DNA of 64,000 nt from an uncultured Spirochaetaceae bacterium (lineage in GTDB: Bacteria; Spirochaetota; Spirochaetia; SZUA-6; RPPD01). The notes below the pieces were generated by a model. It ran no database searches. It was given only the letters and a program-made list of their open reading frames with translations, and was not told the origin of the DNA. The translations under genes and the position numbers were made by a program. Position 1 is the first letter of the stretch. Each line of letters opens with the position of its first letter. The stretch covers positions 10,679-74,678 of the forward strand of contig CAZWYY010000009.1 of assembly GCA_964638895.1 (NCBI GenBank). Reading direction: 5' to 3'. Below, piece after piece: positions 1 through 64,000 of this stretch.

Positions 1-333
1 TACAGAAAGCGATTGTTTTTCCCCGCTTTTGGAATCATAGGCCGTGGCCGCCAGATTTCCGTTTTCATCGAGCCCGATATTGAGCTCAATCTCGGGCTCG
101 CCCTTGGGCGCCGGACCTATGTTTTCAATGACAAGGCTTCCGATATAGGTGTCTTCGAACAACACCTCTCCGCTGCCTTTAAAAAGATCAATCTGCACGT
201 TTTCCTGATTGTCCCGGACGGTGGTAAGGACCAGCTTTTTCTTGCCGTGAAAGTGCTCATCGAACACAGGATAAAAATGGCCGTCGGCCAGCTTGATGCC
301 GATTTGTTTTTTACTTTTATCTTCCGGTTCCAT
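1..333 (-). CDS. N-terminal part of a spirochaete protein with an Hsp70/DnaK substrate-binding-like domain (family often carries a C-terminal LysM); runs off the window edge
   Basis: Not in the ORF track. Manual translation from ATG at 333: MEPEDKSKKQIGIKLADGHFYPVFDEH...KKLVLTTVRDNQENVQIDLF...YIGSLVIENIGPAPKGEPEIELNIGLDENGNL, matching the DnaK SBD pattern (T..DNQ..V.I / IPPAPRG.PQIEV.F.ID.NG.L). Open to base 1. Confidence 0.75.
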   Translation of the reverse strand, partial: MEPEDKSKKQIGIKLADGHFYPVFDEHFHGKKKLVLTTVRDNQENVQIDLFKGSGEVLFEDTYIGSLVIENIGPAPKGEPEIELNIGLDENGNLAATAYDSKSGEKQSLSV

Positions 334-418
334 TACCTAGAAGCCTATATCGAGAATGGGATTTTGTCAACGAAAAAAAAGCACTAAAGGGTTCGGTTTT
401 GTGAATGAATTTGCTTCC

Positions 419-446
419 TTGACAATCTACCCCTGTGCCCTATAAT
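419..446 (+). promoter_or_regulatory. sigma70-type promoter for the TPR gene
   Basis: TTGACA (419-424), 16 nt spacer, TATAAT (441-446); the GTG start follows 6 nt later. Confidence 0.7.
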
Positions 447-452
447 TAAATT

Positions 453-1832
453 GTGTTGGAATATTTGCCGTATATAATCATCACCTTCGCCGCGTTAGTG
501 TTTTTGGGGCTGGTTCTTTCCCTTATCCTTAGGCGCGACACCTCCGAACCAAAGAAAAAAAAGAAAAAAATAAAATCCAAAGACAGAAACAAAATTATAC
601 GGGAAGCAAACAAGCGGCTTATCCAGAACCCCAAAGACCACGAGGCGCTCATGGCCCTGGCGGACCTTTATTTTAAGGAAGGAATTTACGATAAGGCCAT
701 GAATTATTACCGCACCCTGATTGAGCTTTGCGCCACCAACCTTGACATCAATGAATTCGAGGTAACCCTGCGCTTCGGCCTGTCGGCCTTTAAGCTGCAG
801 GAATACGATGAAGCCTATAAAAGCCTGGTGATCGCCTTTACCATGAATGAGGAAAATTTCGAACTCTGCTATAACCTGGGCTACCTGGAATACCTTAAAA
901 AGGACTACGAAAAAGCCCTGGCCTTTTTCCGTCGCGCGCAGCGCCTGGACACGGAACACGTGCAAACCATTCGTTTTCTGGGGCATAGTTATTTTAGAAA
1001 CAGGCAGTACACGGAGGCCAGTGAAGAGCTGCGCAAAGCCATCGAATTCGAGCCCAATGACAAGGAATCGCTTTTCGCCCTGGCCCAGTGCCACTATGAG
1101 CTGGGACATACGGACCAGGCGCTTACCATCTTCTCACACCTCCGGCTGGACCCCAAACTTGGTCCGAACGCCGCGCTTTTTTCAGGGACCATCCATCTTA
1201 AAAACAACAGTTACCAGAAGGCCATCATGGACCTGGAAATCGGTCTGAAACACAAGAATATACCACAGGAAATCCAGCTTGAATTGAAGTACCGCCTGGC
1301 CATCGCCTATTTGAAGGACGGCAATATGAAACGGGCCCTTGAGCTTCTGGAAAACATCAGGGACGTCAAACCGGATTACAAAGACGTGATGGGCCAGATC
1401 GATCAGTACCGCGAGCTTATGAGTAACAAGGACCTGCAGACCTTTTTAATGGCCTCCAAATCCGAATTCCTCACCCTGTGCCGCAAGGTCGCGGCTAATT
1501 TTTTTGAGGACTCAAAGTCCAAGCTACTCAATATCGCCCTGAACAAAAACGACTACGCCGAAATCCTGGCCGAGATCCACACCAAGCGCTGGGAGGACGT
1601 GGTGCTTTTCCGTTTTATCCGCACCACGGGCACCATCGGCGAGTTGGTCATCAGGGACTTTTATACAAGCTGCCGGGATCATAAGGCGGACCGGGGGTTT
1701 TGTATAACGGCCGGTGATTTCAGCGAGAGCGCCAAACAGTTCACGGAGGCCCGCCTGATAGACCTCATAGACAAAAAGGGTATTGTAGCCTTGTTTCGAA
1801 AGCTGAACCGTGTTCCCGGCCGGAACCTATAG
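453..1832 (+). CDS. Membrane-anchored TPR protein with C-terminal degenerate Mrr-like (restriction endonuclease fold) domain
   Basis: N-terminal TM helix plus poly-Lys, multiple TPR helices (ALMALADLYFKEGIYDKA, YNLGYLEYLKKDYEKA), C-terminal IGELVIRDFY...ADRGFCITAGDFSESAKQF..ARLIDLIDK. Confidence 0.8.
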   Translation: MLEYLPYIIITFAALVFLGLVLSLILRRDTSEPKKKKKKIKSKDRNKIIREANKRLIQNPKDHEALMALADLYFKEGIYDKAMNYYRTLIELCATNLDINEFEVTLRFGLSAFKLQEYDEAYKSLVIAFTMNEENFELCYNLGYLEYLKKDYEKALAFFRRAQRLDTEHVQTIRFLGHSYFRNRQYTEASEELRKAIEFEPNDKESLFALAQCHYELGHTDQALTIFSHLRLDPKLGPNAALFSGTIHLKNNSYQKAIMDLEIGLKHKNIPQEIQLELKYRLAIAYLKDGNMKRALELLENIRDVKPDYKDVMGQIDQYRELMSNKDLQTFLMASKSEFLTLCRKVAANFFEDSKSKLLNIALNKNDYAEILAEIHTKRWEDVVLFRFIRTTGTIGELVIRDFYTSCRDHKADRGFCITAGDFSESAKQFTEARLIDLIDKKGIVALFRKLNRVPGRNL

Positions 1833-1870
1833 CCGCCGTATCCCGCCCGTCCGGCGGGCGCCTCCGGCCG

Positions 1871-2539
1871 CTACACCATATCCGCCCGGCGGGCGATCAA
1901 AACATGCCGTTCCGCTTCCAGAAAGGGCACATGCGTTCTGTAGACCTGAATATGCCTGAAATACGGCCACAGCGCCGTAAGCTCGGCCACGGTCTTTTCA
2001 AGCGTTCCTTTATAGGCAAGGATGAACCCGTCCGGGGACAGGACGCGCGCCAGGTGCGGCAGCAGGGTATGCACTCCGGCCACGGCCCGGAACAGGGCCA
2101 GGTCAAAGCCGTCCGTAACCCGAGCCAGGTCGGTCTCCAGTACGCACACCTGTTCCAGTCCCAGCAGCAGATAGACATTGCGTAGGAAGGCGCAGCGCGT
2201 TGCCGAGCGCTCGCACAGGGTAAACCGCATATGGGGCAGAAACACGGCCAGCGGAACACCTGGCAGGCCCGCGCCCGCGCCCACGTCAAGCACCGTGTGT
2301 ATTTCCCCCAGGCTTTTTATCAGGTTAAGCGGCGCCAGTGAATCAAGCACATGCCTGACCACCAACTCTTCATCCCCGGCCTTCACCAGGTTGTAGCGCG
2401 TATTCCACTTTTTTATTTCCCCTATAAAGGCCAGGAGCCGTTCCATCTGATCCGATGCGTCCTCCAGACCCAGGGCCGCCAGTCCCGCTTGCAACGTCTC
2501 CCGCATGGCCGCCTGTCCGGTGCACAATTTCTCTCTCAT
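1871..2539 (-). CDS. rsmG: 16S rRNA m7G527 methyltransferase RsmG (GidB)
   Basis: KWNTRYNLV, RHVLDSL, LDVGAGAGLPGVPLA motifs; directly downstream of mnmG. Confidence 0.95.
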   Translation of the reverse strand: MREKLCTGQAAMRETLQAGLAALGLEDASDQMERLLAFIGEIKKWNTRYNLVKAGDEELVVRHVLDSLAPLNLIKSLGEIHTVLDVGAGAGLPGVPLAVFLPHMRFTLCERSATRCAFLRNVYLLLGLEQVCVLETDLARVTDGFDLALFRAVAGVHTLLPHLARVLSPDGFILAYKGTLEKTVAELTALWPYFRHIQVYRTHVPFLEAERHVLIARRADMV

Positions 2540-2546
2540 CTCCGGT

Positions 2547-4397
2547 TCAGGCCCCGCCCTTTTTAGTAAGATAGACCAGCAGCACCGCGATATCCGAGTT
2601 CCTCACCCCGGAGATGCGTGAGGCCTGGCCCACGGAAAGCGGCCTGATAACTTTCAACTTCTCCTTACTCTCCTTGGAAAGCCCCTGCATGGCGTCGTAA
2701 TTCAGGCCCCCCGGTATGGAAAGTTTTTCCATGCGCTTGAAGCGCTCCACCTGTTTCTGCTGGCGCCTGAGGTAGCCCTCGTACTTTATATCCAGCTCAA
2801 TGTGTGTGCGCAGGCGGCCGCCGTACTCCTGCACGGAGTCTTCCAGCGCGGCCAGCATGTCCATGGTAAAAGCCGGGTCTTTAAGCACGTAAGCAAAGGG
2901 CTTTCCCATGTACTTCTCCAGGGTGGGGAGCGCCGTAACGTCCTCCGCCCCAACCTTACGCTTCCGTAAAATCTCAGATATTTCATCCAGCTCTTTTAGT
3001 TTTTGCTCGAAGCGCCGCCGGGCCTCTTCGGTCTGCAGGCCCACCGCGTACCCCTTGCCGAACAGGCGGATATCGGCCGTATCGTGCCGCAGGCACAGCC
3101 TGTACTCTGCGCGCGAGGTGAACAGGCGGTAGGGCTCGCGCGTACCCAGGGTAACCAGGTCGTCAAGCATTACCCCGATATAGCTTTCGGCCCGCGAGAG
3201 CACCAGCGGCTTCTGGCGCCGCAGCTCCAGGGCTGCGTTGACGCCCGCCACAAGCCCCTGGGCCGCGGCCTCCTCATAACCGGAGGTGCCGTTGGTCTGG
3301 CCCGCGATAAACAGCCCGGCTAGGCGTTTTGTCTCCAGGCTGGGGTAAAGTTGGGTGGGGTCCAGGTAATCATACTCCACCGCGTACCCCGGCCGCATAA
3401 TCACCACGTGTTCCAATCCGGGTACGGTGCGCAGGAACTGTTCCTGCACCTGTTCGGGCAGGGAGGAGGAGATACCGTTCAGGTACATCTCTTCGGTGTC
3501 CAAGCCCTCAGGCTCCACAAAGATCTGATGCCGCCCGCGGTCGGGAAACCTCATGACCTTGTCCTCGATGGACGGGCAGTAACGCGGGCCTATGCCCACA
3601 ATCTTGCCGCCGTACAGCGGCGAGCTGCCGATGTTGTCGCGGATGATCTTGTGGGTCTTTTCGTTGGTATAGGTAACGTGGCAGGGCACACGCGGCCGCT
3701 CCACCCGTTCATAGGCAAAGGAAAAGGGCTGTGCCGCCTCATCACCCTGCTGCTCTTCCATTTTGGAAAAATCTAGGGAGCTCTTCAGCACCCGGGCCGG
3801 CGTGCCGGTCTTCAGCCTGCCCACGCTAAAGCCCATGCGGCGCAGGCTTCGGCCCAGACCCACGGCGGCCGGCTCCCCCAGTCGGCCGGAAGAGGCCTGG
3901 AAGGCGCCGATAAAGATTTTGGCCTCCATGAACGTGCCGGTGGTCAGCACCACCGCCTTGGCCGAAAACTTTCGCCCCCGTTCGGTGACCACCCCCCGCA
4001 CCTTTGTGCCTTTGGCATCAAGCAGCAGATCGATCACCGTGTCCTGGAACAGGAACAAGTGCTTTTCCAGCTCCAGGGTCTGTTTGGCCAAAAGCGCGTA
4101 GGCGGCCTTGTCGGCCTGGGCGCGCGGGGCCTGCACGGCCGGCCCTTTGCTGCGGTTTAATATCCTGAACTGGATCATGGTTTGGTCTATAAACCTGGCC
4201 ATCTGGCCGCCCAGGGCGTCGATCTCCCGCACCACATTACCCTTGGCCAGCCCGCCAATGGCGGGGTTGCAGGAAAGCCTGCCGATGCAATCCAGGCTTT
4301 GGGTGATAAAAAGCGTCTGTAATCCCAGGCGGGCCAGGGCCAGCCCGGCCTCTATGCCGGCATGTCCCCCGCCGATCACTATGGCGTCAAAATCCAT
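2547..4397 (-). CDS. mnmG: tRNA uridine-5-carboxymethylaminomethyl(34) synthesis enzyme MnmG (GidA)
   Basis: [63 protein letters not shown]; start set at ATG 4397. Confidence 0.97.
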
Positions 4398-4398
4398 G

Positions 4399-5775
4399 CT
4401 ATTTCCCCACACAGAAGCGGGAGAACATGGCCCGCAGAATCTCATCCGAGGTGACCTCGCCCGTGATATACCCCAGTGCGTCCAGCGCCTCCTTCAGGTC
4501 TACGGCCAAAAGGTCAAGCGAAACACCAAGGTCCAGCGCCTCACGTGCCCGCTTCAGGGCGGCCAGGCCCTGTTCCAAATACTGTTTCTGGTGCAGCGAG
4601 TCGATGACCGCGGCCTCGGACTCCCGCGGCCCCTCCCCGATCAGGCGCTTTTCGATCTCCCGTTCCAGCTCCCGCAGGCCCTGTCCGGACAGGGCGCTTA
4701 AGACCGCAAATCCGCGCGGCGGCCTGCCGCGGCCGATGTCGCACTTGTTCCAGACCCTGATAAGCCTTCCATCCCCGCGGTGCGCCGTGAAAAAGGCCTC
4801 GTCCTCGGCCGTAAGGCCCGCCGCCGCGTCCGTCAGGTAGACAACCAGGTCCGCGTTTTGGATCAGGTTCCCACTGCGGCGGATGCCCTCGGCCTCTACC
4901 GGGTGCTCGGCCGCGCGCAGCCCCGCGGTGTCGTACAGCCGCACCGGGATGCCGGCCACTGAGACGGCCCCCTCGATAAAATCGCGCGTGGTACCGTGAA
5001 ACTCGGACACGATCGAGCGGTCCTCGCGTAGCAGCAGGTTGAACAGGGTGGATTTACCCGAGTTGGTGCGGCCGGCCAGGGCCACGGTGACCCCTTCCTG
5101 GTAGATACGCCCGGCCCGGTAGGTGTCGAGCAGCGCCCGCATCTCACCGATAATCCCATCCAAGGGCCCCGGCGAAAGTACGCCGCGCTCATACTCCTCG
5201 TCCGGGTAGTCCAGGCGCACCTCCACCGCGCTTAAAAAATCCGTAAGGCGTGATTTTAAGCCGTCTATGATCTTCTCTATCCCGCCTGACAGCCTGTTCA
5301 GGGCCAGGCGGCGCGCCTTGTCCGAGCCGGCATGTATGATCTCGTTTACCGCCTCTGCCCGGGTGAGGTCCATCTTGCCGTTTAAAAACGCGCGCAGGGT
5401 ATACTCCCCCGGGTTGGCCTGCCGGAAGCCGGTTTGGTACAGTAGGGCCAGCGTCTTTTTTACGGCCGCCGGGCTGCCGTGGCAGAAGAGCTCCACCGCG
5501 TCCTCCCCGGTATAACTGTGGGGCGTGCGGTAGACGGCTGCCAGCACCTCGTCCACCGCCTGCTTGTCCCGCGGATCATACAGCACGCCCCTGGACAGGG
5601 AGTAGCCCTTTTTACGGGCCAGGGTTTCTTCCCCCTTGCCGCACTTAAACAATGCGTCTATTTTTTCTATGCAGCCCCCTCCCGACACCCTGATGACCGC
5701 GATAGCACTCTCGCCCCAGGGCGTGGCCAAGGCCGCGATCGGATCATGCGGGTTGAGGTCCTTGTGTTTGACCAT
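4399..5775 (-). CDS. mnmE: tRNA modification GTPase MnmE (TrmE)
   Basis: [58 protein letters not shown]-terminal FSRFCVGK; start at ATG 5775. Confidence 0.97.
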
Positions 5776-5914
5776 TCCTAAAAGATATAGAAAAAAGGCT
5801 TGGGATGCAATATCGTTGCCGGCCGCGCTCATATGGCGCGCCGGGTACACGGTTCTCACCACTAATGAAAAGTTATTGGAAAAACACGGCAAGATAGATG
5901 AAAATTAAAGCAAG

Positions 5915-7234
5915 ATGCTCATAAAAAATGTTGTGGCTCCCGCAATCATCCTATTTGCGTTTTTCTCCGTTTCATGCGCCGGCGGCTCCTCCAAAAAGCC
6001 ACCCGCTGTGCAAAACGGGAAAATAGATGTGAGCGGATGGGATTTTTACAATGACGGCTACATACCGCTTGACGGGAACTGGGAGTTTTACTGGAACCGG
6101 CTCCTGGGGCCCGGGGACTTTACACATAAAAACCCCGCGCTTACGCCTACGGGATTCTTTCCCGTACCGGGGGTGTGGAAGGATTACAACGGCGGGGGGA
6201 AATCATTCCCCCCGCATGGGTATGCCACCTATCGCCTGCTGATCAGGAACGCGGACACCAGGCTGTTGTTCGGCATGATCGTACCCGATACGGGAACGGC
6301 GGACAAGGTGTTTATAAACGGCAGGACGATAACGTCAAGCGGGATTGTGGGAACCTCAAGCAAGCGGAGTGAACCCCAATACAGAAACAGGTATGCCTGT
6401 TTCCGCACCGAACAGCCCGATATCGAGCTTATTGTGCAGGTTTCCAATTTTCATTACTGGAAAGGGGGTCTCTGGAATACCATCCTGTTGGGGGAAGCGC
6501 AGGCGGTTTCTGCGGAAGAAATGACAAGGGCCGCCACCGACCTGATCCTGATGGGCGCCGTGGCCGTGATCGCCATTTACAGCCTGACGCTGTTTATATT
6601 AATCGGAAAAGATCCGGCTTCGATCTATTTTTCCCTTTTCTGCTTATTGACCGTTTTTCGCATAGGCGCGACGGGGTATATATTATTCACGCATGTGTTT
6701 CCGAATTTTAACTGGGAGCTGTTGATTAAACTGGAGATCTGCCCGTTTTACCTGGGCGTCTTTCTTTTTACAAAATACATCTTTTGTATTTTCCCGGAGA
6801 TCATCCCTCAAATACTGGTCAAGGTCTCAACATACTATATGATTATTTTTATGCTCATCCTCATCGCCGCCCCCGCGGTATTATACAGCAACCTGATCCT
6901 GCCCACACAGGTTCTAGTGATCGGATTTACACTCACGGAGCTGATTTTACTGATAAAGGGGCTGCTGAAACAGATAAAAGGCACCTTCATCGTCTTATCC
7001 GGTCTTTTATTCCTTTTTTTGACCGTGGTAAACGACGTGTTGTTTTCAAACAAGGTCATTCAGACGGTGTATCTGTTTCCGTTGGGAGTGCTGGTTTTCT
7101 TTTTCTCCCAATCTTTTATTATTTCCCTGCGAACATTCAAGGAGCTGAAGTTTAATTCGCAGGTATTATTCAGTCCCGAAGGCAATAATATGTTTAATCC
7201 GGCTGATCGCCGACGCATGGAGATCAAAGATTGA
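5915..7234 (+). CDS. 7TM-DISM-type membrane sensor (extracellular beta-sandwich plus 7TM region) with no cytoplasmic output domain
   Basis: LDGNWEFYWNRLL, VPGVW, GYATYRL, VQVSNFHYWKGGLW followed by about seven hydrophobic segments and a short tail. Confidence 0.8.
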   Translation: MLIKNVVAPAIILFAFFSVSCAGGSSKKPPAVQNGKIDVSGWDFYNDGYIPLDGNWEFYWNRLLGPGDFTHKNPALTPTGFFPVPGVWKDYNGGGKSFPPHGYATYRLLIRNADTRLLFGMIVPDTGTADKVFINGRTITSSGIVGTSSKRSEPQYRNRYACFRTEQPDIELIVQVSNFHYWKGGLWNTILLGEAQAVSAEEMTRAATDLILMGAVAVIAIYSLTLFILIGKDPASIYFSLFCLLTVFRIGATGYILFTHVFPNFNWELLIKLEICPFYLGVFLFTKYIFCIFPEIIPQILVKVSTYYMIIFMLILIAAPAVLYSNLILPTQVLVIGFTLTELILLIKGLLKQIKGTFIVLSGLLFLFLTVVNDVLFSNKVIQTVYLFPLGVLVFFFSQSFIISLRTFKELKFNSQVLFSPEGNNMFNPADRRRMEIKD

Positions 7235-10200
7235 TGAAGACGGACAATAAAGACATATTAAAATCCTTTTTAAGCATATTTCTTCCGTTGACAGTCTCAC
7301 TGGTTACCGTTGTATTTCTTATTACATTAATTCTTTATTCCCTTGAGTTGGAGAATGAAAAGATTATGGTGGAAAATGAAGAGACGGATCACATAGAAAG
7401 GTTGATCACGATAGTTGGTTCCAGATTCAGGGTGATTGTTTCCGATCTGATCTTCCTGTCCGACCGGTATGAACTGAAGCATATGGTAAACCAAAGCAAA
7501 CAGGCACGGGAGCATTTACTGGACAGTTACGGCAAGTTTTTAGCCGGCATGGCGGTATACGACCGCATGGAATTTTTGGACCGCAATGGAATGGAGGTTT
7601 TTAGGATCGATTATAACAAAGGGAGTCCCTCTATTGTTCCCGGGGACCGGCTGCGCTTTGCGGGGGACCAATCCTATTTCACGCAAACCATGGGTCTTGA
7701 CCACGGTGAGATATATATCTCCCCGTTTGATTTAAAGAGGGACCACGGAAAGATCGAACATCCTTTAACACCCGTAATCAGGTTCGGAGCGCCGGTTTTC
7801 GATGCCGACGGTAAAAAAGCGGGGGTAATCATCCTTTCCTATTTGGGCGATGACCTGTTGTCCTCCCTGGACATAATTTCGTACAACACGATTTCACCGC
7901 AAATTTTGTTGTTGGATTCGGGCGGATACTATATCAAGGGACGCACCCCAGGGGAAGAATGGGGACAGGCGCTCGCAGACAGGAAGAATGACAGGTTCGG
8001 GAACACCTTCCCGGAAACTTGGGAAAACATCAAAAACGCGGACAGCGGACAGGTTACCGATAAGAACGGTCTGTTTACGTTTACCACCATATATCCGCTG
8101 ACGGTGCTCCGACAATCGTGGCTTGGGCCGGATCACGCGCCCGGGCCCGTGGTCAGGACAGGGGAAAAAGGCGAGTACTGGAAACTGATATCGTATATAA
8201 CACCCGACAGGCTTTCATACAAGGCAACAAGACTTTTCCACGTTCTCGGCATCCTGAACACGGTTATTTTCCTTATCCTGGTGGTGACCTCGGTGATCAT
8301 CACCCGTTCCAATATTGTCCGCAAGCTGTCCGAAGAATCGTTAAGACTAAGTAAAGAGCACTACCAGCGCCTGATCGACCTGGCGCCGGATATAATTTAT
8401 TATATCGATCCCGAGGGGAAGATAGTATTCATCAGTTCCGGGATTAAAAAATTGGGCTACAAGCCTGAAGAGCTTGCCGGACGCCCATTCTTTGATATTG
8501 TGCACGATGAAGATAAAGCAAAACTCGGCCACAACGGGGTTGAGCGGCGTACGGGAGACAGGGCCGTAAAGAATCTGGAAATCAGATTAATAAGCGGGTT
8601 GCACCCCCCCGCTAACGGCCGCCCCCACCAGTTGTATTTCAGGATTCGGGCAAGGGGAATATGGAATGTCCCGGACGAGGAGATGAAGCGGCGGGACAAG
8701 GTTTTCCTGGGCACGCTGGGCATCGCCCATGATATCACGGAACGGAGGAAGAACGAAGAGGAGCTCAGGGAAAGCAGGGCGAGTCTGTTCGCCCAGATAG
8801 AAAACAGCGACGCCGGAATCTGGTCGATCGGTAATGACTATATTATCCGGACAATCAATTCAAAGTTTCAAACCGATTTCAAACAGGCCTTCGGCAATTT
8901 GCTTGAGCCGGGATCGGATGTTTTAAAGAACCTTCCCGATGAGCTGCGCGCAGTCTGGAAGGAACGGTATGACAGGGCGCTTGGCGGCGAGAAATTTCAG
9001 GTGATCGACCACCTTGAATACCAGAGCGCGCCTGAATATACGGAGATGTCGTTCAATCCCATCAGCGTAAAGAACAAAATCATCGGGGTCTCCTGTTTCG
9101 CCCTTGATATTACCGAGATAAACAGGGCAAAAGAAACGGCGGAGCTCGCGAACAGGGCAAAGAGCGAGTTTTTGGCCAGGATGAGTCACGAAATCAGAAC
9201 ACCGCTTAACGCAATTGTGGGGTTGAACTACCTTTTAAAGCGCACTCAACTGTCCATAAAACAAAATGAGTACGTGACTAAAATAGAAAATGCGTCAAAA
9301 AGCCTGCTGAATATCATCAGTGATATCCTCGATTTCTCAAAAATAGAGGCGGGGAAATTAACCATAGAGAATATTCAGTTTAATTTGAATACCATAATTA
9401 AAAATATGGTGGATATCATCAAATACAAGGTGTATGAAAAAAAATTGGAGTTTGTCATTGATTACCAGAGGGAGGTGCCCAATATATTGATCGGCGATCC
9501 CATCAGGCTGGGCCAGATTCTTCTCAACCTGATCAATAACGCCGTCAAATTCACGGAGAAGGGTGAGATCCAATTGGTGATTTCGCTTTTAAGTAAAGCG
9601 CCGTCAACCGTTCAGATCCGTTTTGAGGTGAAAGACACGGGCATAGGGTTAAAGGAAAAAGAAATAAAAAACCTTTTTCTGGTGTTTTCCCAGGCCGATA
9701 CCTCTACAACCCGCAGGTATGGGGGGACCGGGCTGGGCCTGGCGATCTGTAAAAAATTAAGCGAGCTCTTGGGCGGGGAGATCGGCGTGGAAAGCACATA
9801 TAAACGGGGAAGCAATTTCTACGTCACCCTTCCGTTTACGGTTATTGAAAACACAGGAGAGACGTTACTCATTCCGGAGGAAATCAGGGGTATCGGCGCG
9901 CTGGTGCTGAAAAAGCAATCCGCTTTGTTTAAAATACTGCAGAGGTACCTGGAGGATTTTTCATTCAAGGTTGAATCCGTTTCCATAAGCAAGGACTTTT
10001 TGGCCCGGTTCAACAAAAACAAAGACGAGTACCGCCTGCTGATCCTCGATTTCGACCTGATGAGTAATGATCTCCTTGATATGTTCAAAGAGCATAAAAC
10101 CGGTACCGATATAAAAACAATCATCATCGGTTCGGCGGAAGATGAAGATATATTGGTCCGGTTCAAGCAAGATGGGATCATAGACGACGTACTGATCAAA

Positions 10201-11358
10201 CCCTTCAGTCAGTCTGATTTATTCAACAGCATTCTGGATTGCTGGGGTGAAATAGAAACGCTTAGCGAACCGGGGGACCTCATACCGGAACTCGGCGGCC
10301 TCGAGGACATCCGCGGGTCCAGGGTCCTTTTGGTTGAGGACAACGAGATAAACCGGCAGATAATACGGGAGATAGTGGAATCCGAAGGGATTTTTACGGA
10401 CAGCGCACATAACGGAAAAGAAGCGGTCCGCATTATTGAAAAAGTCAGTAATAAGTATGATATTATATTGATGGATATTCAGATGCCGGTAATGGACGGG
10501 TATGAGGCCACGCAGGTGCTGCGGAAACGCGGGGTAACAATACCGATTATAGCCTTGACCGCGGACGCGGCCACCCATGTAAAAGAAAAAGCATTTGCCG
10601 TGGGCATGAACGACTATATAACCAAACCGATCAATTTACAGGAACTTGTAAACGCGCTTATAAAATGGATAACACCGGGAAACAGGGAACACGAGCCGGC
10701 CCGCCGCCCGCTCTCCCCCGCCGCAGAGAAAAAAGCGGAAATAACAATAGCGGGACTGGACGCGGAGCAGGGCTTAAGGCGGATCGCTGGTAATAAGGAT
10801 TTGTACGGAAAGCTGTTACTCAAGTTCAGAGATAATAACCGTAATTTCATCAAGGACATAACGGGGCGTATCGACAAAAAGGAATTCGAAAAAGCGGAAA
10901 ACATGGCGCATGCCTTCAAGGGGGTGGCCGGCAACCTGGGGGCGGAAAACCTGTTCCAGGCCGCGCAGGTCCTTGATGAAGAATTGAAAAAAGCGAACCC
11001 GGATATTGATACCTGCCGTGAATTATTGGACCGGACGGCAAAGGAGCTGTCGATTGTGTTTGCCGGAATTGATGAGTATGAAAAAACAATGAGTATTGAC
11101 CGCAAGGACCAAGGCAAAGAAAAGGCGCATCTTTCAAGACAGGCCTTAAAATCACGTATGGAACAAATTATACGGAAACTGGAAGATTATGATACCGAGG
11201 CGGACCGGTTGTTCGCGGAAATAATTTCGGAGCCTTTATGCAGTGGATTCAAGGAAGAAATTGAACTGGTGGAAACCGGTTTAAGCAAATATGATTTCCA
11301 GACCGCCTTAAAAAATGTAAGGCGTATGTATGATACCTTATTTAAGGGGGATAAATAA
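7234..11358 (+). CDS. Hybrid sensor histidine kinase (Cache-like, 2 PAS, HisKA, HATPase, pseudo-REC, REC, Hpt)
   Basis: FLARMSHEIRTPLN, GDPIRLGQILLNLINNAVKFT, DTGIG, GGTGLGLAIC, ILMDIQMPVMDG, Hpt AHAFKGVAGNLGA; TGATG overlap with the upstream gene. Confidence 0.95.
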   Translation: MKTDNKDILKSFLSIFLPLTVSLVTVVFLITLILYSLELENEKIMVENEETDHIERLITIVGSRFRVIVSDLIFLSDRYELKHMVNQSKQAREHLLDSYGKFLAGMAVYDRMEFLDRNGMEVFRIDYNKGSPSIVPGDRLRFAGDQSYFTQTMGLDHGEIYISPFDLKRDHGKIEHPLTPVIRFGAPVFDADGKKAGVIILSYLGDDLLSSLDIISYNTISPQILLLDSGGYYIKGRTPGEEWGQALADRKNDRFGNTFPETWENIKNADSGQVTDKNGLFTFTTIYPLTVLRQSWLGPDHAPGPVVRTGEKGEYWKLISYITPDRLSYKATRLFHVLGILNTVIFLILVVTSVIITRSNIVRKLSEESLRLSKEHYQRLIDLAPDIIYYIDPEGKIVFISSGIKKLGYKPEELAGRPFFDIVHDEDKAKLGHNGVERRTGDRAVKNLEIRLISGLHPPANGRPHQLYFRIRARGIWNVPDEEMKRRDKVFLGTLGIAHDITERRKNEEELRESRASLFAQIENSDAGIWSIGNDYIIRTINSKFQTDFKQAFGNLLEPGSDVLKNLPDELRAVWKERYDRALGGEKFQVIDHLEYQSAPEYTEMSFNPISVKNKIIGVSCFALDITEINRAKETAELANRAKSEFLARMSHEIRTPLNAIVGLNYLLKRTQLSIKQNEYVTKIENASKSLLNIISDILDFSKIEAGKLTIENIQFNLNTIIKNMVDIIKYKVYEKKLEFVIDYQREVPNILIGDPIRLGQILLNLINNAVKFTEKGEIQLVISLLSKAPSTVQIRFEVKDTGIGLKEKEIKNLFLVFSQADTSTTRRYGGTGLGLAICKKLSELLGGEIGVESTYKRGSNFYVTLPFTVIENTGETLLIPEEIRGIGALVLKKQSALFKILQRYLEDFSFKVESVSISKDFLARFNKNKDEYRLLILDFDLMSNDLLDMFKEHKTGTDIKTIIIGSAEDEDILVRFKQDGIIDDVLIKPFSQSDLFNSILDCWGEIETLSEPGDLIPELGGLEDIRGSRVLLVEDNEINRQIIREIVESEGIFTDSAHNGKEAVRIIEKVSNKYDIILMDIQMPVMDGYEATQVLRKRGVTIPIIALTADAATHVKEKAFAVGMNDYITKPINLQELVNALIKWITPGNREHEPARRPLSPAAEKKAEITIAGLDAEQGLRRIAGNKDLYGKLLLKFRDNNRNFIKDITGRIDKKEFEKAENMAHAFKGVAGNLGAENLFQAAQVLDEELKKANPDIDTCRELLDRTAKELSIVFAGIDEYEKTMSIDRKDQGKEKAHLSRQALKSRMEQIIRKLEDYDTEADRLFAEIISEPLCSGFKEEIELVETGLSKYDFQTALKNVRRMYDTLFKGDK

Positions 11359-11739
11359 ATGGGGACAACACAAAAAAAAACAATCTTAATAGTGGATGAT
11401 ATGCCGGAGAACATAGATATCCTGCGGGGGCTCTTGGCCGACCAATTCAGCATCAAGGCGGCCACCAACGGCGAAACGGCTTTGAAAATAGCCGGAACCA
11501 TGCCGCCCCCGGACATGATTCTGCTGGACATCCTCATGCCCGGTACTGACGGATACCAGGTATGCAAAACACTCAAGGCCAATGCCAAAACAAAATCCAT
11601 ACCGGTGATTTTTCTGACTTCCAAGAACGAAATTAATGATAAAACCGAAGCGATCGACGCCGGCGCCGCCGATTACATCACAAAACCATATGACGCCGAC
11701 TATATCAAGCAGATTATCATGAAACACATTCGGAGATAA
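11359..11739 (+). CDS. Single-domain response regulator (REC)
   Basis: ILIVDD, ILLDILMPGTDG, VIFLT, DYITKP. Confidence 0.93.
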   Translation: MGTTQKKTILIVDDMPENIDILRGLLADQFSIKAATNGETALKIAGTMPPPDMILLDILMPGTDGYQVCKTLKANAKTKSIPVIFLTSKNEINDKTEAIDAGAADYITKPYDADYIKQIIMKHIRR

Positions 11740-11745
11740 CGGATA

Positions 11746-12891
11746 ATGGAGAACAATAAATCTTACATCCTGGTAGCGGACGATGAAGAAATTAGTAGAA
11801 ACATGATAATCGAGTTGTTGCATGAAATGGGGCTTGAGTCAAAATCGGCCGCGGGCGGCGAACAGGTGCTTGAGCTGTTGAAAGAATTCAGCTTTGACCT
11901 GATTCTCCTCGATATCAAGATGCCGGAACCGGACGGGTATAAGATATTGGAAATCCTTAAAAACGACAATAAATTGCGCTTAATTCCCGTGATTATGATC
12001 ACAATGGTGGATGAAACAAAGAGTGTCGTGGATTGTATAACACGCGGCGCGGAAGATTACCTGACCAAACCCTTTGAGCCCGCGATCCTAAAAGCAAGAA
12101 TCAAAAACAGCCTTGAGAAATACCGCTCTTTAAAACAGGAAAAAGTGTTGCTGGAAAAAACCCTGACCGGCAGTATTAAAATACTTACCGAATGCCTTTC
12201 TATGTTACGGCCCGCGGTCTTCGGACAATCGACACAGGTAAGCAGGATCTGTAGAAATCTGGCGAATTGGATGGGGCTTAAGGAAACTTGGCATGTTGAG
12301 ATCGCGGCGCTTTTTTCTCAACTGGGAAGCATCATCCTCTCTTCCCAATTACTGGACAGGATCTCTAAAAACGCGGTGCTTTCGGCGCAGGAACAAAAAA
12401 AGTATGGGAACTCCGTCCGCTTCGGATACAATCTGATCAATCAATTGCCCAGACTGGATAAGGTTGCTCAAATCATCCTGCATCAGCATGTACATTATTC
12501 TAGACTGACCTCCGCACCCGCCAGCCGGGAAAAACAAACCGTGCCCATGGAATCGTTTATCCTGAGCCTGGCGACCGATTTTAATCTTCTTACAGCCATG
12601 GGGCTTGATACGGCAACGGCCGTGAAAAAACTGCATACAAATAAAAACAAATATCATCCCCAGGTCCTGCAGGCCCTGGATGATATAATCGGGCATGAGG
12701 AGAATAAAGAGATCAAACCGTTAAACATAGCGGATATAAAACCCGGTATGATTTTTATGCAGGATGTCATCTCGGAAAACGGAACAAGGATAATCGCCAA
12801 GGGCAAGGAGGCTTCGGATATCGTGCTTATGCAACTCAATAATATCGCGAAGCAGTCGAACATAAAAGAACCCATATTGCTGCAGCTCTGA
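11746..12891 (+). CDS. Response regulator with degenerate HD-GYP-like output domain
   Basis: REC (ILVADD, LLDIKMP, YLTKPF), then EIAALFSQLG in place of HDIGK, no GYP motif, C-terminal IKPGMIFMQDVISENG..IIAKG domain. Confidence 0.85.
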   Translation: MENNKSYILVADDEEISRNMIIELLHEMGLESKSAAGGEQVLELLKEFSFDLILLDIKMPEPDGYKILEILKNDNKLRLIPVIMITMVDETKSVVDCITRGAEDYLTKPFEPAILKARIKNSLEKYRSLKQEKVLLEKTLTGSIKILTECLSMLRPAVFGQSTQVSRICRNLANWMGLKETWHVEIAALFSQLGSIILSSQLLDRISKNAVLSAQEQKKYGNSVRFGYNLINQLPRLDKVAQIILHQHVHYSRLTSAPASREKQTVPMESFILSLATDFNLLTAMGLDTATAVKKLHTNKNKYHPQVLQALDDIIGHEENKEIKPLNIADIKPGMIFMQDVISENGTRIIAKGKEASDIVLMQLNNIAKQSNIKEPILLQL

Positions 12892-12894
12892 ATC

Positions 12895-13216
12895 GTGCGG
12901 AAAAACTCAACCGCGTCCTCCCCCGTATAGCTGTGGGGCGCGCGGTAAACCGCGGCCAGCACCTCGTCTATCGCCTCCTTGTCCCGCGGATCATACAGCA
13001 TACCCATGGCAAGGGAGTAGCCCTTTTACGGGCCAACTTCTCCTCCTCCTTAAATAGCGCGTCTATCTTGTCTATACAGTCCTTCCCCGATACCCGGATG
13101 ACCGCGATGGCGCTCTCGCCTTACGGCGTAGCCGGGGCCGCGGTGGGATCATTCTGGTTCAGGCCTGTGTTTTTTACCATTCTTAGAAGATAAAAAAAAT
13201 GTCCGGGATGCACTAT
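12895..13216 (-). pseudogene. mnmE: Diverged, inactivated duplicate of the mnmE 5' end (about 95 codons) plus its promoter region
   Basis: From ATG 13180: [51 protein letters not shown], then a frameshift, then ...[35 protein letters not shown]; colinear with about 5480-5813. Confidence 0.92.
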
Positions 13217-13288
13217 TATTGACGGTTGCAGAAATTCCCCGCGTTTGCTATGTTTAGTACAGGCAGTAAACCGTAATATGGTAAAACA

Positions 13289-14185
13289 ATGAAAATATTG
13301 AAATTCAAAAAAATCGACGCGTTCGCCACGGAGTTTTCCGACGGAAACCCCGCGGGGTATATCAAACTTAATTCTCAATCAGAAATTAATGAAATTGAAA
13401 TGCAGAAGCTGGCAAAGGAATTAAAGGGGTATGTAAACGAGGTAGGATTTCTTTCTCAAAATCAGGGGGAATATTTTGATTTGAAATTCTATTCTTCGGA
13501 AAGAGAGGTCGATTTTTGCGGACACGCAACCGTCGCGATCATGTATGATCTGATAAAAGATGATATTAATCTTCAACAGAAGAGTATGTTAATGATACAA
13601 ACAAACCGGGGACTATTAAAGGTTGAAAACCGACTGGCCGCTGAAGATGCGGTTTTTATTATGTCTCCTGTTCCCTTTACGAAAACAGTTACCCCGGAAA
13701 CACAGGATATCGCCGACAATTTGGAAATCAAATCCGGGGAGATCGATTCACGTTATTCCATTTCAATAATCAATGCCGGATTAACGACTCTTTTAGTCCC
13801 CATAAAAAGCCTGGATTCAATACTGGGGATATCTCCGGATTTCCAAACCTTGAAAAAATTTTGTATTTCGAATGAGATTGATAACATTGAAGTGTTTACG
13901 ACTGATGTTTCAGACGCATCCCATGATTTCAGGGTTCGGGTGTTTGCTCCCACTTTCGGATACCTTGAAGACCCGGCCACCGGCTCCGGGAATTCGGCTT
14001 TTGGTTATTATCTATTAAATACGGGAAATTTCACGAAAAACACTATCATTATCGAACAAAATGACGATAGAAAACGTTTCAATATCGTAAAACTTCAAAA
14101 AACACATGATGATGAAGGCAATGAGAGGATATTGTTCGGCGGCGGGGCCATAAAGAGGATTGAAGGCGATTACTTTTTATATTAA
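13289..14185 (+). CDS. PhzF-family (DAP-epimerase-like) isomerase
   Basis: IDAFA..FSDGNPAG, NEVGF, EVDFCGHAT, RVFAPTFGYLEDPATGSGN. Confidence 0.92.
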   Translation: MKILKFKKIDAFATEFSDGNPAGYIKLNSQSEINEIEMQKLAKELKGYVNEVGFLSQNQGEYFDLKFYSSEREVDFCGHATVAIMYDLIKDDINLQQKSMLMIQTNRGLLKVENRLAAEDAVFIMSPVPFTKTVTPETQDIADNLEIKSGEIDSRYSISIINAGLTTLLVPIKSLDSILGISPDFQTLKKFCISNEIDNIEVFTTDVSDASHDFRVRVFAPTFGYLEDPATGSGNSAFGYYLLNTGNFTKNTIIIEQNDDRKRFNIVKLQKTHDDEGNERILFGGGAIKRIEGDYFLY

Positions 14186-14868
14186 TGATGATGAAACATC
14201 CAGCGCGAAAAACCACAATCGTTACGGTTCTCCTGTTTCTGCCCTTCTGCTTTTTTGCGCAAACTGCGTTTAATTCCGAGTATGTCACGGAAAAGTACAA
14301 ACTGTTTGCTGAAAGTAAGATAGGCTGCGCTTGCCTGGGCTGGTCGAAAACCGGGTTTATCGCCTTTTTAACAACGTCCATACCCTTTGAGCCCGTAGGT
14401 GGGGTCAACCTGGAACTGGTAGTTATGGACTGCGTTACCGACCGGGTGGTGACAACCTTCGTAATAAAAGCTCCCACCAAAGACACGCTTGAAGAAGGGC
14501 CACTCCGGGAGGCCGTAGCATTTTGTAACATCCAAAAGATACTACCGTATTTTTCTTTTATTGCCGAGTTCCCGCTTGAATATAAAGCGGATACATATGT
14601 TATACACGAGTTAACCCCGGAAGAAAAGGCGGAAACGGAAAAGCGGTATAAGCTTCAGGCCCGGTCATCCAAGCACTACAAACCTTTGGACATTGTCTGC
14701 CTTCCTGACGATATTATGGGGTATATCAAGAGTCCCTTTGAGGACAGGATCGCCGTTTGTTACTGGGTTCCCCCGCGGGACGGACCCACGGGCACCACTC
14801 TTGGCGGCGGCTATTACAGGGTCAGCGGCTGCCATATGAAAGTGGGATTCCGACGGGCAAATGACTGA
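14185..14868 (+). CDS. Hypothetical exported protein
   Basis: 227-aa ORF coupled to the PhzF gene; N-terminal signal-like hydrophobic stretch; no recognised domain. Confidence 0.6.
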   Translation: MMMKHPARKTTIVTVLLFLPFCFFAQTAFNSEYVTEKYKLFAESKIGCACLGWSKTGFIAFLTTSIPFEPVGGVNLELVVMDCVTDRVVTTFVIKAPTKDTLEEGPLREAVAFCNIQKILPYFSFIAEFPLEYKADTYVIHELTPEEKAETEKRYKLQARSSKHYKPLDIVCLPDDIMGYIKSPFEDRIAVCYWVPPRDGPTGTTLGGGYYRVSGCHMKVGFRRAND

Positions 14869-15221
14869 TCGGGGCCCTTGTGTGCACCCGGGGCCGTTGA
14901 CCGCGGCCGCGGCGGTGGTGAGGATGCCCGGTAAGCCGTGCGCGCCCGGGCGATGCCGGTTTTAATAAACAGCGACGGGAGGACCGCCCGTGAAAATTCA
15001 ACTCACTATGGCCACAAACCTGATTTTATAGTATAATCACAGCACGTTACACATTTCATACCAGACGCGCCGCGAGCTGATCATATCCTATACAAGGAGG
15101 GGGAGCCTGTTTCGGCGGCACCTCGCCCGGGAGAAGAGAAGGGCCGGTTATTTTTTACAGGTTATGAGACCCCGGATTGAAATTGACATATTACGCGTAT
15201 TCCGTATAAGCGTACATTAAT

Positions 15222-16127
15222 ATGATGAATAATAATATAAAAAGGATTGAATTTAAAACATCAAGAACAGCGGAGATGACCTGCGCGATCAGGGCAGCTT
15301 CATTTTATGAAAAGAAATTTCAATATAAGACTAATGACTATATTGCGATAAAGCTACTGCCTAAATTTATTTTATTATTCATAAAACTTGGAATGAAAAT
15401 TAGAGTAATCAGAAGAATCTATCAAAACAAAATGGCTCCTAATGGTATATACGAATATGTAATAGCACGCACAAAGTATATTGATTCTATTTTTAAAGAT
15501 GCTGTTTTAAATAAATTTGATCAAATACTGATTTTTGGTGCCGGTTTTGATTCGCGGGGGATAAGATTGCTTGATCCGAATTGTAAGACAAAGGTTTTTG
15601 AATTAGACGTTCCGATAACACAAAATGCAAAAATAAATCAATTAAAAAAAAGAAAAGTAAAAATAAATACCAACATAATATTTATTCCGATTGATTTTAA
15701 TAGAGAATCAATTGAAGATAAACTTATACAGAGTGGATTCGAAAAGAATAAAAAGTCTCTTTTTATTCTTGAGGGATTACTGATGTATTTAAGCCCTGAA
15801 GCCGTAGATTCTACATTTAAAATTATCAGCAAATTTGCAGGGTTAGAAAGTGGAATTGTATTTGATTATATATATTCCTCTGTGCTAAGAAGAGAAAATA
15901 TTTATTATGGAGAAAAAGATATTATTAATTTTGTAATAAAAGCAGGAGAAGGATGGACATTTGGAATTGAAAAAGGTAAGGTAGAGATATTTTTAAAGAA
16001 ATACAATTTAAAATTAATTAAAGATGCTGATGCCGGATATCTAGAGTCTAAGTATTTTAAGGATGAAAATCAAAAGCTTATCGGTAAAATTAATACAACT
16101 CATTGTATAGCATATGCAAAAAAATAG
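15222..16127 (+). CDS. SAM-dependent methyltransferase, LCM/TIGR00027-like
   Basis: SRTAEMTCAIRA, ARTKYID, QILIFGAGFDSR, VFELD, ILEGLLMYL; very AT-rich; TTGACA-16-TATAAG upstream (15183-15210). Confidence 0.9.
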   Translation: MMNNNIKRIEFKTSRTAEMTCAIRAASFYEKKFQYKTNDYIAIKLLPKFILLFIKLGMKIRVIRRIYQNKMAPNGIYEYVIARTKYIDSIFKDAVLNKFDQILIFGAGFDSRGIRLLDPNCKTKVFELDVPITQNAKINQLKKRKVKINTNIIFIPIDFNRESIEDKLIQSGFEKNKKSLFILEGLLMYLSPEAVDSTFKIISKFAGLESGIVFDYIYSSVLRRENIYYGEKDIINFVIKAGEGWTFGIEKGKVEIFLKKYNLKLIKDADAGYLESKYFKDENQKLIGKINTTHCIAYAKK

Positions 16128-16129
16128 TT

Positions 16130-16755
16130 ATGAATAAAATAGTATTAACGTGAATAAAACCGACAGGATCGCCTCATATCGGTAATTTATTCGGCATGAT
16201 AAAACCCGCGATTAAATTGATTGAATCATATCAGGCTTATTACTTCATAGCGGATTATCATGCGTTAAATGCCGTTAAAGATAAAAAGTGTTGGAAGAAT
16301 TAACGTATGAAGTCGCGGCCACATGGCTGGCCTGCGGATTGGATCCGGATAAAATATTGATTTATAAACAGTCCGATATACCTGAGGTATTCGAATTAAT
16401 GATCATATTGGCTGCTTTTACCTCCAAAGGGCTTATGAATCGGGCTCATGCGTATAAACAAATTGCGTATGATAATATTAAAAATAATCGCGATCAATAT
16501 GACGGTGTTAATATGGGGTTGTTTACATATCCGATATTAATGGCTGCCGATATACTTTTATTTGATACCGATGTGGTGACTGTCGGAAAAGATCAGATAC
16601 AGCATCTGGAAATGACCAATGATATCGCGGAATCGGTGAATAAGCATTACGGAAAAAATATATTTAAAATACCAAAGCCTTTATTAAATACCGAAACACA
16701 ATATATAAAGGGCCTTGACGGAAGGAAGATGAGTAAAAGCTAAAATAATATTCAG
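16130..16755 (+). pseudogene. trpS: Tryptophanyl-tRNA synthetase pseudogene
   Basis: MNKIVLT*IKPTGSPHIGN (TGA at a Gly position), frameshift in the A-run near 16285, YPILMAADILL, VGKDQIQHLE, GLDGRKMSKS then TAA where Tyr is expected; C-terminal domain missing. Confidence 0.9.
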
Positions 16756-17118
16756 ACTGCATTCGATATTGAAAATGATCTCAATGATATTATTAAAAGC
16801 GAATAATATTTGTTTTCAAATGGAGTTTAATAGTGGAACCGATTATACAATCAAAGCAAATAGATAATCTGGAAAATATCGCCTGCAAACTATATGAAAC
16901 CGAGCTTAAGCGGCATAATGACGCCGGCCATCCCTTGAATGTTCTCCTGTTTTTGGTTGATAACGGTTTTCATAAAAGAAAAAGGAGTTGAGACGCTGCC
17001 GGGATTGTGGAATGACAGAAAAACACAATACTATCCATTCGAAACAGGATTGAATGACACCACATATAATGGCGTAAACCGAAAATGCCGAAAAATACCG
17101 CTTAAAGGAAAACCGCAG

Positions 17119-18033
17119 ATGACACAAGCTGAAATAAACAATGCATTCGTTTATGGTGAAAAAGGCAGGATTATACCGGCAGACAACCTTTTCAGATTAA
17201 AAAATGAGATTGATCATTTTAAAAACAATCATGAGTTGAACGGTTTTCAGAAATGGATTGTTGATAACTTATACGGGTTTGATATTCCAAGGGTGGATTT
17301 TTCTATCAGGTCGATCATATTAATCGCGATTCCCCACCCGTTTTACGCGGAGGTTGAGTTTACCAGGAATAAAAAACCATATCATTGTCTTAGTCTGGTA
17401 ATGTCCGATTTTGATAAAACGGAAAATGAGTTACGCAGACATTCGGCGGCACAAAAATATAATGTAATTTCAGTGCACAATCTTCCGTTAAAGCGGCTGG
17501 CCGTGCAAAGCGGACTGGCCGTATACGGGCGTAACAATATTTGTTATATAGACGGAATGGCCAGTAATTTTTCCTTTGCCGCATATTACTCGGACATACC
17601 GTATACCGATGAGTGTTGGACTGATGTTACAATGGCCCCTCTATGCGCCAAATGCAGGGCCTGTATAAACAGCTGTCCTACCGGGGCAATACAAAAAACC
17701 AGGTTTTTAATAGATAATGAACGGTGTCTGTCTTACTGGAATGAAAGCGCCGAGCCGTTTCCGGAATGGATGCCGGAATCCGCGCACCATTGCATGTATG
17801 ATTGTTTAAAATGCCAGGTTAATTGTCCAATGAATAAGGATCAGATAAAAAAAACAGCAGGGCCCATACGCTTCAGTGAAGCGGAAACGGATATGTTGCT
17901 TTCCGGTTTGAATTATGAGCAGCAACCCGTTTCTTTAAGGAAAAAAGTGAAATACCTGGGATTACATCAATGGCCGGATGGAATAGCCAAAAACATGAAA
18001 ACACTGATTGAGACACGGGATAATCTGCGGTAA
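17119..18033 (+). CDS. Epoxyqueuosine reductase (QueG)-like 4Fe-4S dicluster protein
   Basis: LPLKRLAVQSGLAVYGRNNI, CAKCRACINSCPTGAI, RCLSY, DCLKCQVNCPMN; start at ATG 17119 after AAAGGA. Confidence 0.8.
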   Translation: MTQAEINNAFVYGEKGRIIPADNLFRLKNEIDHFKNNHELNGFQKWIVDNLYGFDIPRVDFSIRSIILIAIPHPFYAEVEFTRNKKPYHCLSLVMSDFDKTENELRRHSAAQKYNVISVHNLPLKRLAVQSGLAVYGRNNICYIDGMASNFSFAAYYSDIPYTDECWTDVTMAPLCAKCRACINSCPTGAIQKTRFLIDNERCLSYWNESAEPFPEWMPESAHHCMYDCLKCQVNCPMNKDQIKKTAGPIRFSEAETDMLLSGLNYEQQPVSLRKKVKYLGLHQWPDGIAKNMKTLIETRDNLR

Positions 18034-18038
18034 ATCCG

Positions 18039-18409
18039 ATGCATTTAGAAACATACATACGGGAGGCCGGTCACAAAGACGAAACCAGCCTGCGGCAAGG
18101 CAATCATGGCTTTGGGGCAGTGATTGTCAGGGATGATTGAAAGCATACAATACCGATTCCGCGAAACAAAGGCTGGAGTGGCATAAAGAAAATCGAAAGA
18201 CCTTCATTTTTCTTACCGCTGATCCCCTAGATTCAGCGTATAACCTGCCGCTGGCCCGGCTTAATATCGATAGTTCACAAGCAAAGATTGTTGAGAGATC
18301 AGACAAGCGAATAGTGTTTCGCTCAAGGAATTTTTATCCGAGACTTGAAGCGTGTAGAATATTCCATTATGACACAAGGTATATTTGTAAATATTATGTA
18401 ATATGTTAA
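18039..18409 (+). pseudogene. Internally deleted nucleoside-deaminase-family remnant
   Basis: MHLETYIREAGHKDETSLRQGNHGFGAVIVRDD* (deaminase N-terminus) abuts a C-terminal extension (IVFRSRNFYPRLEACRIFHYDTRYICK); catalytic HAE/PCxxC core absent. Confidence 0.6.
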
Positions 18410-18698
18410 TGCGCAGGTTTTATGTATTTGCTTATTTATTATCTGTATTTTGCATAAAGAATAAAATTAAACAGATTTTATCAGTTCTGAGTTTGTCAGT
18501 GAAGCATGCCGGGACGAGTTTTATTTGATATCGGCGATGATAATGCAGAAGGAAGTAAACAAACATTTAGATTTTTATAAATGGGCAAAATGAATACCGG
18601 AATTGGTTGTTGGAAAAAGCATACGATTTTATTTCAAAATATAACTGATTTTGATGAATTACGAAATGTTGTTTGCGCGCCGGCATCAGCTTATGAAC

Positions 18699-19112
18699 CT
18701 ACACCTCCAGAGCCGCCACGGCTTTTTGGTAATCCTCCCGTTTAAAAAAAAGAATAACGCCGTAACCTCCGTTTATACCGGCTATTCCATTGGATTTGCA
18801 AACAGTAACATCGGCCTGCGAAAGCTTCTTATAGATACCGGCCAAAGCCCCCGACTCATCATCACCCTGAACCAACAAAGCGAAGTAAGGACCATCCAAA
18901 TGCAGTCCCGCGTTTTTCGCTCCGCCGGTCATCTTCAGGCCGTCATCAGGAAAAAGAGTGAACAGGGTACGCATGGGCCCCAGGGGAACTGCCGCGAAAG
19001 CAAGCAGGTTGATCCCGAACCCGGCAACCTGGGAAAGCAGTTTATATGCTTCCCCGGCATGATTATCGATTGCAATTTGATAGTATTCAACACTTTTAAT
19101 ATCGAGCGCCAT
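18699..19112 (-). CDS. Tandem ACT-domain-like small protein
   Basis: AIDNHAGEAYKLLSQVAGFGINLLAF and GDDESGALAGIYKKLSQADVTV repeats; AAGGAG RBS before ATG 19112. Confidence 0.75.
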   Translation of the reverse strand: MALDIKSVEYYQIAIDNHAGEAYKLLSQVAGFGINLLAFAAVPLGPMRTLFTLFPDDGLKMTGGAKNAGLHLDGPYFALLVQGDDESGALAGIYKKLSQADVTVCKSNGIAGINGGYGVILFFKREDYQKAVAALEV

Positions 19113-19278
19113 GGATTCTCCTTTTAAGTTTAAGTTCATTTTTTATTCAACATATAACAAATCATGACATGATGGCAAGAATTATTGCCGGATACACTTC
19201 CATTCAAGTGGACAGCTTAGTAATCATCTTGTATTATAATTGAAAACCTTTGCATCTTTTGTTTGAAAAGAGTCAATT

Positions 19279-19776
19279 ATGAATGAAACGGAAAAAGTAA
19301 ATCCGATACTGGATTATAAGAATATAGTGCGGCGACTAAAGGAGACAATAGGATGCACCGCGGGCGAAGCAATGGACTTTCGGCCCAAAGATGATTACTG
19401 GACCATCAGGGAGCATATCGCCCATATTATGGATTGTGAAATCTTCGGATTCACCAGATACCGGAAATCAATCGCAGAACCTAATACCACGGTTGAAGGA
19501 TTTAATCAGGAACACTGGCAAGCGAACCTTGATTATCGGATTATGGATATTTCAAAAGCAATGCGGATAATCGAAACACTTAACTACATAACGACCGATC
19601 ATCTTTTAACAATCACGAGCAAAAATTGGGACTCCTATTACATCGAACATCCCAAAAGAGGCAATGAGAATCTTTCTAAATTGATAAACAGAAGAATATC
19701 GCATATCAAAGAGCATATCGGATATATAAACAGAAATAAAGCTCTGTTTGATGATAAGGGACGGTTTGTATCGTGA
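19279..19776 (+). CDS. DinB/YfiT-family protein
   Basis: RP..DYWTIREHIAHIMDCE, HPKRG, HIKEHIGYI. Confidence 0.85.
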   Translation: MNETEKVNPILDYKNIVRRLKETIGCTAGEAMDFRPKDDYWTIREHIAHIMDCEIFGFTRYRKSIAEPNTTVEGFNQEHWQANLDYRIMDISKAMRIIETLNYITTDHLLTITSKNWDSYYIEHPKRGNENLSKLINRRISHIKEHIGYINRNKALFDDKGRFVS

Positions 19777-20360
19777 ACTTAGGCATTTTGGCCTCACATA
19801 ACGGAACAAACGCCCAGGCGGTAATAGACGCATTTAAACAGGGAAAAACAAAGGCAAAGGTTACCGTCATCATAAGCAACAATTCCAACGCCGGGGTGCT
19901 TGAAAGGGCTGAAAAGGAACACATACCTCATTATCATTTAAGCCGGCAAACGCACCCTGATCCAAACGTATTAGATGAAATAATCCTTAATACATTGATA
20001 AAACATAATGTTGAGCTGGTATTATTGGCCGGGTATATGAAAAAGCTGGGAAGTAAAACCCTGGCATACTACAAGAACAGAATAATAAACATACATCCGG
20101 CGCTCCTGCCTAAATACGGCGGCAAGGGTATGTACGGCTTGAACGTACACAAAGCGGTCATCAAAAACAAGGAAAAAGAAACGGGCATAACCATTCATAT
20201 TGTTGACGGGGAATACGATCATGGAAAAATAATTAATCAAATGAGGATTCCCATAAAGAGCGATGAAACACCCGAAAGCCTGCAGAAAAGGGTGCTGGAA
20301 TACGAACATACATATCTAGTTGAGACATTAAACAAATTACAAAATGTTTTTAAATTATAA
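19773..20360 (+). CDS. purN: Phosphoribosylglycinamide formyltransferase
   Basis: ILASHNGTNAQA, LAGYMKKL, INIHPALLPKYGG.G, ETGITIH.VD.EYDHG.II. Confidence 0.9.
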   Translation: MNLGILASHNGTNAQAVIDAFKQGKTKAKVTVIISNNSNAGVLERAEKEHIPHYHLSRQTHPDPNVLDEIILNTLIKHNVELVLLAGYMKKLGSKTLAYYKNRIINIHPALLPKYGGKGMYGLNVHKAVIKNKEKETGITIHIVDGEYDHGKIINQMRIPIKSDETPESLQKRVLEYEHTYLVETLNKLQNVFKL

Positions 20361-20379
20361 ATTATAATGGAGGTATAAA

Positions 20380-21024
20380 ATGTCTCAATTCGCTAAACCA
20401 GCCGGCTTATTTGGAAGAGTCCTTGCAAAAGGGATGGCTTGGGGGCATAGAGATTTTTATAAAAATACTGCTCAAGTATTAGATTTGAAAACAGATGATA
20501 AATATCTTGAAGTAGGATTCGGGTCCGGTATTTTTATAAATAAATATGTTTCGCATGTATCATTAATAGCAGGAATTGATTATTCAGCAGATATGGTTGG
20601 ATTGGCTTGTGAAATAAATAAGGCGCTTGTTCAATCAGGAAAGACAGATCTCAGACATGGAGAAGTATCATCCTTACCATGGGATGATAACACATTCTCT
20701 GTTGTCGTAGCAATTGAGACTTTTTTTTTCTGGCCTGAACCGGATAAAGCATTAAGAGAAATATTACGTGTATTAATACCCGGCGGCAGGTTGGTTATTG
20801 AAATGGCATACAATAAAGAAGATGGATTGGATCATACTAAAGATATAAAAAAAATGAATTTAAAATTATATAGTTCCGAGGAAATAACAAGCTTGTTAAT
20901 AAATTGTGGATTTATTAATATAAGTATAAAATACTATAAAGGATTTTGGTTGCCATTTAAAGGATATGTGGTTCCTAAGGGAATGATAGTAAAAGCAATA
21001 AGGGGTAAGGGCCTAAATACTTGA
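20380..21024 (+). CDS. Class I SAM-dependent methyltransferase
   Basis: LEVGFGSG, GIDYSADM, LPWDDNTFS, LREILRVLIPGGRL. Confidence 0.9.
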   Translation: MSQFAKPAGLFGRVLAKGMAWGHRDFYKNTAQVLDLKTDDKYLEVGFGSGIFINKYVSHVSLIAGIDYSADMVGLACEINKALVQSGKTDLRHGEVSSLPWDDNTFSVVVAIETFFFWPEPDKALREILRVLIPGGRLVIEMAYNKEDGLDHTKDIKKMNLKLYSSEEITSLLINCGFINISIKYYKGFWLPFKGYVVPKGMIVKAIRGKGLNT

Positions 21025-21134
21025 AGATTCGGTTGCGATTTAAATACCTAGCCCGGTGCGCAATGATAATCTTAAATATATAAATCAAAAAGATTATTAC
21101 ACTATACAAATTATGAAATAGAAGATTCCCAAAA

Positions 21135-21437
21135 ATGGAAATAGGAATTATATTTCTTGAATCATTCAATAAACTGAATAATGCGATTACAAGTATTTCA
21201 AAAAAATTACTTAAAAGACCGACACATGGATTGAGATTTATTTCGTTCGAAGATGATTTTCCATTTGAAATTTGTAATGAGTTTAAAAAGCATAAATTGA
21301 TTCCGATAATTACCTGGGAATTCTTTTTCCCATCTTTAGATGGTCATAATAGGCGCAAATGTTCAAGAGAAGAAACTCATTTAATAGAATTGCTTGAAGG
21401 GAAATATGATACTCATTACCATCCAAAAAGACTTTAA
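21135..21437 (+). pseudogene. Truncated glycoside hydrolase family 26-like N-terminal fragment
   Basis: IPIITWE...LLEGKYD motif typical of the GH26 N-terminal half; ends before the catalytic acid/base region. Confidence 0.45.
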
Positions 21438-21485
21438 AAATAAATTGCATCCCCCGGAACTACCCCAATATATTGAGGCGCAAGT

Positions 21486-22267
21486 ATGTATAAAGTAAAA
21501 GACTACTGGAAAAATTATATGGAGAAATGGTTCGGTTCCGACTTAATCAGCGAGTGGAGCAGATATTGCAAAGAGGAAACCATGCAGTCAAACAATGAAA
21601 AATTACATCTGGAGACCTATGTAAATAGAGAAGACAAGCCCACTCTCATTTTTTCACATGGCATTGCCGGTTATGGAAGGGTTTTATTACCATTTGTTAT
21701 GCCCCTTTTAAAAAAGGAATCAACATAATCTGCCCCGATCTAAAAGGCTATGGATATAACACCCACAGAAAAGGCGATTTTACATGGAACCGGCACGTGA
21801 ATAATCTGAAAGACACGGTTGCATATGCAAAGCGGTATTTCAGCGGACCTGTATTTCTTGGGGGAGCAAGCATGGGAGGGCCTCTTGCGTATGAAGCAGC
21901 CTCGCAAATCGATATTATTGATGGTTTGGTATGTTGGTGCCTATGGGAATTAAGCGATAGAGAATATATTGAGAATGAAACATCATTGAAAAAGGCCGGT
22001 TACTTTTTGTTGCCCTTTTTACGGTTCATTAATCTGATATTCGGCTTTGTAAGAATAAGAACCTATTCAATTATTTCTTATAACACACTGACTGCGGTTC
22101 CCGAGTTTAATTCAATGGTAAAAGAAGATCCCCAGGCCGGGACTTTAATCAGTATCAGAGGCGCATTGAGTCTTCTGTTGGAGAGTAAACCCACATTGTG
22201 TTATGAACAATGGAGTAAACAAGTTTATAAATTTATTTTGCGCGTCACTTCAAGTGGAAGGGTGTAG
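21486..22267 (+). pseudogene. Alpha/beta hydrolase (lysophospholipase-like), frameshifted and C-terminally truncated
   Basis: FSHGIAGYG in the first ORF; frameshift at the T/A run near 21710; NIICPDLKGYG and nucleophile elbow GASMGG in the second frame. Confidence 0.8.
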
Positions 22268-22475
22268 CCGGTTTCGGCAAGCCGTGGAATGTTGAACGCA
22301 ACGCAATTGAAACATAGGTTTTAAAATACTAGAGGAGGATTTATGTTTGGATTTAACTCATCAGAAGGCTATCATGATATACTTGGTTATTCAGATTACA
22401 CCGTAACTTTTCAGGGCTATCCGGTGATGGCCTTCGGCGTTTTTAAACAAAATTCTTAATATTCACTTTGGTTTA

Positions 22476-24209
22476 TTGATTTTTTTATTGAAATCAGCCA
22501 TAATAATTTCGATTTTATTGAGAAGAAAATATATTTTATTTATAATCTGTATCCTCTTTATTAATAATCTGCTTCTGTCGGCGATTATTACCTACAATCT
22601 GATTTCTTTAAATATCAATGAAAAGATAAACGATATTATGATCATCACGGAAATCATAAAACAGAAATACACGGACACCTCTATCGAATGGGAGAGTGAA
22701 AAAATATTACAGGAAGATTTTAAAAAAATACAGGCTGTGGGAAATATAAATTTTATCGCCGTTACAAACGGATCCATGGATGTTATTCACGGCATTAATG
22801 CGGAAGGGATCACAAAATATAAAAAAACGCTCCGGCTCGACAATAAAAAGACAACCTACTCTCTTAATCGGGATCTTGCCATCATCGCCGTGCCCGTATA
22901 TTACCTGTCGTGGATTAAAGGCTACATTATCATCGGTTATTCGCTTGAATTGTTTTACAATCAGGTCGCACAAACCATTCTCATCTGCGCAGCGGTTTTC
23001 CTGATGATCATGCTGGTTGTGATCGGAATTTCCTCTTTTTTCATCAATAAACAGATAAAAACGGTTCTGCATGTCACTTCTTTTATGGAGTATTCACTAG
23101 GTAAAGGGGATTTAACAAAGGAAATCAATACGCATGCCAGGGATGAAATAGGAGCACTCGCCAAAAACATCAACAACCTCTCTAAAACCCTGCGCAGCAT
23201 GATACTGAATATTAAGGATATTTCATCCGGAAGCCTGGAAATAGGCAAAAAACTCAAATCGGTCTCGCTTGATACCACCGAGGAAATAAAACATATCACG
23301 GGAATCCTAAACGATAACAGCAGTAATCTTAAAGATCTGCACAGCGACATCAAAGGTTCGGCGGAAGCCATCAACAATATCTATACCTCACTTAAAGAAA
23401 TCATAGATTCCATGTTCACCCAATCGGAAGCACTCAATCAGTCATCCTCCGCAGTTGATGAAATATCCGCTTCCATAAGAAACATAACCGACATAGTGCG
23501 GGCGAAAAATGAACTCTCGCATAATCTTTCACAAAAGGCCGAATTAGGACTCGCAATAATGGAAAAATCAGTGGATTCAATGGATAAAATCTCAAAATTT
23601 ACAAACTCCATGATTGAGACAATCGAAGTGATTAATGCGATTGTGCAAAATACGGACCTCTTGGCCATGAACGCCGCGATTGAAGCGGCGCATGCCGGCG
23701 AGGCGGGGAAAGGTTTTGCCGTAGTCGCAGATGAGATAAAAAAACTTTCGGATCAGACCGCAGCCCATGCGCAATATATTGGGGATTCGCTTAATAGGAC
23801 CGTAAGCGACATCAAGCAAGCGGATACACTTAACAAGGAGGCGGCCACATACTTTATGGAGTTGGCGGAGGGAATAAGAGAAATACATAAATCCATGGAG
23901 GAAACTTCGCACGGGATGAATGAACTCCTTGCTTCAAGTGATGAGATCGTCAAAGCCCTGGGCTCACTGCTTGCAGTTACCGGAGATATTAAAACTAAAA
24001 CAGCAAGTATGAACCAGGACACGGACGCGATCAACAAAAGCATACAGCAGATATCATCCGTATCTTCCAGCACTCTGGAACAAATATATGAGGTAACAGG
24101 CAGTGCAAGCCAAATTTCGCACACTATTGAATCACTTGCGGAAATCGGACAAAACAATGAACAGAGCATTGTAAAGTTAAATAATGAGTTGAATAATTTC
24201 AAAACATGA
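22476..24209 (+). CDS. Methyl-accepting chemotaxis protein
   Basis: Two TM segments, HAMP (GDLT...RDEIGALA), signalling hairpin [33 protein letters not shown]; true start may be the TTG near 22518. Confidence 0.93.
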
Positions 24210-24258
24210 AAACTTGGTGGCAGAATTATTTCTTGTAATGTAAAAAGGAGGATGTTTC

Positions 24259-24729
24259 ATGTCCGATTACCCCGGTGAGCGGCCGGATACCGATATCAGC
24301 GGCCTGGAGCCTGAAGCCGCCAAAGAATACGTACTGGCCTTTATTTCCAGCCTGAAGACCACCCGGAGGCAGAAGCAGGCGGCCCTGGAGGAAAAAAAGC
24401 TCTGGCAGGACCGCGTGCGCCTGGCCGAACAAAAGCAGGAGGCACTGCTGGCCGAAAAGGCGCGCGGCAAGTTGGCCGAGGTGCAGGCCAAGATAGACAC
24501 GCTGGAAGGCGAGGAGCGGGAGCTGGCCCCCAAGGTTGATGTGTTAAAGGAACAGTTACTTAAATTGGTGCGCTCGCCCCGGATGAGCGTGGACGCCGAG
24601 GCCCTGCTGGCCCAGCTGCAAATGCTGGTGGGCGAGCCGGATACGCTTTCACGGAAGTTCAAGGATGAAGAGGCGAACGCGGAGCTGGAAAAGCTGAAGA
24701 AAAATATGCAGGGCGGGGACCAGGAATAA
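24259..24729 (+). CDS. PspA/IM30-like coiled-coil protein
   Basis: KLWQDRVRLAEQKQEALLAEKAR, C-terminal EANAELEKLKK; strong AAGGAGG RBS. Confidence 0.65.
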   Translation: MSDYPGERPDTDISGLEPEAAKEYVLAFISSLKTTRRQKQAALEEKKLWQDRVRLAEQKQEALLAEKARGKLAEVQAKIDTLEGEERELAPKVDVLKEQLLKLVRSPRMSVDAEALLAQLQMLVGEPDTLSRKFKDEEANAELEKLKKNMQGGDQE

Positions 24730-24738
24730 TGAACGCCC

Positions 24739-26226
24739 CTATTTCACGCCCGCGGCCAGGGCCTTGCCTAGTTCCTTGCCTAGCTGCTTGAAGGCCGCGC
24801 TGCGTGCGCTCTGGGCGCTGTTACCCAGACCGCTTTTGCTCATGCTTTTTTCAAACAAAATGTCCCCGGTGGCCAGGTCCACCACCTTCACACTTCCCGT
24901 TGCCTTGACAATATATTTTGAGCCGCTTTTTTCCGCCTCGCCGGCCTGGGCGCTGCCGTACACCGCGCGCTCCACGCCCCCGGCGTTCTTTTTAAGCAGC
25001 GCAAGGGCCTGGTTGTCCGCTTTAAAAAGGATAAGCGAGGATTTTAAGGGCATGGTCTTGATGGCAAACCCGTTCCGGGTGAGTACTTCCATAATGCCGG
25101 CGGCGGTCTGCCCGCTTCCTTCAATATACTGGGAGTTGGTGTCAAGGTCGGCCACCACAATGCCCATGGGCACGTCCGCGGCCCGCGAAACAACGGTAAA
25201 ATCAAACACCATCCGCCTGGTTAAAAACAGCCGTTTTAAACCGTCAACCTTGGCCCTGTACTTGGCGGGCATATCGTCCAGTTTTTTCAGGTAGGATTCC
25301 AGTGAAAGCGTCACCACAACGTTTTCCCCGCCCACAAATTTGCACACTGGATGAATAAAATCCGCGTTGCCCGAGGCGTCTGTTTTTATAACAGAGGTCT
25401 CGGTGCGTTTTTTATTGTTCTGCAGTTTTTTATAGGCGAACTGCAGGGCCACCTTACTCACCCCGCGGGTATCGGCCGCGGGCCCGGCCGCCACTTTGAT
25501 CTTAAACGGCTCTTTTATTTCAGCACCCACGTAGAACGTCAGGTTGTTGTTAAGCGCGAAAAAATTGATGCGCTCAAGCGCGCGCATGGCGTTGTCGATA
25601 TTACGGTTTACATAGATGTCCTTGTTCTCAAGGTCGGATTCGGCCGCGGCCAGGGTTGCCTGCAAAAAACGCACCACCGCCTCATAGTAGTTTCCCTGCC
25701 GGTAAAACTCGTCCCCCTCCCGCTCTGGCACGGCCACTGCGTCTATGGTTTCCTGGAACAGTTTTTCCAGGCGGGCCTTTTCTTTTAACAGGTCCTCCTT
25801 GTTGTAGCGCGCCAGGATATACACTGTTACCCCCGTGTCCATGGTCTGGATCCACCTGTGCACGATCTGGAAACCGGTAACACGCGCGCCGCCGCTTTGG
25901 GTCACGTTCTTGCGCAGCAGGGACTCAAAGGAATCGGCCGTAGCCACGGCCTCGGTGCTGACCTCGGAGTGGACCCGCACGCCCGTAAAGCGCATAATGC
26001 CGCTTACCAGGTCTTGGGTGGCCAGTTCGCGGGCCCTGGTTGTGTTTTTCTCGGCGTCAAAGCCCTGTCCCGAGAAATACACAAACTCCGCGCTGTCCGC
26101 GGGAGGATTTTTTACCCAGTCCGGAAGCCCGCTTCCGCTCTGTTCCGAGGCGTCATCCGCCCATACGGAAAAGACGCATACGCAGAAAATTAAAAAAGCA
26201 CATAGAAGGATTTTATCCCTTACCAT
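24739..26226 (-). CDS. Exported LPP20-domain protein with TPR-like helix, Ig-like and C-terminal alpha/beta domains
   Basis: Signal peptide (..FSVWA), LPDWVKNPP..EFVYFSGQG...ARELA..DL (LPP20-like), VYILARY. Confidence 0.7.
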   Translation of the reverse strand: MVRDKILLCAFLIFCVCVFSVWADDASEQSGSGLPDWVKNPPADSAEFVYFSGQGFDAEKNTTRARELATQDLVSGIMRFTGVRVHSEVSTEAVATADSFESLLRKNVTQSGGARVTGFQIVHRWIQTMDTGVTVYILARYNKEDLLKEKARLEKLFQETIDAVAVPEREGDEFYRQGNYYEAVVRFLQATLAAAESDLENKDIYVNRNIDNAMRALERINFFALNNNLTFYVGAEIKEPFKIKVAAGPAADTRGVSKVALQFAYKKLQNNKKRTETSVIKTDASGNADFIHPVCKFVGGENVVVTLSLESYLKKLDDMPAKYRAKVDGLKRLFLTRRMVFDFTVVSRAADVPMGIVVADLDTNSQYIEGSGQTAAGIMEVLTRNGFAIKTMPLKSSLILFKADNQALALLKKNAGGVERAVYGSAQAGEAEKSGSKYIVKATGSVKVVDLATGDILFEKSMSKSGLGNSAQSARSAAFKQLGKELGKALAAGVK

Positions 26227-26278
26227 GATCCACTCCTTTTAACATTCCAACCTTATATAGCTCACGAATGCGCACGCG

Positions 26279-26371
26279 AACACAGATTCCGCAGATTTTA
26301 AAAGATTTCACGTATTTTTCTTGTTCTATTTTAATCTGCGTAATCCTTTATAATCAGCGTAATCTGCGGTT
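26279..26371. repeat. Imperfect inverted repeat built from 9-10-nt ...GATT units
   Basis: Left arm aacacagatt-ccgcagatt-ttaaaagatt-tcacgtatt; reverse complement of right arm aaccgcagatt-acgctgatt-ataaaggatt-acgcagatt; 16-nt T-rich loop. Confidence 0.7.
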
Positions 26372-26477
26372 TAATGTTCCGGTAATCTATGACAAACCAC
26401 AGGCCTATAATCTGTATTCCTCTCCCTGTTTGAGCGTGTTTCTCCGTAAGCCGTAAATCCCACGCCCCTCTAAAACC

Positions 26478-26509
26478 ATGTACCCGGGGGCCAAGGCCCC
26501 CAGGTACAT
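26478..26509 (-). terminator. Stem-loop, probable intrinsic terminator after the lipoprotein gene
   Basis: Minus strand ATGTACCTGGGGGCC-TT-GGCCCCCGGGTACAT (its one mismatch is a G-U pair on this strand), followed by GGTTTT. Confidence 0.65.
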
Positions 26510-26548
26510 ATTATGGTTGTCTAATTGATGATTCGGAATCTGCCCGCC

Positions 26549-27193
26549 TTATTCAAGATCCTTCATGGCGTCCTTTACCAGATCCTGGGCGCGTACTTCT
26601 TCTTCGGATTTGGGCTTGTTCCCGGAAAAGGCCCTAGCAATAGCGGCCTTTATTTCGGATTCAGGAACCCTGACCAACAGGTAATACTCGTAGACGTCTT
26701 TGTCCGTGGAACCGTCGTTCTTGAAATACCGTCTTTCGACCCAGTATTCATCGTACTTCTTGGCCCCGCCTACGCGTCCGTCCGCGATACTCTTTACGAC
26801 TTTTTCAAAGTACTGCTCGGCCTCGTCGGAACTGCCCACAAGGGCGCCGGCGTATTTGGACTGGATGCGCACCGAAACCATACGCGCAATCTGATCGTCT
26901 ATGCTGAAATTCTGGGCCTGGACCTTGGTCCCCTCCAGGTTTCTACCGCTAAAGCTTTCTTTGAATACATAATATCCTTTAAACTCCGGCAGTTCTTCAA
27001 TCTTGCCGACAGGCATTAACACCCACGAGGGAACTTCTCCCAATCCCGCGTATTGGTGAGTAAGAATCTGGGGCTCCGGCGGTTTCATCGTTGTGCTGGA
27101 TGTAGTGGTTGTTTCATTAGTTTTAGGAGTAGATTTACATCCCACAGCCACAATTAATAATACCAATAAAGGAATAACAAGATATTTCTTCAT
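26549..27193 (-). CDS. Lipoprotein, LPP20-like
   Basis: MKK plus hydrophobic core plus IVAVGC lipobox, Thr-rich tether, VPSWV, EYWVERRY, YEYYLLVRVP; AAAGGAGG RBS. Confidence 0.8.
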   Translation of the reverse strand: MKKYLVIPLLVLLIVAVGCKSTPKTNETTTTSSTTMKPPEPQILTHQYAGLGEVPSWVLMPVGKIEELPEFKGYYVFKESFSGRNLEGTKVQAQNFSIDDQIARMVSVRIQSKYAGALVGSSDEAEQYFEKVVKSIADGRVGGAKKYDEYWVERRYFKNDGSTDKDVYEYYLLVRVPESEIKAAIARAFSGNKPKSEEEVRAQDLVKDAMKDLE

Positions 27194-27236
27194 TCATATT
27201 CCTCCTTTAAAATAATTACTATCGAGGCAACGCCTC

Positions 27237-28118
27237 TTACAATCCGGTATTAAAGGTAAGGCTTTTTCTCCGTATGGAAACGGTTGCCATACCCTGTAAT
27301 CCGGGAATTGTCTTTGCCGCATCAAGTATAAGCTGCTCAAGCTCCTGGTTTGTCATTAATGCCCACACATAACACTTGGCCTGTTCTTCGGTCCGGTATA
27401 CGGTCTGCACGTCCTTTACCCTGCTTTTAAGCGAAGTAACGAAATCGGCGATAACCCCCGCGTCCCCGGCGCCGTCCAGAAAAACATCATATTTGATGCC
27501 CTTTTTCAGGGCTTTCTTCATGTAGTCCCTGGAGGTATTGATAATGTCCTGTATTATCCTTTTTACGCTCACCTCCACGGCGTTGATTTTGGCCTGTTCC
27601 GCGGACGAGGGGCTGAATGATTTTTCAGGCTGATTATAGGTCTTGGAGCCGATCACCCTTCCGGTTGAGGACTCAAAGGCCGTAAGCGTAATGCTGGCCT
27701 GAGCGTAATAGTTTTTTCTTTTGGTCTCGCTTGAGATGCGCAGGTTAAGGGTAACATACACATCCGCGTTCAGCTGCTGGGCCAGCCACTGTATCACGGA
27801 CATTTCCTCGCCGCTGCTTTCCTCGTATATTTTTTCCTGGTCCTGCTTTAATTTTTCAACCTCCTCCAGTAAGACGGCCTCCAGGCCGTGCGAGGTAAGG
27901 TAATCGTTGGCCACGGCAATGGCTTTTTTCAGCAAAAACTCGTTTTCCGGGGCCAGTTGGGTGTCTTCATCGATATATACCATATACACCAGGTTTTCCA
28001 GGTACCGGCTGATGAATTTCTCCTCATCGGCCGTCGTGCCGGAATCCGCGCGCAGTCCGCACAGGGGGAGGATCAGCAGCAACAAAGCGAAACACTGCGG
28101 CAAGGAACATCTCTTCAT
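27237..28118 (-). CDS. Exported protein resembling the DUF6175 family (TolB_N/FlgT-middle-like fold)
   Basis: Signal peptide, YMVY, LAQQLNADVYVT, ITLTAFESSTGRVIGS. Confidence 0.6.
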   Translation of the reverse strand: MKRCSLPQCFALLLLILPLCGLRADSGTTADEEKFISRYLENLVYMVYIDEDTQLAPENEFLLKKAIAVANDYLTSHGLEAVLLEEVEKLKQDQEKIYEESSGEEMSVIQWLAQQLNADVYVTLNLRISSETKRKNYYAQASITLTAFESSTGRVIGSKTYNQPEKSFSPSSAEQAKINAVEVSVKRIIQDIINTSRDYMKKALKKGIKYDVFLDGAGDAGVIADFVTSLKSRVKDVQTVYRTEEQAKCYVWALMTNQELEQLILDAAKTIPGLQGMATVSIRRKSLTFNTGL

Positions 28119-28137
28119 CCGTATCTCCTAAAAGACC

Positions 28138-29493
28138 TTAAAATTTTATCCCCACTCCCAGGCCCGCAACCCAACCCTCATAGTCGACGTATTTATCGCT
28201 TAGCGGGAACCATGCCTGGTAACCGAGGTCCAGGATGATTTTTACATCCCGCGTAATAAGATACCCTAAATTGGCAATACCCGCCAGCCCCAGGTACGAA
28301 AACTTAAAACCGTCCACCGTTGAGGAGGGGGATAGCGCGGTGATAACCTCGGCGCCCACCGCGACCATGCCGCTTAACTGGAACCTTCCCAGATATAGGT
28401 TAATATCAAGGCCGCCGTAAGCCCTGACCGGTAGAACGTTCTGCAGCCGTTCAAACGGGTAAAGCACAACCTCAAAACAAACCACCGGCTGGATGACAAA
28501 GAACCCCTTGGTTACCACGAACTTAAGGCCCGCCGCGCCGGTATAGGCGGAGTGGGTAAAGTCGATTTCGGTATGCATGTAAGGGATGATCTCCAACCCG
28601 GCCCGCGGTATCTCCTTTACGGGCATGCCCGCCAAGAGCGGCCCGTCCGCGTAGATAACCCTGCCGACGGAGATCTTGTCTTCTATATTATGAATGATGA
28701 TCAGCCCGCTTTCCCTGCTTTCGGCCTGTCCGTCGCCGTCCTCCTGATCGGAGCTTATAACGGCGTACTCGTCACCCACCGCCACTCCCTTCTCCCTACC
28801 CAGCCGGATGGCCACGTCCGGGTCCATCAGTTCCACGATCCGGTCTTCCAGGGAAAAGATATCCAGGCTGCGCACCTCATAGGTCAGCTGGATGGGGATG
28901 TCCTCAACCGCGTCATCCACGGCGCGGTCTTTGTCCGCGTCATAGCCCATGGATTCAAGCGGGATGTTGGCGATAACAGTGGCGTTTTCCGCGTTCACAA
29001 TGGTATAGGTAACGGTGATACCGACCTTGTAGTTGGTCTGCCCGCCCTGGTTGTTCAGTTCCTCGATGGTAAACGCGGTAAGCATGGGGATCACAATCAG
29101 ATACGATTTAAGAAGCAGGGTGAAATCCGCATGTGAAAACGAGGTTTCACCCACCTGCACCGTGTTCGGGACCTCGGTTTTTCCGCTTTCGAAAATCTTC
29201 AGTTTTTCCAAAAGCGGAGGAATATCCTGGTAGGAAAGCGCATACCCCAAGGGGACAAGATTGAAACGGGACAGTCCGGAGAATACCTGTTTGGCCTTTG
29301 TTTCAATCAAACCGAGCGGTTCCTTAACATCCCGTTCCGGGGCTGAAACATCGCCTACCGTTGTTTTCAGAATAATGATATTTTTTTCCACTGATGAAGA
29401 GGCCTGGGCATGAAGCAGATACTGAAAAAGGGAAAGAAAAAGCATACCCGCGATCGATATTTTGAGGTTTTTACACATATACATTACCCGCAC
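28138..29493 (-). CDS. Putative outer-membrane protein: CsgG/TolB_N-like plus FlgT_C-like domains and a C-terminal beta-barrel
   Basis: Signal peptide; VAIRLGREKGVAVGDEY (FlgT_C-like); amphipathic C-terminal strands ending in GLGVGIKF; start may be ATG 29484 or 29478. Confidence 0.6.
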   Translation of the reverse strand: MRVMYMCKNLKISIAGMLFLSLFQYLLHAQASSSVEKNIIILKTTVGDVSAPERDVKEPLGLIETKAKQVFSGLSRFNLVPLGYALSYQDIPPLLEKLKIFESGKTEVPNTVQVGETSFSHADFTLLLKSYLIVIPMLTAFTIEELNNQGGQTNYKVGITVTYTIVNAENATVIANIPLESMGYDADKDRAVDDAVEDIPIQLTYEVRSLDIFSLEDRIVELMDPDVAIRLGREKGVAVGDEYAVISSDQEDGDGQAESRESGLIIIHNIEDKISVGRVIYADGPLLAGMPVKEIPRAGLEIIPYMHTEIDFTHSAYTGAAGLKFVVTKGFFVIQPVVCFEVVLYPFERLQNVLPVRAYGGLDINLYLGRFQLSGMVAVGAEVITALSPSSTVDGFKFSYLGLAGIANLGYLITRDVKIILDLGYQAWFPLSDKYVDYEGWVAGLGVGIKF

Positions 29494-29507
29494 GACTTCA
29501 AGCTATA

Positions 29508-29536
29508 AATATAACGCGTCTCCTGTGGTTTTTCAA
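29508..29536 (-). promoter_or_regulatory. sigma70-type promoter for the exported-protein operon
   Basis: Minus strand TTGAAA-17 nt-TATATT. Confidence 0.55.
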
Positions 29537-29552
29537 ATTTTTGTCCATTATT

Positions 29553-30911
29553 TTAAAGGTTCAAAATGATCCTCACGGTCTGGAAATAAATGGTCAGACC
29601 GCAAACATCGATTACCGTGGCCATCAACGGCCCGGCCATCACAGTGGGATCAAATCCCATTCGTTTAATGAGCAGCGGGGCCAGCGCGCCGATCAGCGTG
29701 GCGATGATCACCACAAAGGCCATGGCCAGCCCGATGGCAAAGCCGCGCAGCATTATTTCGCCGAAGGGCAGACCCAGCTCGAATATAGTGACCCGGATCA
29801 CCGTTAACAAACCCATGGCGACGCCGATAAACACCCCCACCAGGATTTCCTTGAGTATGATGCGGCCGATGTCCTTGAACACCAGCTCGCCCGTGGCCAG
29901 ACCGCGTATCATCAGCGTGGAGGACTGAGTGCCTGAGTTGCCGCCGGTGCCGGTAATCAGCTGCATAAAGGGCACCAGGAACACGGCCTGCGAGTACACG
30001 CTTTTAAAGAGGTCTATCACATTGGCGGTAAAGGTGGCGGTAACAAGCAGGATGGTAAGCCAGGGAATGCGCTTTTTTACCAGGTCCCAGACCGTGCTCT
30101 CCAGGTAGGGCACGGTGCTGCCGCCCATGGCGCCCATTTTATAGATATCCTCGGTCTGCTCTTCCCGGATGACATCGATAACATCGTCGAAGGTGATGAT
30201 ACCCAAGAGCCGGTTATAGCCGTCTACTACGGGCAGGGCCAGAAGATCATAGGTTTCCAGAATCTTAGCCACCTCCTCCTGGTCCGTGTCCTCACGCACG
30301 GTAATCACGTGTTTCACCATGGAGGTCTCTATTTTATCGTCGTCATTGCCCAGCAGAATGTCGCGCAGGGAGAGCACCCCCTGGAGCCGCTTGAGTTTGT
30401 CCACGACATATATGTAGTAGATGGTCTCCACGTCCGACACGTTTTTGCGCAGCCAGCGTAGGGCCTGGGCCGTGGTCAGCGAGGACTGAACGGCCAGGTA
30501 CCGCGGGGTCATTATTCCGGCCGCGTCATCCTCATCATACGAGAGCAAAAAACGCGTCTCGGTTTTGGCCTCATCACTCAAAGAGTTCCATACCGCCTCC
30601 TTGACCTGCGCGGAAACGGCCTGCATAAAGTCGGCTATGTCGTCGGGCTCCATCTCTTCAAGCAGACGCTTTATATGGGCCGTGGAAAGCTGGAGGATGA
30701 TAAACTCCTGCTGTGACGTGGGCAGCTCATGGATCAGGTCTACCTTTTGTGAGAGGTCCAAAAGCAGAAACAGCCGTATGACATCCTCCTCCTCCAGGTA
30801 ATCCCACAACTCAATCAGGTCGGCCAGCGACATCTGCGAGAGCAGGGTCTTGATCTCCTTGTCACTCATTGTTTTTACATTGGCGGCTATGTATTCCGGA
30901 TTTATCTTCAT
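29553..30911 (-). CDS. mgtE: Magnesium transporter MgtE
   Basis: MEPDD, AAGIMT, CBS pair, KRIPWL, GTGGNSGTQS, DPTVMAGPLMATVIDV. Confidence 0.96.
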   Translation of the reverse strand: MKINPEYIAANVKTMSDKEIKTLLSQMSLADLIELWDYLEEEDVIRLFLLLDLSQKVDLIHELPTSQQEFIILQLSTAHIKRLLEEMEPDDIADFMQAVSAQVKEAVWNSLSDEAKTETRFLLSYDEDDAAGIMTPRYLAVQSSLTTAQALRWLRKNVSDVETIYYIYVVDKLKRLQGVLSLRDILLGNDDDKIETSMVKHVITVREDTDQEEVAKILETYDLLALPVVDGYNRLLGIITFDDVIDVIREEQTEDIYKMGAMGGSTVPYLESTVWDLVKKRIPWLTILLVTATFTANVIDLFKSVYSQAVFLVPFMQLITGTGGNSGTQSSTLMIRGLATGELVFKDIGRIILKEILVGVFIGVAMGLLTVIRVTIFELGLPFGEIMLRGFAIGLAMAFVVIIATLIGALAPLLIKRMGFDPTVMAGPLMATVIDVCGLTIYFQTVRIILNL

Positions 30912-30929
30912 ATGCCCTCTCCCCGTTTT

Positions 30930-31841
30930 TTAGATTTCGCCAAGGTAGATTATCTCCCTTTCAAGCTCAAACCCATAGCGTTCCCGTACCCGGCGCCGGA
31001 TGTAATCAACCAGGCGTTTGACGTCCCGGGCCCTGGCCGAGCCCGTATTCACGATAATATTGGCGTGCCGCTCCGACACCCGCGCCCCACCGATACTGTA
31101 GCCTTTTAAGCCCAGGGAATCAATAAGCTCCCCGCTGGGCCTGCCGAACCCGCGGTTGTTTTTAAAAACCGAGCCGGCGCACGGGTATGAAAAATGCCCT
31201 TTCCTCATGCGGTCGGCGTAAATCTCATCCATGCGCCCCTGCAGAGACGCGGTATCCTGCTTTTTAAGCCGGAAGGCGCCCTCCAGAATCAGCACCCCCC
31301 GCCCCTGGAACGGCGATTTCTTATAAGAAAAATCCTCCCGGCTCACCGCTACACTTTTAACCCCCGACTCCCGGTCCAGGATTTCCACGGATTCCAGAAT
31401 ATCGGAGATCGATGCGCCGTAGCAGCGGGCGTTCATCCAGATGGCCCCGCCCACGCTCCCGGGCATTTCAAAGAAGGGATGCAGTCCGCCCAAACCCAGT
31501 TTTAGCGCCTCCTTTACCACATTGTTCAAAGGCATACCGCTTAAAGCCCGTAAGGCGGTTCCGCTTGCCTGCACACCCTTAAAATCCTCGAAGGAAATTA
31601 CCACACCCGGAAGGCCCTTATCGGAGACAAGGACGTTTGAGCCGTGCCCCAATACATACATGGGCAGATTATTATCCAGGCATACGGAAAATATCTCCCT
31701 TACCTGGGCCGTATTCCCCGGCCTGGCGAATACCAGGGCCGGGCCGCCGATCCTGAAGCTGGTGTGAAGCCGCAGCGGTTCATCAAACACAAGGGGGCAG
31801 TTAATATTGATTTTTTTAAACAGTTTCTGTAAAGTATGCAT
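30930..31841 (-). CDS. murB: UDP-N-acetylmuramate dehydrogenase MurB
   Basis: HTSFRIGGPA, LGHGSNVLVSD, PGSVGGAIWMNA, AGSVFKN, HANIIVN, LERE. Confidence 0.96.
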   Translation of the reverse strand: MHTLQKLFKKININCPLVFDEPLRLHTSFRIGGPALVFARPGNTAQVREIFSVCLDNNLPMYVLGHGSNVLVSDKGLPGVVISFEDFKGVQASGTALRALSGMPLNNVVKEALKLGLGGLHPFFEMPGSVGGAIWMNARCYGASISDILESVEILDRESGVKSVAVSREDFSYKKSPFQGRGVLILEGAFRLKKQDTASLQGRMDEIYADRMRKGHFSYPCAGSVFKNNRGFGRPSGELIDSLGLKGYSIGGARVSERHANIIVNTGSARARDVKRLVDYIRRRVRERYGFELEREIIYLGEI

Positions 31842-31901
31842 TTAAGAAATATAGTAGTATATTTTAATCCTTGGAAGAAGCCTGCAAAGAGAAAAAAACA
31901 G

Positions 31902-33350
31902 ATGGGGAATACGCCGACATTAAGATTCTTTAACACGCTGGGCAGACAGCTACAGGAGTTCGTTCCGCTGTCTCCCGGCCGGGTGGGGTTGTATGCCTGC
32001 GGCCCCACCGTATACAACTACGCGCATATCGGCAACCTGCGCACGTACATATTCGAGGACATCCTGCGCCGCGTTCTTGAGTACGCGGGACACGAGGTGA
32101 CGCACGTGATGAACGTCACCGACGTGGGACACCTGACCGACGACGCGGACTCGGGCGAAGACAGGATGTTCGTGGGCGCGCGCAAGACCGGGAAAACCGT
32201 CTGGGAGATCGCCGATCACTATACAAAGGCTTTTTTTACCGATCTTAAGCGGCTGAATATCCTCGCGCCCACGGTAGTCTGCAGGGCCACCGACCATATC
32301 GGCGATATGATCGCGCTGATAAAAAGAATAGAAGCCAACGGATTTACCTACATGCGGGGCGGCAACCTTTATTTTGACATCGAAAAATTCCCCGCCTACG
32401 GTGAGCTGGCCCTGCTTGATATGGACCAGCTTAAGGCCGGCGCCCGTATTGAAATTGACGAGAACAAAAGGAACCCCCATGATTTTGTGTTATGGTTCAC
32501 CCAATCCAAGTTCAAGCACCAGGCCATGCTCTGGGACTCCCCCTGGGGCAGAGGGTATCCCGGCTGGCATATCGAATGCAGCGCCATGTCCATGCGGTAC
32601 TTGGGGGAAAGCTTCGATATCCACTGCGGCGGCGTGGACCATATCGCGGTGCACCACACCAACGAGATCGCCCAGGCCCAGGCGGCCACGGGCAAAAAAT
32701 GGGTGAACTACTGGCTGCACGGGGAGTTCCTGGTTACCTCAAACGCTAAGATGTCAAAGTCGCTGGAAAACTTCACCACCCTGTCCGCGCTCGCGGAAAA
32801 AGGGTACGACCCCCTGGACTATCGCTATTTCTGCCTGGGCGCCCACTACCGCAAACAGCTTAATTTCAGTTCCCGTGACCTTGACGCGGCTAAAACCGCG
32901 CGTAACAACCTGGTCCAGCGCCTGGCCCTGCTTAAAGATCTGGCTGGCGAACAGGCCGGAAACGGGGCCAAGGCTGAGGACATGGCCCCCCCCCTTGAGG
33001 GCAAGGCCCTTTCCTACCTGCGCTCGTTCCAGGATAATATGGCAAACGACCTTAACATGCCCAAATGCCTTTCGGATTTATGGAATCTGGTGAAAGACCG
33101 GCAGGTGGAACCGGCCCTCACGCTGCGGGCGGCCCTGGAAATGGACAAGGTGCTGGGGCTGGGCCTTAAACAGGCCTATGCCGAGGAGGTGGTGCTCGAC
33201 GAGGAGCTTGCCGGGTTGCTTGAGAAACGCAGCGAGGCGCGCGCCCGCAGCGATTACGCCACGGCGGACAGGATTAGGGCGGAGCTTGACAACCGGGGTA
33301 TAGTGATAGAAGATACGCCGGACGGCGTACGACTTAAAAAAAAGTTGTAA
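31902..33350 (+). CDS. cysS: Cysteine-tRNA ligase
   Basis: CGPTVYNYAHIGN, GYPGWHIECSAM, HHTNE, KMSKS; start at ATG 31902. Confidence 0.97.
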   Translation: MGNTPTLRFFNTLGRQLQEFVPLSPGRVGLYACGPTVYNYAHIGNLRTYIFEDILRRVLEYAGHEVTHVMNVTDVGHLTDDADSGEDRMFVGARKTGKTVWEIADHYTKAFFTDLKRLNILAPTVVCRATDHIGDMIALIKRIEANGFTYMRGGNLYFDIEKFPAYGELALLDMDQLKAGARIEIDENKRNPHDFVLWFTQSKFKHQAMLWDSPWGRGYPGWHIECSAMSMRYLGESFDIHCGGVDHIAVHHTNEIAQAQAATGKKWVNYWLHGEFLVTSNAKMSKSLENFTTLSALAEKGYDPLDYRYFCLGAHYRKQLNFSSRDLDAAKTARNNLVQRLALLKDLAGEQAGNGAKAEDMAPPLEGKALSYLRSFQDNMANDLNMPKCLSDLWNLVKDRQVEPALTLRAALEMDKVLGLGLKQAYAEEVVLDEELAGLLEKRSEARARSDYATADRIRAELDNRGIVIEDTPDGVRLKKKL

Positions 33351-33377
33351 CATTATATAACACAGAGTTGCTTTAAT

Positions 33378-33914
33378 ATGTTGAAGAAGACGAATGACAG
33401 AGAAGAACGGTTTAATAAGGAATATCCCGTACTTTTTCCCGTAATATTCAGGGTGGCTTATCGCATTACCGGAGAGGAAGGCGCGGCCGAGGACCTGTGC
33501 CAGGAGGCGTTTATAAAGTATTTTGAGCGCCATGAGCCGCTTCCCGACATCAACCAGGCCAAATACTGGTTGATCAGAGTGGTAAAGAACATGTCGTTTA
33601 ATTACGAAAAGAAAAGGGTGCGGGAAAAAAATGCCGTTAACAAGCTTGAAAAGATCACCCCCCAGTATATAGAATCGACAGAGAAGGGGGTATTAGAGAA
33701 GGAAACCAGGATGGCCGTGCAAAAGGCATTGGACAAACTGCCTTACAAACTGCGCGTTGTTCTGGTGTTGAAGGAATACGCGCAGTTGAATTACAAGGAG
33801 ATCGGATCTATAGTGGGTATAAGCGAAGGAAACGTAAAGGTAAGGATATTTCGCGCCAGAGAGCGCCTGGAAAAAATTTTTAAGGAAGAGAAGCTATATG
33901 TGCCCGAAGGATGA
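33378..33914 (+). CDS. ECF RNA polymerase sigma factor (RpoE/sigma24-like)
   Basis: AEDLCQEAFIK, WLIRVVKN, LNYKEIGSIVGISEGNVKVRIFRAR. Confidence 0.93.
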   Translation: MLKKTNDREERFNKEYPVLFPVIFRVAYRITGEEGAAEDLCQEAFIKYFERHEPLPDINQAKYWLIRVVKNMSFNYEKKRVREKNAVNKLEKITPQYIESTEKGVLEKETRMAVQKALDKLPYKLRVVLVLKEYAQLNYKEIGSIVGISEGNVKVRIFRARERLEKIFKEEKLYVPEG

Positions 33915-34479
33915 ACTTATTTCCGCGTTTTTAGACGGCGAGGTGGAAGCACCCTGGGAGGAAAAACTCAAAGCGCATTTTGCCGAGTGCGGCAAGTGCG
34001 GCAGGCGGCTGGCCGATATGTGCAGCCTGCGCAGCCTGCTTTCCCGGGACAAAGAGCCCAATTATCGGCCCGCCATGCAGAGGGTGCAGCGCAGGCTGTA
34101 TTTTCACATGGCCGCCGCGGAAGACGACATACGGTACCAACCGGAACGGGAGCTTCCGTTCTGGAAAAGAAAAGTGCGCATCCCCATGCCCGCGGCAGCG
34201 CTGCTTTCGCTTGTGCTTTTTGTGCTCTTTGCTTCTTTCTTTTTCTTTATGGGCCAGAACAACACACAGATGGCCAAGCGCGGGGCCGAGCTTTACAACA
34301 GCCAGCCCGTGCAGGTGACCGTACCCATCAACGGCATGAAGGTGGACGATCTGGAAGTGCTCTTGAAACTGCTCAACAACAAGGACTTCAGCCAGGAGGT
34401 GCTGATGCAGCTCCCCGACGATTCCCAGTTTTCGGTGTTCGGCGAGCCTGAGATAGAAAGGGTCAATAGGGAAAGGTAA
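33898..34479 (+). CDS. Zinc-finger (zf-HC2) transmembrane anti-sigma factor
   Basis: ISAFLDGE, HFAECGKC (HxxxCxxC), single TM; overlaps the sigma gene. Confidence 0.88.
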   Translation: MCPKDELISAFLDGEVEAPWEEKLKAHFAECGKCGRRLADMCSLRSLLSRDKEPNYRPAMQRVQRRLYFHMAAAEDDIRYQPERELPFWKRKVRIPMPAAALLSLVLFVLFASFFFFMGQNNTQMAKRGAELYNSQPVQVTVPINGMKVDDLEVLLKLLNNKDFSQEVLMQLPDDSQFSVFGEPEIERVNRER

Positions 34480-34483
34480 GCGG

Positions 34484-35005
34484 ATGATATTGTTTAAAAA
34501 GGTGCTGCCCGCGCTTTTACTGTTTTGTACTCCTTTCAGCGGATTTTGCCAAGACGACGAACCGTCCATGGACAGCCTGCTGGAACAGGCGATCGTGATC
34601 AGGATAAATACGCGCCTGCTCAGCGCCAACGGCAAAGCCGGCTGGAGTTTCAGCGGGGCTCGTGTGACCATTCCGGGCCGGCCCGTGGTGGTAAAACTCC
34701 AGGGCGGGAACCTGCAAGTGAAGTTGGGGATAACGCCTTATAAGGACGATACCGTGGAAAACGGCATGATCCTGGTTACCCAAGACGAGATCTGGATAAC
34801 AGAGACCCCTGGAAAACAGGCCAAATACCTGGCCAGCCTGAAAAGCATTAAGCTCGTCATGGGCGAAACAATACATCTTTACCCCCTGGGGATCTCGACC
34901 ATGCCCCCGGAAAAATTCAACATTGAACTGGAAATCCAGATTGTTCCGTATAAGGAAACCCAGAAATCCCAGGACAAAAAACAAGGCCCACCCAAGGAAA
35001 AGTAG
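34484..35005 (+). CDS. Conserved exported protein of the ECF operon
   Basis: Signal peptide; TIPGRPVVVKLQG, LYPLG; co-oriented 4 nt after the anti-sigma gene. Confidence 0.75.
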   Translation: MILFKKVLPALLLFCTPFSGFCQDDEPSMDSLLEQAIVIRINTRLLSANGKAGWSFSGARVTIPGRPVVVKLQGGNLQVKLGITPYKDDTVENGMILVTQDEIWITETPGKQAKYLASLKSIKLVMGETIHLYPLGISTMPPEKFNIELEIQIVPYKETQKSQDKKQGPPKEK

Positions 35006-35007
35006 GC

Positions 35008-36708
35008 ATGAGTGACTCCCGGGGGCCCGTCAGCAAAACACCGCCCAAGCCCAAAATCTACCAGCGCCAGGAGTTTATTCCCATCCTTGTTTTCGTTTTC
35101 TTGTTCTTTTTACTTATCATCAACACCTCAATCTCCGGTTACCCGCCTAATATAGAAAGGATTACACGCGAAAACAACATCCACACCTATACCATAAAGA
35201 TCGACGGGAAAAACTTCGGAAAGGTTAAATTGGGCAGCGAGGTATATATCAACGACCTCGCGCTTACCGATTCGGCCTTCCTCAAGTGGAGCGACAGCCA
35301 GATCGTGATCGCCATCCCCAAGGAAATAAAGTCCGGCCTGCTGTATGTGGTCACAAAAAGCGGAAAGACAAACAGCGTGATCTATACCAATCCCCAGGAG
35401 ACCCCCAAACTCATCTCCGCCATGTATACGGGCGAGCGCAGCGTACAGCAGAACCGGCCGAACATCAAATCAATCACACCCATAGTCTGCAAAGTGGGTG
35501 ATGTGCTTTCCATAAGAGGGAACGGATTCGGTAAGGAACAGGATAAAAGCAGGATCTATTTTACCTGGATCTCAGAAGCAAAGGACCCGGAAAATACGGA
35601 AGAAACCACGCCCGTGGTCAGCGCCAAGGAGAATGATTTCGATTACCTGGCGTGGAACGACAAGGAAATCAAGGTGCGAATCCCTGACGGCGCCGAATCC
35701 GGCAATGTCTACATCAACTCCGAGCGCGGGGTAAGCAACGCCAAATATATTGAAATTCAGCATCCCTACGGCATAAAACATTATTATAAGCGCAATAAGT
35801 ATTCAATCAAATATTCCATAACTATTAAGGATGTGAGCGCCGAGACGGGCAACAGCATCTACCTCTGGGTTCCTAAAATCATAGATGGGCCCGAACAGCG
35901 CGAAATATCCTACATTCGTAACGATAATCAACTCGAGCCCATTTTGGACGATTATAAGGGAGTGATGCTGTTTTGCCTGGAGGAGCTTAGGAACGATAAC
36001 CAGTATGAAATAAACCTGGAGTGCATTTTTAACCGTTACTCCATACGAACAGAGATAAACACCGAACTGGTCCCCCGGGAATACGACACATCCGATGAGC
36101 TCTTTAAACATTACACCGGAGAAAACGAATACATCAAACCGGAACAGCCGGCCGTCAAGGAGCTGGCCTCCGCTATAACGGGCAGGGAGAAGAACCCCTA
36201 CCTGAAGGCTAAAAAAATTTATGAGTATATTGTCGATACGTTTTCCTTCGCATATGTGAATCCCTATAAATATGATAACTGGCTGTCCGCGTTGGACACC
36301 AAACGGGGTGATTCCTTTATTTATGCCATGCTTTTCTGCGCACTCGCCAGAAGCGCCGGCATACCGGCGCGTCCGGTTGCCGGGTATATTATCGATGACG
36401 ACAAAAGAAGCGTGAGACACTTCTGGGCGGAATTCTATCTGCCGAACATCGGCTGGATCCCGGTTGATCCGTTTTTGGGAGACAACAAAAAGGGCGGGGA
36501 GACAGCGGACGACTATTTCGGCAACCTGGACAACCACCACATCACCTTTTCCAAGGGGTATGTGGAATTAAAAAAAATGACCCCCGGCGGGCGTACGGTC
36601 AAGAAACCGGGCCTCGCCAATCTGCAATCCATCCATGAGGAGGTCAAAGGCAACCTCTTCGGTTACAGTATTTCCTGGCAGGATATCAAGATACTGGGAA
36701 TTTTTTAA
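35008..36708 (+). CDS. IPT/TIG-domain transglutaminase-like protein
   Basis: TM anchor; two IPT/TIG repeats (I.G.NFG...WSD..I...IP...SG); core GDSFIYA..FCALARSAGIPAR, HFWAEFY..GWIPVD. Confidence 0.85.
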   Translation: MSDSRGPVSKTPPKPKIYQRQEFIPILVFVFLFFLLIINTSISGYPPNIERITRENNIHTYTIKIDGKNFGKVKLGSEVYINDLALTDSAFLKWSDSQIVIAIPKEIKSGLLYVVTKSGKTNSVIYTNPQETPKLISAMYTGERSVQQNRPNIKSITPIVCKVGDVLSIRGNGFGKEQDKSRIYFTWISEAKDPENTEETTPVVSAKENDFDYLAWNDKEIKVRIPDGAESGNVYINSERGVSNAKYIEIQHPYGIKHYYKRNKYSIKYSITIKDVSAETGNSIYLWVPKIIDGPEQREISYIRNDNQLEPILDDYKGVMLFCLEELRNDNQYEINLECIFNRYSIRTEINTELVPREYDTSDELFKHYTGENEYIKPEQPAVKELASAITGREKNPYLKAKKIYEYIVDTFSFAYVNPYKYDNWLSALDTKRGDSFIYAMLFCALARSAGIPARPVAGYIIDDDKRSVRHFWAEFYLPNIGWIPVDPFLGDNKKGGETADDYFGNLDNHHITFSKGYVELKKMTPGGRTVKKPGLANLQSIHEEVKGNLFGYSISWQDIKILGIF

Positions 36709-36728
36709 TTTTAACCGCATGTTTTAGA

Positions 36729-36757
36729 TTGACAACAGCGGGTAGGGCTTTTATACT
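36729..36757 (+). promoter_or_regulatory. sigma70-type promoter
   Basis: TTGACA-17 nt-TATACT upstream of the cNMP-binding gene. Confidence 0.7.
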
Positions 36758-36786
36758 ATGATTAGATTTTGTATTTGGTAAAAGAG

Positions 36787-38019
36787 ATGTCCAACCCACT
36801 TCAGCTGTCTTTGGTTAACTTTAAAAAGGGCTCATACATCATTGTCGAGGGAAAGCAAAAAGCCGAGTACTTCTACATAATCCGTTCGGGCAAGGTGCGC
36901 ATAAGCAAAGAGGCTGAGATTGTCACCGAAGAGGGCGGCAAAATTCTGGAGCCCGGGGATTTTTTCGGGGTCATCTCCACCATGTCCGCGCACAGCCACA
37001 TTGAGACGGCCATGGCTCTTACGGATGTCTCCCTGATCTCCGTGCACCGGGAGCAGTACGGATACTTGATTGAAAAAAACGCCCCGGTGGCCATGAAGAT
37101 CATTCTCAGTTTCTCCCAGAAAATGCGCTACCTGGACGAGGCCCTTACCCGCCTTACCCTTAAAAACACGGCCAAAGAGGATGTTACCCACCTTTTCAAC
37201 GTAGCCGAGTATTACGCACGGCAAAGCCAGTACAATCTGGCCTATTATGCCTACTACAAGTTCATTCAGTACTGCCCCCAACATCAAAACACGCGTCTGG
37301 CCAAGGAGCGCATGGCCAAGATCCATCCCTACGCCAAGGCCGTTCACATGGATACAAATCCGAACGACTTCAACCGCGAATACCCCAAAGACACCATGAT
37401 CTTCAGCGAGGCGGAACCGGGTAAGGAGCTTTTTATCATTCAGAAGGGTACGGTGAAAATCAGCAAGATCGTAGACAATAAGGAAGTCACCCTGGCCCTG
37501 TTGAAAAGCGGCGACATCTTCGGGGAGATGGCGCTTCTTGAGAACATGCCCCGCTCGGCCTCGGCCATCGCCCTGGAAAATGTCTCGGTGCTCGTGGTAA
37601 ACAAGGCCAATTTCAGCCGCATGGTTCAAACCCAGCCCAAACTTATATCAAGTCTTACCACCCTGCTTTCCGAGCGGTTGTGGTTCATCTACAAACAGCT
37701 GGCCAATTCGGTCATGACCGATCCCATGGGAAGATTATACGACGCCCTTTACATCCAACTTGAAAAGAACAAGGTTCCTATAACCAGCGGAGAGAACTAC
37801 ACCTTTGATTTCGGGCCCAAAGAGCTGATAAGCATGGTAGGGCTGCCCGTGGACCAGGGCAACGCTCTTACGCGGAAAATGTTTGAGAACAAAAAACTCA
37901 ACGTGGTGGACAACAAGATCACCGTATCGGATATCGAAGAAATAAAGAAACAGGCCGAATACTTCAAAAAAATGGAGAAGATAGAACTCTCCCGCCGCCA
38001 GGGTTCCCTGCAGCGCTGA
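36787..38019 (+). CDS. Tandem cyclic-nucleotide-binding (Crp-like) protein with central TPR-like helix
   Basis: YIIRSGKV..PGDFFG; FIIQKGTV..GDIFGEMALLENMPRSASA; start at ATG 36787. Confidence 0.88.
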   Translation: MSNPLQLSLVNFKKGSYIIVEGKQKAEYFYIIRSGKVRISKEAEIVTEEGGKILEPGDFFGVISTMSAHSHIETAMALTDVSLISVHREQYGYLIEKNAPVAMKIILSFSQKMRYLDEALTRLTLKNTAKEDVTHLFNVAEYYARQSQYNLAYYAYYKFIQYCPQHQNTRLAKERMAKIHPYAKAVHMDTNPNDFNREYPKDTMIFSEAEPGKELFIIQKGTVKISKIVDNKEVTLALLKSGDIFGEMALLENMPRSASAIALENVSVLVVNKANFSRMVQTQPKLISSLTTLLSERLWFIYKQLANSVMTDPMGRLYDALYIQLEKNKVPITSGENYTFDFGPKELISMVGLPVDQGNALTRKMFENKKLNVVDNKITVSDIEEIKKQAEYFKKMEKIELSRRQGSLQR

Positions 38020-38096
38020 TAGAGCAATAAAAATTGCTGTCGCTGATAAAGCAATATCAGGCCGGCCGGCCCCACTTATTTAAAAACATACACCGC

Positions 38097-39176
38097 TCAC
38101 ATATACCGGTTCTTCAGGTGTTCGTACACCTGGTAGACCACCCCCTGCGAATCGCTTCCTTTTAGTTTGATGTTCCTTTTATACTGTTCCGGGACGGACA
38201 ACCCGGCCTTACGCATGGTGTTTTCACTGATAAGGATATCACCCTCTTTAGAGCTGCTTTCCAGCTGTGCGGCAAGGTTGACCGTGCTGCCGATAAGGGT
38301 GTTGTCATAACGCATGCTTCCGCCCACATTACCGCGGATAATGGGACCTGTATGAATTCCCATGCGGAAATAGATGGGCACCAGCCCGTCTTCCACCCGT
38401 TTTTTATTCAACTCCTCAATACCATGCTGAACCAGGACACAGGCCTTCACCGCCTCGTCCGCCTGCTCAAATACGGCCAGAAAGGCGTCACCGATGAACT
38501 TGTCAATATCCCCGTGGTTGTCGTAAATAATCTTTGTGGCCACCTCAAACACAGAGTTCAGGGCCTTGATCACCTCGATCGGTTCCAGGGGAAGCGACAT
38601 CTTGGTAAACCCCTTGATATCGGCGAATACGATGGTCAGCTCCAGTTGCTCCTCGGGGATCTTGATCTTGCGCTCATAGGCGAAGTTGTTGGCCAGGTTC
38701 CAGATGGTCCGGGGGATGTATTTTTTTATAAGATCCAGCAGAATGAAATCATGGATGGCCTGTTCCTGAAGCTGTGATATTTTTAATACGAGCTCGGAGT
38801 TCAGCACGTTATTCTTTATCAGCGGACGCATCACCAGGTACAACATAGAGTCCGCCGATCCTTTGTCCAGGTAGGTATCGGCCCCGGAGAGCATGGCCTG
38901 CGAAATCCGCTGTTTTTCATCACCCGGAAGCAGGGCCAGTACGGGAAGCAGGCGGAACATCTCGTCGCTTTTCAAATCCTCCGTAAAACCGGCCGCGGTT
39001 TCCAACTCCCAGTCCATGACGATCAGCGAAATGTCGCGGTCGAACAGGATATTTTCCGCTTCCCCGGTTGTGGGGACCTGGACAACCTCGAACACCTCCT
39101 CCTTGAACTGCTTGAGGCTGTGATCAAACAAGTTTTTAAGCCCGCCGTCCACGGAAATAATCAGAATGGTTTTCAT
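38097..39176 (-). CDS. REC-domain class III adenylate/guanylate cyclase
   Basis: REC (LIVMDW), FADIKGFT, DKFIGDA, RMGIHTG, IGSTVNLAAQLES; AGGAG RBS before ATG 39176. Confidence 0.88.
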   Translation of the reverse strand: MKTILIISVDGGLKNLFDHSLKQFKEEVFEVVQVPTTGEAENILFDRDISLIVMDWELETAAGFTEDLKSDEMFRLLPVLALLPGDEKQRISQAMLSGADTYLDKGSADSMLYLVMRPLIKNNVLNSELVLKISQLQEQAIHDFILLDLIKKYIPRTIWNLANNFAYERKIKIPEEQLELTIVFADIKGFTKMSLPLEPIEVIKALNSVFEVATKIIYDNHGDIDKFIGDAFLAVFEQADEAVKACVLVQHGIEELNKKRVEDGLVPIYFRMGIHTGPIIRGNVGGSMRYDNTLIGSTVNLAAQLESSSKEGDILISENTMRKAGLSVPEQYKRNIKLKGSDSQGVVYQVYEHLKNRYM

Positions 39177-39356
39177 CTCTCCTATTATATTCCACAAATT
39201 TGATACGCTTTGCAAGGAAAAATCCGGTATAAACAGCAATTTTAAATTTGTTCCATATCATGGATCGAACGAATTCAAAATCACCTGCCAAAGCATGTAT
39301 AAAATTCTAATTTGACATTTCCGTAAGTTTGTGGTATCGAAAGGAGAGAAGGCGGC

Positions 39357-40661
39357 ATGCACATGGAAATAGAGGAAGCTGCTCAAAGAACAAAACAAGC
39401 CTCTTTAAGCCTCGCGGCCGTGGAGGGCCGGGTAAAAAACAATGCACTGCGGGGGATCGTACGCGTATTAAGGGAGCACGCTCCGGAGATCATCCGGGCC
39501 AATACAAACGACCTTGACCGTGCACAGCGGGAAAAGCTTGCCGCGCCTCTGTTAAAGCGCCTGAAATTCGACCAGGCAAAAATCGACGAGGTGTGCAGGG
39601 GCATCGAGGCCCTGATAACCCTAGAGGAGCCGGTGGGCAGGACCCTGCGCGCCATGGAGCTGGACAAGGGGCTTGAGCTTTTCAAGGTGAGCTGCCCCAT
39701 AGGGGTGGTGGGCGTGATCTTTGAGTCTCGGCCCGACGCCCTGGTGCAGATCGCCTGCCTCTGCCTTAAAAGCGGCAACGCCGTAATGCTTAAAGGGGGC
39801 AGCGAGGCCGCGGAAACCAACAGGCTGCTGGCCGGTCTTATCCTGAAGGCGGGCACGGAAGGCGGCCTGCCCAATAATTGGCTGCATCTTCTGGAAACAC
39901 GCGGGCATGTCAACCGGCTTTTAGCCCTAACCACTTATTTAGATCTTCTGATTCCGCGCGGCTCTAATGAATTCGTGAAACACATCATGGACAACACATC
40001 CATACCCGTGCTGGGACACGCAGAAGGCATCTGCCACGTATACGTGGATGAGTACGCGGACCCCAAAATGGCCCTGGATATCATAACGGATAGCAAGTGC
40101 CAGTATGTGGCGGTCTGTAACTCCCTGGAGACCCTGCTTGTCCACCGCGCGCAGGCCGCTTCCCTGCTGCCGGAACTGAAGCGGATAATGGAAGGGCACG
40201 GCGTGGAGCTACGCGGGTGCGGGGAAACGCAAAAAATTATTCGGGTCAAACCGGCCACGGAAGCGGACTGGAAAACGGAGTACCTGGACCTGATCCTGGC
40301 CGTGGAAATAACCGAAAACATGGAACAGGCAATCGAACATATCAACACCTACGGCTCACATCACACGGACGCCATTGTGACGCAGGATAAAGGCAGGGCG
40401 TCGTTGTTTTTAAACCTGGTTGACTCGGCCGATGTGTTCTGGAACTGCAGCACCCGTTTCAGCGACGGGTACCGCTTCGGCTTGGGCGCCGAGGTGGGCA
40501 TCAGCACAAACAAAATACACGCCCGCGGACCGGTGGGCATTGAGGGACTTTTGATCTATAAATGGAAGCTTCTGGGTACGGGGCAGGTTGTAGCCGGTTA
40601 TACGGGACAGGGTGCGCGAAGCTTCACCCATAAAAAATTGAACAAAGACTGCGACGTATAA
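39357..40661 (+). CDS. proA: Gamma-glutamyl phosphate reductase
   Basis: PIGVVGVIFESRP, KSGNAVMLKGGSEA, IPRGS, CNSLET, FSDGYRFGLGAEVGIST.KIHARGP. Confidence 0.97.
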   Translation: MHMEIEEAAQRTKQASLSLAAVEGRVKNNALRGIVRVLREHAPEIIRANTNDLDRAQREKLAAPLLKRLKFDQAKIDEVCRGIEALITLEEPVGRTLRAMELDKGLELFKVSCPIGVVGVIFESRPDALVQIACLCLKSGNAVMLKGGSEAAETNRLLAGLILKAGTEGGLPNNWLHLLETRGHVNRLLALTTYLDLLIPRGSNEFVKHIMDNTSIPVLGHAEGICHVYVDEYADPKMALDIITDSKCQYVAVCNSLETLLVHRAQAASLLPELKRIMEGHGVELRGCGETQKIIRVKPATEADWKTEYLDLILAVEITENMEQAIEHINTYGSHHTDAIVTQDKGRASLFLNLVDSADVFWNCSTRFSDGYRFGLGAEVGISTNKIHARGPVGIEGLLIYKWKLLGTGQVVAGYTGQGARSFTHKKLNKDCDV

Positions 40662-40667
40662 AAAACC

Positions 40668-41768
40668 ATGCGTAATTTTTCCAAGGTAAAAAGGATCGTC
40701 ATAAAAATCGGCACCTCGACCATCACCAGGGACAACAGACTGAACAGGGATTATATCCACTCGCTCGCGCTTCAAATACGGCGGCTTTTAAATGAAAAAA
40801 AACAGGTGGTTATCGTTACCTCCGGCGCTATCGGCATGGGCGCGGCCCAGCTGGGCATAAAGGAACGGGTTATCGGTATAAAAACGCGGCAGGCCTGCGC
40901 GGCCATCGGGCAGCCGTTGCTGATGCAGGAGTACCGTAAAACCTTTTTGCGCTACAAGATCATCACCGCCCAGGTGCTGCTTACCGCAGATGTGCTGAGC
41001 AACCGGAAAACCTACCTCAACCTGCGCAACGCCATGGAATCACTGCTTAAACTGGGTACGGTTCCCGTTTTGAATGAAAACGACAGTGTTTCCACGGAGG
41101 AGATCGGCTCCGCCTTCAGCGACAACGACCGCCTGAGCGCGTTTGTGGCCAGCAAAATCGACGCCGACCTCCTGATTATGTTGAGCGACGTGGACGCGTT
41201 ATACGACAGAGACCCCAGGAAACACCCGGACGCAAAACCGGTTTTTGTTGTAAAAGAGATATCGCCGGACATCCTCAAAATGGCGGGCAGCCACGGCAGC
41301 ATCCATGCCCGGGGTGGTATGAAAACCAAGCTGCAGGCCGCGCAGGTCGCCTCGCAGGCCGGGTGTATCATGGTACTGGCCGCGGGGAACAGAAAAAACG
41401 TGATTACGGAAATTCTAGCCGGAAAAGAGATCGGAACCATGTTTTTACCCCGGGCGCGTCTCAGCCAGCGCCTGCGCTGGATCCGGAACAGCATTCCGGC
41501 GGGAACCGTTCGTATAGACGAAGGGGCGCTTACCGCCTTAAGGAAGAATAAAAGCCTTCTGCCCAGCGGCATTCAAAGCGTGGAGGGGGAGTTCGAAAAA
41601 AACTCGGTGGTAATGCTGAACGACGCGGCCAAGGCCGTCAGCGGGTTCAGCAGCGCCGAATTAAGGCTCGTGGCCGGAAAACACAGCAGGGAAATAGCCA
41701 GGCTTTTGGGCCTGGGCCGTGGGGACGTTGTGGCCACGCCGGAAAATATCGTATTTCTGGATGATTGA
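40668..41768 (+). CDS. proB: Glutamate 5-kinase
   Basis: RIVIKIGTS, VTSGAI, NENDSV, DNDRLSA, GGMKTK, C-terminal PUA domain. Confidence 0.96.
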   Translation: MRNFSKVKRIVIKIGTSTITRDNRLNRDYIHSLALQIRRLLNEKKQVVIVTSGAIGMGAAQLGIKERVIGIKTRQACAAIGQPLLMQEYRKTFLRYKIITAQVLLTADVLSNRKTYLNLRNAMESLLKLGTVPVLNENDSVSTEEIGSAFSDNDRLSAFVASKIDADLLIMLSDVDALYDRDPRKHPDAKPVFVVKEISPDILKMAGSHGSIHARGGMKTKLQAAQVASQAGCIMVLAAGNRKNVITEILAGKEIGTMFLPRARLSQRLRWIRNSIPAGTVRIDEGALTALRKNKSLLPSGIQSVEGEFEKNSVVMLNDAAKAVSGFSSAELRLVAGKHSREIARLLGLGRGDVVATPENIVFLDD

Positions 41769-41769
41769 G

Positions 41770-42525
41770 ATGCGGGAAAAACAAACGGAAATCACGCTTG
41801 ATCTGAACATGATCGCCTTACAGCTTGAGGGCCTGGAAGAGACCATAATCTACCACCTTATCGAACGCGTCCAGTATTGTAAAAACAGCAGGGTCTACGA
41901 ACCGGGTAAAAGCGGATTCCGCGGGTATGCCCGCAAGAGCCTTATGGATATCCGCCTGCTTTATCACGAGGGAATGGACGCACAGTTCGGCCGCTTCTTT
42001 GTGCCGGAAGAAAGGCCCTTTAACCGGCGCCTGCCCAGGGCAAGGCGCAGCGTACACTTGCTCCCCTACCCGCTGGCGCTTGCGGATTACAATGCAGTAA
42101 ACCTCACCGCGGAAATCAAACGCGCCTATATCCCGTTCATTGCCGCGGTCTGCAGGCCCGGGGACGACGGGCAGTACGGCTCAAGCGTGGAGAATGACGT
42201 GTACGCGCTTCAGGCCATCTCACGTCGCGTGCACTACGGAGCCATGTACGTGGCGGAGGCCAAGTACCGTAAAGACCCGCTGCGGTATGAAGACTTAATC
42301 CGCAAACAGGACAAGGACGGGCTGCTACACGAACTTACCAGAAAAGAGGTGGAAGAGTGCATCATCCGGCGGGTTGGGGAAAAGGTGGCCCGGGCGCAGT
42401 CCAAGGTAAATACCGAAATCCGCACGCTGATCGACCCGGTCCTGGTGCTGGCCTTTTACAGGGACACTATTATTCCCCTTACCAAAGAGGGTGAGATCAG
42501 ATACCTGTTACACCGGAAAAATTAA
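41770..42525 (+). CDS. Chorismate mutase, yeast/plant (Aro7-like) type
   Basis: LEETII..LIER, GRF..PEERPF, NLTAEIK, DDGQYGSS, LQAISRRVHYG..VAEAKY, LTRKEVE, IIPLTKEGEIRYLL. Confidence 0.88.
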   Translation: MREKQTEITLDLNMIALQLEGLEETIIYHLIERVQYCKNSRVYEPGKSGFRGYARKSLMDIRLLYHEGMDAQFGRFFVPEERPFNRRLPRARRSVHLLPYPLALADYNAVNLTAEIKRAYIPFIAAVCRPGDDGQYGSSVENDVYALQAISRRVHYGAMYVAEAKYRKDPLRYEDLIRKQDKDGLLHELTRKEVEECIIRRVGEKVARAQSKVNTEIRTLIDPVLVLAFYRDTIIPLTKEGEIRYLLHRKN

Positions 42526-42555
42526 GCGCTGCGGCGGCCCTTTACAGGCCGCCCT

Positions 42556-44040
42556 TTACAATTCTACCCCGACCTGCCGGGGAAAGATTATTTCGAATAC
42601 CGTATATTCTCCCCGTCTGCCCGCCTCAAGCTTGCCTTTTAATTGCTTCACAAGCATTTCCACAAGCTGCAGCCCCAGCGATGTGCTCTTTTTAATATCA
42701 AAATCAGCAGGCAGGCCCCTGCCGTTATCCTTGATCACAAACACATACATCTTCCCCCGGGCTTTCATGGAAATACCGATAATCCCGTTTCGCCTCCGGG
42801 GAAATGCGTGCTTTATGGCATTGGTCACCAGTTCGTTGAATACCAATCCGCAGGGGATGGCGATATCTATATTCAGAAAAACGCGTTGTATCTCCATATT
42901 TATCTTTATCTTCCCGTGATCCAGCCGGTGTGAATGAATAATGTGAAAGACAAAGGATTTGAGGTACTCCTTAAAATCTATTTTCTGCAGATCATTAGAC
43001 TGGTACAGCTTTTCATGAATCAGGGCCATGGCCCTGATTCTGTTTTCGCACTGCTTGAATACCTTTATGGTCTGTTCATCGGGAATGGAATGCATTTGGA
43101 GGTTCATCAGGCTGCTTATTATCTGCAGGTTGTTTTTCACCCTGTGGTGAATCTCCCTTAACATGGTTTCCTTTTCTTTCAGAGTTTTCAATTGTTTCTG
43201 CGTATGCTTTTTTTCGGTAATGTCTTCTTGAATGGCGATAAAATTGCTGATTTCTCCCTTGGGATCGCGTACCGATGAAATAGTGACCGATTCCCAGTAC
43301 AGCCTGCCGTCTTTTTTCCGGTTGATGATCTCCCCCCGCCACTCGCCGTCACGCAGCAGGGTCTGCTTCAACTGTTCATAGAATTCGGGCGGATGGTAAT
43401 TTGATTTTAATACGTGTACGTTCCGGCCGATTATTTCCTCCGGCGAATACCCGCGCACGCGGATGAACACGGGGTTGATGTATTCGATGGTCCCGTTCTT
43501 ATCGGTAATTATGATGGAAACCGGGCTTTGATCAACCACGCCGAACATTTTACGCAGAAACTCCTCTGACCGTTTCCTGCCTGAAATATCGCGGATCGTA
43601 CCCGCAACCCCCATGAATTTTCTGTTTTGTCCATCGATCCCCCGGTTGTAATACGCACAGGAGCTTATTTCACCATAAATTTCATGCGGGTCGCCGGAAC
43701 CGCCCCCGGCTTTGGGCAGAAGCCGCGCCTCCAGGTTTGCATGTTTTAAAAGCCATACCGGAGGCTCGTTCAAAGTGATCGCCTGCCTGAAAGCGGCCGG
43801 GGAAGGAAAGTTTTTTGCGTTGTTTAATTCGCGCTGCACGCGTGAGGCGTCATCGGGATGAATTATGGTGGTAAAGTGTTTGCCTATGAGTTCGGCCGGC
43901 CTATATCCAAGGATTGTCACGGCATGGTTTAAGACCCGGAACCGGCCGCGAGAGTCGGTTTTATACACAATATCCGGAATAAAATGAAAAAGATTTCTGT
44001 ATTGTGTATCACTTTCCCTTAATGATCTTTCAAACGGCGT
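42556..44040 (-). CDS. Cytoplasmic PAS-PAS histidine kinase, HisKA_2 type; start uncertain
   Basis: LREIHHRVKNNLQ, NELVTNAIKHAF, DNGRG, LGLQLV; PAS-type sequence continues in frame upstream of the GTG at 43968. Confidence 0.88.
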   Translation of the reverse strand, partial: TPFERSLRESDTQYRNLFHFIPDIVYKTDSRGRFRVLNHAVTILGYRPAELIGKHFTTIIHPDDASRVQRELNNAKNFPSPAAFRQAITLNEPPVWLLKHANLEARLLPKAGGGSGDPHEIYGEISSCAYYNRGIDGQNRKFMGVAGTIRDISGRKRSEEFLRKMFGVVDQSPVSIIITDKNGTIEYINPVFIRVRGYSPEEIIGRNVHVLKSNYHPPEFYEQLKQTLLRDGEWRGEIINRKKDGRLYWESVTISSVRDPKGEISNFIAIQEDITEKKHTQKQLKTLKEKETMLREIHHRVKNNLQIISSLMNLQMHSIPDEQTIKVFKQCENRIRAMALIHEKLYQSNDLQKIDFKEYLKSFVFHIIHSHRLDHGKIKINMEIQRVFLNIDIAIPCGLVFNELVTNAIKHAFPRRRNGIIGISMKARGKMYVFVIKDNGRGLPADFDIKKSTSLGLQLVEMLVKQLKGKLEAGRRGEYTVFEIIFPRQVGVEL

Positions 44041-44058
44041 ATGCTTTTCCTTTTTGTA

Positions 44059-45429
44059 TTAACTACGCTCATTCAGTGGAATATATTCCTGTTTTTTGAT
44101 GATATTTTTATAGGCGGGCCGCATAATCCTGCCCCCGCTGACCAGTTCTTCGATCCTGTGCGCCACCCACCCGGAGATACGCGCAATGGCAAACAAGGGA
44201 GTATAAAGCTCACGCGGAATACCCAGCATGCTGTACACAAACCCTGAATAAAAATCAACGTTGGCGGAAATTATCTTATTTGAGTCTTTTTCTTCCTTTA
44301 ATACCTCGGGACCAAACTTTTCTATGTTCGCATAAAGCCCGAACTCTTCTTCCGAGCCCTTTTCTTTGGAGAGCTCCGCGGCCTTCTGCTTAAGCAGCAC
44401 GGCGCGGGGGTCCGAGAGGGTATAGACGGCATGTCCCAGACCATAGATCAATCCGCTTCCGTCGTAGGCATCTTTCCTGATGAGTTTACGCAGGTAATTC
44501 TTGATCTCCGTCTCATTCGACCAATCCTTTACATTGGCCTTTATGTCATCCATCATTTCCACGACCTTGATATTCGCCCCCCCGTGCTTTGGCCCCTTAA
44601 GCGAGCCCACCCCGGCGGCCACGGCCGAATAAATATCCGTACCCGATGAGGTGACGACATGAAGCGTAAAGGCGGAGTTGTTCCCCCCGCCGTGTTCGGC
44701 GTGCAGTACCAAAGCCAGATCCAGGACCTCGGCCTCTAGCTCACTGTACTTGCTGTCGGCCCTAATCAGGTGCAGCAGGTTCTCCGCAGTGCCCAATCCC
44801 TGTTTTACCTTGTGGATAAACAGGCTTTTCCCGTCATGATAGTGCGATTTGGCCTGGAAGGCATAGGCGGTAAAGGTCGGGAAACACGCTATAAGCTCAA
44901 GCCCCTGGCGTAGGTTGTTTTGTATGCTTAGATCATCCGGGTTATCATCATAGGAATACAGCACCAGTACGCTGCGGGCAAGCTTGTTCATAATATCCCT
45001 GCTGGGCGCCTTCAAAATCATATTCTCAGTAAAGCCCGCGGGCAGTTCCCTGCACTCGTCCAGTACCTGCTGGAATTCTGCCAGCTCGGCGGCGGTAGGC
45101 AGCTTGCCGAAAAGCAAGAGAAAAGCGGTTTCTTCGAATCCAAAGCGTTTTTCAGCCTGAAATCCGTTGACTATCTCGCGCACGTCTATGCCGCGGTAGA
45201 TAAGGCGTCCTTCCACGGGTACGGTTTCACCTTCGTCTATAATATAGCCGTGAACGTCCCCTATGGTAGTAAGCCCGACCAGCACACCCGTGCCGTCGCT
45301 GTTGCGTAATCCCCGTTTTACGTTGTACTTGAGATAGTTATCGGACGAAATTTTGTTCTTTTCCTCGGCTGTATTATATGTTTTTTTGATAAATTCATTT
45401 AAAATACCTGTTTTCACTGTTTTTTCCAT
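44059..45429 (-). CDS. gltA: Citrate synthase
   Basis: KRGLRNSDGTGVLVGLT, LHAEHGGGNNS, GPKHGGAN, GLGHAVY..SDPR, ANVDFYSG. Confidence 0.93.
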   Translation of the reverse strand: MEKTVKTGILNEFIKKTYNTAEEKNKISSDNYLKYNVKRGLRNSDGTGVLVGLTTIGDVHGYIIDEGETVPVEGRLIYRGIDVREIVNGFQAEKRFGFEETAFLLLFGKLPTAAELAEFQQVLDECRELPAGFTENMILKAPSRDIMNKLARSVLVLYSYDDNPDDLSIQNNLRQGLELIACFPTFTAYAFQAKSHYHDGKSLFIHKVKQGLGTAENLLHLIRADSKYSELEAEVLDLALVLHAEHGGGNNSAFTLHVVTSSGTDIYSAVAAGVGSLKGPKHGGANIKVVEMMDDIKANVKDWSNETEIKNYLRKLIRKDAYDGSGLIYGLGHAVYTLSDPRAVLLKQKAAELSKEKGSEEEFGLYANIEKFGPEVLKEEKDSNKIISANVDFYSGFVYSMLGIPRELYTPLFAIARISGWVAHRIEELVSGGRIMRPAYKNIIKKQEYIPLNERS

Positions 45430-45566
45430 ATATTTTCCTTGTTAATAAGGATTGAATATTTTACAAAAAAATTATATCTATAAAACAGTGATTTGACAAT
45501 TCCTTTACCAAGGATTTCATTGTTTATTTGCATTTAATCGCGGAACAACGTAAAAAGGTACCGGCT

Positions 45567-46019
45567 ATGAATTTTATACATTTTTCCTTATTCACCGCAA
45601 TTTGTGTACATATTATCTGTCAGGTCTTCAAGCTGGTCTATTATTCCTTAAAAACGGGGCGCTTTGACATAGGTTACTTTTTTTCGGCTGGCGGCATGCC
45701 CAGCACGCATACCGCGTTTACCAGCAGCCTTACCGTTTCGCTGGGACTGATAAAAGGCTTTGATTCCGCGTTTTTTGCCATAGGTTTTGTGTTCTCCGCC
45801 GTGGTTATTTATGACTCCCTGAGGCTGCGCGGGGCCGTGCAGATTCATTCGGAGCAGCTGCACAAACTTGTCAAGCTCCTGCCGGCGGAAGAACGCTTGA
45901 AAATTCCAAAGATGGTGGGGCACACCCTAAGCGAGATAATCGTGGGTATCATTGTGGCCTTAATTCTCAGTACAGGCCTCTACTATTTTTGGGGCGGCTA
46001 TTTTCTCGGCCCGGGTTGA
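45567..46019 (+). CDS. Divergent PAP2 / DUF212 family membrane protein
   Basis: GGMPSTH, VIYD...R, GHT..EIIVG. Confidence 0.88.
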   Translation: MNFIHFSLFTAICVHIICQVFKLVYYSLKTGRFDIGYFFSAGGMPSTHTAFTSSLTVSLGLIKGFDSAFFAIGFVFSAVVIYDSLRLRGAVQIHSEQLHKLVKLLPAEERLKIPKMVGHTLSEIIVGIIVALILSTGLYYFWGGYFLGPG

Positions 46020-46034
46020 GATTGAAGAAAAGCT

Positions 46035-46505
46035 ATGAGGAATATGCGTTTTTTTCCGGTAGTAATTTTTTTGTTTTTCTATGGATTTGTATTTCCCGGC
46101 CGGGGCTATGCACAGCATGGTTCCGACGGTGACATACGGAATTGGCTGGGAATGGATCTTGAAACCGCCTATAAACGGTTTGGTACGCCCCAGGAGGTTT
46201 TTTCCTACCGGGCGGGTCCCGAAGCCGATAATGTGGTATTCTATTACAAAAACCATGTCTATTTATTCTGGTACCAAAACCGGGTATGGGTGGTCAGATT
46301 TGATGAACGTTATAAACAGAGGTTTCTGGGATTGGAAATGGGTATGTCCAGGGAAAGGGTATTGGAAATCCTTGACCGGGCCTTTACGGAAGCGGAGGAT
46401 TCACTTGTTTTTTATCTCCCCGACCGGGGATACCCGGTACGCCTTCGCCTGTTTTTTACAGCGGATGCGCTGTCCGACGCATATTTATACAGAGGTGATT
46501 TTTAA
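46035..46505 (+). CDS. Hypothetical exported protein
   Basis: Signal peptide, two LG.M.......G.P-like repeats; coupled to aroDE. Confidence 0.7.
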   Translation: MRNMRFFPVVIFLFFYGFVFPGRGYAQHGSDGDIRNWLGMDLETAYKRFGTPQEVFSYRAGPEADNVVFYYKNHVYLFWYQNRVWVVRFDERYKQRFLGLEMGMSRERVLEILDRAFTEAEDSLVFYLPDRGYPVRLRLFFTADALSDAYLYRGDF

Positions 46506-48004
46506 TGGATAAAAGCCTGCTTTGCCTTGTGTTGAGCGAAAACACGCTGGCCGAAAACAAAAAGGTCATAAAGCGTTACAAGGATTTTATCGACCTGGTG
46601 GAACTCCGGGCCGATTTTTTAAACCATGGGGAGCTTCCGGGGTTGAAGGATTTTCCCAAATCCCTGGACGTCCCGGTCATCCTTACCGTCCGCAGGGTCT
46701 CGGACGGGGGGAGGTTCAGGAAAAGCGAATCGGAACGGCGGGCGCTTGTCAAGGCAAGCATAAACAGGGCGTATTCCTATATTGACCTGGAAAGCGATTT
46801 TCATGACACGCGGTTTGAACAGGGGATAAAAAGGGACGGAATAAAGATAATACGGTCAATCCATGATTTTAACGGGGTGCCCGGAGATCTTGTGAAACGC
46901 ATCAGGGAGTTGGCCCGTGTCGGTGGTGAAATACCGAAGGCCGCGGTAATGCCCAAGAGTTCAAAGGACCTGTTCCGGCTGCTGAAATGCTATGCCAAAC
47001 TGAGAGATACGGAGAAGATCCTCATCGGTATGGGAGATTTCGGCCTGCCCACCAGAATCTTAAGCAATTATCTGGGCTCGTTTTTAAGCTACAGTGCGCG
47101 TCCGGGAAGCCAGGCGGCGCCGGGCAACAAAGACCCGGAGGAGATGGTCCGCCTCTACGGATTTCACAAGATCGACAGCACAACCGGGATCTACGGCATA
47201 ATCGGGAATCCCATCATGTATTCCTTTTCCCCCCTGATTCACAACCGGGGGTTTAAGGCCCTGGAATATAACGGCGTATACCTTCCTTTCCTGGTGGATA
47301 ACGTGGCCCAGTTTTTTAAAACCGCCAGACTGCTTGATATTCGGGGTTTTTCCGTCACCATCCCCCACAAACAGGCGGTCATCCGCTATCTTAAGGGAAA
47401 GCATCCCAATATAAAAAAAATAAACGCATGTAATACCGTCATTCGCAGGCAACGGGGATATTACGGGGAAAACACGGATGTGGAAGGTTTTTTAAAGCCG
47501 TTGAAAAACTATTTCGGCGATCCCCTGACGCAGAACATCAAGGCCACGGTGATCGGCGCGGGCGGCGCGGCGCGGGCCGTGGTATACGGGCTGGCACAGC
47601 ATAACGCCCGGATTCTGATTTTAAACCGCACGCCTCTTAAGGCCAAAAAACTCGCCCAATCCTTCAACTGCGAGTGGGACGCGCTGGATGAACAGGGCAT
47701 AAAACGCATCAAGGAATATTCGGATCTGATCGTACAGACCACCAATGTAGGGATGCGGCCAAATGTAAAAAAGGATCCCATCCCCTCTTTTCGGTTCCGC
47801 GGCCATGAGATCGTATATGACCTGATCTACACCCCCCCGCTTACCAGGCTGCTGGAAAGGGCGCTTAATTCCAACTGCAAGGTAATTAATGGCGAGGAGA
47901 TGCTCCTGGCTCAGGCCCAGGCCCAGTTCAACCTGTTCACCGGAAGTGATTACATATTTTCACAAAATATATTGTTCGAGATATTCCGCGGCCAAAGCGA
48001 ATAA
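46505..48004 (+). CDS. aroE: Bifunctional type I 3-dehydroquinate dehydratase / shikimate dehydrogenase (AroD-AroE fusion)
   Basis: VELRAD, DGGRF, IRSIHDF, IGMG, AAPG; then IGNPIMYSFSP.IHN, SVTIPHK, NTD, GAGGAAR, DLIYTP. Confidence 0.92.
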   Translation: MDKSLLCLVLSENTLAENKKVIKRYKDFIDLVELRADFLNHGELPGLKDFPKSLDVPVILTVRRVSDGGRFRKSESERRALVKASINRAYSYIDLESDFHDTRFEQGIKRDGIKIIRSIHDFNGVPGDLVKRIRELARVGGEIPKAAVMPKSSKDLFRLLKCYAKLRDTEKILIGMGDFGLPTRILSNYLGSFLSYSARPGSQAAPGNKDPEEMVRLYGFHKIDSTTGIYGIIGNPIMYSFSPLIHNRGFKALEYNGVYLPFLVDNVAQFFKTARLLDIRGFSVTIPHKQAVIRYLKGKHPNIKKINACNTVIRRQRGYYGENTDVEGFLKPLKNYFGDPLTQNIKATVIGAGGAARAVVYGLAQHNARILILNRTPLKAKKLAQSFNCEWDALDEQGIKRIKEYSDLIVQTTNVGMRPNVKKDPIPSFRFRGHEIVYDLIYTPPLTRLLERALNSNCKVINGEEMLLAQAQAQFNLFTGSDYIFSQNILFEIFRGQSE

Positions 48005-48145
48005 CGGATAATAAAAGGGAATTTAATAAAAAAGGCACTTCTCCAACAGATCGTTTTCATGTATACTTACGTCTCAAATCCCTTTATCATAAACTCCACT
48101 TTTTGTGGCGGTTTTTAAGAATAAAAACCAATTAAGGAGAAAAGC

Positions 48146-49222
48146 ATGAAACACAAAAAGCTGTTTATCCCCGGCCCGGTCGAAGTCAGTGCGGAGGTAC
48201 TCCAGGTGCTTTCCACACCCATGATCGGGCACAGGAGTTCCGACTACAGTGCCCTGCAAGAAAGGGTTACCAAGAAGGTGCAGCAATTGATGTACACTCA
48301 AAACCCCGTGATTCTTTCCGCCTCATCCGGTACGGGCCTCATGGAGATGGCCGTACGCTGCACAACCGAAAAGCGGGCGATTGTTTTTTCCATGGGCGCG
48401 TTCGGCAAGCGCTGGTACGAGATCGCCGATGGCAACGGTGTGCCCGCCGACAAACATGAAGTGGAATGGGGTCGGGCCGTGACCCCCGACATCGTGGAGC
48501 AGTACCTTTCCACGGGCAAGTATGACGTAGCCACCATCACCCATAATGAAACCTCAACCGGTGTAATGAACAACGCGGAAGAGCTTGCCCCCGTGTTCAG
48601 GAAATACCCGGATGTGGTCTGGTGCATGGACACGGTATCATCGCTGGCCGGCGTAAAAATAGAGGTGGACAAGCTGGGGGTTGACGTGTGTGTAAGTTCC
48701 AGCCAGAAGGCCCTGGGACTTCCCCCGGGGTTGAGCCTGGCCTCGGTTTCGGACAAGGCAAGGCAAAAAGCGGCGCGGATAAAAACCCGCGGCTATTATT
48801 TCGATATGCTGCTGCTGTTAAAATATATTGAGGAAAGAAACTTTCAATATCCCTCCACACCCTCAATTCCGCATATATTCGCCCTTGATTTTCAGATGGA
48901 CAGGATCCTTAGAGAGGGTCTTGAAAACCGGTTCAAACGCCATGCGGAACTCGCCGCCATGGTACAAACCTGGGCCAAACAGTATTTTAAGATGTTCGCC
49001 GATGAAAAATACGCCTCAAAAACCGTTACCTGTATCGACAACACACGGGAAATCTCCGTAAAGGACCTGAACTCAGAACTGGGCAAGCGCGGGTTTATGA
49101 TATCCAACGGCTACGGCTCACTCAAAGAAAAAACCTTCCGTATTGCGCACATGGCCGATATGCAGAAGGAAGACGTGCGGGAGTTGCTTGACCAAATCGA
49201 AGATATCTTAAAGCTGGCCTAA
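48146..49222 (+). CDS. Class V PLP aminotransferase (alanine-glyoxylate/serine-pyruvate family)
   Basis: FIPGP, HRS, THNETSTG, DTVSS, SSQKALGLPPG, FRIAHM. Confidence 0.92.
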   Translation: MKHKKLFIPGPVEVSAEVLQVLSTPMIGHRSSDYSALQERVTKKVQQLMYTQNPVILSASSGTGLMEMAVRCTTEKRAIVFSMGAFGKRWYEIADGNGVPADKHEVEWGRAVTPDIVEQYLSTGKYDVATITHNETSTGVMNNAEELAPVFRKYPDVVWCMDTVSSLAGVKIEVDKLGVDVCVSSSQKALGLPPGLSLASVSDKARQKAARIKTRGYYFDMLLLLKYIEERNFQYPSTPSIPHIFALDFQMDRILREGLENRFKRHAELAAMVQTWAKQYFKMFADEKYASKTVTCIDNTREISVKDLNSELGKRGFMISNGYGSLKEKTFRIAHMADMQKEDVRELLDQIEDILKLA

Positions 49223-49239
49223 GCATTGTCATGTATGCA

Positions 49240-49271
49240 GCAGGCAGGGGGGCGCACGCTCCCTTGCCTGT
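49240..49271 (+). terminator. GC-rich stem-loop after the aminotransferase
   Basis: CAGGCAGGGGGGCG-CA-CGCTCCCTTGCCTG. Confidence 0.55.
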
Positions 49272-49334
49272 ATCTCAAACCGCACGGCCGCCCCATACCG
49301 GGCACTTATAATATCCGGGAGAAACGAACCGCCC

Positions 49335-50345
49335 ATGCGTAAACCTTATCCGCATCTGTTACAGACTCCATCCTGGGGCCGGGCCAAATGCAAGGCACAG
49401 CCGCCCTGGACCTGGTATTTTTTTACAATGCCGACGGGGGCCGCGGCCGCCGGGTTCCAGGCCGCGCAAACCATGGGCGACCCGTCCGCCGTAAAGGCTT
49501 CGGTGCTTATCCTAGAGCGGAACCTGGGGCTGGGCCAGCGCCTGCATTATATTCCGCGCGGCCCGTACGTGGACTGGCAGGATGAACCCCTGGTAAACGA
49601 CACCCTCCGCTTTATTAAGGAGTTTGCGCGGCAAAGATCCGTAATCATGGTGCGCCTTGAACCCGATATACCGGAGCCCGGCTTTAATTACGCTGTTATG
49701 GCCCGGCTGGGTTTCAGGCGCTCGGCCGATCACATTCAGCCGCGGGATACGGTCCGGTTCCCCATCCGCTTCGGGGACGAAGAGCTTCTGGCCGGGTTTC
49801 ATAAAAAACACAGGTATAATATAAAGCTGGCCGGCAGGCGGGGCCTGCACGTACGCACCTCCGTAAGCCCGGAGGACGTCACCCGGTTTTACAACCTGCT
49901 TAAAAAAACCGAGCTACGTCACGGGGGAGTGCTGCATATACATCCGGAGGAGTACTACCAGGTTATCACCAGGGAGCTGGCAAAAGACAAAATGGCGGTG
50001 CTTTATCTGGTGGAAAAGGGCACAAAAACCGTGTCCGCCTCCCTGGTAACCGGTTACGGGGACGAGGCCATTTATATGTACGGCGCCTCAGATTACGAAT
50101 TCAGGAGGGACATGCCCAGCCACCTGCGGGAATGGCAGAGCATCCGTGACGCTAGGGACGCTGGCAGGGAGTATTTTGATCTGTGGGGCGCGACCATGCA
50201 CAATGACCCGGGCGGGGGAATCAGGCGTTACAAACTCGGGTATCATGACGAGATTGAAACCCTGGCCGGCTGCTTTGACTGGTCCCCCTCCCCGTTCAGG
50301 TACAGGCTGTTCACCCTGCTTAACAAGCTGCGCAGAAGGTTTTAA
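49335..50345 (+). CDS. FemAB/FemX-family peptidoglycan bridge aminoacyltransferase
   Basis: LLQT.SWG..K, YIPRGP, RYNIKLA.RRG, YMYGAS, FDLWG, RYKLG. Confidence 0.88.
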   Translation: MRKPYPHLLQTPSWGRAKCKAQPPWTWYFFTMPTGAAAAGFQAAQTMGDPSAVKASVLILERNLGLGQRLHYIPRGPYVDWQDEPLVNDTLRFIKEFARQRSVIMVRLEPDIPEPGFNYAVMARLGFRRSADHIQPRDTVRFPIRFGDEELLAGFHKKHRYNIKLAGRRGLHVRTSVSPEDVTRFYNLLKKTELRHGGVLHIHPEEYYQVITRELAKDKMAVLYLVEKGTKTVSASLVTGYGDEAIYMYGASDYEFRRDMPSHLREWQSIRDARDAGREYFDLWGATMHNDPGGGIRRYKLGYHDEIETLAGCFDWSPSPFRYRLFTLLNKLRRRF

Positions 50346-50355
50346 CCCCTTTTTA

Positions 50356-50500
50356 TTGAAATCGCGCGGTAAAAGCTCTACATTGATACTAAGACAAATT
50401 GAAAAAGCCACCACCCGCTTAGCATCTTTTTCCATTATCATAGATGGTGGCTTTTTCGGAAGTAAAAAAGTGTCAGTACAATTATCATAAGCGGGAGGGG
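50356..50500 (+). promoter_or_regulatory. Promoter plus structured 5' leader
   Basis: TTGAAA-17-TACATT (50356-50384); perfect 13-bp inverted repeat 50401-50413 / 50445-50457; CCCGCTTA complementary to TAAGCGGG at the RBS. Confidence 0.5.
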
Positions 50501-50508
50501 GCAATGTT

Positions 50509-50940
50509 ATGAAACCATGGCTATGGTTTATGACAATTATTGTATTTCTTTCCGTATATACGGCGTGTACCACACGCTCCGAATCAAGCGTATTTGAACA
50601 GGGCAACCTCAGGACTGCAGGGCCCGCTCTTCCCGACGGATACATCCTGTTAAGCGAAACCAGGTACGACACGGACGGCGATGATGAAGCGGAAATTGTG
50701 CTTTTCGGTTACAGAGACAACAATATATTGCTGTTGGTCTTTGATCTTGACGCCTTGGGCCGGTGGGAAAAGCATACCCTGGTGAGCACGCGCTACTCCG
50801 CAGCCGAAGGGAATATGATTCAGGAACTTGTGTGTATTGTGAACTCGGACTGGATCGGCTGGGGCCCCCCTGCTTCGGAACCCTATGAGATATTCATGTG
50901 GGACGGAAACAGGTATATCACACCCGCCTTTTTCATGTAA
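50509..50940 (+). CDS. Hypothetical lipoprotein with a DxDGD-type Ca-binding motif
   Basis: Lipobox-like [17 protein letters not shown]-terminal FMWDGNRY. Confidence 0.65.
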
Positions 50941-50973
50941 GCCTCTGGCGGCGGTCGGCGCCCGCCGGACCGA

Positions 50974-52020
50974 TCAGATACCCTGCGCCACCATATCGCC
51001 GATTTCCGAGGTTGAAAAACCCATCTTACCCGCCGACATACTCTTCATGTGGCCGATTGTTTTGGCAGCCGACGCCTCTACGGCCTTTGCCGCCTGCTCC
51101 TCACCCAGTGTTTCCAGCATCATCTGGGCGGAAAAAATCGCGGCCATGGGGTTGATGACATTCTGTCCCGTGTATTTGGGGGCCGAACCGCCGATGGGCT
51201 CGAACATGGACACACCCTCGGGATTTATATTGCCGCCCGCGGCTATTCCCATGCCGCCCTGGATCATGGCGCCCAGGTCGGTGATGATGTCCCCAAACAT
51301 GTTGCAGGTGACGATCACATCGAACCATTCGGGGTTCTTCACCATCCACATGGTGGTCGCATCCACATGCGCGTAATCGGATTTTATATCCGGATACTCC
51401 TTGGCCACCTCTTCAAAGGCGCGCATCCACAGGTCATGGGCGTAGATAAGCACATTGGTCTTGGCGCACAGGGTGAGTTTTTTTGCCTTATTGCGCTTAC
51501 GCGTAAACTCGAACGCGTAGCGGATACAGCGCTCCACACCCTTGCGGGTATTTATCATCTCCTGGATAGCCACCTCATCCGGCGTACCCTTTTTTAAAAA
51601 ACCGCCGGCGCCGAGGTATAATCCCTCGGTGTTTTCACGCACAATCACAAAATCTATATCTTCAGGCTTCTTACCGGCCAGGGGTGTTTCCACGTTCGGA
51701 TACAGCTTTACGGGACGCAGGTTTATATACTGGTCCAGGCCGAATCTAAGTTTCAAAAGGATTCCCACCTCCAGAATGCCCGGCTTTACCTTGGGGTGCC
51801 CGATGGCCCCCAGGAAGATCGCGTCGAATTTTCGGAGCTCATCCAGTGCTCCCTCGGGAAGGGTTTCCCCGGTCTTTAAATAATGCTCGCCCCCAAAGGG
51901 GAACTCCTTGAAACTGAACTCGATATTATACTTGGCCGCCACGGCCTTTAATACCTTTAAGCCCTCGTTTACAACCTCAGGTCCGGTGCCGTCTCCCGGA
52001 ATTACCGCGATATTATACAT
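50974..52020 (-). CDS. leuB: 3-isopropylmalate dehydrogenase
   Basis: [38 protein letters not shown]; TTGACA-17-TAATCT promoter at 52041-52069. Confidence 0.9.
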
Positions 52021-52139
52021 CTCTCCTCCTTAATGAACAGAGATTACAAACTGAACGCATAATTGTCAATTGCAAAATATATTTTTTAAGGTTGCATTAT
52101 CGGCGCTTTTTTTTTAGAATTCGTGAAAGAGGCAATAAG

Positions 52140-52793
52140 GTGGATGAATTTTACAGCATGTATGAGGACGAGTTTACGGGCGGCGCCAAAGGCGACGTGC
52201 TTTCCCTGGATCTGGCCCGAATCTACAGGGAGTATGCCTATGCCGGACTCTGGTACGCCTGCGACAAAAACGAAGAAACATACATCGCCACCGAACTCTA
52301 TTACGGCGGCGGACAGGTAAGTGAGCGTCCTCGGGATTTTTCTGAAGAAATTGCGGAGAACAGTTTTAAACATTCCCCACGGCATACCCTACGCAAGGAC
52401 AGCGGCCTGGTCTGGATTGCCATGCGTACCGAAACAAACAACTACTGCAAACTCAAGGCTTTTGCCGTGCAGACCGAAAATACATATATTAACTACAAGG
52501 TGATCCGCAACAGGGGCACGAGTTATGATACTTTGAAAAACGGGGTAATCAAGGGAACCGGCGCCGGTTTTTTCAAATTGGGCGTGGAGGACCGAACCGG
52601 GGAGATCGATTATAATGATACCATTATGTTCGTGGTGATGATAAAAAACCTTCCCCCGCAGGACTGGTATTTTGACCCGGCCTACTTCGGGGTGCAGAAG
52701 CTGCCCATGCTGGTGCCGGCGTTTCTGTTTCCCGTCAGGCAGACGTACTCGGACTGGCTTGGCCAGAATCCCATGGACGGAGTGAGCAGGTAA
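52140..52793 (+). CDS. Hypothetical protein with an ED..DYND Ca-binding-like motif
   Basis: Long ORF with GAGG before GTG 52140; LGVEDRTGEIDYNDTIMFV. Confidence 0.65.
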   Translation: MDEFYSMYEDEFTGGAKGDVLSLDLARIYREYAYAGLWYACDKNEETYIATELYYGGGQVSERPRDFSEEIAENSFKHSPRHTLRKDSGLVWIAMRTETNNYCKLKAFAVQTENTYINYKVIRNRGTSYDTLKNGVIKGTGAGFFKLGVEDRTGEIDYNDTIMFVVMIKNLPPQDWYFDPAYFGVQKLPMLVPAFLFPVRQTYSDWLGQNPMDGVSR

Positions 52794-52833
52794 ACACCGT
52801 CACCCGAACAACACTTTAAACAAAGGAGCCGTT

Positions 52834-53133
52834 ATGCAGACAAGTATATTTTACGTAAAGGTCAAAGAGAATCTGGAGAAGGCGTTCAAGGATTTCTTTC
52901 CACATATGTCGTCCAATTATATAAAGATGGGCAAACTGTTTAAAAAGGACAAACTGTACCCGGTACTGGCCATTGAAAAGGTCACGGTTTTCAGCAAGGA
53001 CGGAACCGAAACCGAATCGGCCCGTTTCCTGGTGCCTTCAGAAAACAAAAATTTTCTCTGGATTCAGGCCGAGCTTTTTGAGTTTGTGGAAACCGAACCC
53101 AAAGAAAAACAGTCCAGGGCTAAAAAAGCCTAG
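52834..53133 (+). CDS. Small hypothetical protein
   Basis: AAGGAG RBS; 99 aa; no recognised domain. Confidence 0.7.
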   Translation: MQTSIFYVKVKENLEKAFKDFFPHMSSNYIKMGKLFKKDKLYPVLAIEKVTVFSKDGTETESARFLVPSENKNFLWIQAELFEFVETEPKEKQSRAKKA

Positions 53134-56100
53134 GCTGCCTGTACCGCTTTTCTTTTTCCGCGCAAGTCTTTTTTTCCTTATACTGGGCGGGAATTTCGTC
53201 GATGAAGCGGCTTCCGGTTTGTTCACACGGTCTGCCGAAGACCGTCCTTTTGGCCGCGTAGGTAATGTATGCCAGGTCCCGTGCCCGGGTAAGCGCCACG
53301 TAAAACAGCCTGCGTTCCTCCTGGAGATCCACCGACTTCCCCGTAAGGGGCGTAATCCCTTCCTCGGCGCCCGCGATAAAGACAACAGGAAACTCAAGGC
53401 CCTTGGCCGCGTGAAAGGTAAGCAGGCGCACTCTTTCCGCCTCAAATCCACCCTGGCTCTCGAATGCGCACAGAAACATGTTCCGCAGGAATCCCGCAAG
53501 GTCGCCCTGAAATGACCGCGCCAGTTCCAGCAGAACCCTGCTTTTGTCCCTGTAATCCGCCTGCTCTCCGGGAGGAAGTATTCTTTCCAGGATCAGAAAC
53601 AGTCCTTTATGGATACCCTGGAACTCCATGCTTACCTCCACAAACTCCAGAAAATTAATCAACTCCTCAAACTGCGCGGCGTGCCCGGCGGAAAGCGACC
53701 GGGCAAGCGACCTGTGGGCAAGCATGTCCCTGCGGTTTCCCTTCTCCTGCCCGAAAATCCAGGTAAGCGCGGCAAGCTCATCCGCAGATATGTCCTTTAG
53801 TGTGGCGCCCACAAGCTCGCGGAAGGCAATGACATCATGCTTGTTGTACAACAGGTGGAGGTATGCCGCAAGCAGGGAAAAAGGCGGATCATCCAGGAGG
53901 GAATAGTCCGAACGCAGGGAAACGGGGATGCCCTGCCTTTCAAAAACCCGGCACAGGGTGGCGGCCATGGAATGCGTCCTTACCAGTACCGCGATGTCAT
54001 GGAAGGAATAGGGGGCTTCAGTGCGCGGTCCCAGCGCATCCACGGACAGTGAGTCCGTACCCCCCAACAGGGTCCTGACGGCGGCGGCGATATATTCGGC
54101 TTCGGCGAACTCATCCGGAGTGCGTACAACCAAGAGTCTTTTGCCGTTCTCCCTGTGGGCGCGCAGCGCAAGGCCGCTTTTAAAAGAGTTATGCGTAATC
54201 AGCGCGCCCGCCGCCTGCACGATGAAAGGCGTGGAGCGGTAGTTTATATCAAGGTAAAAGTGCCTGGCCTGGAAATCCTTTTGAAAGCGGAAAAAGAGTT
54301 TGGCGTCCGCCCCGCGGAACGCGTAGATGGCCTGGTCCGGGTCGCCGATGGCCAGTAGGCCCTTGTCCAGGGCGGTCCTGCTGCCGGCCTCAAGCGGCTT
54401 GTCTCCGATAAGCGCGCAGAGGAAGGCGTACTGCGCCGGATTTATATCCTGGAACTCATCCACCGCCAGGTATGTATAGCGGCCGCGGTAATGGGCCAGG
54501 ATCTGGGGCCACTGTTCGAATATGAGATTTACCTCGTTAATCAACGCGGATATGTCCACTGCGCGCACGGCCTTCAGTTCCCGTTGGTAGGCAACCGCGC
54601 TCTTCTCGGTTGACTCATCGATATCCAGCTTTGAACCGTCAAGGTATCTTTCAATCTTGCGGGAAAGCTCCTGTATTTCACCCGGTGTAACACCCGGGTT
54701 GAGGTAGCGCAGCATGGCCCCGCGCCCGGCCTCGGTGTAAATGGTTTTTACCCCGGGGAAATGGCTCCTGATGATGTCAAAACAAAGCGCATGAAAGGTG
54801 CAGACTGTAGTGCCCTCCGCCCTGTCGCCTAAAAGAGAGGAAAGCCGCTGTTTCATCTCCAGGGCCGCCTTGTTGGTGAAGGTAACGGCCAGAATATTCT
54901 CCGGCGCGGCCAGGCCGCGCTCCAGGACCGAACAGATCCATGAGGTAAGGGTCCTGGTTTTGCCTGTGCCAGGGCCGGCGGTAACCATGGCCGCGCCTTC
55001 CGTATAGGCCGCGATCTCCTGCTGACGTGTATTTGCCTCCGCGGCTTGTGGGGCCTTCTGTTCCGCTGCTTTTTCAGCCACCCGCTCCGCAGGTTGTGCC
55101 GCTCTTGGGCCCGTCGTATGTCCCGCCTCCCGCTCCGCGGACCGGCCTGCTTTCTCCGTTTCCCATACCGCCGCCGGACGCCCCGCTCCCTTTCCCGTTT
55201 CATGTTCCACTGTGCGTGCGCCGGCCTCTTTTATCGTACCGGCCGTAAACAGCGCCGCCTGGCTGTAAACGTCAGTTTGCGGGGGAGGACCCGGGAAATG
55301 AAACAAGGTCCCCTGGCCGGAGAGCTCCTCCAACTCATGCGCGCCGAAGACCCTTATCACCCCGAACTCACCGTCATATCCCGGTTGGGGGCGGATATCC
55401 CCCCTGCGGACCCTTTTTACGGCCTCGGCCAGGGGCATGCCGCACCTTGAGGCAATCTCTTCCAGGGGCGCGTGCATTAACACGTTATACTCGTTCCCGA
55501 AAACGGAGATCGTGTTCCGGTAGGCCTCACTCACGGCCTTAGAACCCGAGCCCTTGCCCAGGATCTCCCCCAGAATTTCCGGCAGCGGAATTATGGAATA
55601 GTAATCTTTTTGCAGCGGAGGCTTGAAGGCGTCCCTGCGGTCGGCCAGTTCCAACACCCGATGCATGACCCCGATGGTGAGCGGCTTGCCGCACACCGGG
55701 CAGATCCCCCTCAACTCTGCGCTTTTTTGGGGATCTACGCAGATGTTGCATTTCCTGTGCCCGTCAAAATGATATTTCCCCTCCTCGGGGAAAAACTCCA
55801 AGGTGCCCAGAAAACCCCGCTTGCTGTGTAGGGCGGCGAACATGTCGTAATAACTTAAGCCCGTATCAAACAGGTTGGCCTCTCTCATGAGTTTGCCGGG
55901 GGAATGGGCGTCGGAGTTGGAGATAAGGCTGTAGGTGTCCAGGGCGCTCACCCGCCAGTTCATGGCCGGGTCCGAGGAAAGCCCGGTTTCCAGGGCGAAG
56001 ATGTGCCCGCTCAGATCCTCAAAGCATTCCGTAAGCGAATCAAACCCGGATTTTGAGCCGAAAAGCGAGAACCAGGGGGTCCAGATATGGGCGGGCACCA

Positions 56101-56575
56101 GGTGGCAGTCCGGCGAGATTTCCAGGATGATCTCCAGCAGGTTTCTTGGGTCCAGGCCCAGGATGGGCCTGCCGTCGGATTTGATATTTCCCAGGGCCGA
56201 AAGCCTGGCATTAATCCTGGCCACGCTTTCCAGGTCTGGGGCGAAGATGATGCTGTGAACCTTACGTGTCTGTCCGTTTTTTTTATAGATGGAGCTGATT
56301 TCCGCCTGCAGACAGAAACGAAAAGGGGCGTCATGGGTTTTCACTGGAAACTCCGCCGTGCCCCGTCCTTCCTCCTTCAGGGTAAAGAACCCGCCGCCGT
56401 CGGGGGCCAGCGATTCCCGGAGCCCGGCAAACCAGGCCGGGTGGGTAAAATCCCCCGTACCCAAGACATTGATTCCCTTAACCTGAGCCCACTTTTTTAG
56501 TTCATAAAGGTTGCTCTGCTTGCTTGTGGACCGGGAGTAGAGAGAATGGATGTGCAGATCAGCTACATACTTCAT
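53120..56575 (-). CDS. PHP/EndoQ-like domain fused to a UvrD/PcrA-like helicase
   Basis: ADLHIHS, GTGDFTHP, HIWTPWFS, SNSDAHS, CxxC pairs; AGPGTGKT, TFTNKAA, VDEFQD, IGDPDQAIY.FRGA, TFHAAKGLEF, EERRLFYVALTRA. Confidence 0.93.
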   Translation of the reverse strand: MKYVADLHIHSLYSRSTSKQSNLYELKKWAQVKGINVLGTGDFTHPAWFAGLRESLAPDGGGFFTLKEEGRGTAEFPVKTHDAPFRFCLQAEISSIYKKNGQTRKVHSIIFAPDLESVARINARLSALGNIKSDGRPILGLDPRNLLEIILEISPDCHLVPAHIWTPWFSLFGSKSGFDSLTECFEDLSGHIFALETGLSSDPAMNWRVSALDTYSLISNSDAHSPGKLMREANLFDTGLSYYDMFAALHSKRGFLGTLEFFPEEGKYHFDGHRKCNICVDPQKSAELRGICPVCGKPLTIGVMHRVLELADRRDAFKPPLQKDYYSIIPLPEILGEILGKGSGSKAVSEAYRNTISVFGNEYNVLMHAPLEEIASRCGMPLAEAVKRVRRGDIRPQPGYDGEFGVIRVFGAHELEELSGQGTLFHFPGPPPQTDVYSQAALFTAGTIKEAGARTVEHETGKGAGRPAAVWETEKAGRSAEREAGHTTGPRAAQPAERVAEKAAEQKAPQAAEANTRQQEIAAYTEGAAMVTAGPGTGKTRTLTSWICSVLERGLAAPENILAVTFTNKAALEMKQRLSSLLGDRAEGTTVCTFHALCFDIIRSHFPGVKTIYTEAGRGAMLRYLNPGVTPGEIQELSRKIERYLDGSKLDIDESTEKSAVAYQRELKAVRAVDISALINEVNLIFEQWPQILAHYRGRYTYLAVDEFQDINPAQYAFLCALIGDKPLEAGSRTALDKGLLAIGDPDQAIYAFRGADAKLFFRFQKDFQARHFYLDINYRSTPFIVQAAGALITHNSFKSGLALRAHRENGKRLLVVRTPDEFAEAEYIAAAVRTLLGGTDSLSVDALGPRTEAPYSFHDIAVLVRTHSMAATLCRVFERQGIPVSLRSDYSLLDDPPFSLLAAYLHLLYNKHDVIAFRELVGATLKDISADELAALTWIFGQEKGNRRDMLAHRSLARSLSAGHAAQFEELINFLEFVEVSMEFQGIHKGLFLILERILPPGEQADYRDKSRVLLELARSFQGDLAGFLRNMFLCAFESQGGFEAERVRLLTFHAAKGLEFPVVFIAGAEEGITPLTGKSVDLQEERRLFYVALTRARDLAYITYAAKRTVFGRPCEQTGSRFIDEIPAQYKEKKTCAEKEKRYRQPRLF

Positions 56576-56587
56576 CAGCCGTTTATA

Positions 56588-57172
56588 TTAAAGCAGGCGC
56601 CGTAGCTCCTCCTTGGCCCGGCTCAGGATTTGGTTGTACTTCTCATCGAACGCGGCCAGGTTTTTGTTCAGCAGCGCGGTAAACTCCGGGTCGGAAAATG
56701 GATCGAGCTCCACTTCGGTTCCCAACTGGCGGGCGAGGGCCTCGGCCTTGGCACGCAGTTTGGGCATGTACTGGGCCTTTATCTGTTCCTGGATATGTTC
56801 CCTGTCCTGTTTGTATTTGCCGAAAAACTGATCAAGTTGTCCGAACACGGTTTCCACTAATTCGGCATTGGGGAATACCAGGGACAATGCCCGCCTGACA
56901 CCTGAGTTTCTCCCGGCCGTGTAATCCGTCAGAGGAAGGTTTAAATTGGAAAGGAGTGTATCGAGTATTCCCTTTTTGACCAGGGCCGCGTACTGTTTTT
57001 CGATGGTTTTCAGCCGCGCCTTTAAATCCTCATCCTGCGGATTGTCCAGGTACGCGGAGATGTCTTTCTTACCCTGTTCCAGGTATTGTTGTTCTTTCAG
57101 CGCCCCCGGGTCGGCCTTCACGTTTTTGGTTTTTTCCAGCGCGATCTCCCATGCGGATTTTATCTTGTCCAT
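56588..57172 (-). CDS. Conserved helical hypothetical protein (DUF6657-like)
   Basis: IKSAWEIALEKT N-terminus, DPFSDPEF; AAGGAGG RBS. Confidence 0.7.
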   Translation of the reverse strand: MDKIKSAWEIALEKTKNVKADPGALKEQQYLEQGKKDISAYLDNPQDEDLKARLKTIEKQYAALVKKGILDTLLSNLNLPLTDYTAGRNSGVRRALSLVFPNAELVETVFGQLDQFFGKYKQDREHIQEQIKAQYMPKLRAKAEALARQLGTEVELDPFSDPEFTALLNKNLAAFDEKYNQILSRAKEELRRLL

Positions 57173-57199
57173 AACAATGCTCCTCCTTGAAAACCTGTG

Positions 57200-57850
57200 T
57201 CAGTAAATGATTTCCCCGTCCGTAATCACCAAATCCACAGGCATATCATCATTGTTTACAGGCAGCGTATCCACAAGCTGCTCCGCAAAACACACACCGA
57301 CCACAATACACCCGCCCGCCGCCCACGCCCGAATCTGTCGGATAAAACGGTCATAATACCCCTTGCCTCGTCCCAAGCGGTTTTTTGCGCGGTCAAAGGC
57401 CAGCCCCGGCGTGATCACCAGTACATGGCCACGGCCTGCCTGCTTTATGCCCGGCCCGGCCGTCGGCTTATTTGCTGCGGCCGATGCGGCGTGTGCGGCC
57501 CCGTCGTCTTTATCCCCACCGAACAGCGGCCGCCCGGCGGGCGGTTCGGGGATGCCGAAGCGGTTGTGTTCCAGGCAGACGGCGGATTCGGGAAGCGGGT
57601 GGAAAACCAGCTCCTGTCCCGTTATCCGGGGGGCAAACACCGGTTTCCCGGCCTGCCGGGCGGCCCGGATTATCTCGCCGGTCCTCACCTCCGTATCCAT
57701 TGACAAGTAAACAAGCACCCGCCCGGCCTCCGTAAAACAGGACAGGGAGATTAATTGCGTATTTATCCGGCCGCTTTTTTGTTCCACCAATGCGGGCGTG
57801 AGGCGCGTCAGCGTTTCTTTCATCTGCGTACGCAGTCGGCTTTTTGTCAT
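57200..57850 (-). CDS. 5-formyltetrahydrofolate cyclo-ligase
   Basis: KSRLR, YLSMDTEV, FGIPEP, PGLAFD...RLGRGKGYYDR, DMPVD. Confidence 0.92.
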   Translation of the reverse strand: MTKSRLRTQMKETLTRLTPALVEQKSGRINTQLISLSCFTEAGRVLVYLSMDTEVRTGEIIRAARQAGKPVFAPRITGQELVFHPLPESAVCLEHNRFGIPEPPAGRPLFGGDKDDGAAHAASAAANKPTAGPGIKQAGRGHVLVITPGLAFDRAKNRLGRGKGYYDRFIRQIRAWAAGGCIVVGVCFAEQLVDTLPVNNDDMPVDLVITDGEIIY

Positions 57851-57992
57851 TGTACCCGGCTTAAAAGTGTAGCATAAGCGCGGCGATACTATCAATAGAA
57901 AACAGCAAAACGGACCAGTTCCTGTTTGACGGCCGTCCCTCAATTGCGCCCTTCCGCTTTACAGATCCGCCGTTTTTTTTTATGATGGCGGC

Positions 57993-58481
57993 ATGGACGG
58001 ATTGGAAATGTTATATACCCGGCGCAGTGTGCGCGCCTTCAGCAACAAACCGGTCACGGATGATACCTTACAGAAAATCGTAAAGGCGGGACTCTTGGCG
58101 GCCACGGCCAGGAATCTTCAGCCGGTGCGCATTGTAATCGTTAAGGATGCGGAACTGAAAAAGAAGCTGGCCTCCCGTACGGATTACGGCAAGTTTATTA
58201 AAAACTCACCGGTATGCCTGGCGGTTTTGTCCGAAGACACCAAATACTATCTTGAGGACGGTTCAGCCTGCGCCCAGAACATTCTCCTGGCCGCGCGTTA
58301 TTTCGGTATCGGTACCTGTTGGGTGGCGGGTGATAAGAAAGGGTACGCGTCCGACATCGTCTCCCTACTGGGAATGCCCGCCGCGTACAAACTGGTCTGC
58401 CTTATCGCCGTGGGGTACCCGAAAAACGGCAAGGCGTTCACAGAAAAGAAAATAAAGCGCGTGGCCTGGAAAACCATCTGA
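57993..58481 (+). CDS. Nitroreductase family protein
   Basis: TRRSVRAF, ATARNLQP, QNILLAA..GIGTCW, IAVGYP. Confidence 0.92.
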   Translation: MDGLEMLYTRRSVRAFSNKPVTDDTLQKIVKAGLLAATARNLQPVRIVIVKDAELKKKLASRTDYGKFIKNSPVCLAVLSEDTKYYLEDGSACAQNILLAARYFGIGTCWVAGDKKGYASDIVSLLGMPAAYKLVCLIAVGYPKNGKAFTEKKIKRVAWKTI

Positions 58482-58559
58482 ACTGATTTATGCGCCGGGC
58501 TGATATAAACGGGCGTAATTCAATGCGGCAAACTACGTTGAACCGAATGTTTTAACTTA

Positions 58560-58709
58560 TTAGTTAAAAAGCTTTAACGCCGTTTCCACCACAAAAACCG
58601 CTCCGTTTGCAAACTGTCTTGTGTCTTCTTCGGCGAACAGTACATCCAGGATTTTTAATCTCTTACGGGCTTTTGTAATGTAACTCAGGGCCAAATCCAG
58701 ATTGGTCAT
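58560..58709 (-). pseudogene. HEPN-domain toxin remnant with large in-frame internal deletion
   Basis: MTNLDLALSYITKARKRLKILDVLFAEE joined to DTRQFANGAVFVVETALKLFN* (49 aa); ATGA overlap with the MNT gene. Confidence 0.7.
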
Positions 58710-59176
58710 ATTTTAAAAATTTCACCCGGCGCATAATCGCCTTTGAGGATCCAATACCAAGCCGAGCCCTTCATAACCTTTTTTGCCTTATTTTTTCTCA
58801 GGCTTTGCGTCACACTCTGTAAATAATCTTTTAAAAAATCATCACGGTCAAAGAGAATGACAACGTATTCGGTCATGTCCCAGAAAAGCGGGCTTCCTAT
58901 CCTTACTTCATGTGGTGTTTTAATAAACGGAGAAAACAATAGGTTCGCATTCATTTTTAACAACGATTGCTCGATGGTCTCAAATTGGATTACCCGCTTT
59001 ATACGCCCTTTGGGAAGATTATCAGCAACAATCAAAACATCGATATCAGATTCGGGTGTGGCCGTATCCCGCGCAACCGATCCGAAAACCGCACAGGAAA
59101 TTAAATCATCTTGATAAAACTCTTTAACAGCACGTAGAATAGCGGAAAATAGATTTTAATATTTTTCTTTTGGCAC
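58706..59176 (-). pseudogene. Minimal nucleotidyltransferase (MNT antitoxin) with early in-frame stop
   Basis: VPKEKY*NLFSAIL...VFGSVARDTATPESDIDVLIV (GS..R....SD.D motif), ILFDRD, YWILK. Confidence 0.8.
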
Positions 59177-59270
59177 ATACCCATAATAGATGAGCGAAGA
59201 GTAATGGTCAAGAGTAAGTGATTTTAAAGCCTTTTTAGAAAAGAAGTATTTATAGACGTAGTATATTTTT

Positions 59271-59793
59271 ATGCGGATTACTAAAGATCCTCACGAAAGA
59301 AGAAAGGAGGAATACGGCTTTGAAACTGTTTCTAAAGAAAGGTTATGTCCAAACAACGGTAAATGAAATCGTAAAGAGCATCAATGTGGCCCAGGGGACT
59401 TTCTATCATTATTTTAAATCAAAGGACGATATTCTTGATACCATTATAGAGACGTACATTAAAGCCATACTTAATGAAATTGAATTAATTGTTAATGATA
59501 GAAGTCTTACCGCCTTACAAAAACTAGAGCATATTTCTTATGCCGAGCTGCCGGTAAATCAACGTTTTAATATGAATCTTCACAACATCAAGGATATTTC
59601 ATACGGAATGTACGGCATAAGGTGTTTCCTGGATAAAAACGGCAACGGCAAATTAGACTCGGGTCTGTTCGGCCCCACGGAGCCGTGGGGCATGTCGTTT
59701 AAAAACGGCAGGCCGTTCGGTATGCCCTCATTCAACGACATCTGTTTTGAAGTAAAAACCGACAAAAGCAATATTTTTATAGAAGTAAAATAA
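59271..59793 (+). pseudogene. Chimeric remnant: TetR N-terminus fused to a DUF2141-like C-terminus
   Basis: MRITKDPHERRKE (frameshift) LKLFLKKGY..TTVNEI...GTFYHYFKSKDDI, then YGIRCFLDKNGNGKLD..LFGPTEPWGMS. Confidence 0.75.
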
Positions 59794-59812
59794 TATGAAA
59801 GGAGTATAAAAG

Positions 59813-60369
59813 ATGATATCAGCGGAAAAATGGTGGTCTGTGATGGGAAACTATAATCTAACAATTTATCCTGTTCAGATTATATTGTATGTGATTTCCC
59901 TGCTTCTCACCGTATACTTTTTTATTAAACCCGGAAGATTTATTTTCATATTGATAAAAATATATTTTACACTGAGCTTTAGCTGGATTGGGATAGTATT
60001 CTTTCTCATTATAGGGAAGGATTTAAAACTTAACATTCCGCAAGTATTCTTTTTTTAAGTCTTGCCGTGTTATTTTTTATCGATATTTTCCGGGAACGAA
60101 TCGTTTTCAAGATTCCCGACAATAAGAATAAACGCGTTTCAGCGGTGATAGGATTCATTCTTGTTTTTCTTTACCCATTAATCGGGTTGCTGGTCGGGCA
60201 CAACTATCCTCACATGTTGCTTCTGTTCTGGGCTATTCCGTTTCCAATTCTTATACAAATACCAAAATTCGGTGTGTTGGAGGATGGAATCATGCTTCTT
60301 GTCGGCGTATCCAGTTTTATTATATTTGTGCGTAACTGGAAGAAAATAAAGGGTAATTGGATATTGTGA
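59813..60369 (+). pseudogene. DUF6064-like membrane protein, frameshifted
   Basis: YNLTIYPVQI, WIGIVFF, frameshift in the T-run near 60050, LYPLIG...YP, FGVLED. Confidence 0.6.
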
Positions 60370-60506
60370 CCCCCATTCCGCACCATTAAATTAAGAAAAA
60401 ATACATTCTTTCACTATTTTGCCACATTCTTTCCATAAAAACATGTATACTATTATAAATTAATATGAAGGCTGGCATGGAACAAAAATGTATGGAGTGA
60501 AAAAAT

Positions 60507-61733
60507 ATGGACAGAGATAAGTATACCTCGGAATCATTAACAAAGATTGAAATGCCTGAAGTGGCCTCCGCCAGGATGTACCGGCTTCCCCCTTATCTCT
60601 TCGGGCGGATAAACGCCTTGAAGGCGGAGCTCAGGCGTAAAGACGTGGATGTTATCGACCTGGGCATGGGAAACCCCAATGACCCGACACCAAAACCGAT
60701 AATCGATAAATTGGCCGAGGCGGCCTACGATAAAAGGAACCAGCGTTATTCGGTTTCAAGCGGGCTCTTTAATCTAAGAAAAGAGGTGGCCAAATTCTAC
60801 GCCAAACATTGGGATGTTGCCCTTAAACCGGAAACCGAGGTTATCGCAACTATCGGCTCAAAAGAAGGCTTCAGCCACCTGTGCCTGGCCACCCTGGGGC
60901 CGGGCGACATTGTCCTGACTCCCGCGCCCACCTTTCCCATTCATGTGTACGGCCCGGTGATCGCGGGCGCAGGCGTGATCGGGGTGTCCCAAAACGAGGG
61001 TGATGAGACGCTACTGCGAAATATTGAACACATGTGCCGCCATATGGTTCCAAGCCCGAAGATCCTCATCCTGAACTACCCCAACAATCCCACCACCCGG
61101 ACCGTTGACATCGGCTTCTTTAAGGAAATTGTCAGGCTGGCCGGACAGTTTCATTTTTACGTGATTCACGATTTTGCTTACGGCCTGACCACGTTCGACG
61201 GGTATAAAGCCCCCAGCTTTCTTCAGGTAAAGGGCGCCAAAAATGTGGGGGTGGAAATCTTTACCATGAGCAAGGGATACAATATGGCCGGATGGCGCGT
61301 TGGATTTGTCTGCGGCAACAGGGATATGATCAAGGTGCTGGGAGACATCAAGGGGTACTACGATTACGGGATATTCCAGGCCATTCAGATTGCCGCCGTC
61401 ATTGGCCTGCGCGAATGCGACAAGGACATGAAATCCCAGGCGGAAATCTATGCCACAAGAAGAGACATCCTATGTGAAGCCCTGACAAGGATCGGATGGG
61501 AGGCGGATAAACCAAAGGCCTCCATGTTCTGCTGGGTCCCTATTCCGGAAAAATACCGCCCCATGGGTTCTGTGGAGTTTGCCGTGCAGGTGTTGAAAAA
61601 GGCCGACGTGGCCGTGTCTCCCGGCCGCGGCTTCGGCAGGGAGGGTGAAGGGTATTTGCGTATTGCCCTTGTGGAAAACAAGCAACGGCTGCAGCAGGCC
61701 GTACGGCAGATAAACCGCGCCTTTCCCCTTTAA
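60507..61733 (+). CDS. Class I/II PLP aminotransferase (AlaC / LL-DAP aminotransferase-like)
   Basis: RLPPYLF, DLGMGNP, IGSKEG, NYPNNPT, HDFAY, MSKGYNMAGWRVG. Confidence 0.92.
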   Translation: MDRDKYTSESLTKIEMPEVASARMYRLPPYLFGRINALKAELRRKDVDVIDLGMGNPNDPTPKPIIDKLAEAAYDKRNQRYSVSSGLFNLRKEVAKFYAKHWDVALKPETEVIATIGSKEGFSHLCLATLGPGDIVLTPAPTFPIHVYGPVIAGAGVIGVSQNEGDETLLRNIEHMCRHMVPSPKILILNYPNNPTTRTVDIGFFKEIVRLAGQFHFYVIHDFAYGLTTFDGYKAPSFLQVKGAKNVGVEIFTMSKGYNMAGWRVGFVCGNRDMIKVLGDIKGYYDYGIFQAIQIAAVIGLRECDKDMKSQAEIYATRRDILCEALTRIGWEADKPKASMFCWVPIPEKYRPMGSVEFAVQVLKKADVAVSPGRGFGREGEGYLRIALVENKQRLQQAVRQINRAFPL

Positions 61734-61752
61734 GATAAGCCTCCAGAAAAAA

Positions 61753-61826
61753 TCGGGCTGGGCGGATTTGAACCGCCGACCCCACGCCCCCCAGACGTGT
61801 ACGCTAACCAACTGCGCTACAGCCCG
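61753..61826 (-). tRNA. tRNA-Pro(GGG), CCA not encoded
   Basis: CGGGCTG acceptor, D-arm GCGC-AGTTGGTTA-GCGT, anticodon arm CACGT-CTGGGGG-GCGTG, T-arm GGCGG-TTCAAAT-CCGCC. Confidence 0.96.
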
Positions 61827-61944
61827 AAACAGTAACTACCATATGTATCACGCTATGTATGTGTTGTCAAGATTGCCACAAAGCAGTGATGTCGGATATT
61901 ACGCATGTCAGCCTTGACAATTAATATAAATCCGGGGCGATAAC

Positions 61945-63003
61945 ATGTCCGGTACATCCGGGGATGTTACCGTAATTAATGGTGAGAATACATATGTGAT
62001 CCCCGGATTAACGGACATGCATGTGCATATAATGAACTATGAGAATTTGCTGTTATTCATAGCAAATGGAGTTACTACCGTAAGAAATATGTGGGGGGCG
62101 CCTGAAATATTAGACACAAGAAATAAAATAAAGAACAGAGAATTGATAGGACCCGACATCTATACCGCCGAGTCATTATTGGACGGCCCCGGCGGATGGC
62201 GGCAAGGATGCACGGTTGTTACGAGTATTCCACAGGCCGGCGATGCCGTACTTGAATGCGTCAAAACAGGGTACGATTATGTCAAAGTATATGAATTACT
62301 GAATTCTGATGTTTATTATGAAATAATAAAAACGGCACATGAGAATAATATAAAAGTAGTCAGCCATATTCCCCAAAAGGTGGGGGTTCCCGGTGTTATA
62401 GAGAGCCGGCAATATTCTATAGAACATTGTCACCAGTTATCCGAAACCGATATAAAGATTCTCGCGGAATCCGGTACATGGTGGTGTCCGACGACTATTT
62501 TACATCACTAACAAAAGGTTTTATTACAGCGAAAAGATGATCTACTCTCTGACCATAGAATTCAATATACCTCACAAGATACATTGGATTTATGGAAACC
62601 TGCAACCGGTGTACGACTGCCGGTGAATCCTCAAGAATTACTCGGAAGTTTTGTAGAACACGGCGGCAATCTTATTATTGGCACTGATACGCATAATCCG
62701 TATGTGTACCCGGGATTTTCCCTGCATGAAGAACTTGAAATAATGGCAGGGGCAGGGTTAACCCCGTTTGAAGTATTGAAGACTTGTATTTATAATGCAG
62801 CCGTATGTCTGGAAAATATAGATACATACGGCACAATAGAAGAAAATAAAACCACAGATTTGGTTCTGTTGAAGGCCAATCCTTTGGAAGACATAAAAAA
62901 TACAAGAAGAATCGCCGGTGTGATAAAATCGGGCATATATTACAGTAGAAAAGAATTAGATGATATATTACACGCCGTTTCCGGGTATTATGGAAAATCG
63001 TAA
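61945..63003 (+). pseudogene. Amidohydrolase-family gene with one in-frame stop and probably a truncated N-terminus
   Basis: PGLTDMHVH, NGVTTVR, KVY, SIEH; TAA at 62509-62511; same frame continues to GTD..PGFSLHEEL, DLVLL.ANPLEDI. Confidence 0.85.
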
Positions 63004-63023
63004 AAATAATTTTATACTATTAA

Positions 63024-63587
63024 TTATACCCCGCCCCGCAGCAGGTTAAGAAATTCCGATCTGCTGGACGCGTCGCTGTGCATCTCTCCCAATACCGAGG
63101 AGGTGGTCATCACCGAGTTCTGTTTTTCCACGCCCCGCATCATCATACACAGGTGCCTGCATTCCATGACCACGCCCACGCCGATGGCATCCACCGCGTC
63201 CTTGACGGCCTTGGCGATCTGCGAGGTAAGCCGTTCCTGGATCTGCAGGCGCCGGGCGTAGAAATCCGTAATCCGGGCCAGTTTGCTGACGCCGATCACG
63301 TGTTTGCGCGCGATGTACCCGATGTGGCAGCGTCCAAAAAAAGGCAGCATGTGATGCTCGCACAGGCTGTACACCTCAATATCGCGGGCGATAATCATGT
63401 TGTTGGCCTCGGATTCAAACACGGCGTTGTTCACGATCTTGTCCAGATCCATACGGTAGCCGTTGGTTAAAAACGCCCATGAGTCCGCCACACGCTGCGG
63501 AGTGGCCAGGAGCCCCTCGCGGTTCGGGTCTTCCCCCAATTCCACAAGCAGCTCTTTGACAAGCGCTGCAACCCGCTCTACATTCAT
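63024..63587 (-). CDS. folE: GTP cyclohydrolase I
   Basis: REGLLATPQRV, SLCEHHMLPF, GVSKLAR, RRLQIQERLT, HLCMMMRG. Confidence 0.96.
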   Translation of the reverse strand: MNVERVAALVKELLVELGEDPNREGLLATPQRVADSWAFLTNGYRMDLDKIVNNAVFESEANNMIIARDIEVYSLCEHHMLPFFGRCHIGYIARKHVIGVSKLARITDFYARRLQIQERLTSQIAKAVKDAVDAIGVGVVMECRHLCMMMRGVEKQNSVMTTSSVLGEMHSDASSRSEFLNLLRGGV

Positions 63588-64000
63588 GTTCCGTACCTCT
63601 CTTTCAATATCAGGCTCAACTCTACCATTTTCACCAGCTTGTGACAAGAAATCTCCGGATTCACCAGATCTTTTAGTTTTTTTCCTGTGGGCGGCAGCAC
63701 AAGCTCGGGCGTAAGCTCCAACAGCGGAATAAACACGAATGGATAGCGTGTTAGGTTTGGGTCGGGAAGCGTGAGACGCCTGTCGTTTAAAACCATATCT
63801 CCGTACAACAGGAGATCAAGATCAACGGGCCGGGGCGCATTCTTGTCATGGGTGCGTACACGGCCCAGACTTTTCTCGATTCTGCGAAGTACATCGAACT
63901 TAAGCTTCAATGGCGGGATGTCCGTACGTATCTTAAACACCCCATTGATAAAATCCGGCTGGGCCGGACTCCCCACGGCCTTGGACCTATAAAAACATGA
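63584..64000 (-). CDS. folK: 2-amino-4-hydroxy-6-hydroxymethyldihydropteridine diphosphokinase (5' end outside the window)
   Basis: QPDFIN, IEKSLGR, PRPVDLDLLLYG, LPDP, R.FVFIPL. Confidence 0.92.
   Translation of the reverse strand, partial: SCFYRSKAVGSPAQPDFINGVFKIRTDIPPLKLKFDVLRRIEKSLGRVRTHDKNAPRPVDLDLLLYGDMVLNDRRLTLPDPNLTRYPFVFIPLLELTPELVLPPTGKKLKDLVNPEISCHKLVKMVELSLILKERYGT

Follow-up and report, generated by a model that had tools for sequence, protein, structure and literature searches.

In the window analysed here, which is the whole stretch of 64,000 nucleotides, a four-gene signalling module lies between two direct repeats of the beginning of mnmE, one of which (copy A) opens the working gene and the other of which (copy B) is a truncated and disabled fragment. 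Both copies were under purifying selection before they came together, and no recombinase accompanies them. The best explanation, which stands at about an even chance of being correct, is that DNA of a congeneric species entered the resident chromosome through a homologous event paired with an illegitimate one, in the manner of insertion-duplication or homology-facilitated illegitimate recombination.

The repeated mnmE start and the genes around it

The source of the DNA is an uncultured spirochaete of salt marsh. Its working mnmE (4399-5775, minus strand) is intact, encoding 458 amino acids from the ATG at 5775 with the Pfam domains TrmE_N, MMR_HSR1, and MnmE_helical, and is 83% identical in amino acids over 458 aa to the mnmE of G002, the nearest species. 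Downstream of it lie mnmG (2547-4445) and then rsmG (1871-2539). Gapped local alignment places copy A (5478-5822) and copy B (12894-13225), both on the minus strand, as direct repeats flanking the module, confirming that the 5′ end of mnmE recurs in the same orientation as the sequence-only reading had it; a BLAST search of the whole genome aligns them over 341 columns at 78.0% identity (E 4e-70), and there is no third copy. A repeat search resolves the pair into two collinear direct-repeat blocks, 5482-5612/12897-13027 (86%) and 5644-5794/13049-13199 (77%). The repeat is 332-345 bp long, its longest identical run is 21 nt and lies mid-repeat, and its content is about 47 bp upstream of the mnmE ATG plus codons 1-99. 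In copy A the frame is open and continuous with the rest of mnmE. In copy B, the upstream 49 bp occupy 13177-13225 and codons 1-99 occupy 13176-12894. The earlier idea that the repeat includes the promoter finds no support here, as only the approximately 47 bp upstream are common to both copies and a sigma-70 scan around each found no promoter-like site in either.

Within copy B there are only two disabling lesions, a TGG to TAA change at codon 20 and the loss of 1 bp from a run of A at codons 55-56, both of which had been read correctly from the letters alone, and the copy is truncated at codon 99. A 9-bp in-frame gap is also present as described, but it probably reflects natural length variation rather than decay, because the same three codons are missing from the outgroup genes G003, G001, and P0004. 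The truncation does fall a few bases from the stop codon of the last regulator: only 2 nt (12892-12893) separate that stop (TGA, 12889-12891) from the point at 12894 where mnmE homology begins, and the join itself may lie anywhere in 12892-12900. A terminator scan 3′ of the regulator found no terminator.

A spacer of 92 bp (5823-5914, its limits set by alignment) separates copy A from the divergently transcribed module; alignments show it to resemble neither the spacer on the right of copy B nor G002, and a promoter scan found no promoter-like site in it. On the plus strand there follow a stand-alone 7TMR-DISM membrane receptor of 439 aa (5915-7234; PF07695), a hybrid histidine kinase of 1375 aa (7231-11358) for which Pfam recognizes a sensor domain, PAS, HisKA, HATPase, receiver, and Hpt, a single-domain response regulator of 126 aa (11359-11739; Response_reg), and a response regulator of 381 aa with an HD_5 (HD-GYP type) output domain (11746-12891). 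The best relatives of the receptor are 26-35% identical to it and most are fused to longer frames; for the sensor half of the kinase, the three congeners yield no match at E<=1e-10. The HD_5 regulator is full length, its eleven homologues being 377-396 aa long and covering 96-99%, with a best non-self identity of 54%. The congeners contain no orthologue of the module, the GC content of which (42-52%) is inside the usual range of the genome (median 51%).

To the right of copy B extends the rest of a variable stretch (13226-24258), described from Pfam matches, composition, and comparison with congeners. It contains a PhzF-like gene (13289-14185), a gene of unknown product (14185-14868), an LCM methyltransferase, a decayed trpS-like gene, Fer4_16, DinB_2 (19279-19776), a formyltransferase, a methyltransferase, and MCP (22476-24209), and GC content drops to 31-43% between 15000 and 23500.

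The claim that the window holds no recombinase was borne out. Pfam scans of 63 ORFs (28 + 35, from the 64 listed ORFs of at least 70 aa, with the regulator ORF at 11359-11739 scanned instead of two overlapping spurious ORFs and six small unmatched ORFs rescanned at a looser threshold) found no recombinase or transposase. Likewise, a six-frame search of the 77.6-kb contig C9 for tyrosine and serine recombinases (PF00589, PF00239) gave no match; in the genome, matches to PF00589 occur on contigs C2 and C86 only. No tRNA-like or short conserved core is present at the repeat ends.

Selection on the two copies and the reality of the junctions

Over 93 codons, the two copies differ at 13, 11, and 29 sites in first, second, and third codon positions, which is not the even spread that a local duplication followed by drift would leave; 29.5 of the differences are synonymous and 21.5 non-synonymous, in agreement with the synonymous excess noticed earlier. 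The dN/dS ratio between A and B is 0.16 (bootstrap 0.08-0.30) with a dS of 0.69, and the comparisons with G002 give 0.16 for A and 0.23 for B; between this genome (G000) and G002 the ratio is 0.13 for mnmE codons 98-458 and 0.12 for mnmG. The A-B values equal those seen against a congener, and both copies diverged under purifying selection as functional genes in separate lineages, as had been proposed. Private nucleotide differences are distributed as a star, 23 in A, 23 in B, and 25 in G002. Since copy B has no excess of private changes and only the two disabling lesions, its displacement is recent.

The same comparisons that support selection do not identify a foreign copy. At the N terminus, A, B, G002, and P0002 are 76-80% identical to one another, and since the four lineages are equidistant the phylogeny gives no direction. 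Outgroup-polarized shared sites number 8 for (B,G002), 3 for (A,G002), and 2 for (A,B), mostly at saturated third positions, and dS to G002 is lower for B (0.60 vs 0.79). Sliding identity to G002 runs without a step, and no mosaic breakpoint is seen inside mnmE. A three-taxon amino-acid pattern hinted at more changes private to G000 in the first 200 codons, a difference that was not significant in the outgroup-polarized count (Fisher p 0.68).

The junctions are physically real. Independently built contigs from several marsh runs, of 2019 and 2025, bridge them with 0-1 mismatches and speak against the strain-chimeric assembly that the sequence-only reading had raised as a danger. One contig of run X1 covers 4800-7693; the right junction is bridged by contigs of X1 (12807-13277) and X4 (12863-13106), and a contig of X2 (12900-13888) was also counted as bridging. 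Where contigs of X1 and X2 cover the stop codon of copy B, they do so with zero mismatches. Neither alternative joints nor excision were seen in four runs, although the contigs examined lose rare variants and do not bear on rare excision. Loose ends with short matches at 5033-5065, 9181-9212, and 10469-10499 resemble conserved words from other organisms, and the one at 5540, in runs X1 and X2, may be another.

Proposed direction and route of the exchange

In G001 and G003, about 200 bp separate mnmE from the homologue of 24259-24729; the same interval holds about 5 kb of other genes in G002 and 18.5 kb in G000. The 18.5-kb stretch with the module is thus absent from two of three congeners (G001 and G003) and partly shared with G002, in which a 91-bp 3′ piece of gene 14185-14868 survives beside DinB, another boundary inside a gene. 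Such comparisons mark the DNA preceding mnmE as a variable hotspot within this genus of spirochaetes. The 91-bp remnant and DinB in G002 show the flank attached to copy B to be ancestral to the clade of G000 and G002. Synteny favours, though only mildly, the view that B is the native start and that the module and A are incoming.

On the preferred reading, the donor would have been a congener, about 20% diverged at mnmE, whose own mnmE start lay beside the four-gene two-component operon in the incoming DNA. A homologous event inside the mnmE of the resident chromosome, coupled with one illegitimate joining and involving no site-specific recombinase, could have followed either of two routes: a circularized fragment may have integrated via a single crossover (insertion-duplication), or a linear fragment may have been anchored in mnmE while its far end was joined to codon 99 of the resident gene (homology-facilitated illegitimate recombination). 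Today's functional mnmE would read from the incoming start, copy A, and copy B, comprising the resident start and the sequence upstream of it, would have been cut at codon 99, moved 7.4 kb off, and begun to decay. The supporting structure is that of a homologous segment repeated directly on both sides of an insert, with one copy truncated exactly at the insert end, an anatomy more in keeping with recombination at a variable hotspot than with a mobile island. Of the earlier suggestion that the module arrived with a foreign mnmE start, the separate lineages and the recent displacement of B stand, but a firm designation of one copy as foreign does not.

Were A and B to recombine and so delete the module, mnmE would usually acquire the stop or the frameshift of B; decay of B would therefore tend to lock the module in place. 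A bolder extension treats the mnmE start as a built-in homology arm and the 7.4-kb unit as a recombinase-free “knock-in cassette” able to move among congeneric spirochaetes by transformation and single crossover, with an important gene as its point of entry. This is decidedly improbable; were it true, decay of the displaced start would mean that loss of the cassette inactivates mnmE, and the cargo would be fixed like an addiction module.

Several observations weigh against the preferred reading. Homologous exchange is inefficient across about 20% divergence, and the model does not account for the coincidence of a join lying 2 nt beyond an intact stop. None of the comparisons shows a mosaic breakpoint inside mnmE, and the site count, which leans towards this reading, comes mostly from saturated third positions. 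Searches of genome contigs, metagenome contigs, and protein databases found no donor or empty-site genome, and the best matches to the module proteins reach 35% (7TM) and 54% (regulator) identity. The nearest mnmE sequences in the protein database search are 83-84% identical; in genome contigs the 7TM protein matched 28 loci at 26-35% identity, and in metagenome contigs mnmE matched at least 80 loci at 34-50%, widely conserved peptides with none above 50% among the matches listed.

The opposite direction is unlikely, yet it deserves to be set out. Here copy A and the module would be resident, and copy B would be the broken end of a foreign segment running from 13226 to about 24258, a congener segment with the ancestral mnmE-PhzF synteny, anchored on its right side by homology in the conserved block and joined illegitimately at its left end just past the regulator stop; there would then have been no gene-start replacement. 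In its favour are the symmetry of the structure, the star formed by A, B, and G002, a right-hand segment that is a patchwork of low-GC, decaying DNA, and a module within the genome's usual GC range. More steps would be required, however, as the ancestral g14185-DinB synteny would first have to give way to the module in the G000 lineage and later be restored from a relative. The weak 8/3/2 site count and the lower dS between B and G002 also point the other way, and the module is absent from all congeners.

It is improbable that the arrangement is the remnant of an integrase-borne island that supplied a replacement start at the 5′ part of mnmE and later lost its recombinase and transfer genes by deletion up to the regulator stop. 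Direct repeats of a target gene do flank the insert, the incoming sequence keeps the gene intact, and the old start persists as a remnant, hallmarks of the dusA islands as described in PMC4482086, but the contig carries neither a recombinase nor a fragment of one, the repeat ends lack a tRNA-like or short conserved core (the longest identical run being mid-repeat), and the cargo is an ordinary two-component operon. Nor does such a structure recur: judged by TrmE_N copies, a truncated extra mnmE start occurs in one of 401 Spirochaetota genomes sampled, which is G000 itself, and 40 relatives have no mnmE-start remnant once artefacts in G001 and G007 are set aside. In that survey, G259 has two TrmE_N matches on separate contigs and G367 two inverted full frames on one contig. 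An apparent second remnant in G001 proved to be a 100-N scaffold gap with overlapping flanking ends, and mnmE fragments in G007 were dropped as remnants, being located at contig ends.

Local duplication of the mnmE start with drift of the spare, or a chimeric metagenome assembly, is so improbable that it can be set aside despite an assembly of 107 contigs with 4.9% estimated contamination: duplication with drift is rejected because the A-B pattern matches that of either copy against G002, with uneven codon positions, an upper bound on dN/dS (0.30) far below the expectation for neutrality since duplication, and no excess of private changes in B, and a chimera would not contain a broken copy, while the independent contigs bridge the junctions, B's stop codon included.

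Comparison with known systems

Insertion-duplication and homology-facilitated illegitimate recombination, known from Acinetobacter, S. pneumoniae, P. stutzeri, and E. coli, resemble the present case in combining one homologous with one illegitimate event and no recombinase. Of 60 E. coli recombinants obtained with a substrate homologous on one side only, 56 had part of the homologous locus duplicated through a single crossover of a circular molecule, the duplication measuring 109-950 bp in the 14 clones that were sequenced (PMC3240628); the segment duplicated here, by comparison with that single-crossover form of insertion-duplication, is about 340 bp. At the present locus a direct duplication flanks the insert, one copy is truncated 2 nt from the last module gene, and the copies come from two genomes, as their dN/dS, dS, and star pattern indicate. 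Microhomology of a few bases at the illegitimate joint is a further mark of these routes. The difference is that here the event is natural, the species are about 20% diverged, and the repeat copies were never identical.

Homology-facilitated illegitimate recombination has also been proposed as the mechanism by which T6SS effector genes are sequentially displaced, as are Rhs C termini; an incoming module with its anchor in a conserved gene takes the place of the resident part, which is left downstream as an orphan remnant (PMC5361080). Those systems displace variable 3′ toxin ends, with immunity genes kept under selection, whereas in the present case a housekeeping gene of tRNA modification has had its 5′ start displaced and the remnant has no evident use.

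Integrase elements that supply a replacement gene start include SXT/R391 at prfC. The dusA islands likewise replace the 5′ end of their target with their own sequence and leave the original 5′ end as a remnant (PMC4482086), and the same relationship is found here, with mnmE running on from copy A without a break and copy B lying 7.4 kb upstream as a truncated remnant. These islands, however, have a dedicated tyrosine integrase (DAI), 21-bp semi-conserved att repeats, and excision, and they recur at the same site in many genomes, whereas the present locus has no integrase, no short semi-conserved att repeats but a repeat of about 340 bp at 78% identity, no sign of excision in contigs of four runs, and no counterpart among the genomes surveyed. 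SGI1 and related mobilizable islands share the target gene, trmE being mnmE, but integrate at its 3′ end (PMC8409611), with a tyrosine integrase adjoining the attachment site; here it is the 5′ end that is involved, in a spirochaete, and PF00589 is absent from contig C9. The contrast with SGI1 had led to the suggestion that a 5′-end swap would be a different mode, which is overstated, since the dusA islands already replace gene 5′ ends.

No new mechanism is revealed, as incoming DNA is already known to replace gene 5′ ends, and homologous combined with illegitimate recombination to displace parts of genes. The locus is rather a clean natural example of accessory genes gained beside a core gene without mobile-element machinery in an uncultured salt-marsh spirochaete, and its scar is datable, in that the displaced start still bears the selection signature of its former functional life. 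Scars of this kind could flag recombinase-free gene gain at hotspots and separate it from islands that have lost their integrase.

Anatomy of the locus

Pfam assignments place the working mnmE gene at 4399-5775 of the minus strand, its ATG being at 5775, with mnmG and then rsmG downstream of it. Upstream, and transcribed divergently from mnmE, lies a tight operon of four signalling genes (the module), assigned in the same way as a stand-alone 7TMR-DISM receptor (5915-7234), a hybrid histidine kinase of 1375 aa (7231-11358), a single-domain response regulator (11359-11739), and a response regulator whose output domain is HD_5 (11746-12891, TGA at 12889-12891). The reading frame of the 439-aa receptor runs 4 nt into the kinase gene, and the receptor's relatives in the order are found mostly in open frames of 500-1345 aa, fused to output domains. 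The gene at 453-1832, downstream of rsmG, encodes a TPR-repeat protein of 459 aa whose C-terminal domain is Mrr_cat/NA-iREase1 nuclease-like; the C-terminal part shows 87-95% identity in all three congeners (G001, G003 and the nearest, G002). The assembly comprises 107 contigs (completeness 93%, estimated contamination 4.9%), and from the source names of homologues and the runs that contain this DNA we place the organism as a salt-marsh spirochaete.

The module is bracketed by the start of the working mnmE (copy A, 5478-5822) and a second, broken start (copy B, 12894-13225). Repeat search and gapped alignment bear out the sequence-only reading that these are copies in the same orientation: they are collinear direct repeats with 78.0% identity over 341 columns (E 4e-70 in a search against the whole genome), covering codons 1-99 and about 47 bp of sequence in front of the ATG, and the whole genome holds no third copy. 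Copy B, on the minus strand, is cut off at codon 99, and this end lies 2 nt past the TGA of the HD_5 regulator, as close to that stop as had been claimed. Two of its proposed lesions stand, TGG replaced by TAA at codon 20 and a 1-bp deletion in the A-run at codons 55-56. The third, an in-frame gap of 9 bp, is present, but we take it for natural variation in length and not for decay, because the outgroup genes (G003, G001 and P0004) share a gap at the same place. The HD_5 regulator is full length, 96-99% covered by eleven homologues of 377-396 aa, and was therefore left untruncated by the joint.

Divergence of the two starts and reality of the joints

Differences between A and B at codon positions 1, 2 and 3 number 13, 11 and 29 over 93 codons. 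Nei-Gojobori estimates of dS, dN and dN/dS are 0.69, 0.11 and 0.16 (bootstrap 0.08-0.30) for this pair, 0.79, 0.128 and 0.16 for A and G002, and 0.60, 0.135 and 0.23 for B and G002; between the source genome and G002 they are 0.70, 0.094 and 0.13 for mnmE codons 98-458 and 0.67, 0.078 and 0.12 for mnmG. When A, B and G002 are compared, 203 of 281 sites are identical and 7 differ in all three, with 23, 23 and 25 private sites, respectively. These ratios and private sites show that copy B was functional, in a lineage of its own, for almost the whole time over which it diverged and that its loss of function is recent, in keeping with the earlier proposal of selection on both copies in different lineages. 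Local duplication plus drift, which predicts differences spread evenly over codon positions, is rejected by their uneven spread, the low A-B dN/dS, and the lack of surplus private change in B.

Independently built contigs from four marsh sequencing runs, among them X1 and X2 (2019; X1 may be the source sample) and X4 (2025), were aligned to 4800-14300. An X1 contig of 4124 bp spans 4800-7693 with zero mismatches, contigs from X1 (12807-13277) and X4 (12863-13106) bridge the joint between regulator and copy B, and an X2 contig (12900-13888) runs from copy B into the PhzF gene; no alternative joints were seen in this interval in the contigs of the four runs. Since runs of both years bridge the joints, the strain-chimeric assembly once considered is very unlikely, and a broken copy is in any case not expected in a chimera. 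A contig in X1 and X2 fits the window to the right of 5540 (mnmE as far as about codon 78) but is unlike it to the left; this may be another organism's short conserved-word match or a different arrangement of an A-like mnmE start.

The recombinase reported as absent from the window was not found there on closer search: Pfam scans of 63 ORFs (six small ones rescanned) gave no integrase, resolvase or transposase, and six-frame searches of the whole genome matched PF00589 on contigs C2 and C86 only and PF00239 nowhere. TrmE_N is present in 391 of 401 genomes sampled across the phylum. As a truncated extra copy occurs only in the source genome, a recurrent integrase-targeted site at mnmE is not supported. 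Another genome, G259, has two TrmE_N matches on separate contigs. In a further genome, two inverted matches with identical scores on one contig (G367:C3:71636-71995 and 88106-88465), 16 kb apart and each in a full-length open frame of 475 aa, could be a real inverted mnmE duplication or an assembly artefact. A seeming duplicated mnmE start in G001 (L040, contig C9, about 4215-4315) proved to be an assembly artefact, a 100-N scaffold gap between overlapping ends of the same sequence.

The variable stretch and the possible direction of exchange

Between mnmE and the homologue of 24259-24729, followed by a long block collinear with 24739-38019, G001 and G003 have about 200 bp. The same place holds about 5 kb in G002 (a DUF2314 gene, a 91-bp remnant, a DinB_2 gene, a PAS kinase and a small ORF) and 18.5 kb in the source genome (5776-24258). 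The G002 remnant (L038, contig C8, 14274-14364) is the 3' end of gene 14185-14868 at 85% nucleotide identity and abuts DinB_2, from which that gene is 4.4 kb distant in the window (14869-19278); it is a further hotspot boundary falling inside a gene. GC is 42-52% in the module, 31-43% at 15000-23500 (under the 5th percentile of the genome's 1-kb windows), 60-65% in mnmE and mnmG (2547-5775, at or above the 95th percentile), and 50.4% in the whole genome. The dS of mnmE and mnmG to G002, about 0.7, is well under the 1.1-2.1 of neighbouring core genes. Genes at 15000-23500 include LCM, Fer4_16, DinB_2, a formyltransferase, a methyltransferase, MCP, and several ORFs without a family. A second, decayed trpS-like gene (16130-16960, 31-34% GC) lies in pieces in two frames with internal stops; its open piece, 16288-16743, matches positions 64-202 of 292 in tRNA-synt_1b and shares 43% identity with the copy that the genome carries on contig C88. 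Variable content among congeners, patchy GC and this decayed gene thus make the region upstream of mnmE a hotspot with segment boundaries repeatedly inside genes.

The module has no orthologue in relatives. Among 92 genomes of the order the 7TM protein reaches 35% identity at best, and in a species-level genome collection 26-35%. In the three congeners the sensor half of the kinase is unmatched at E<=1e-10, and the HD_5 regulator is unmatched at E<=1e-30 in 20 relatives, with a top protein-database match of 54%.

That A and B come from separate lineages upholds part of the claim that the module arrived with a foreign mnmE start; which start is foreign, the sequences themselves do not tell. Over the first 97 residues A, B, G002 and P0002 (a fourth lineage, known as protein only) are equidistant at 76-80% mutual identity, so that phylogenetic comparison gives no direction, and neither sliding identity nor site-pattern counts demonstrate a breakpoint inside mnmE. 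Outgroup-polarised shared sites, mostly saturated third positions, number 8 for B and G002, 3 for A and G002, and 2 for A and B. The flank beside copy B has its g14185-DinB arrangement in common with G002 and so is ancestral to the clade. By parsimony there is about an even chance that B is the resident start and A plus module the incomer, joined by recombination without a recombinase. The mirror direction, in which a right-hand segment came in and copy B is its broken end, would require extra steps and seems rather improbable.

Mechanism and known systems

Non-homologous DNA between direct copies of a homologous segment, one copy cut at the insert end and no recombinase, is what a circularised fragment with partial homology would produce by a single crossover. 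The same product would result from a linear fragment that had its anchor further 3' in mnmE and was illegitimately joined at resident codon 99. In E. coli, a substrate with one-sided homology is reported to have duplicated the homologous locus in 56 of 60 recombinants, by 109-950 bp in 14 sequenced clones (PMC3240628), and displaced T6SS effector ends and orphaned Rhs 3' ends are natural analogues read likewise (PMC5361080). This account is weakest, in either direction, in its homologous arm about 20% diverged, the lack of parental sequences, and the position of the joint 2 nt past a stop codon, a coincidence without explanation. From the sequence itself it follows that the decay of B disfavours module loss, because any crossover of B with A located 3' of codon 20 would, in deleting the module, carry the stop or frameshift of B into mnmE.

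The observation made in the sequence-only reading is thus confirmed and its interpretation partly supported. Integration of SGI1-type islands takes place at the 3' end of trmE and with an integrase (PMC8409611), and neither feature is seen at this locus. To call a 5'-end swap a different mode was overstated, as dusA islands are described as typically giving the target gene a new 5' end in place of the original, which is left as a remnant (PMC4482086). If A is the incomer, the present locus is like them in its swapped 5' end and the old one left behind. SXT at prfC is another 5'-end-replacing element. Integrases and short att repeats are features of such elements, and this locus is without both. 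It is a well-preserved natural case of an already known type of event, and the mechanism is not new.
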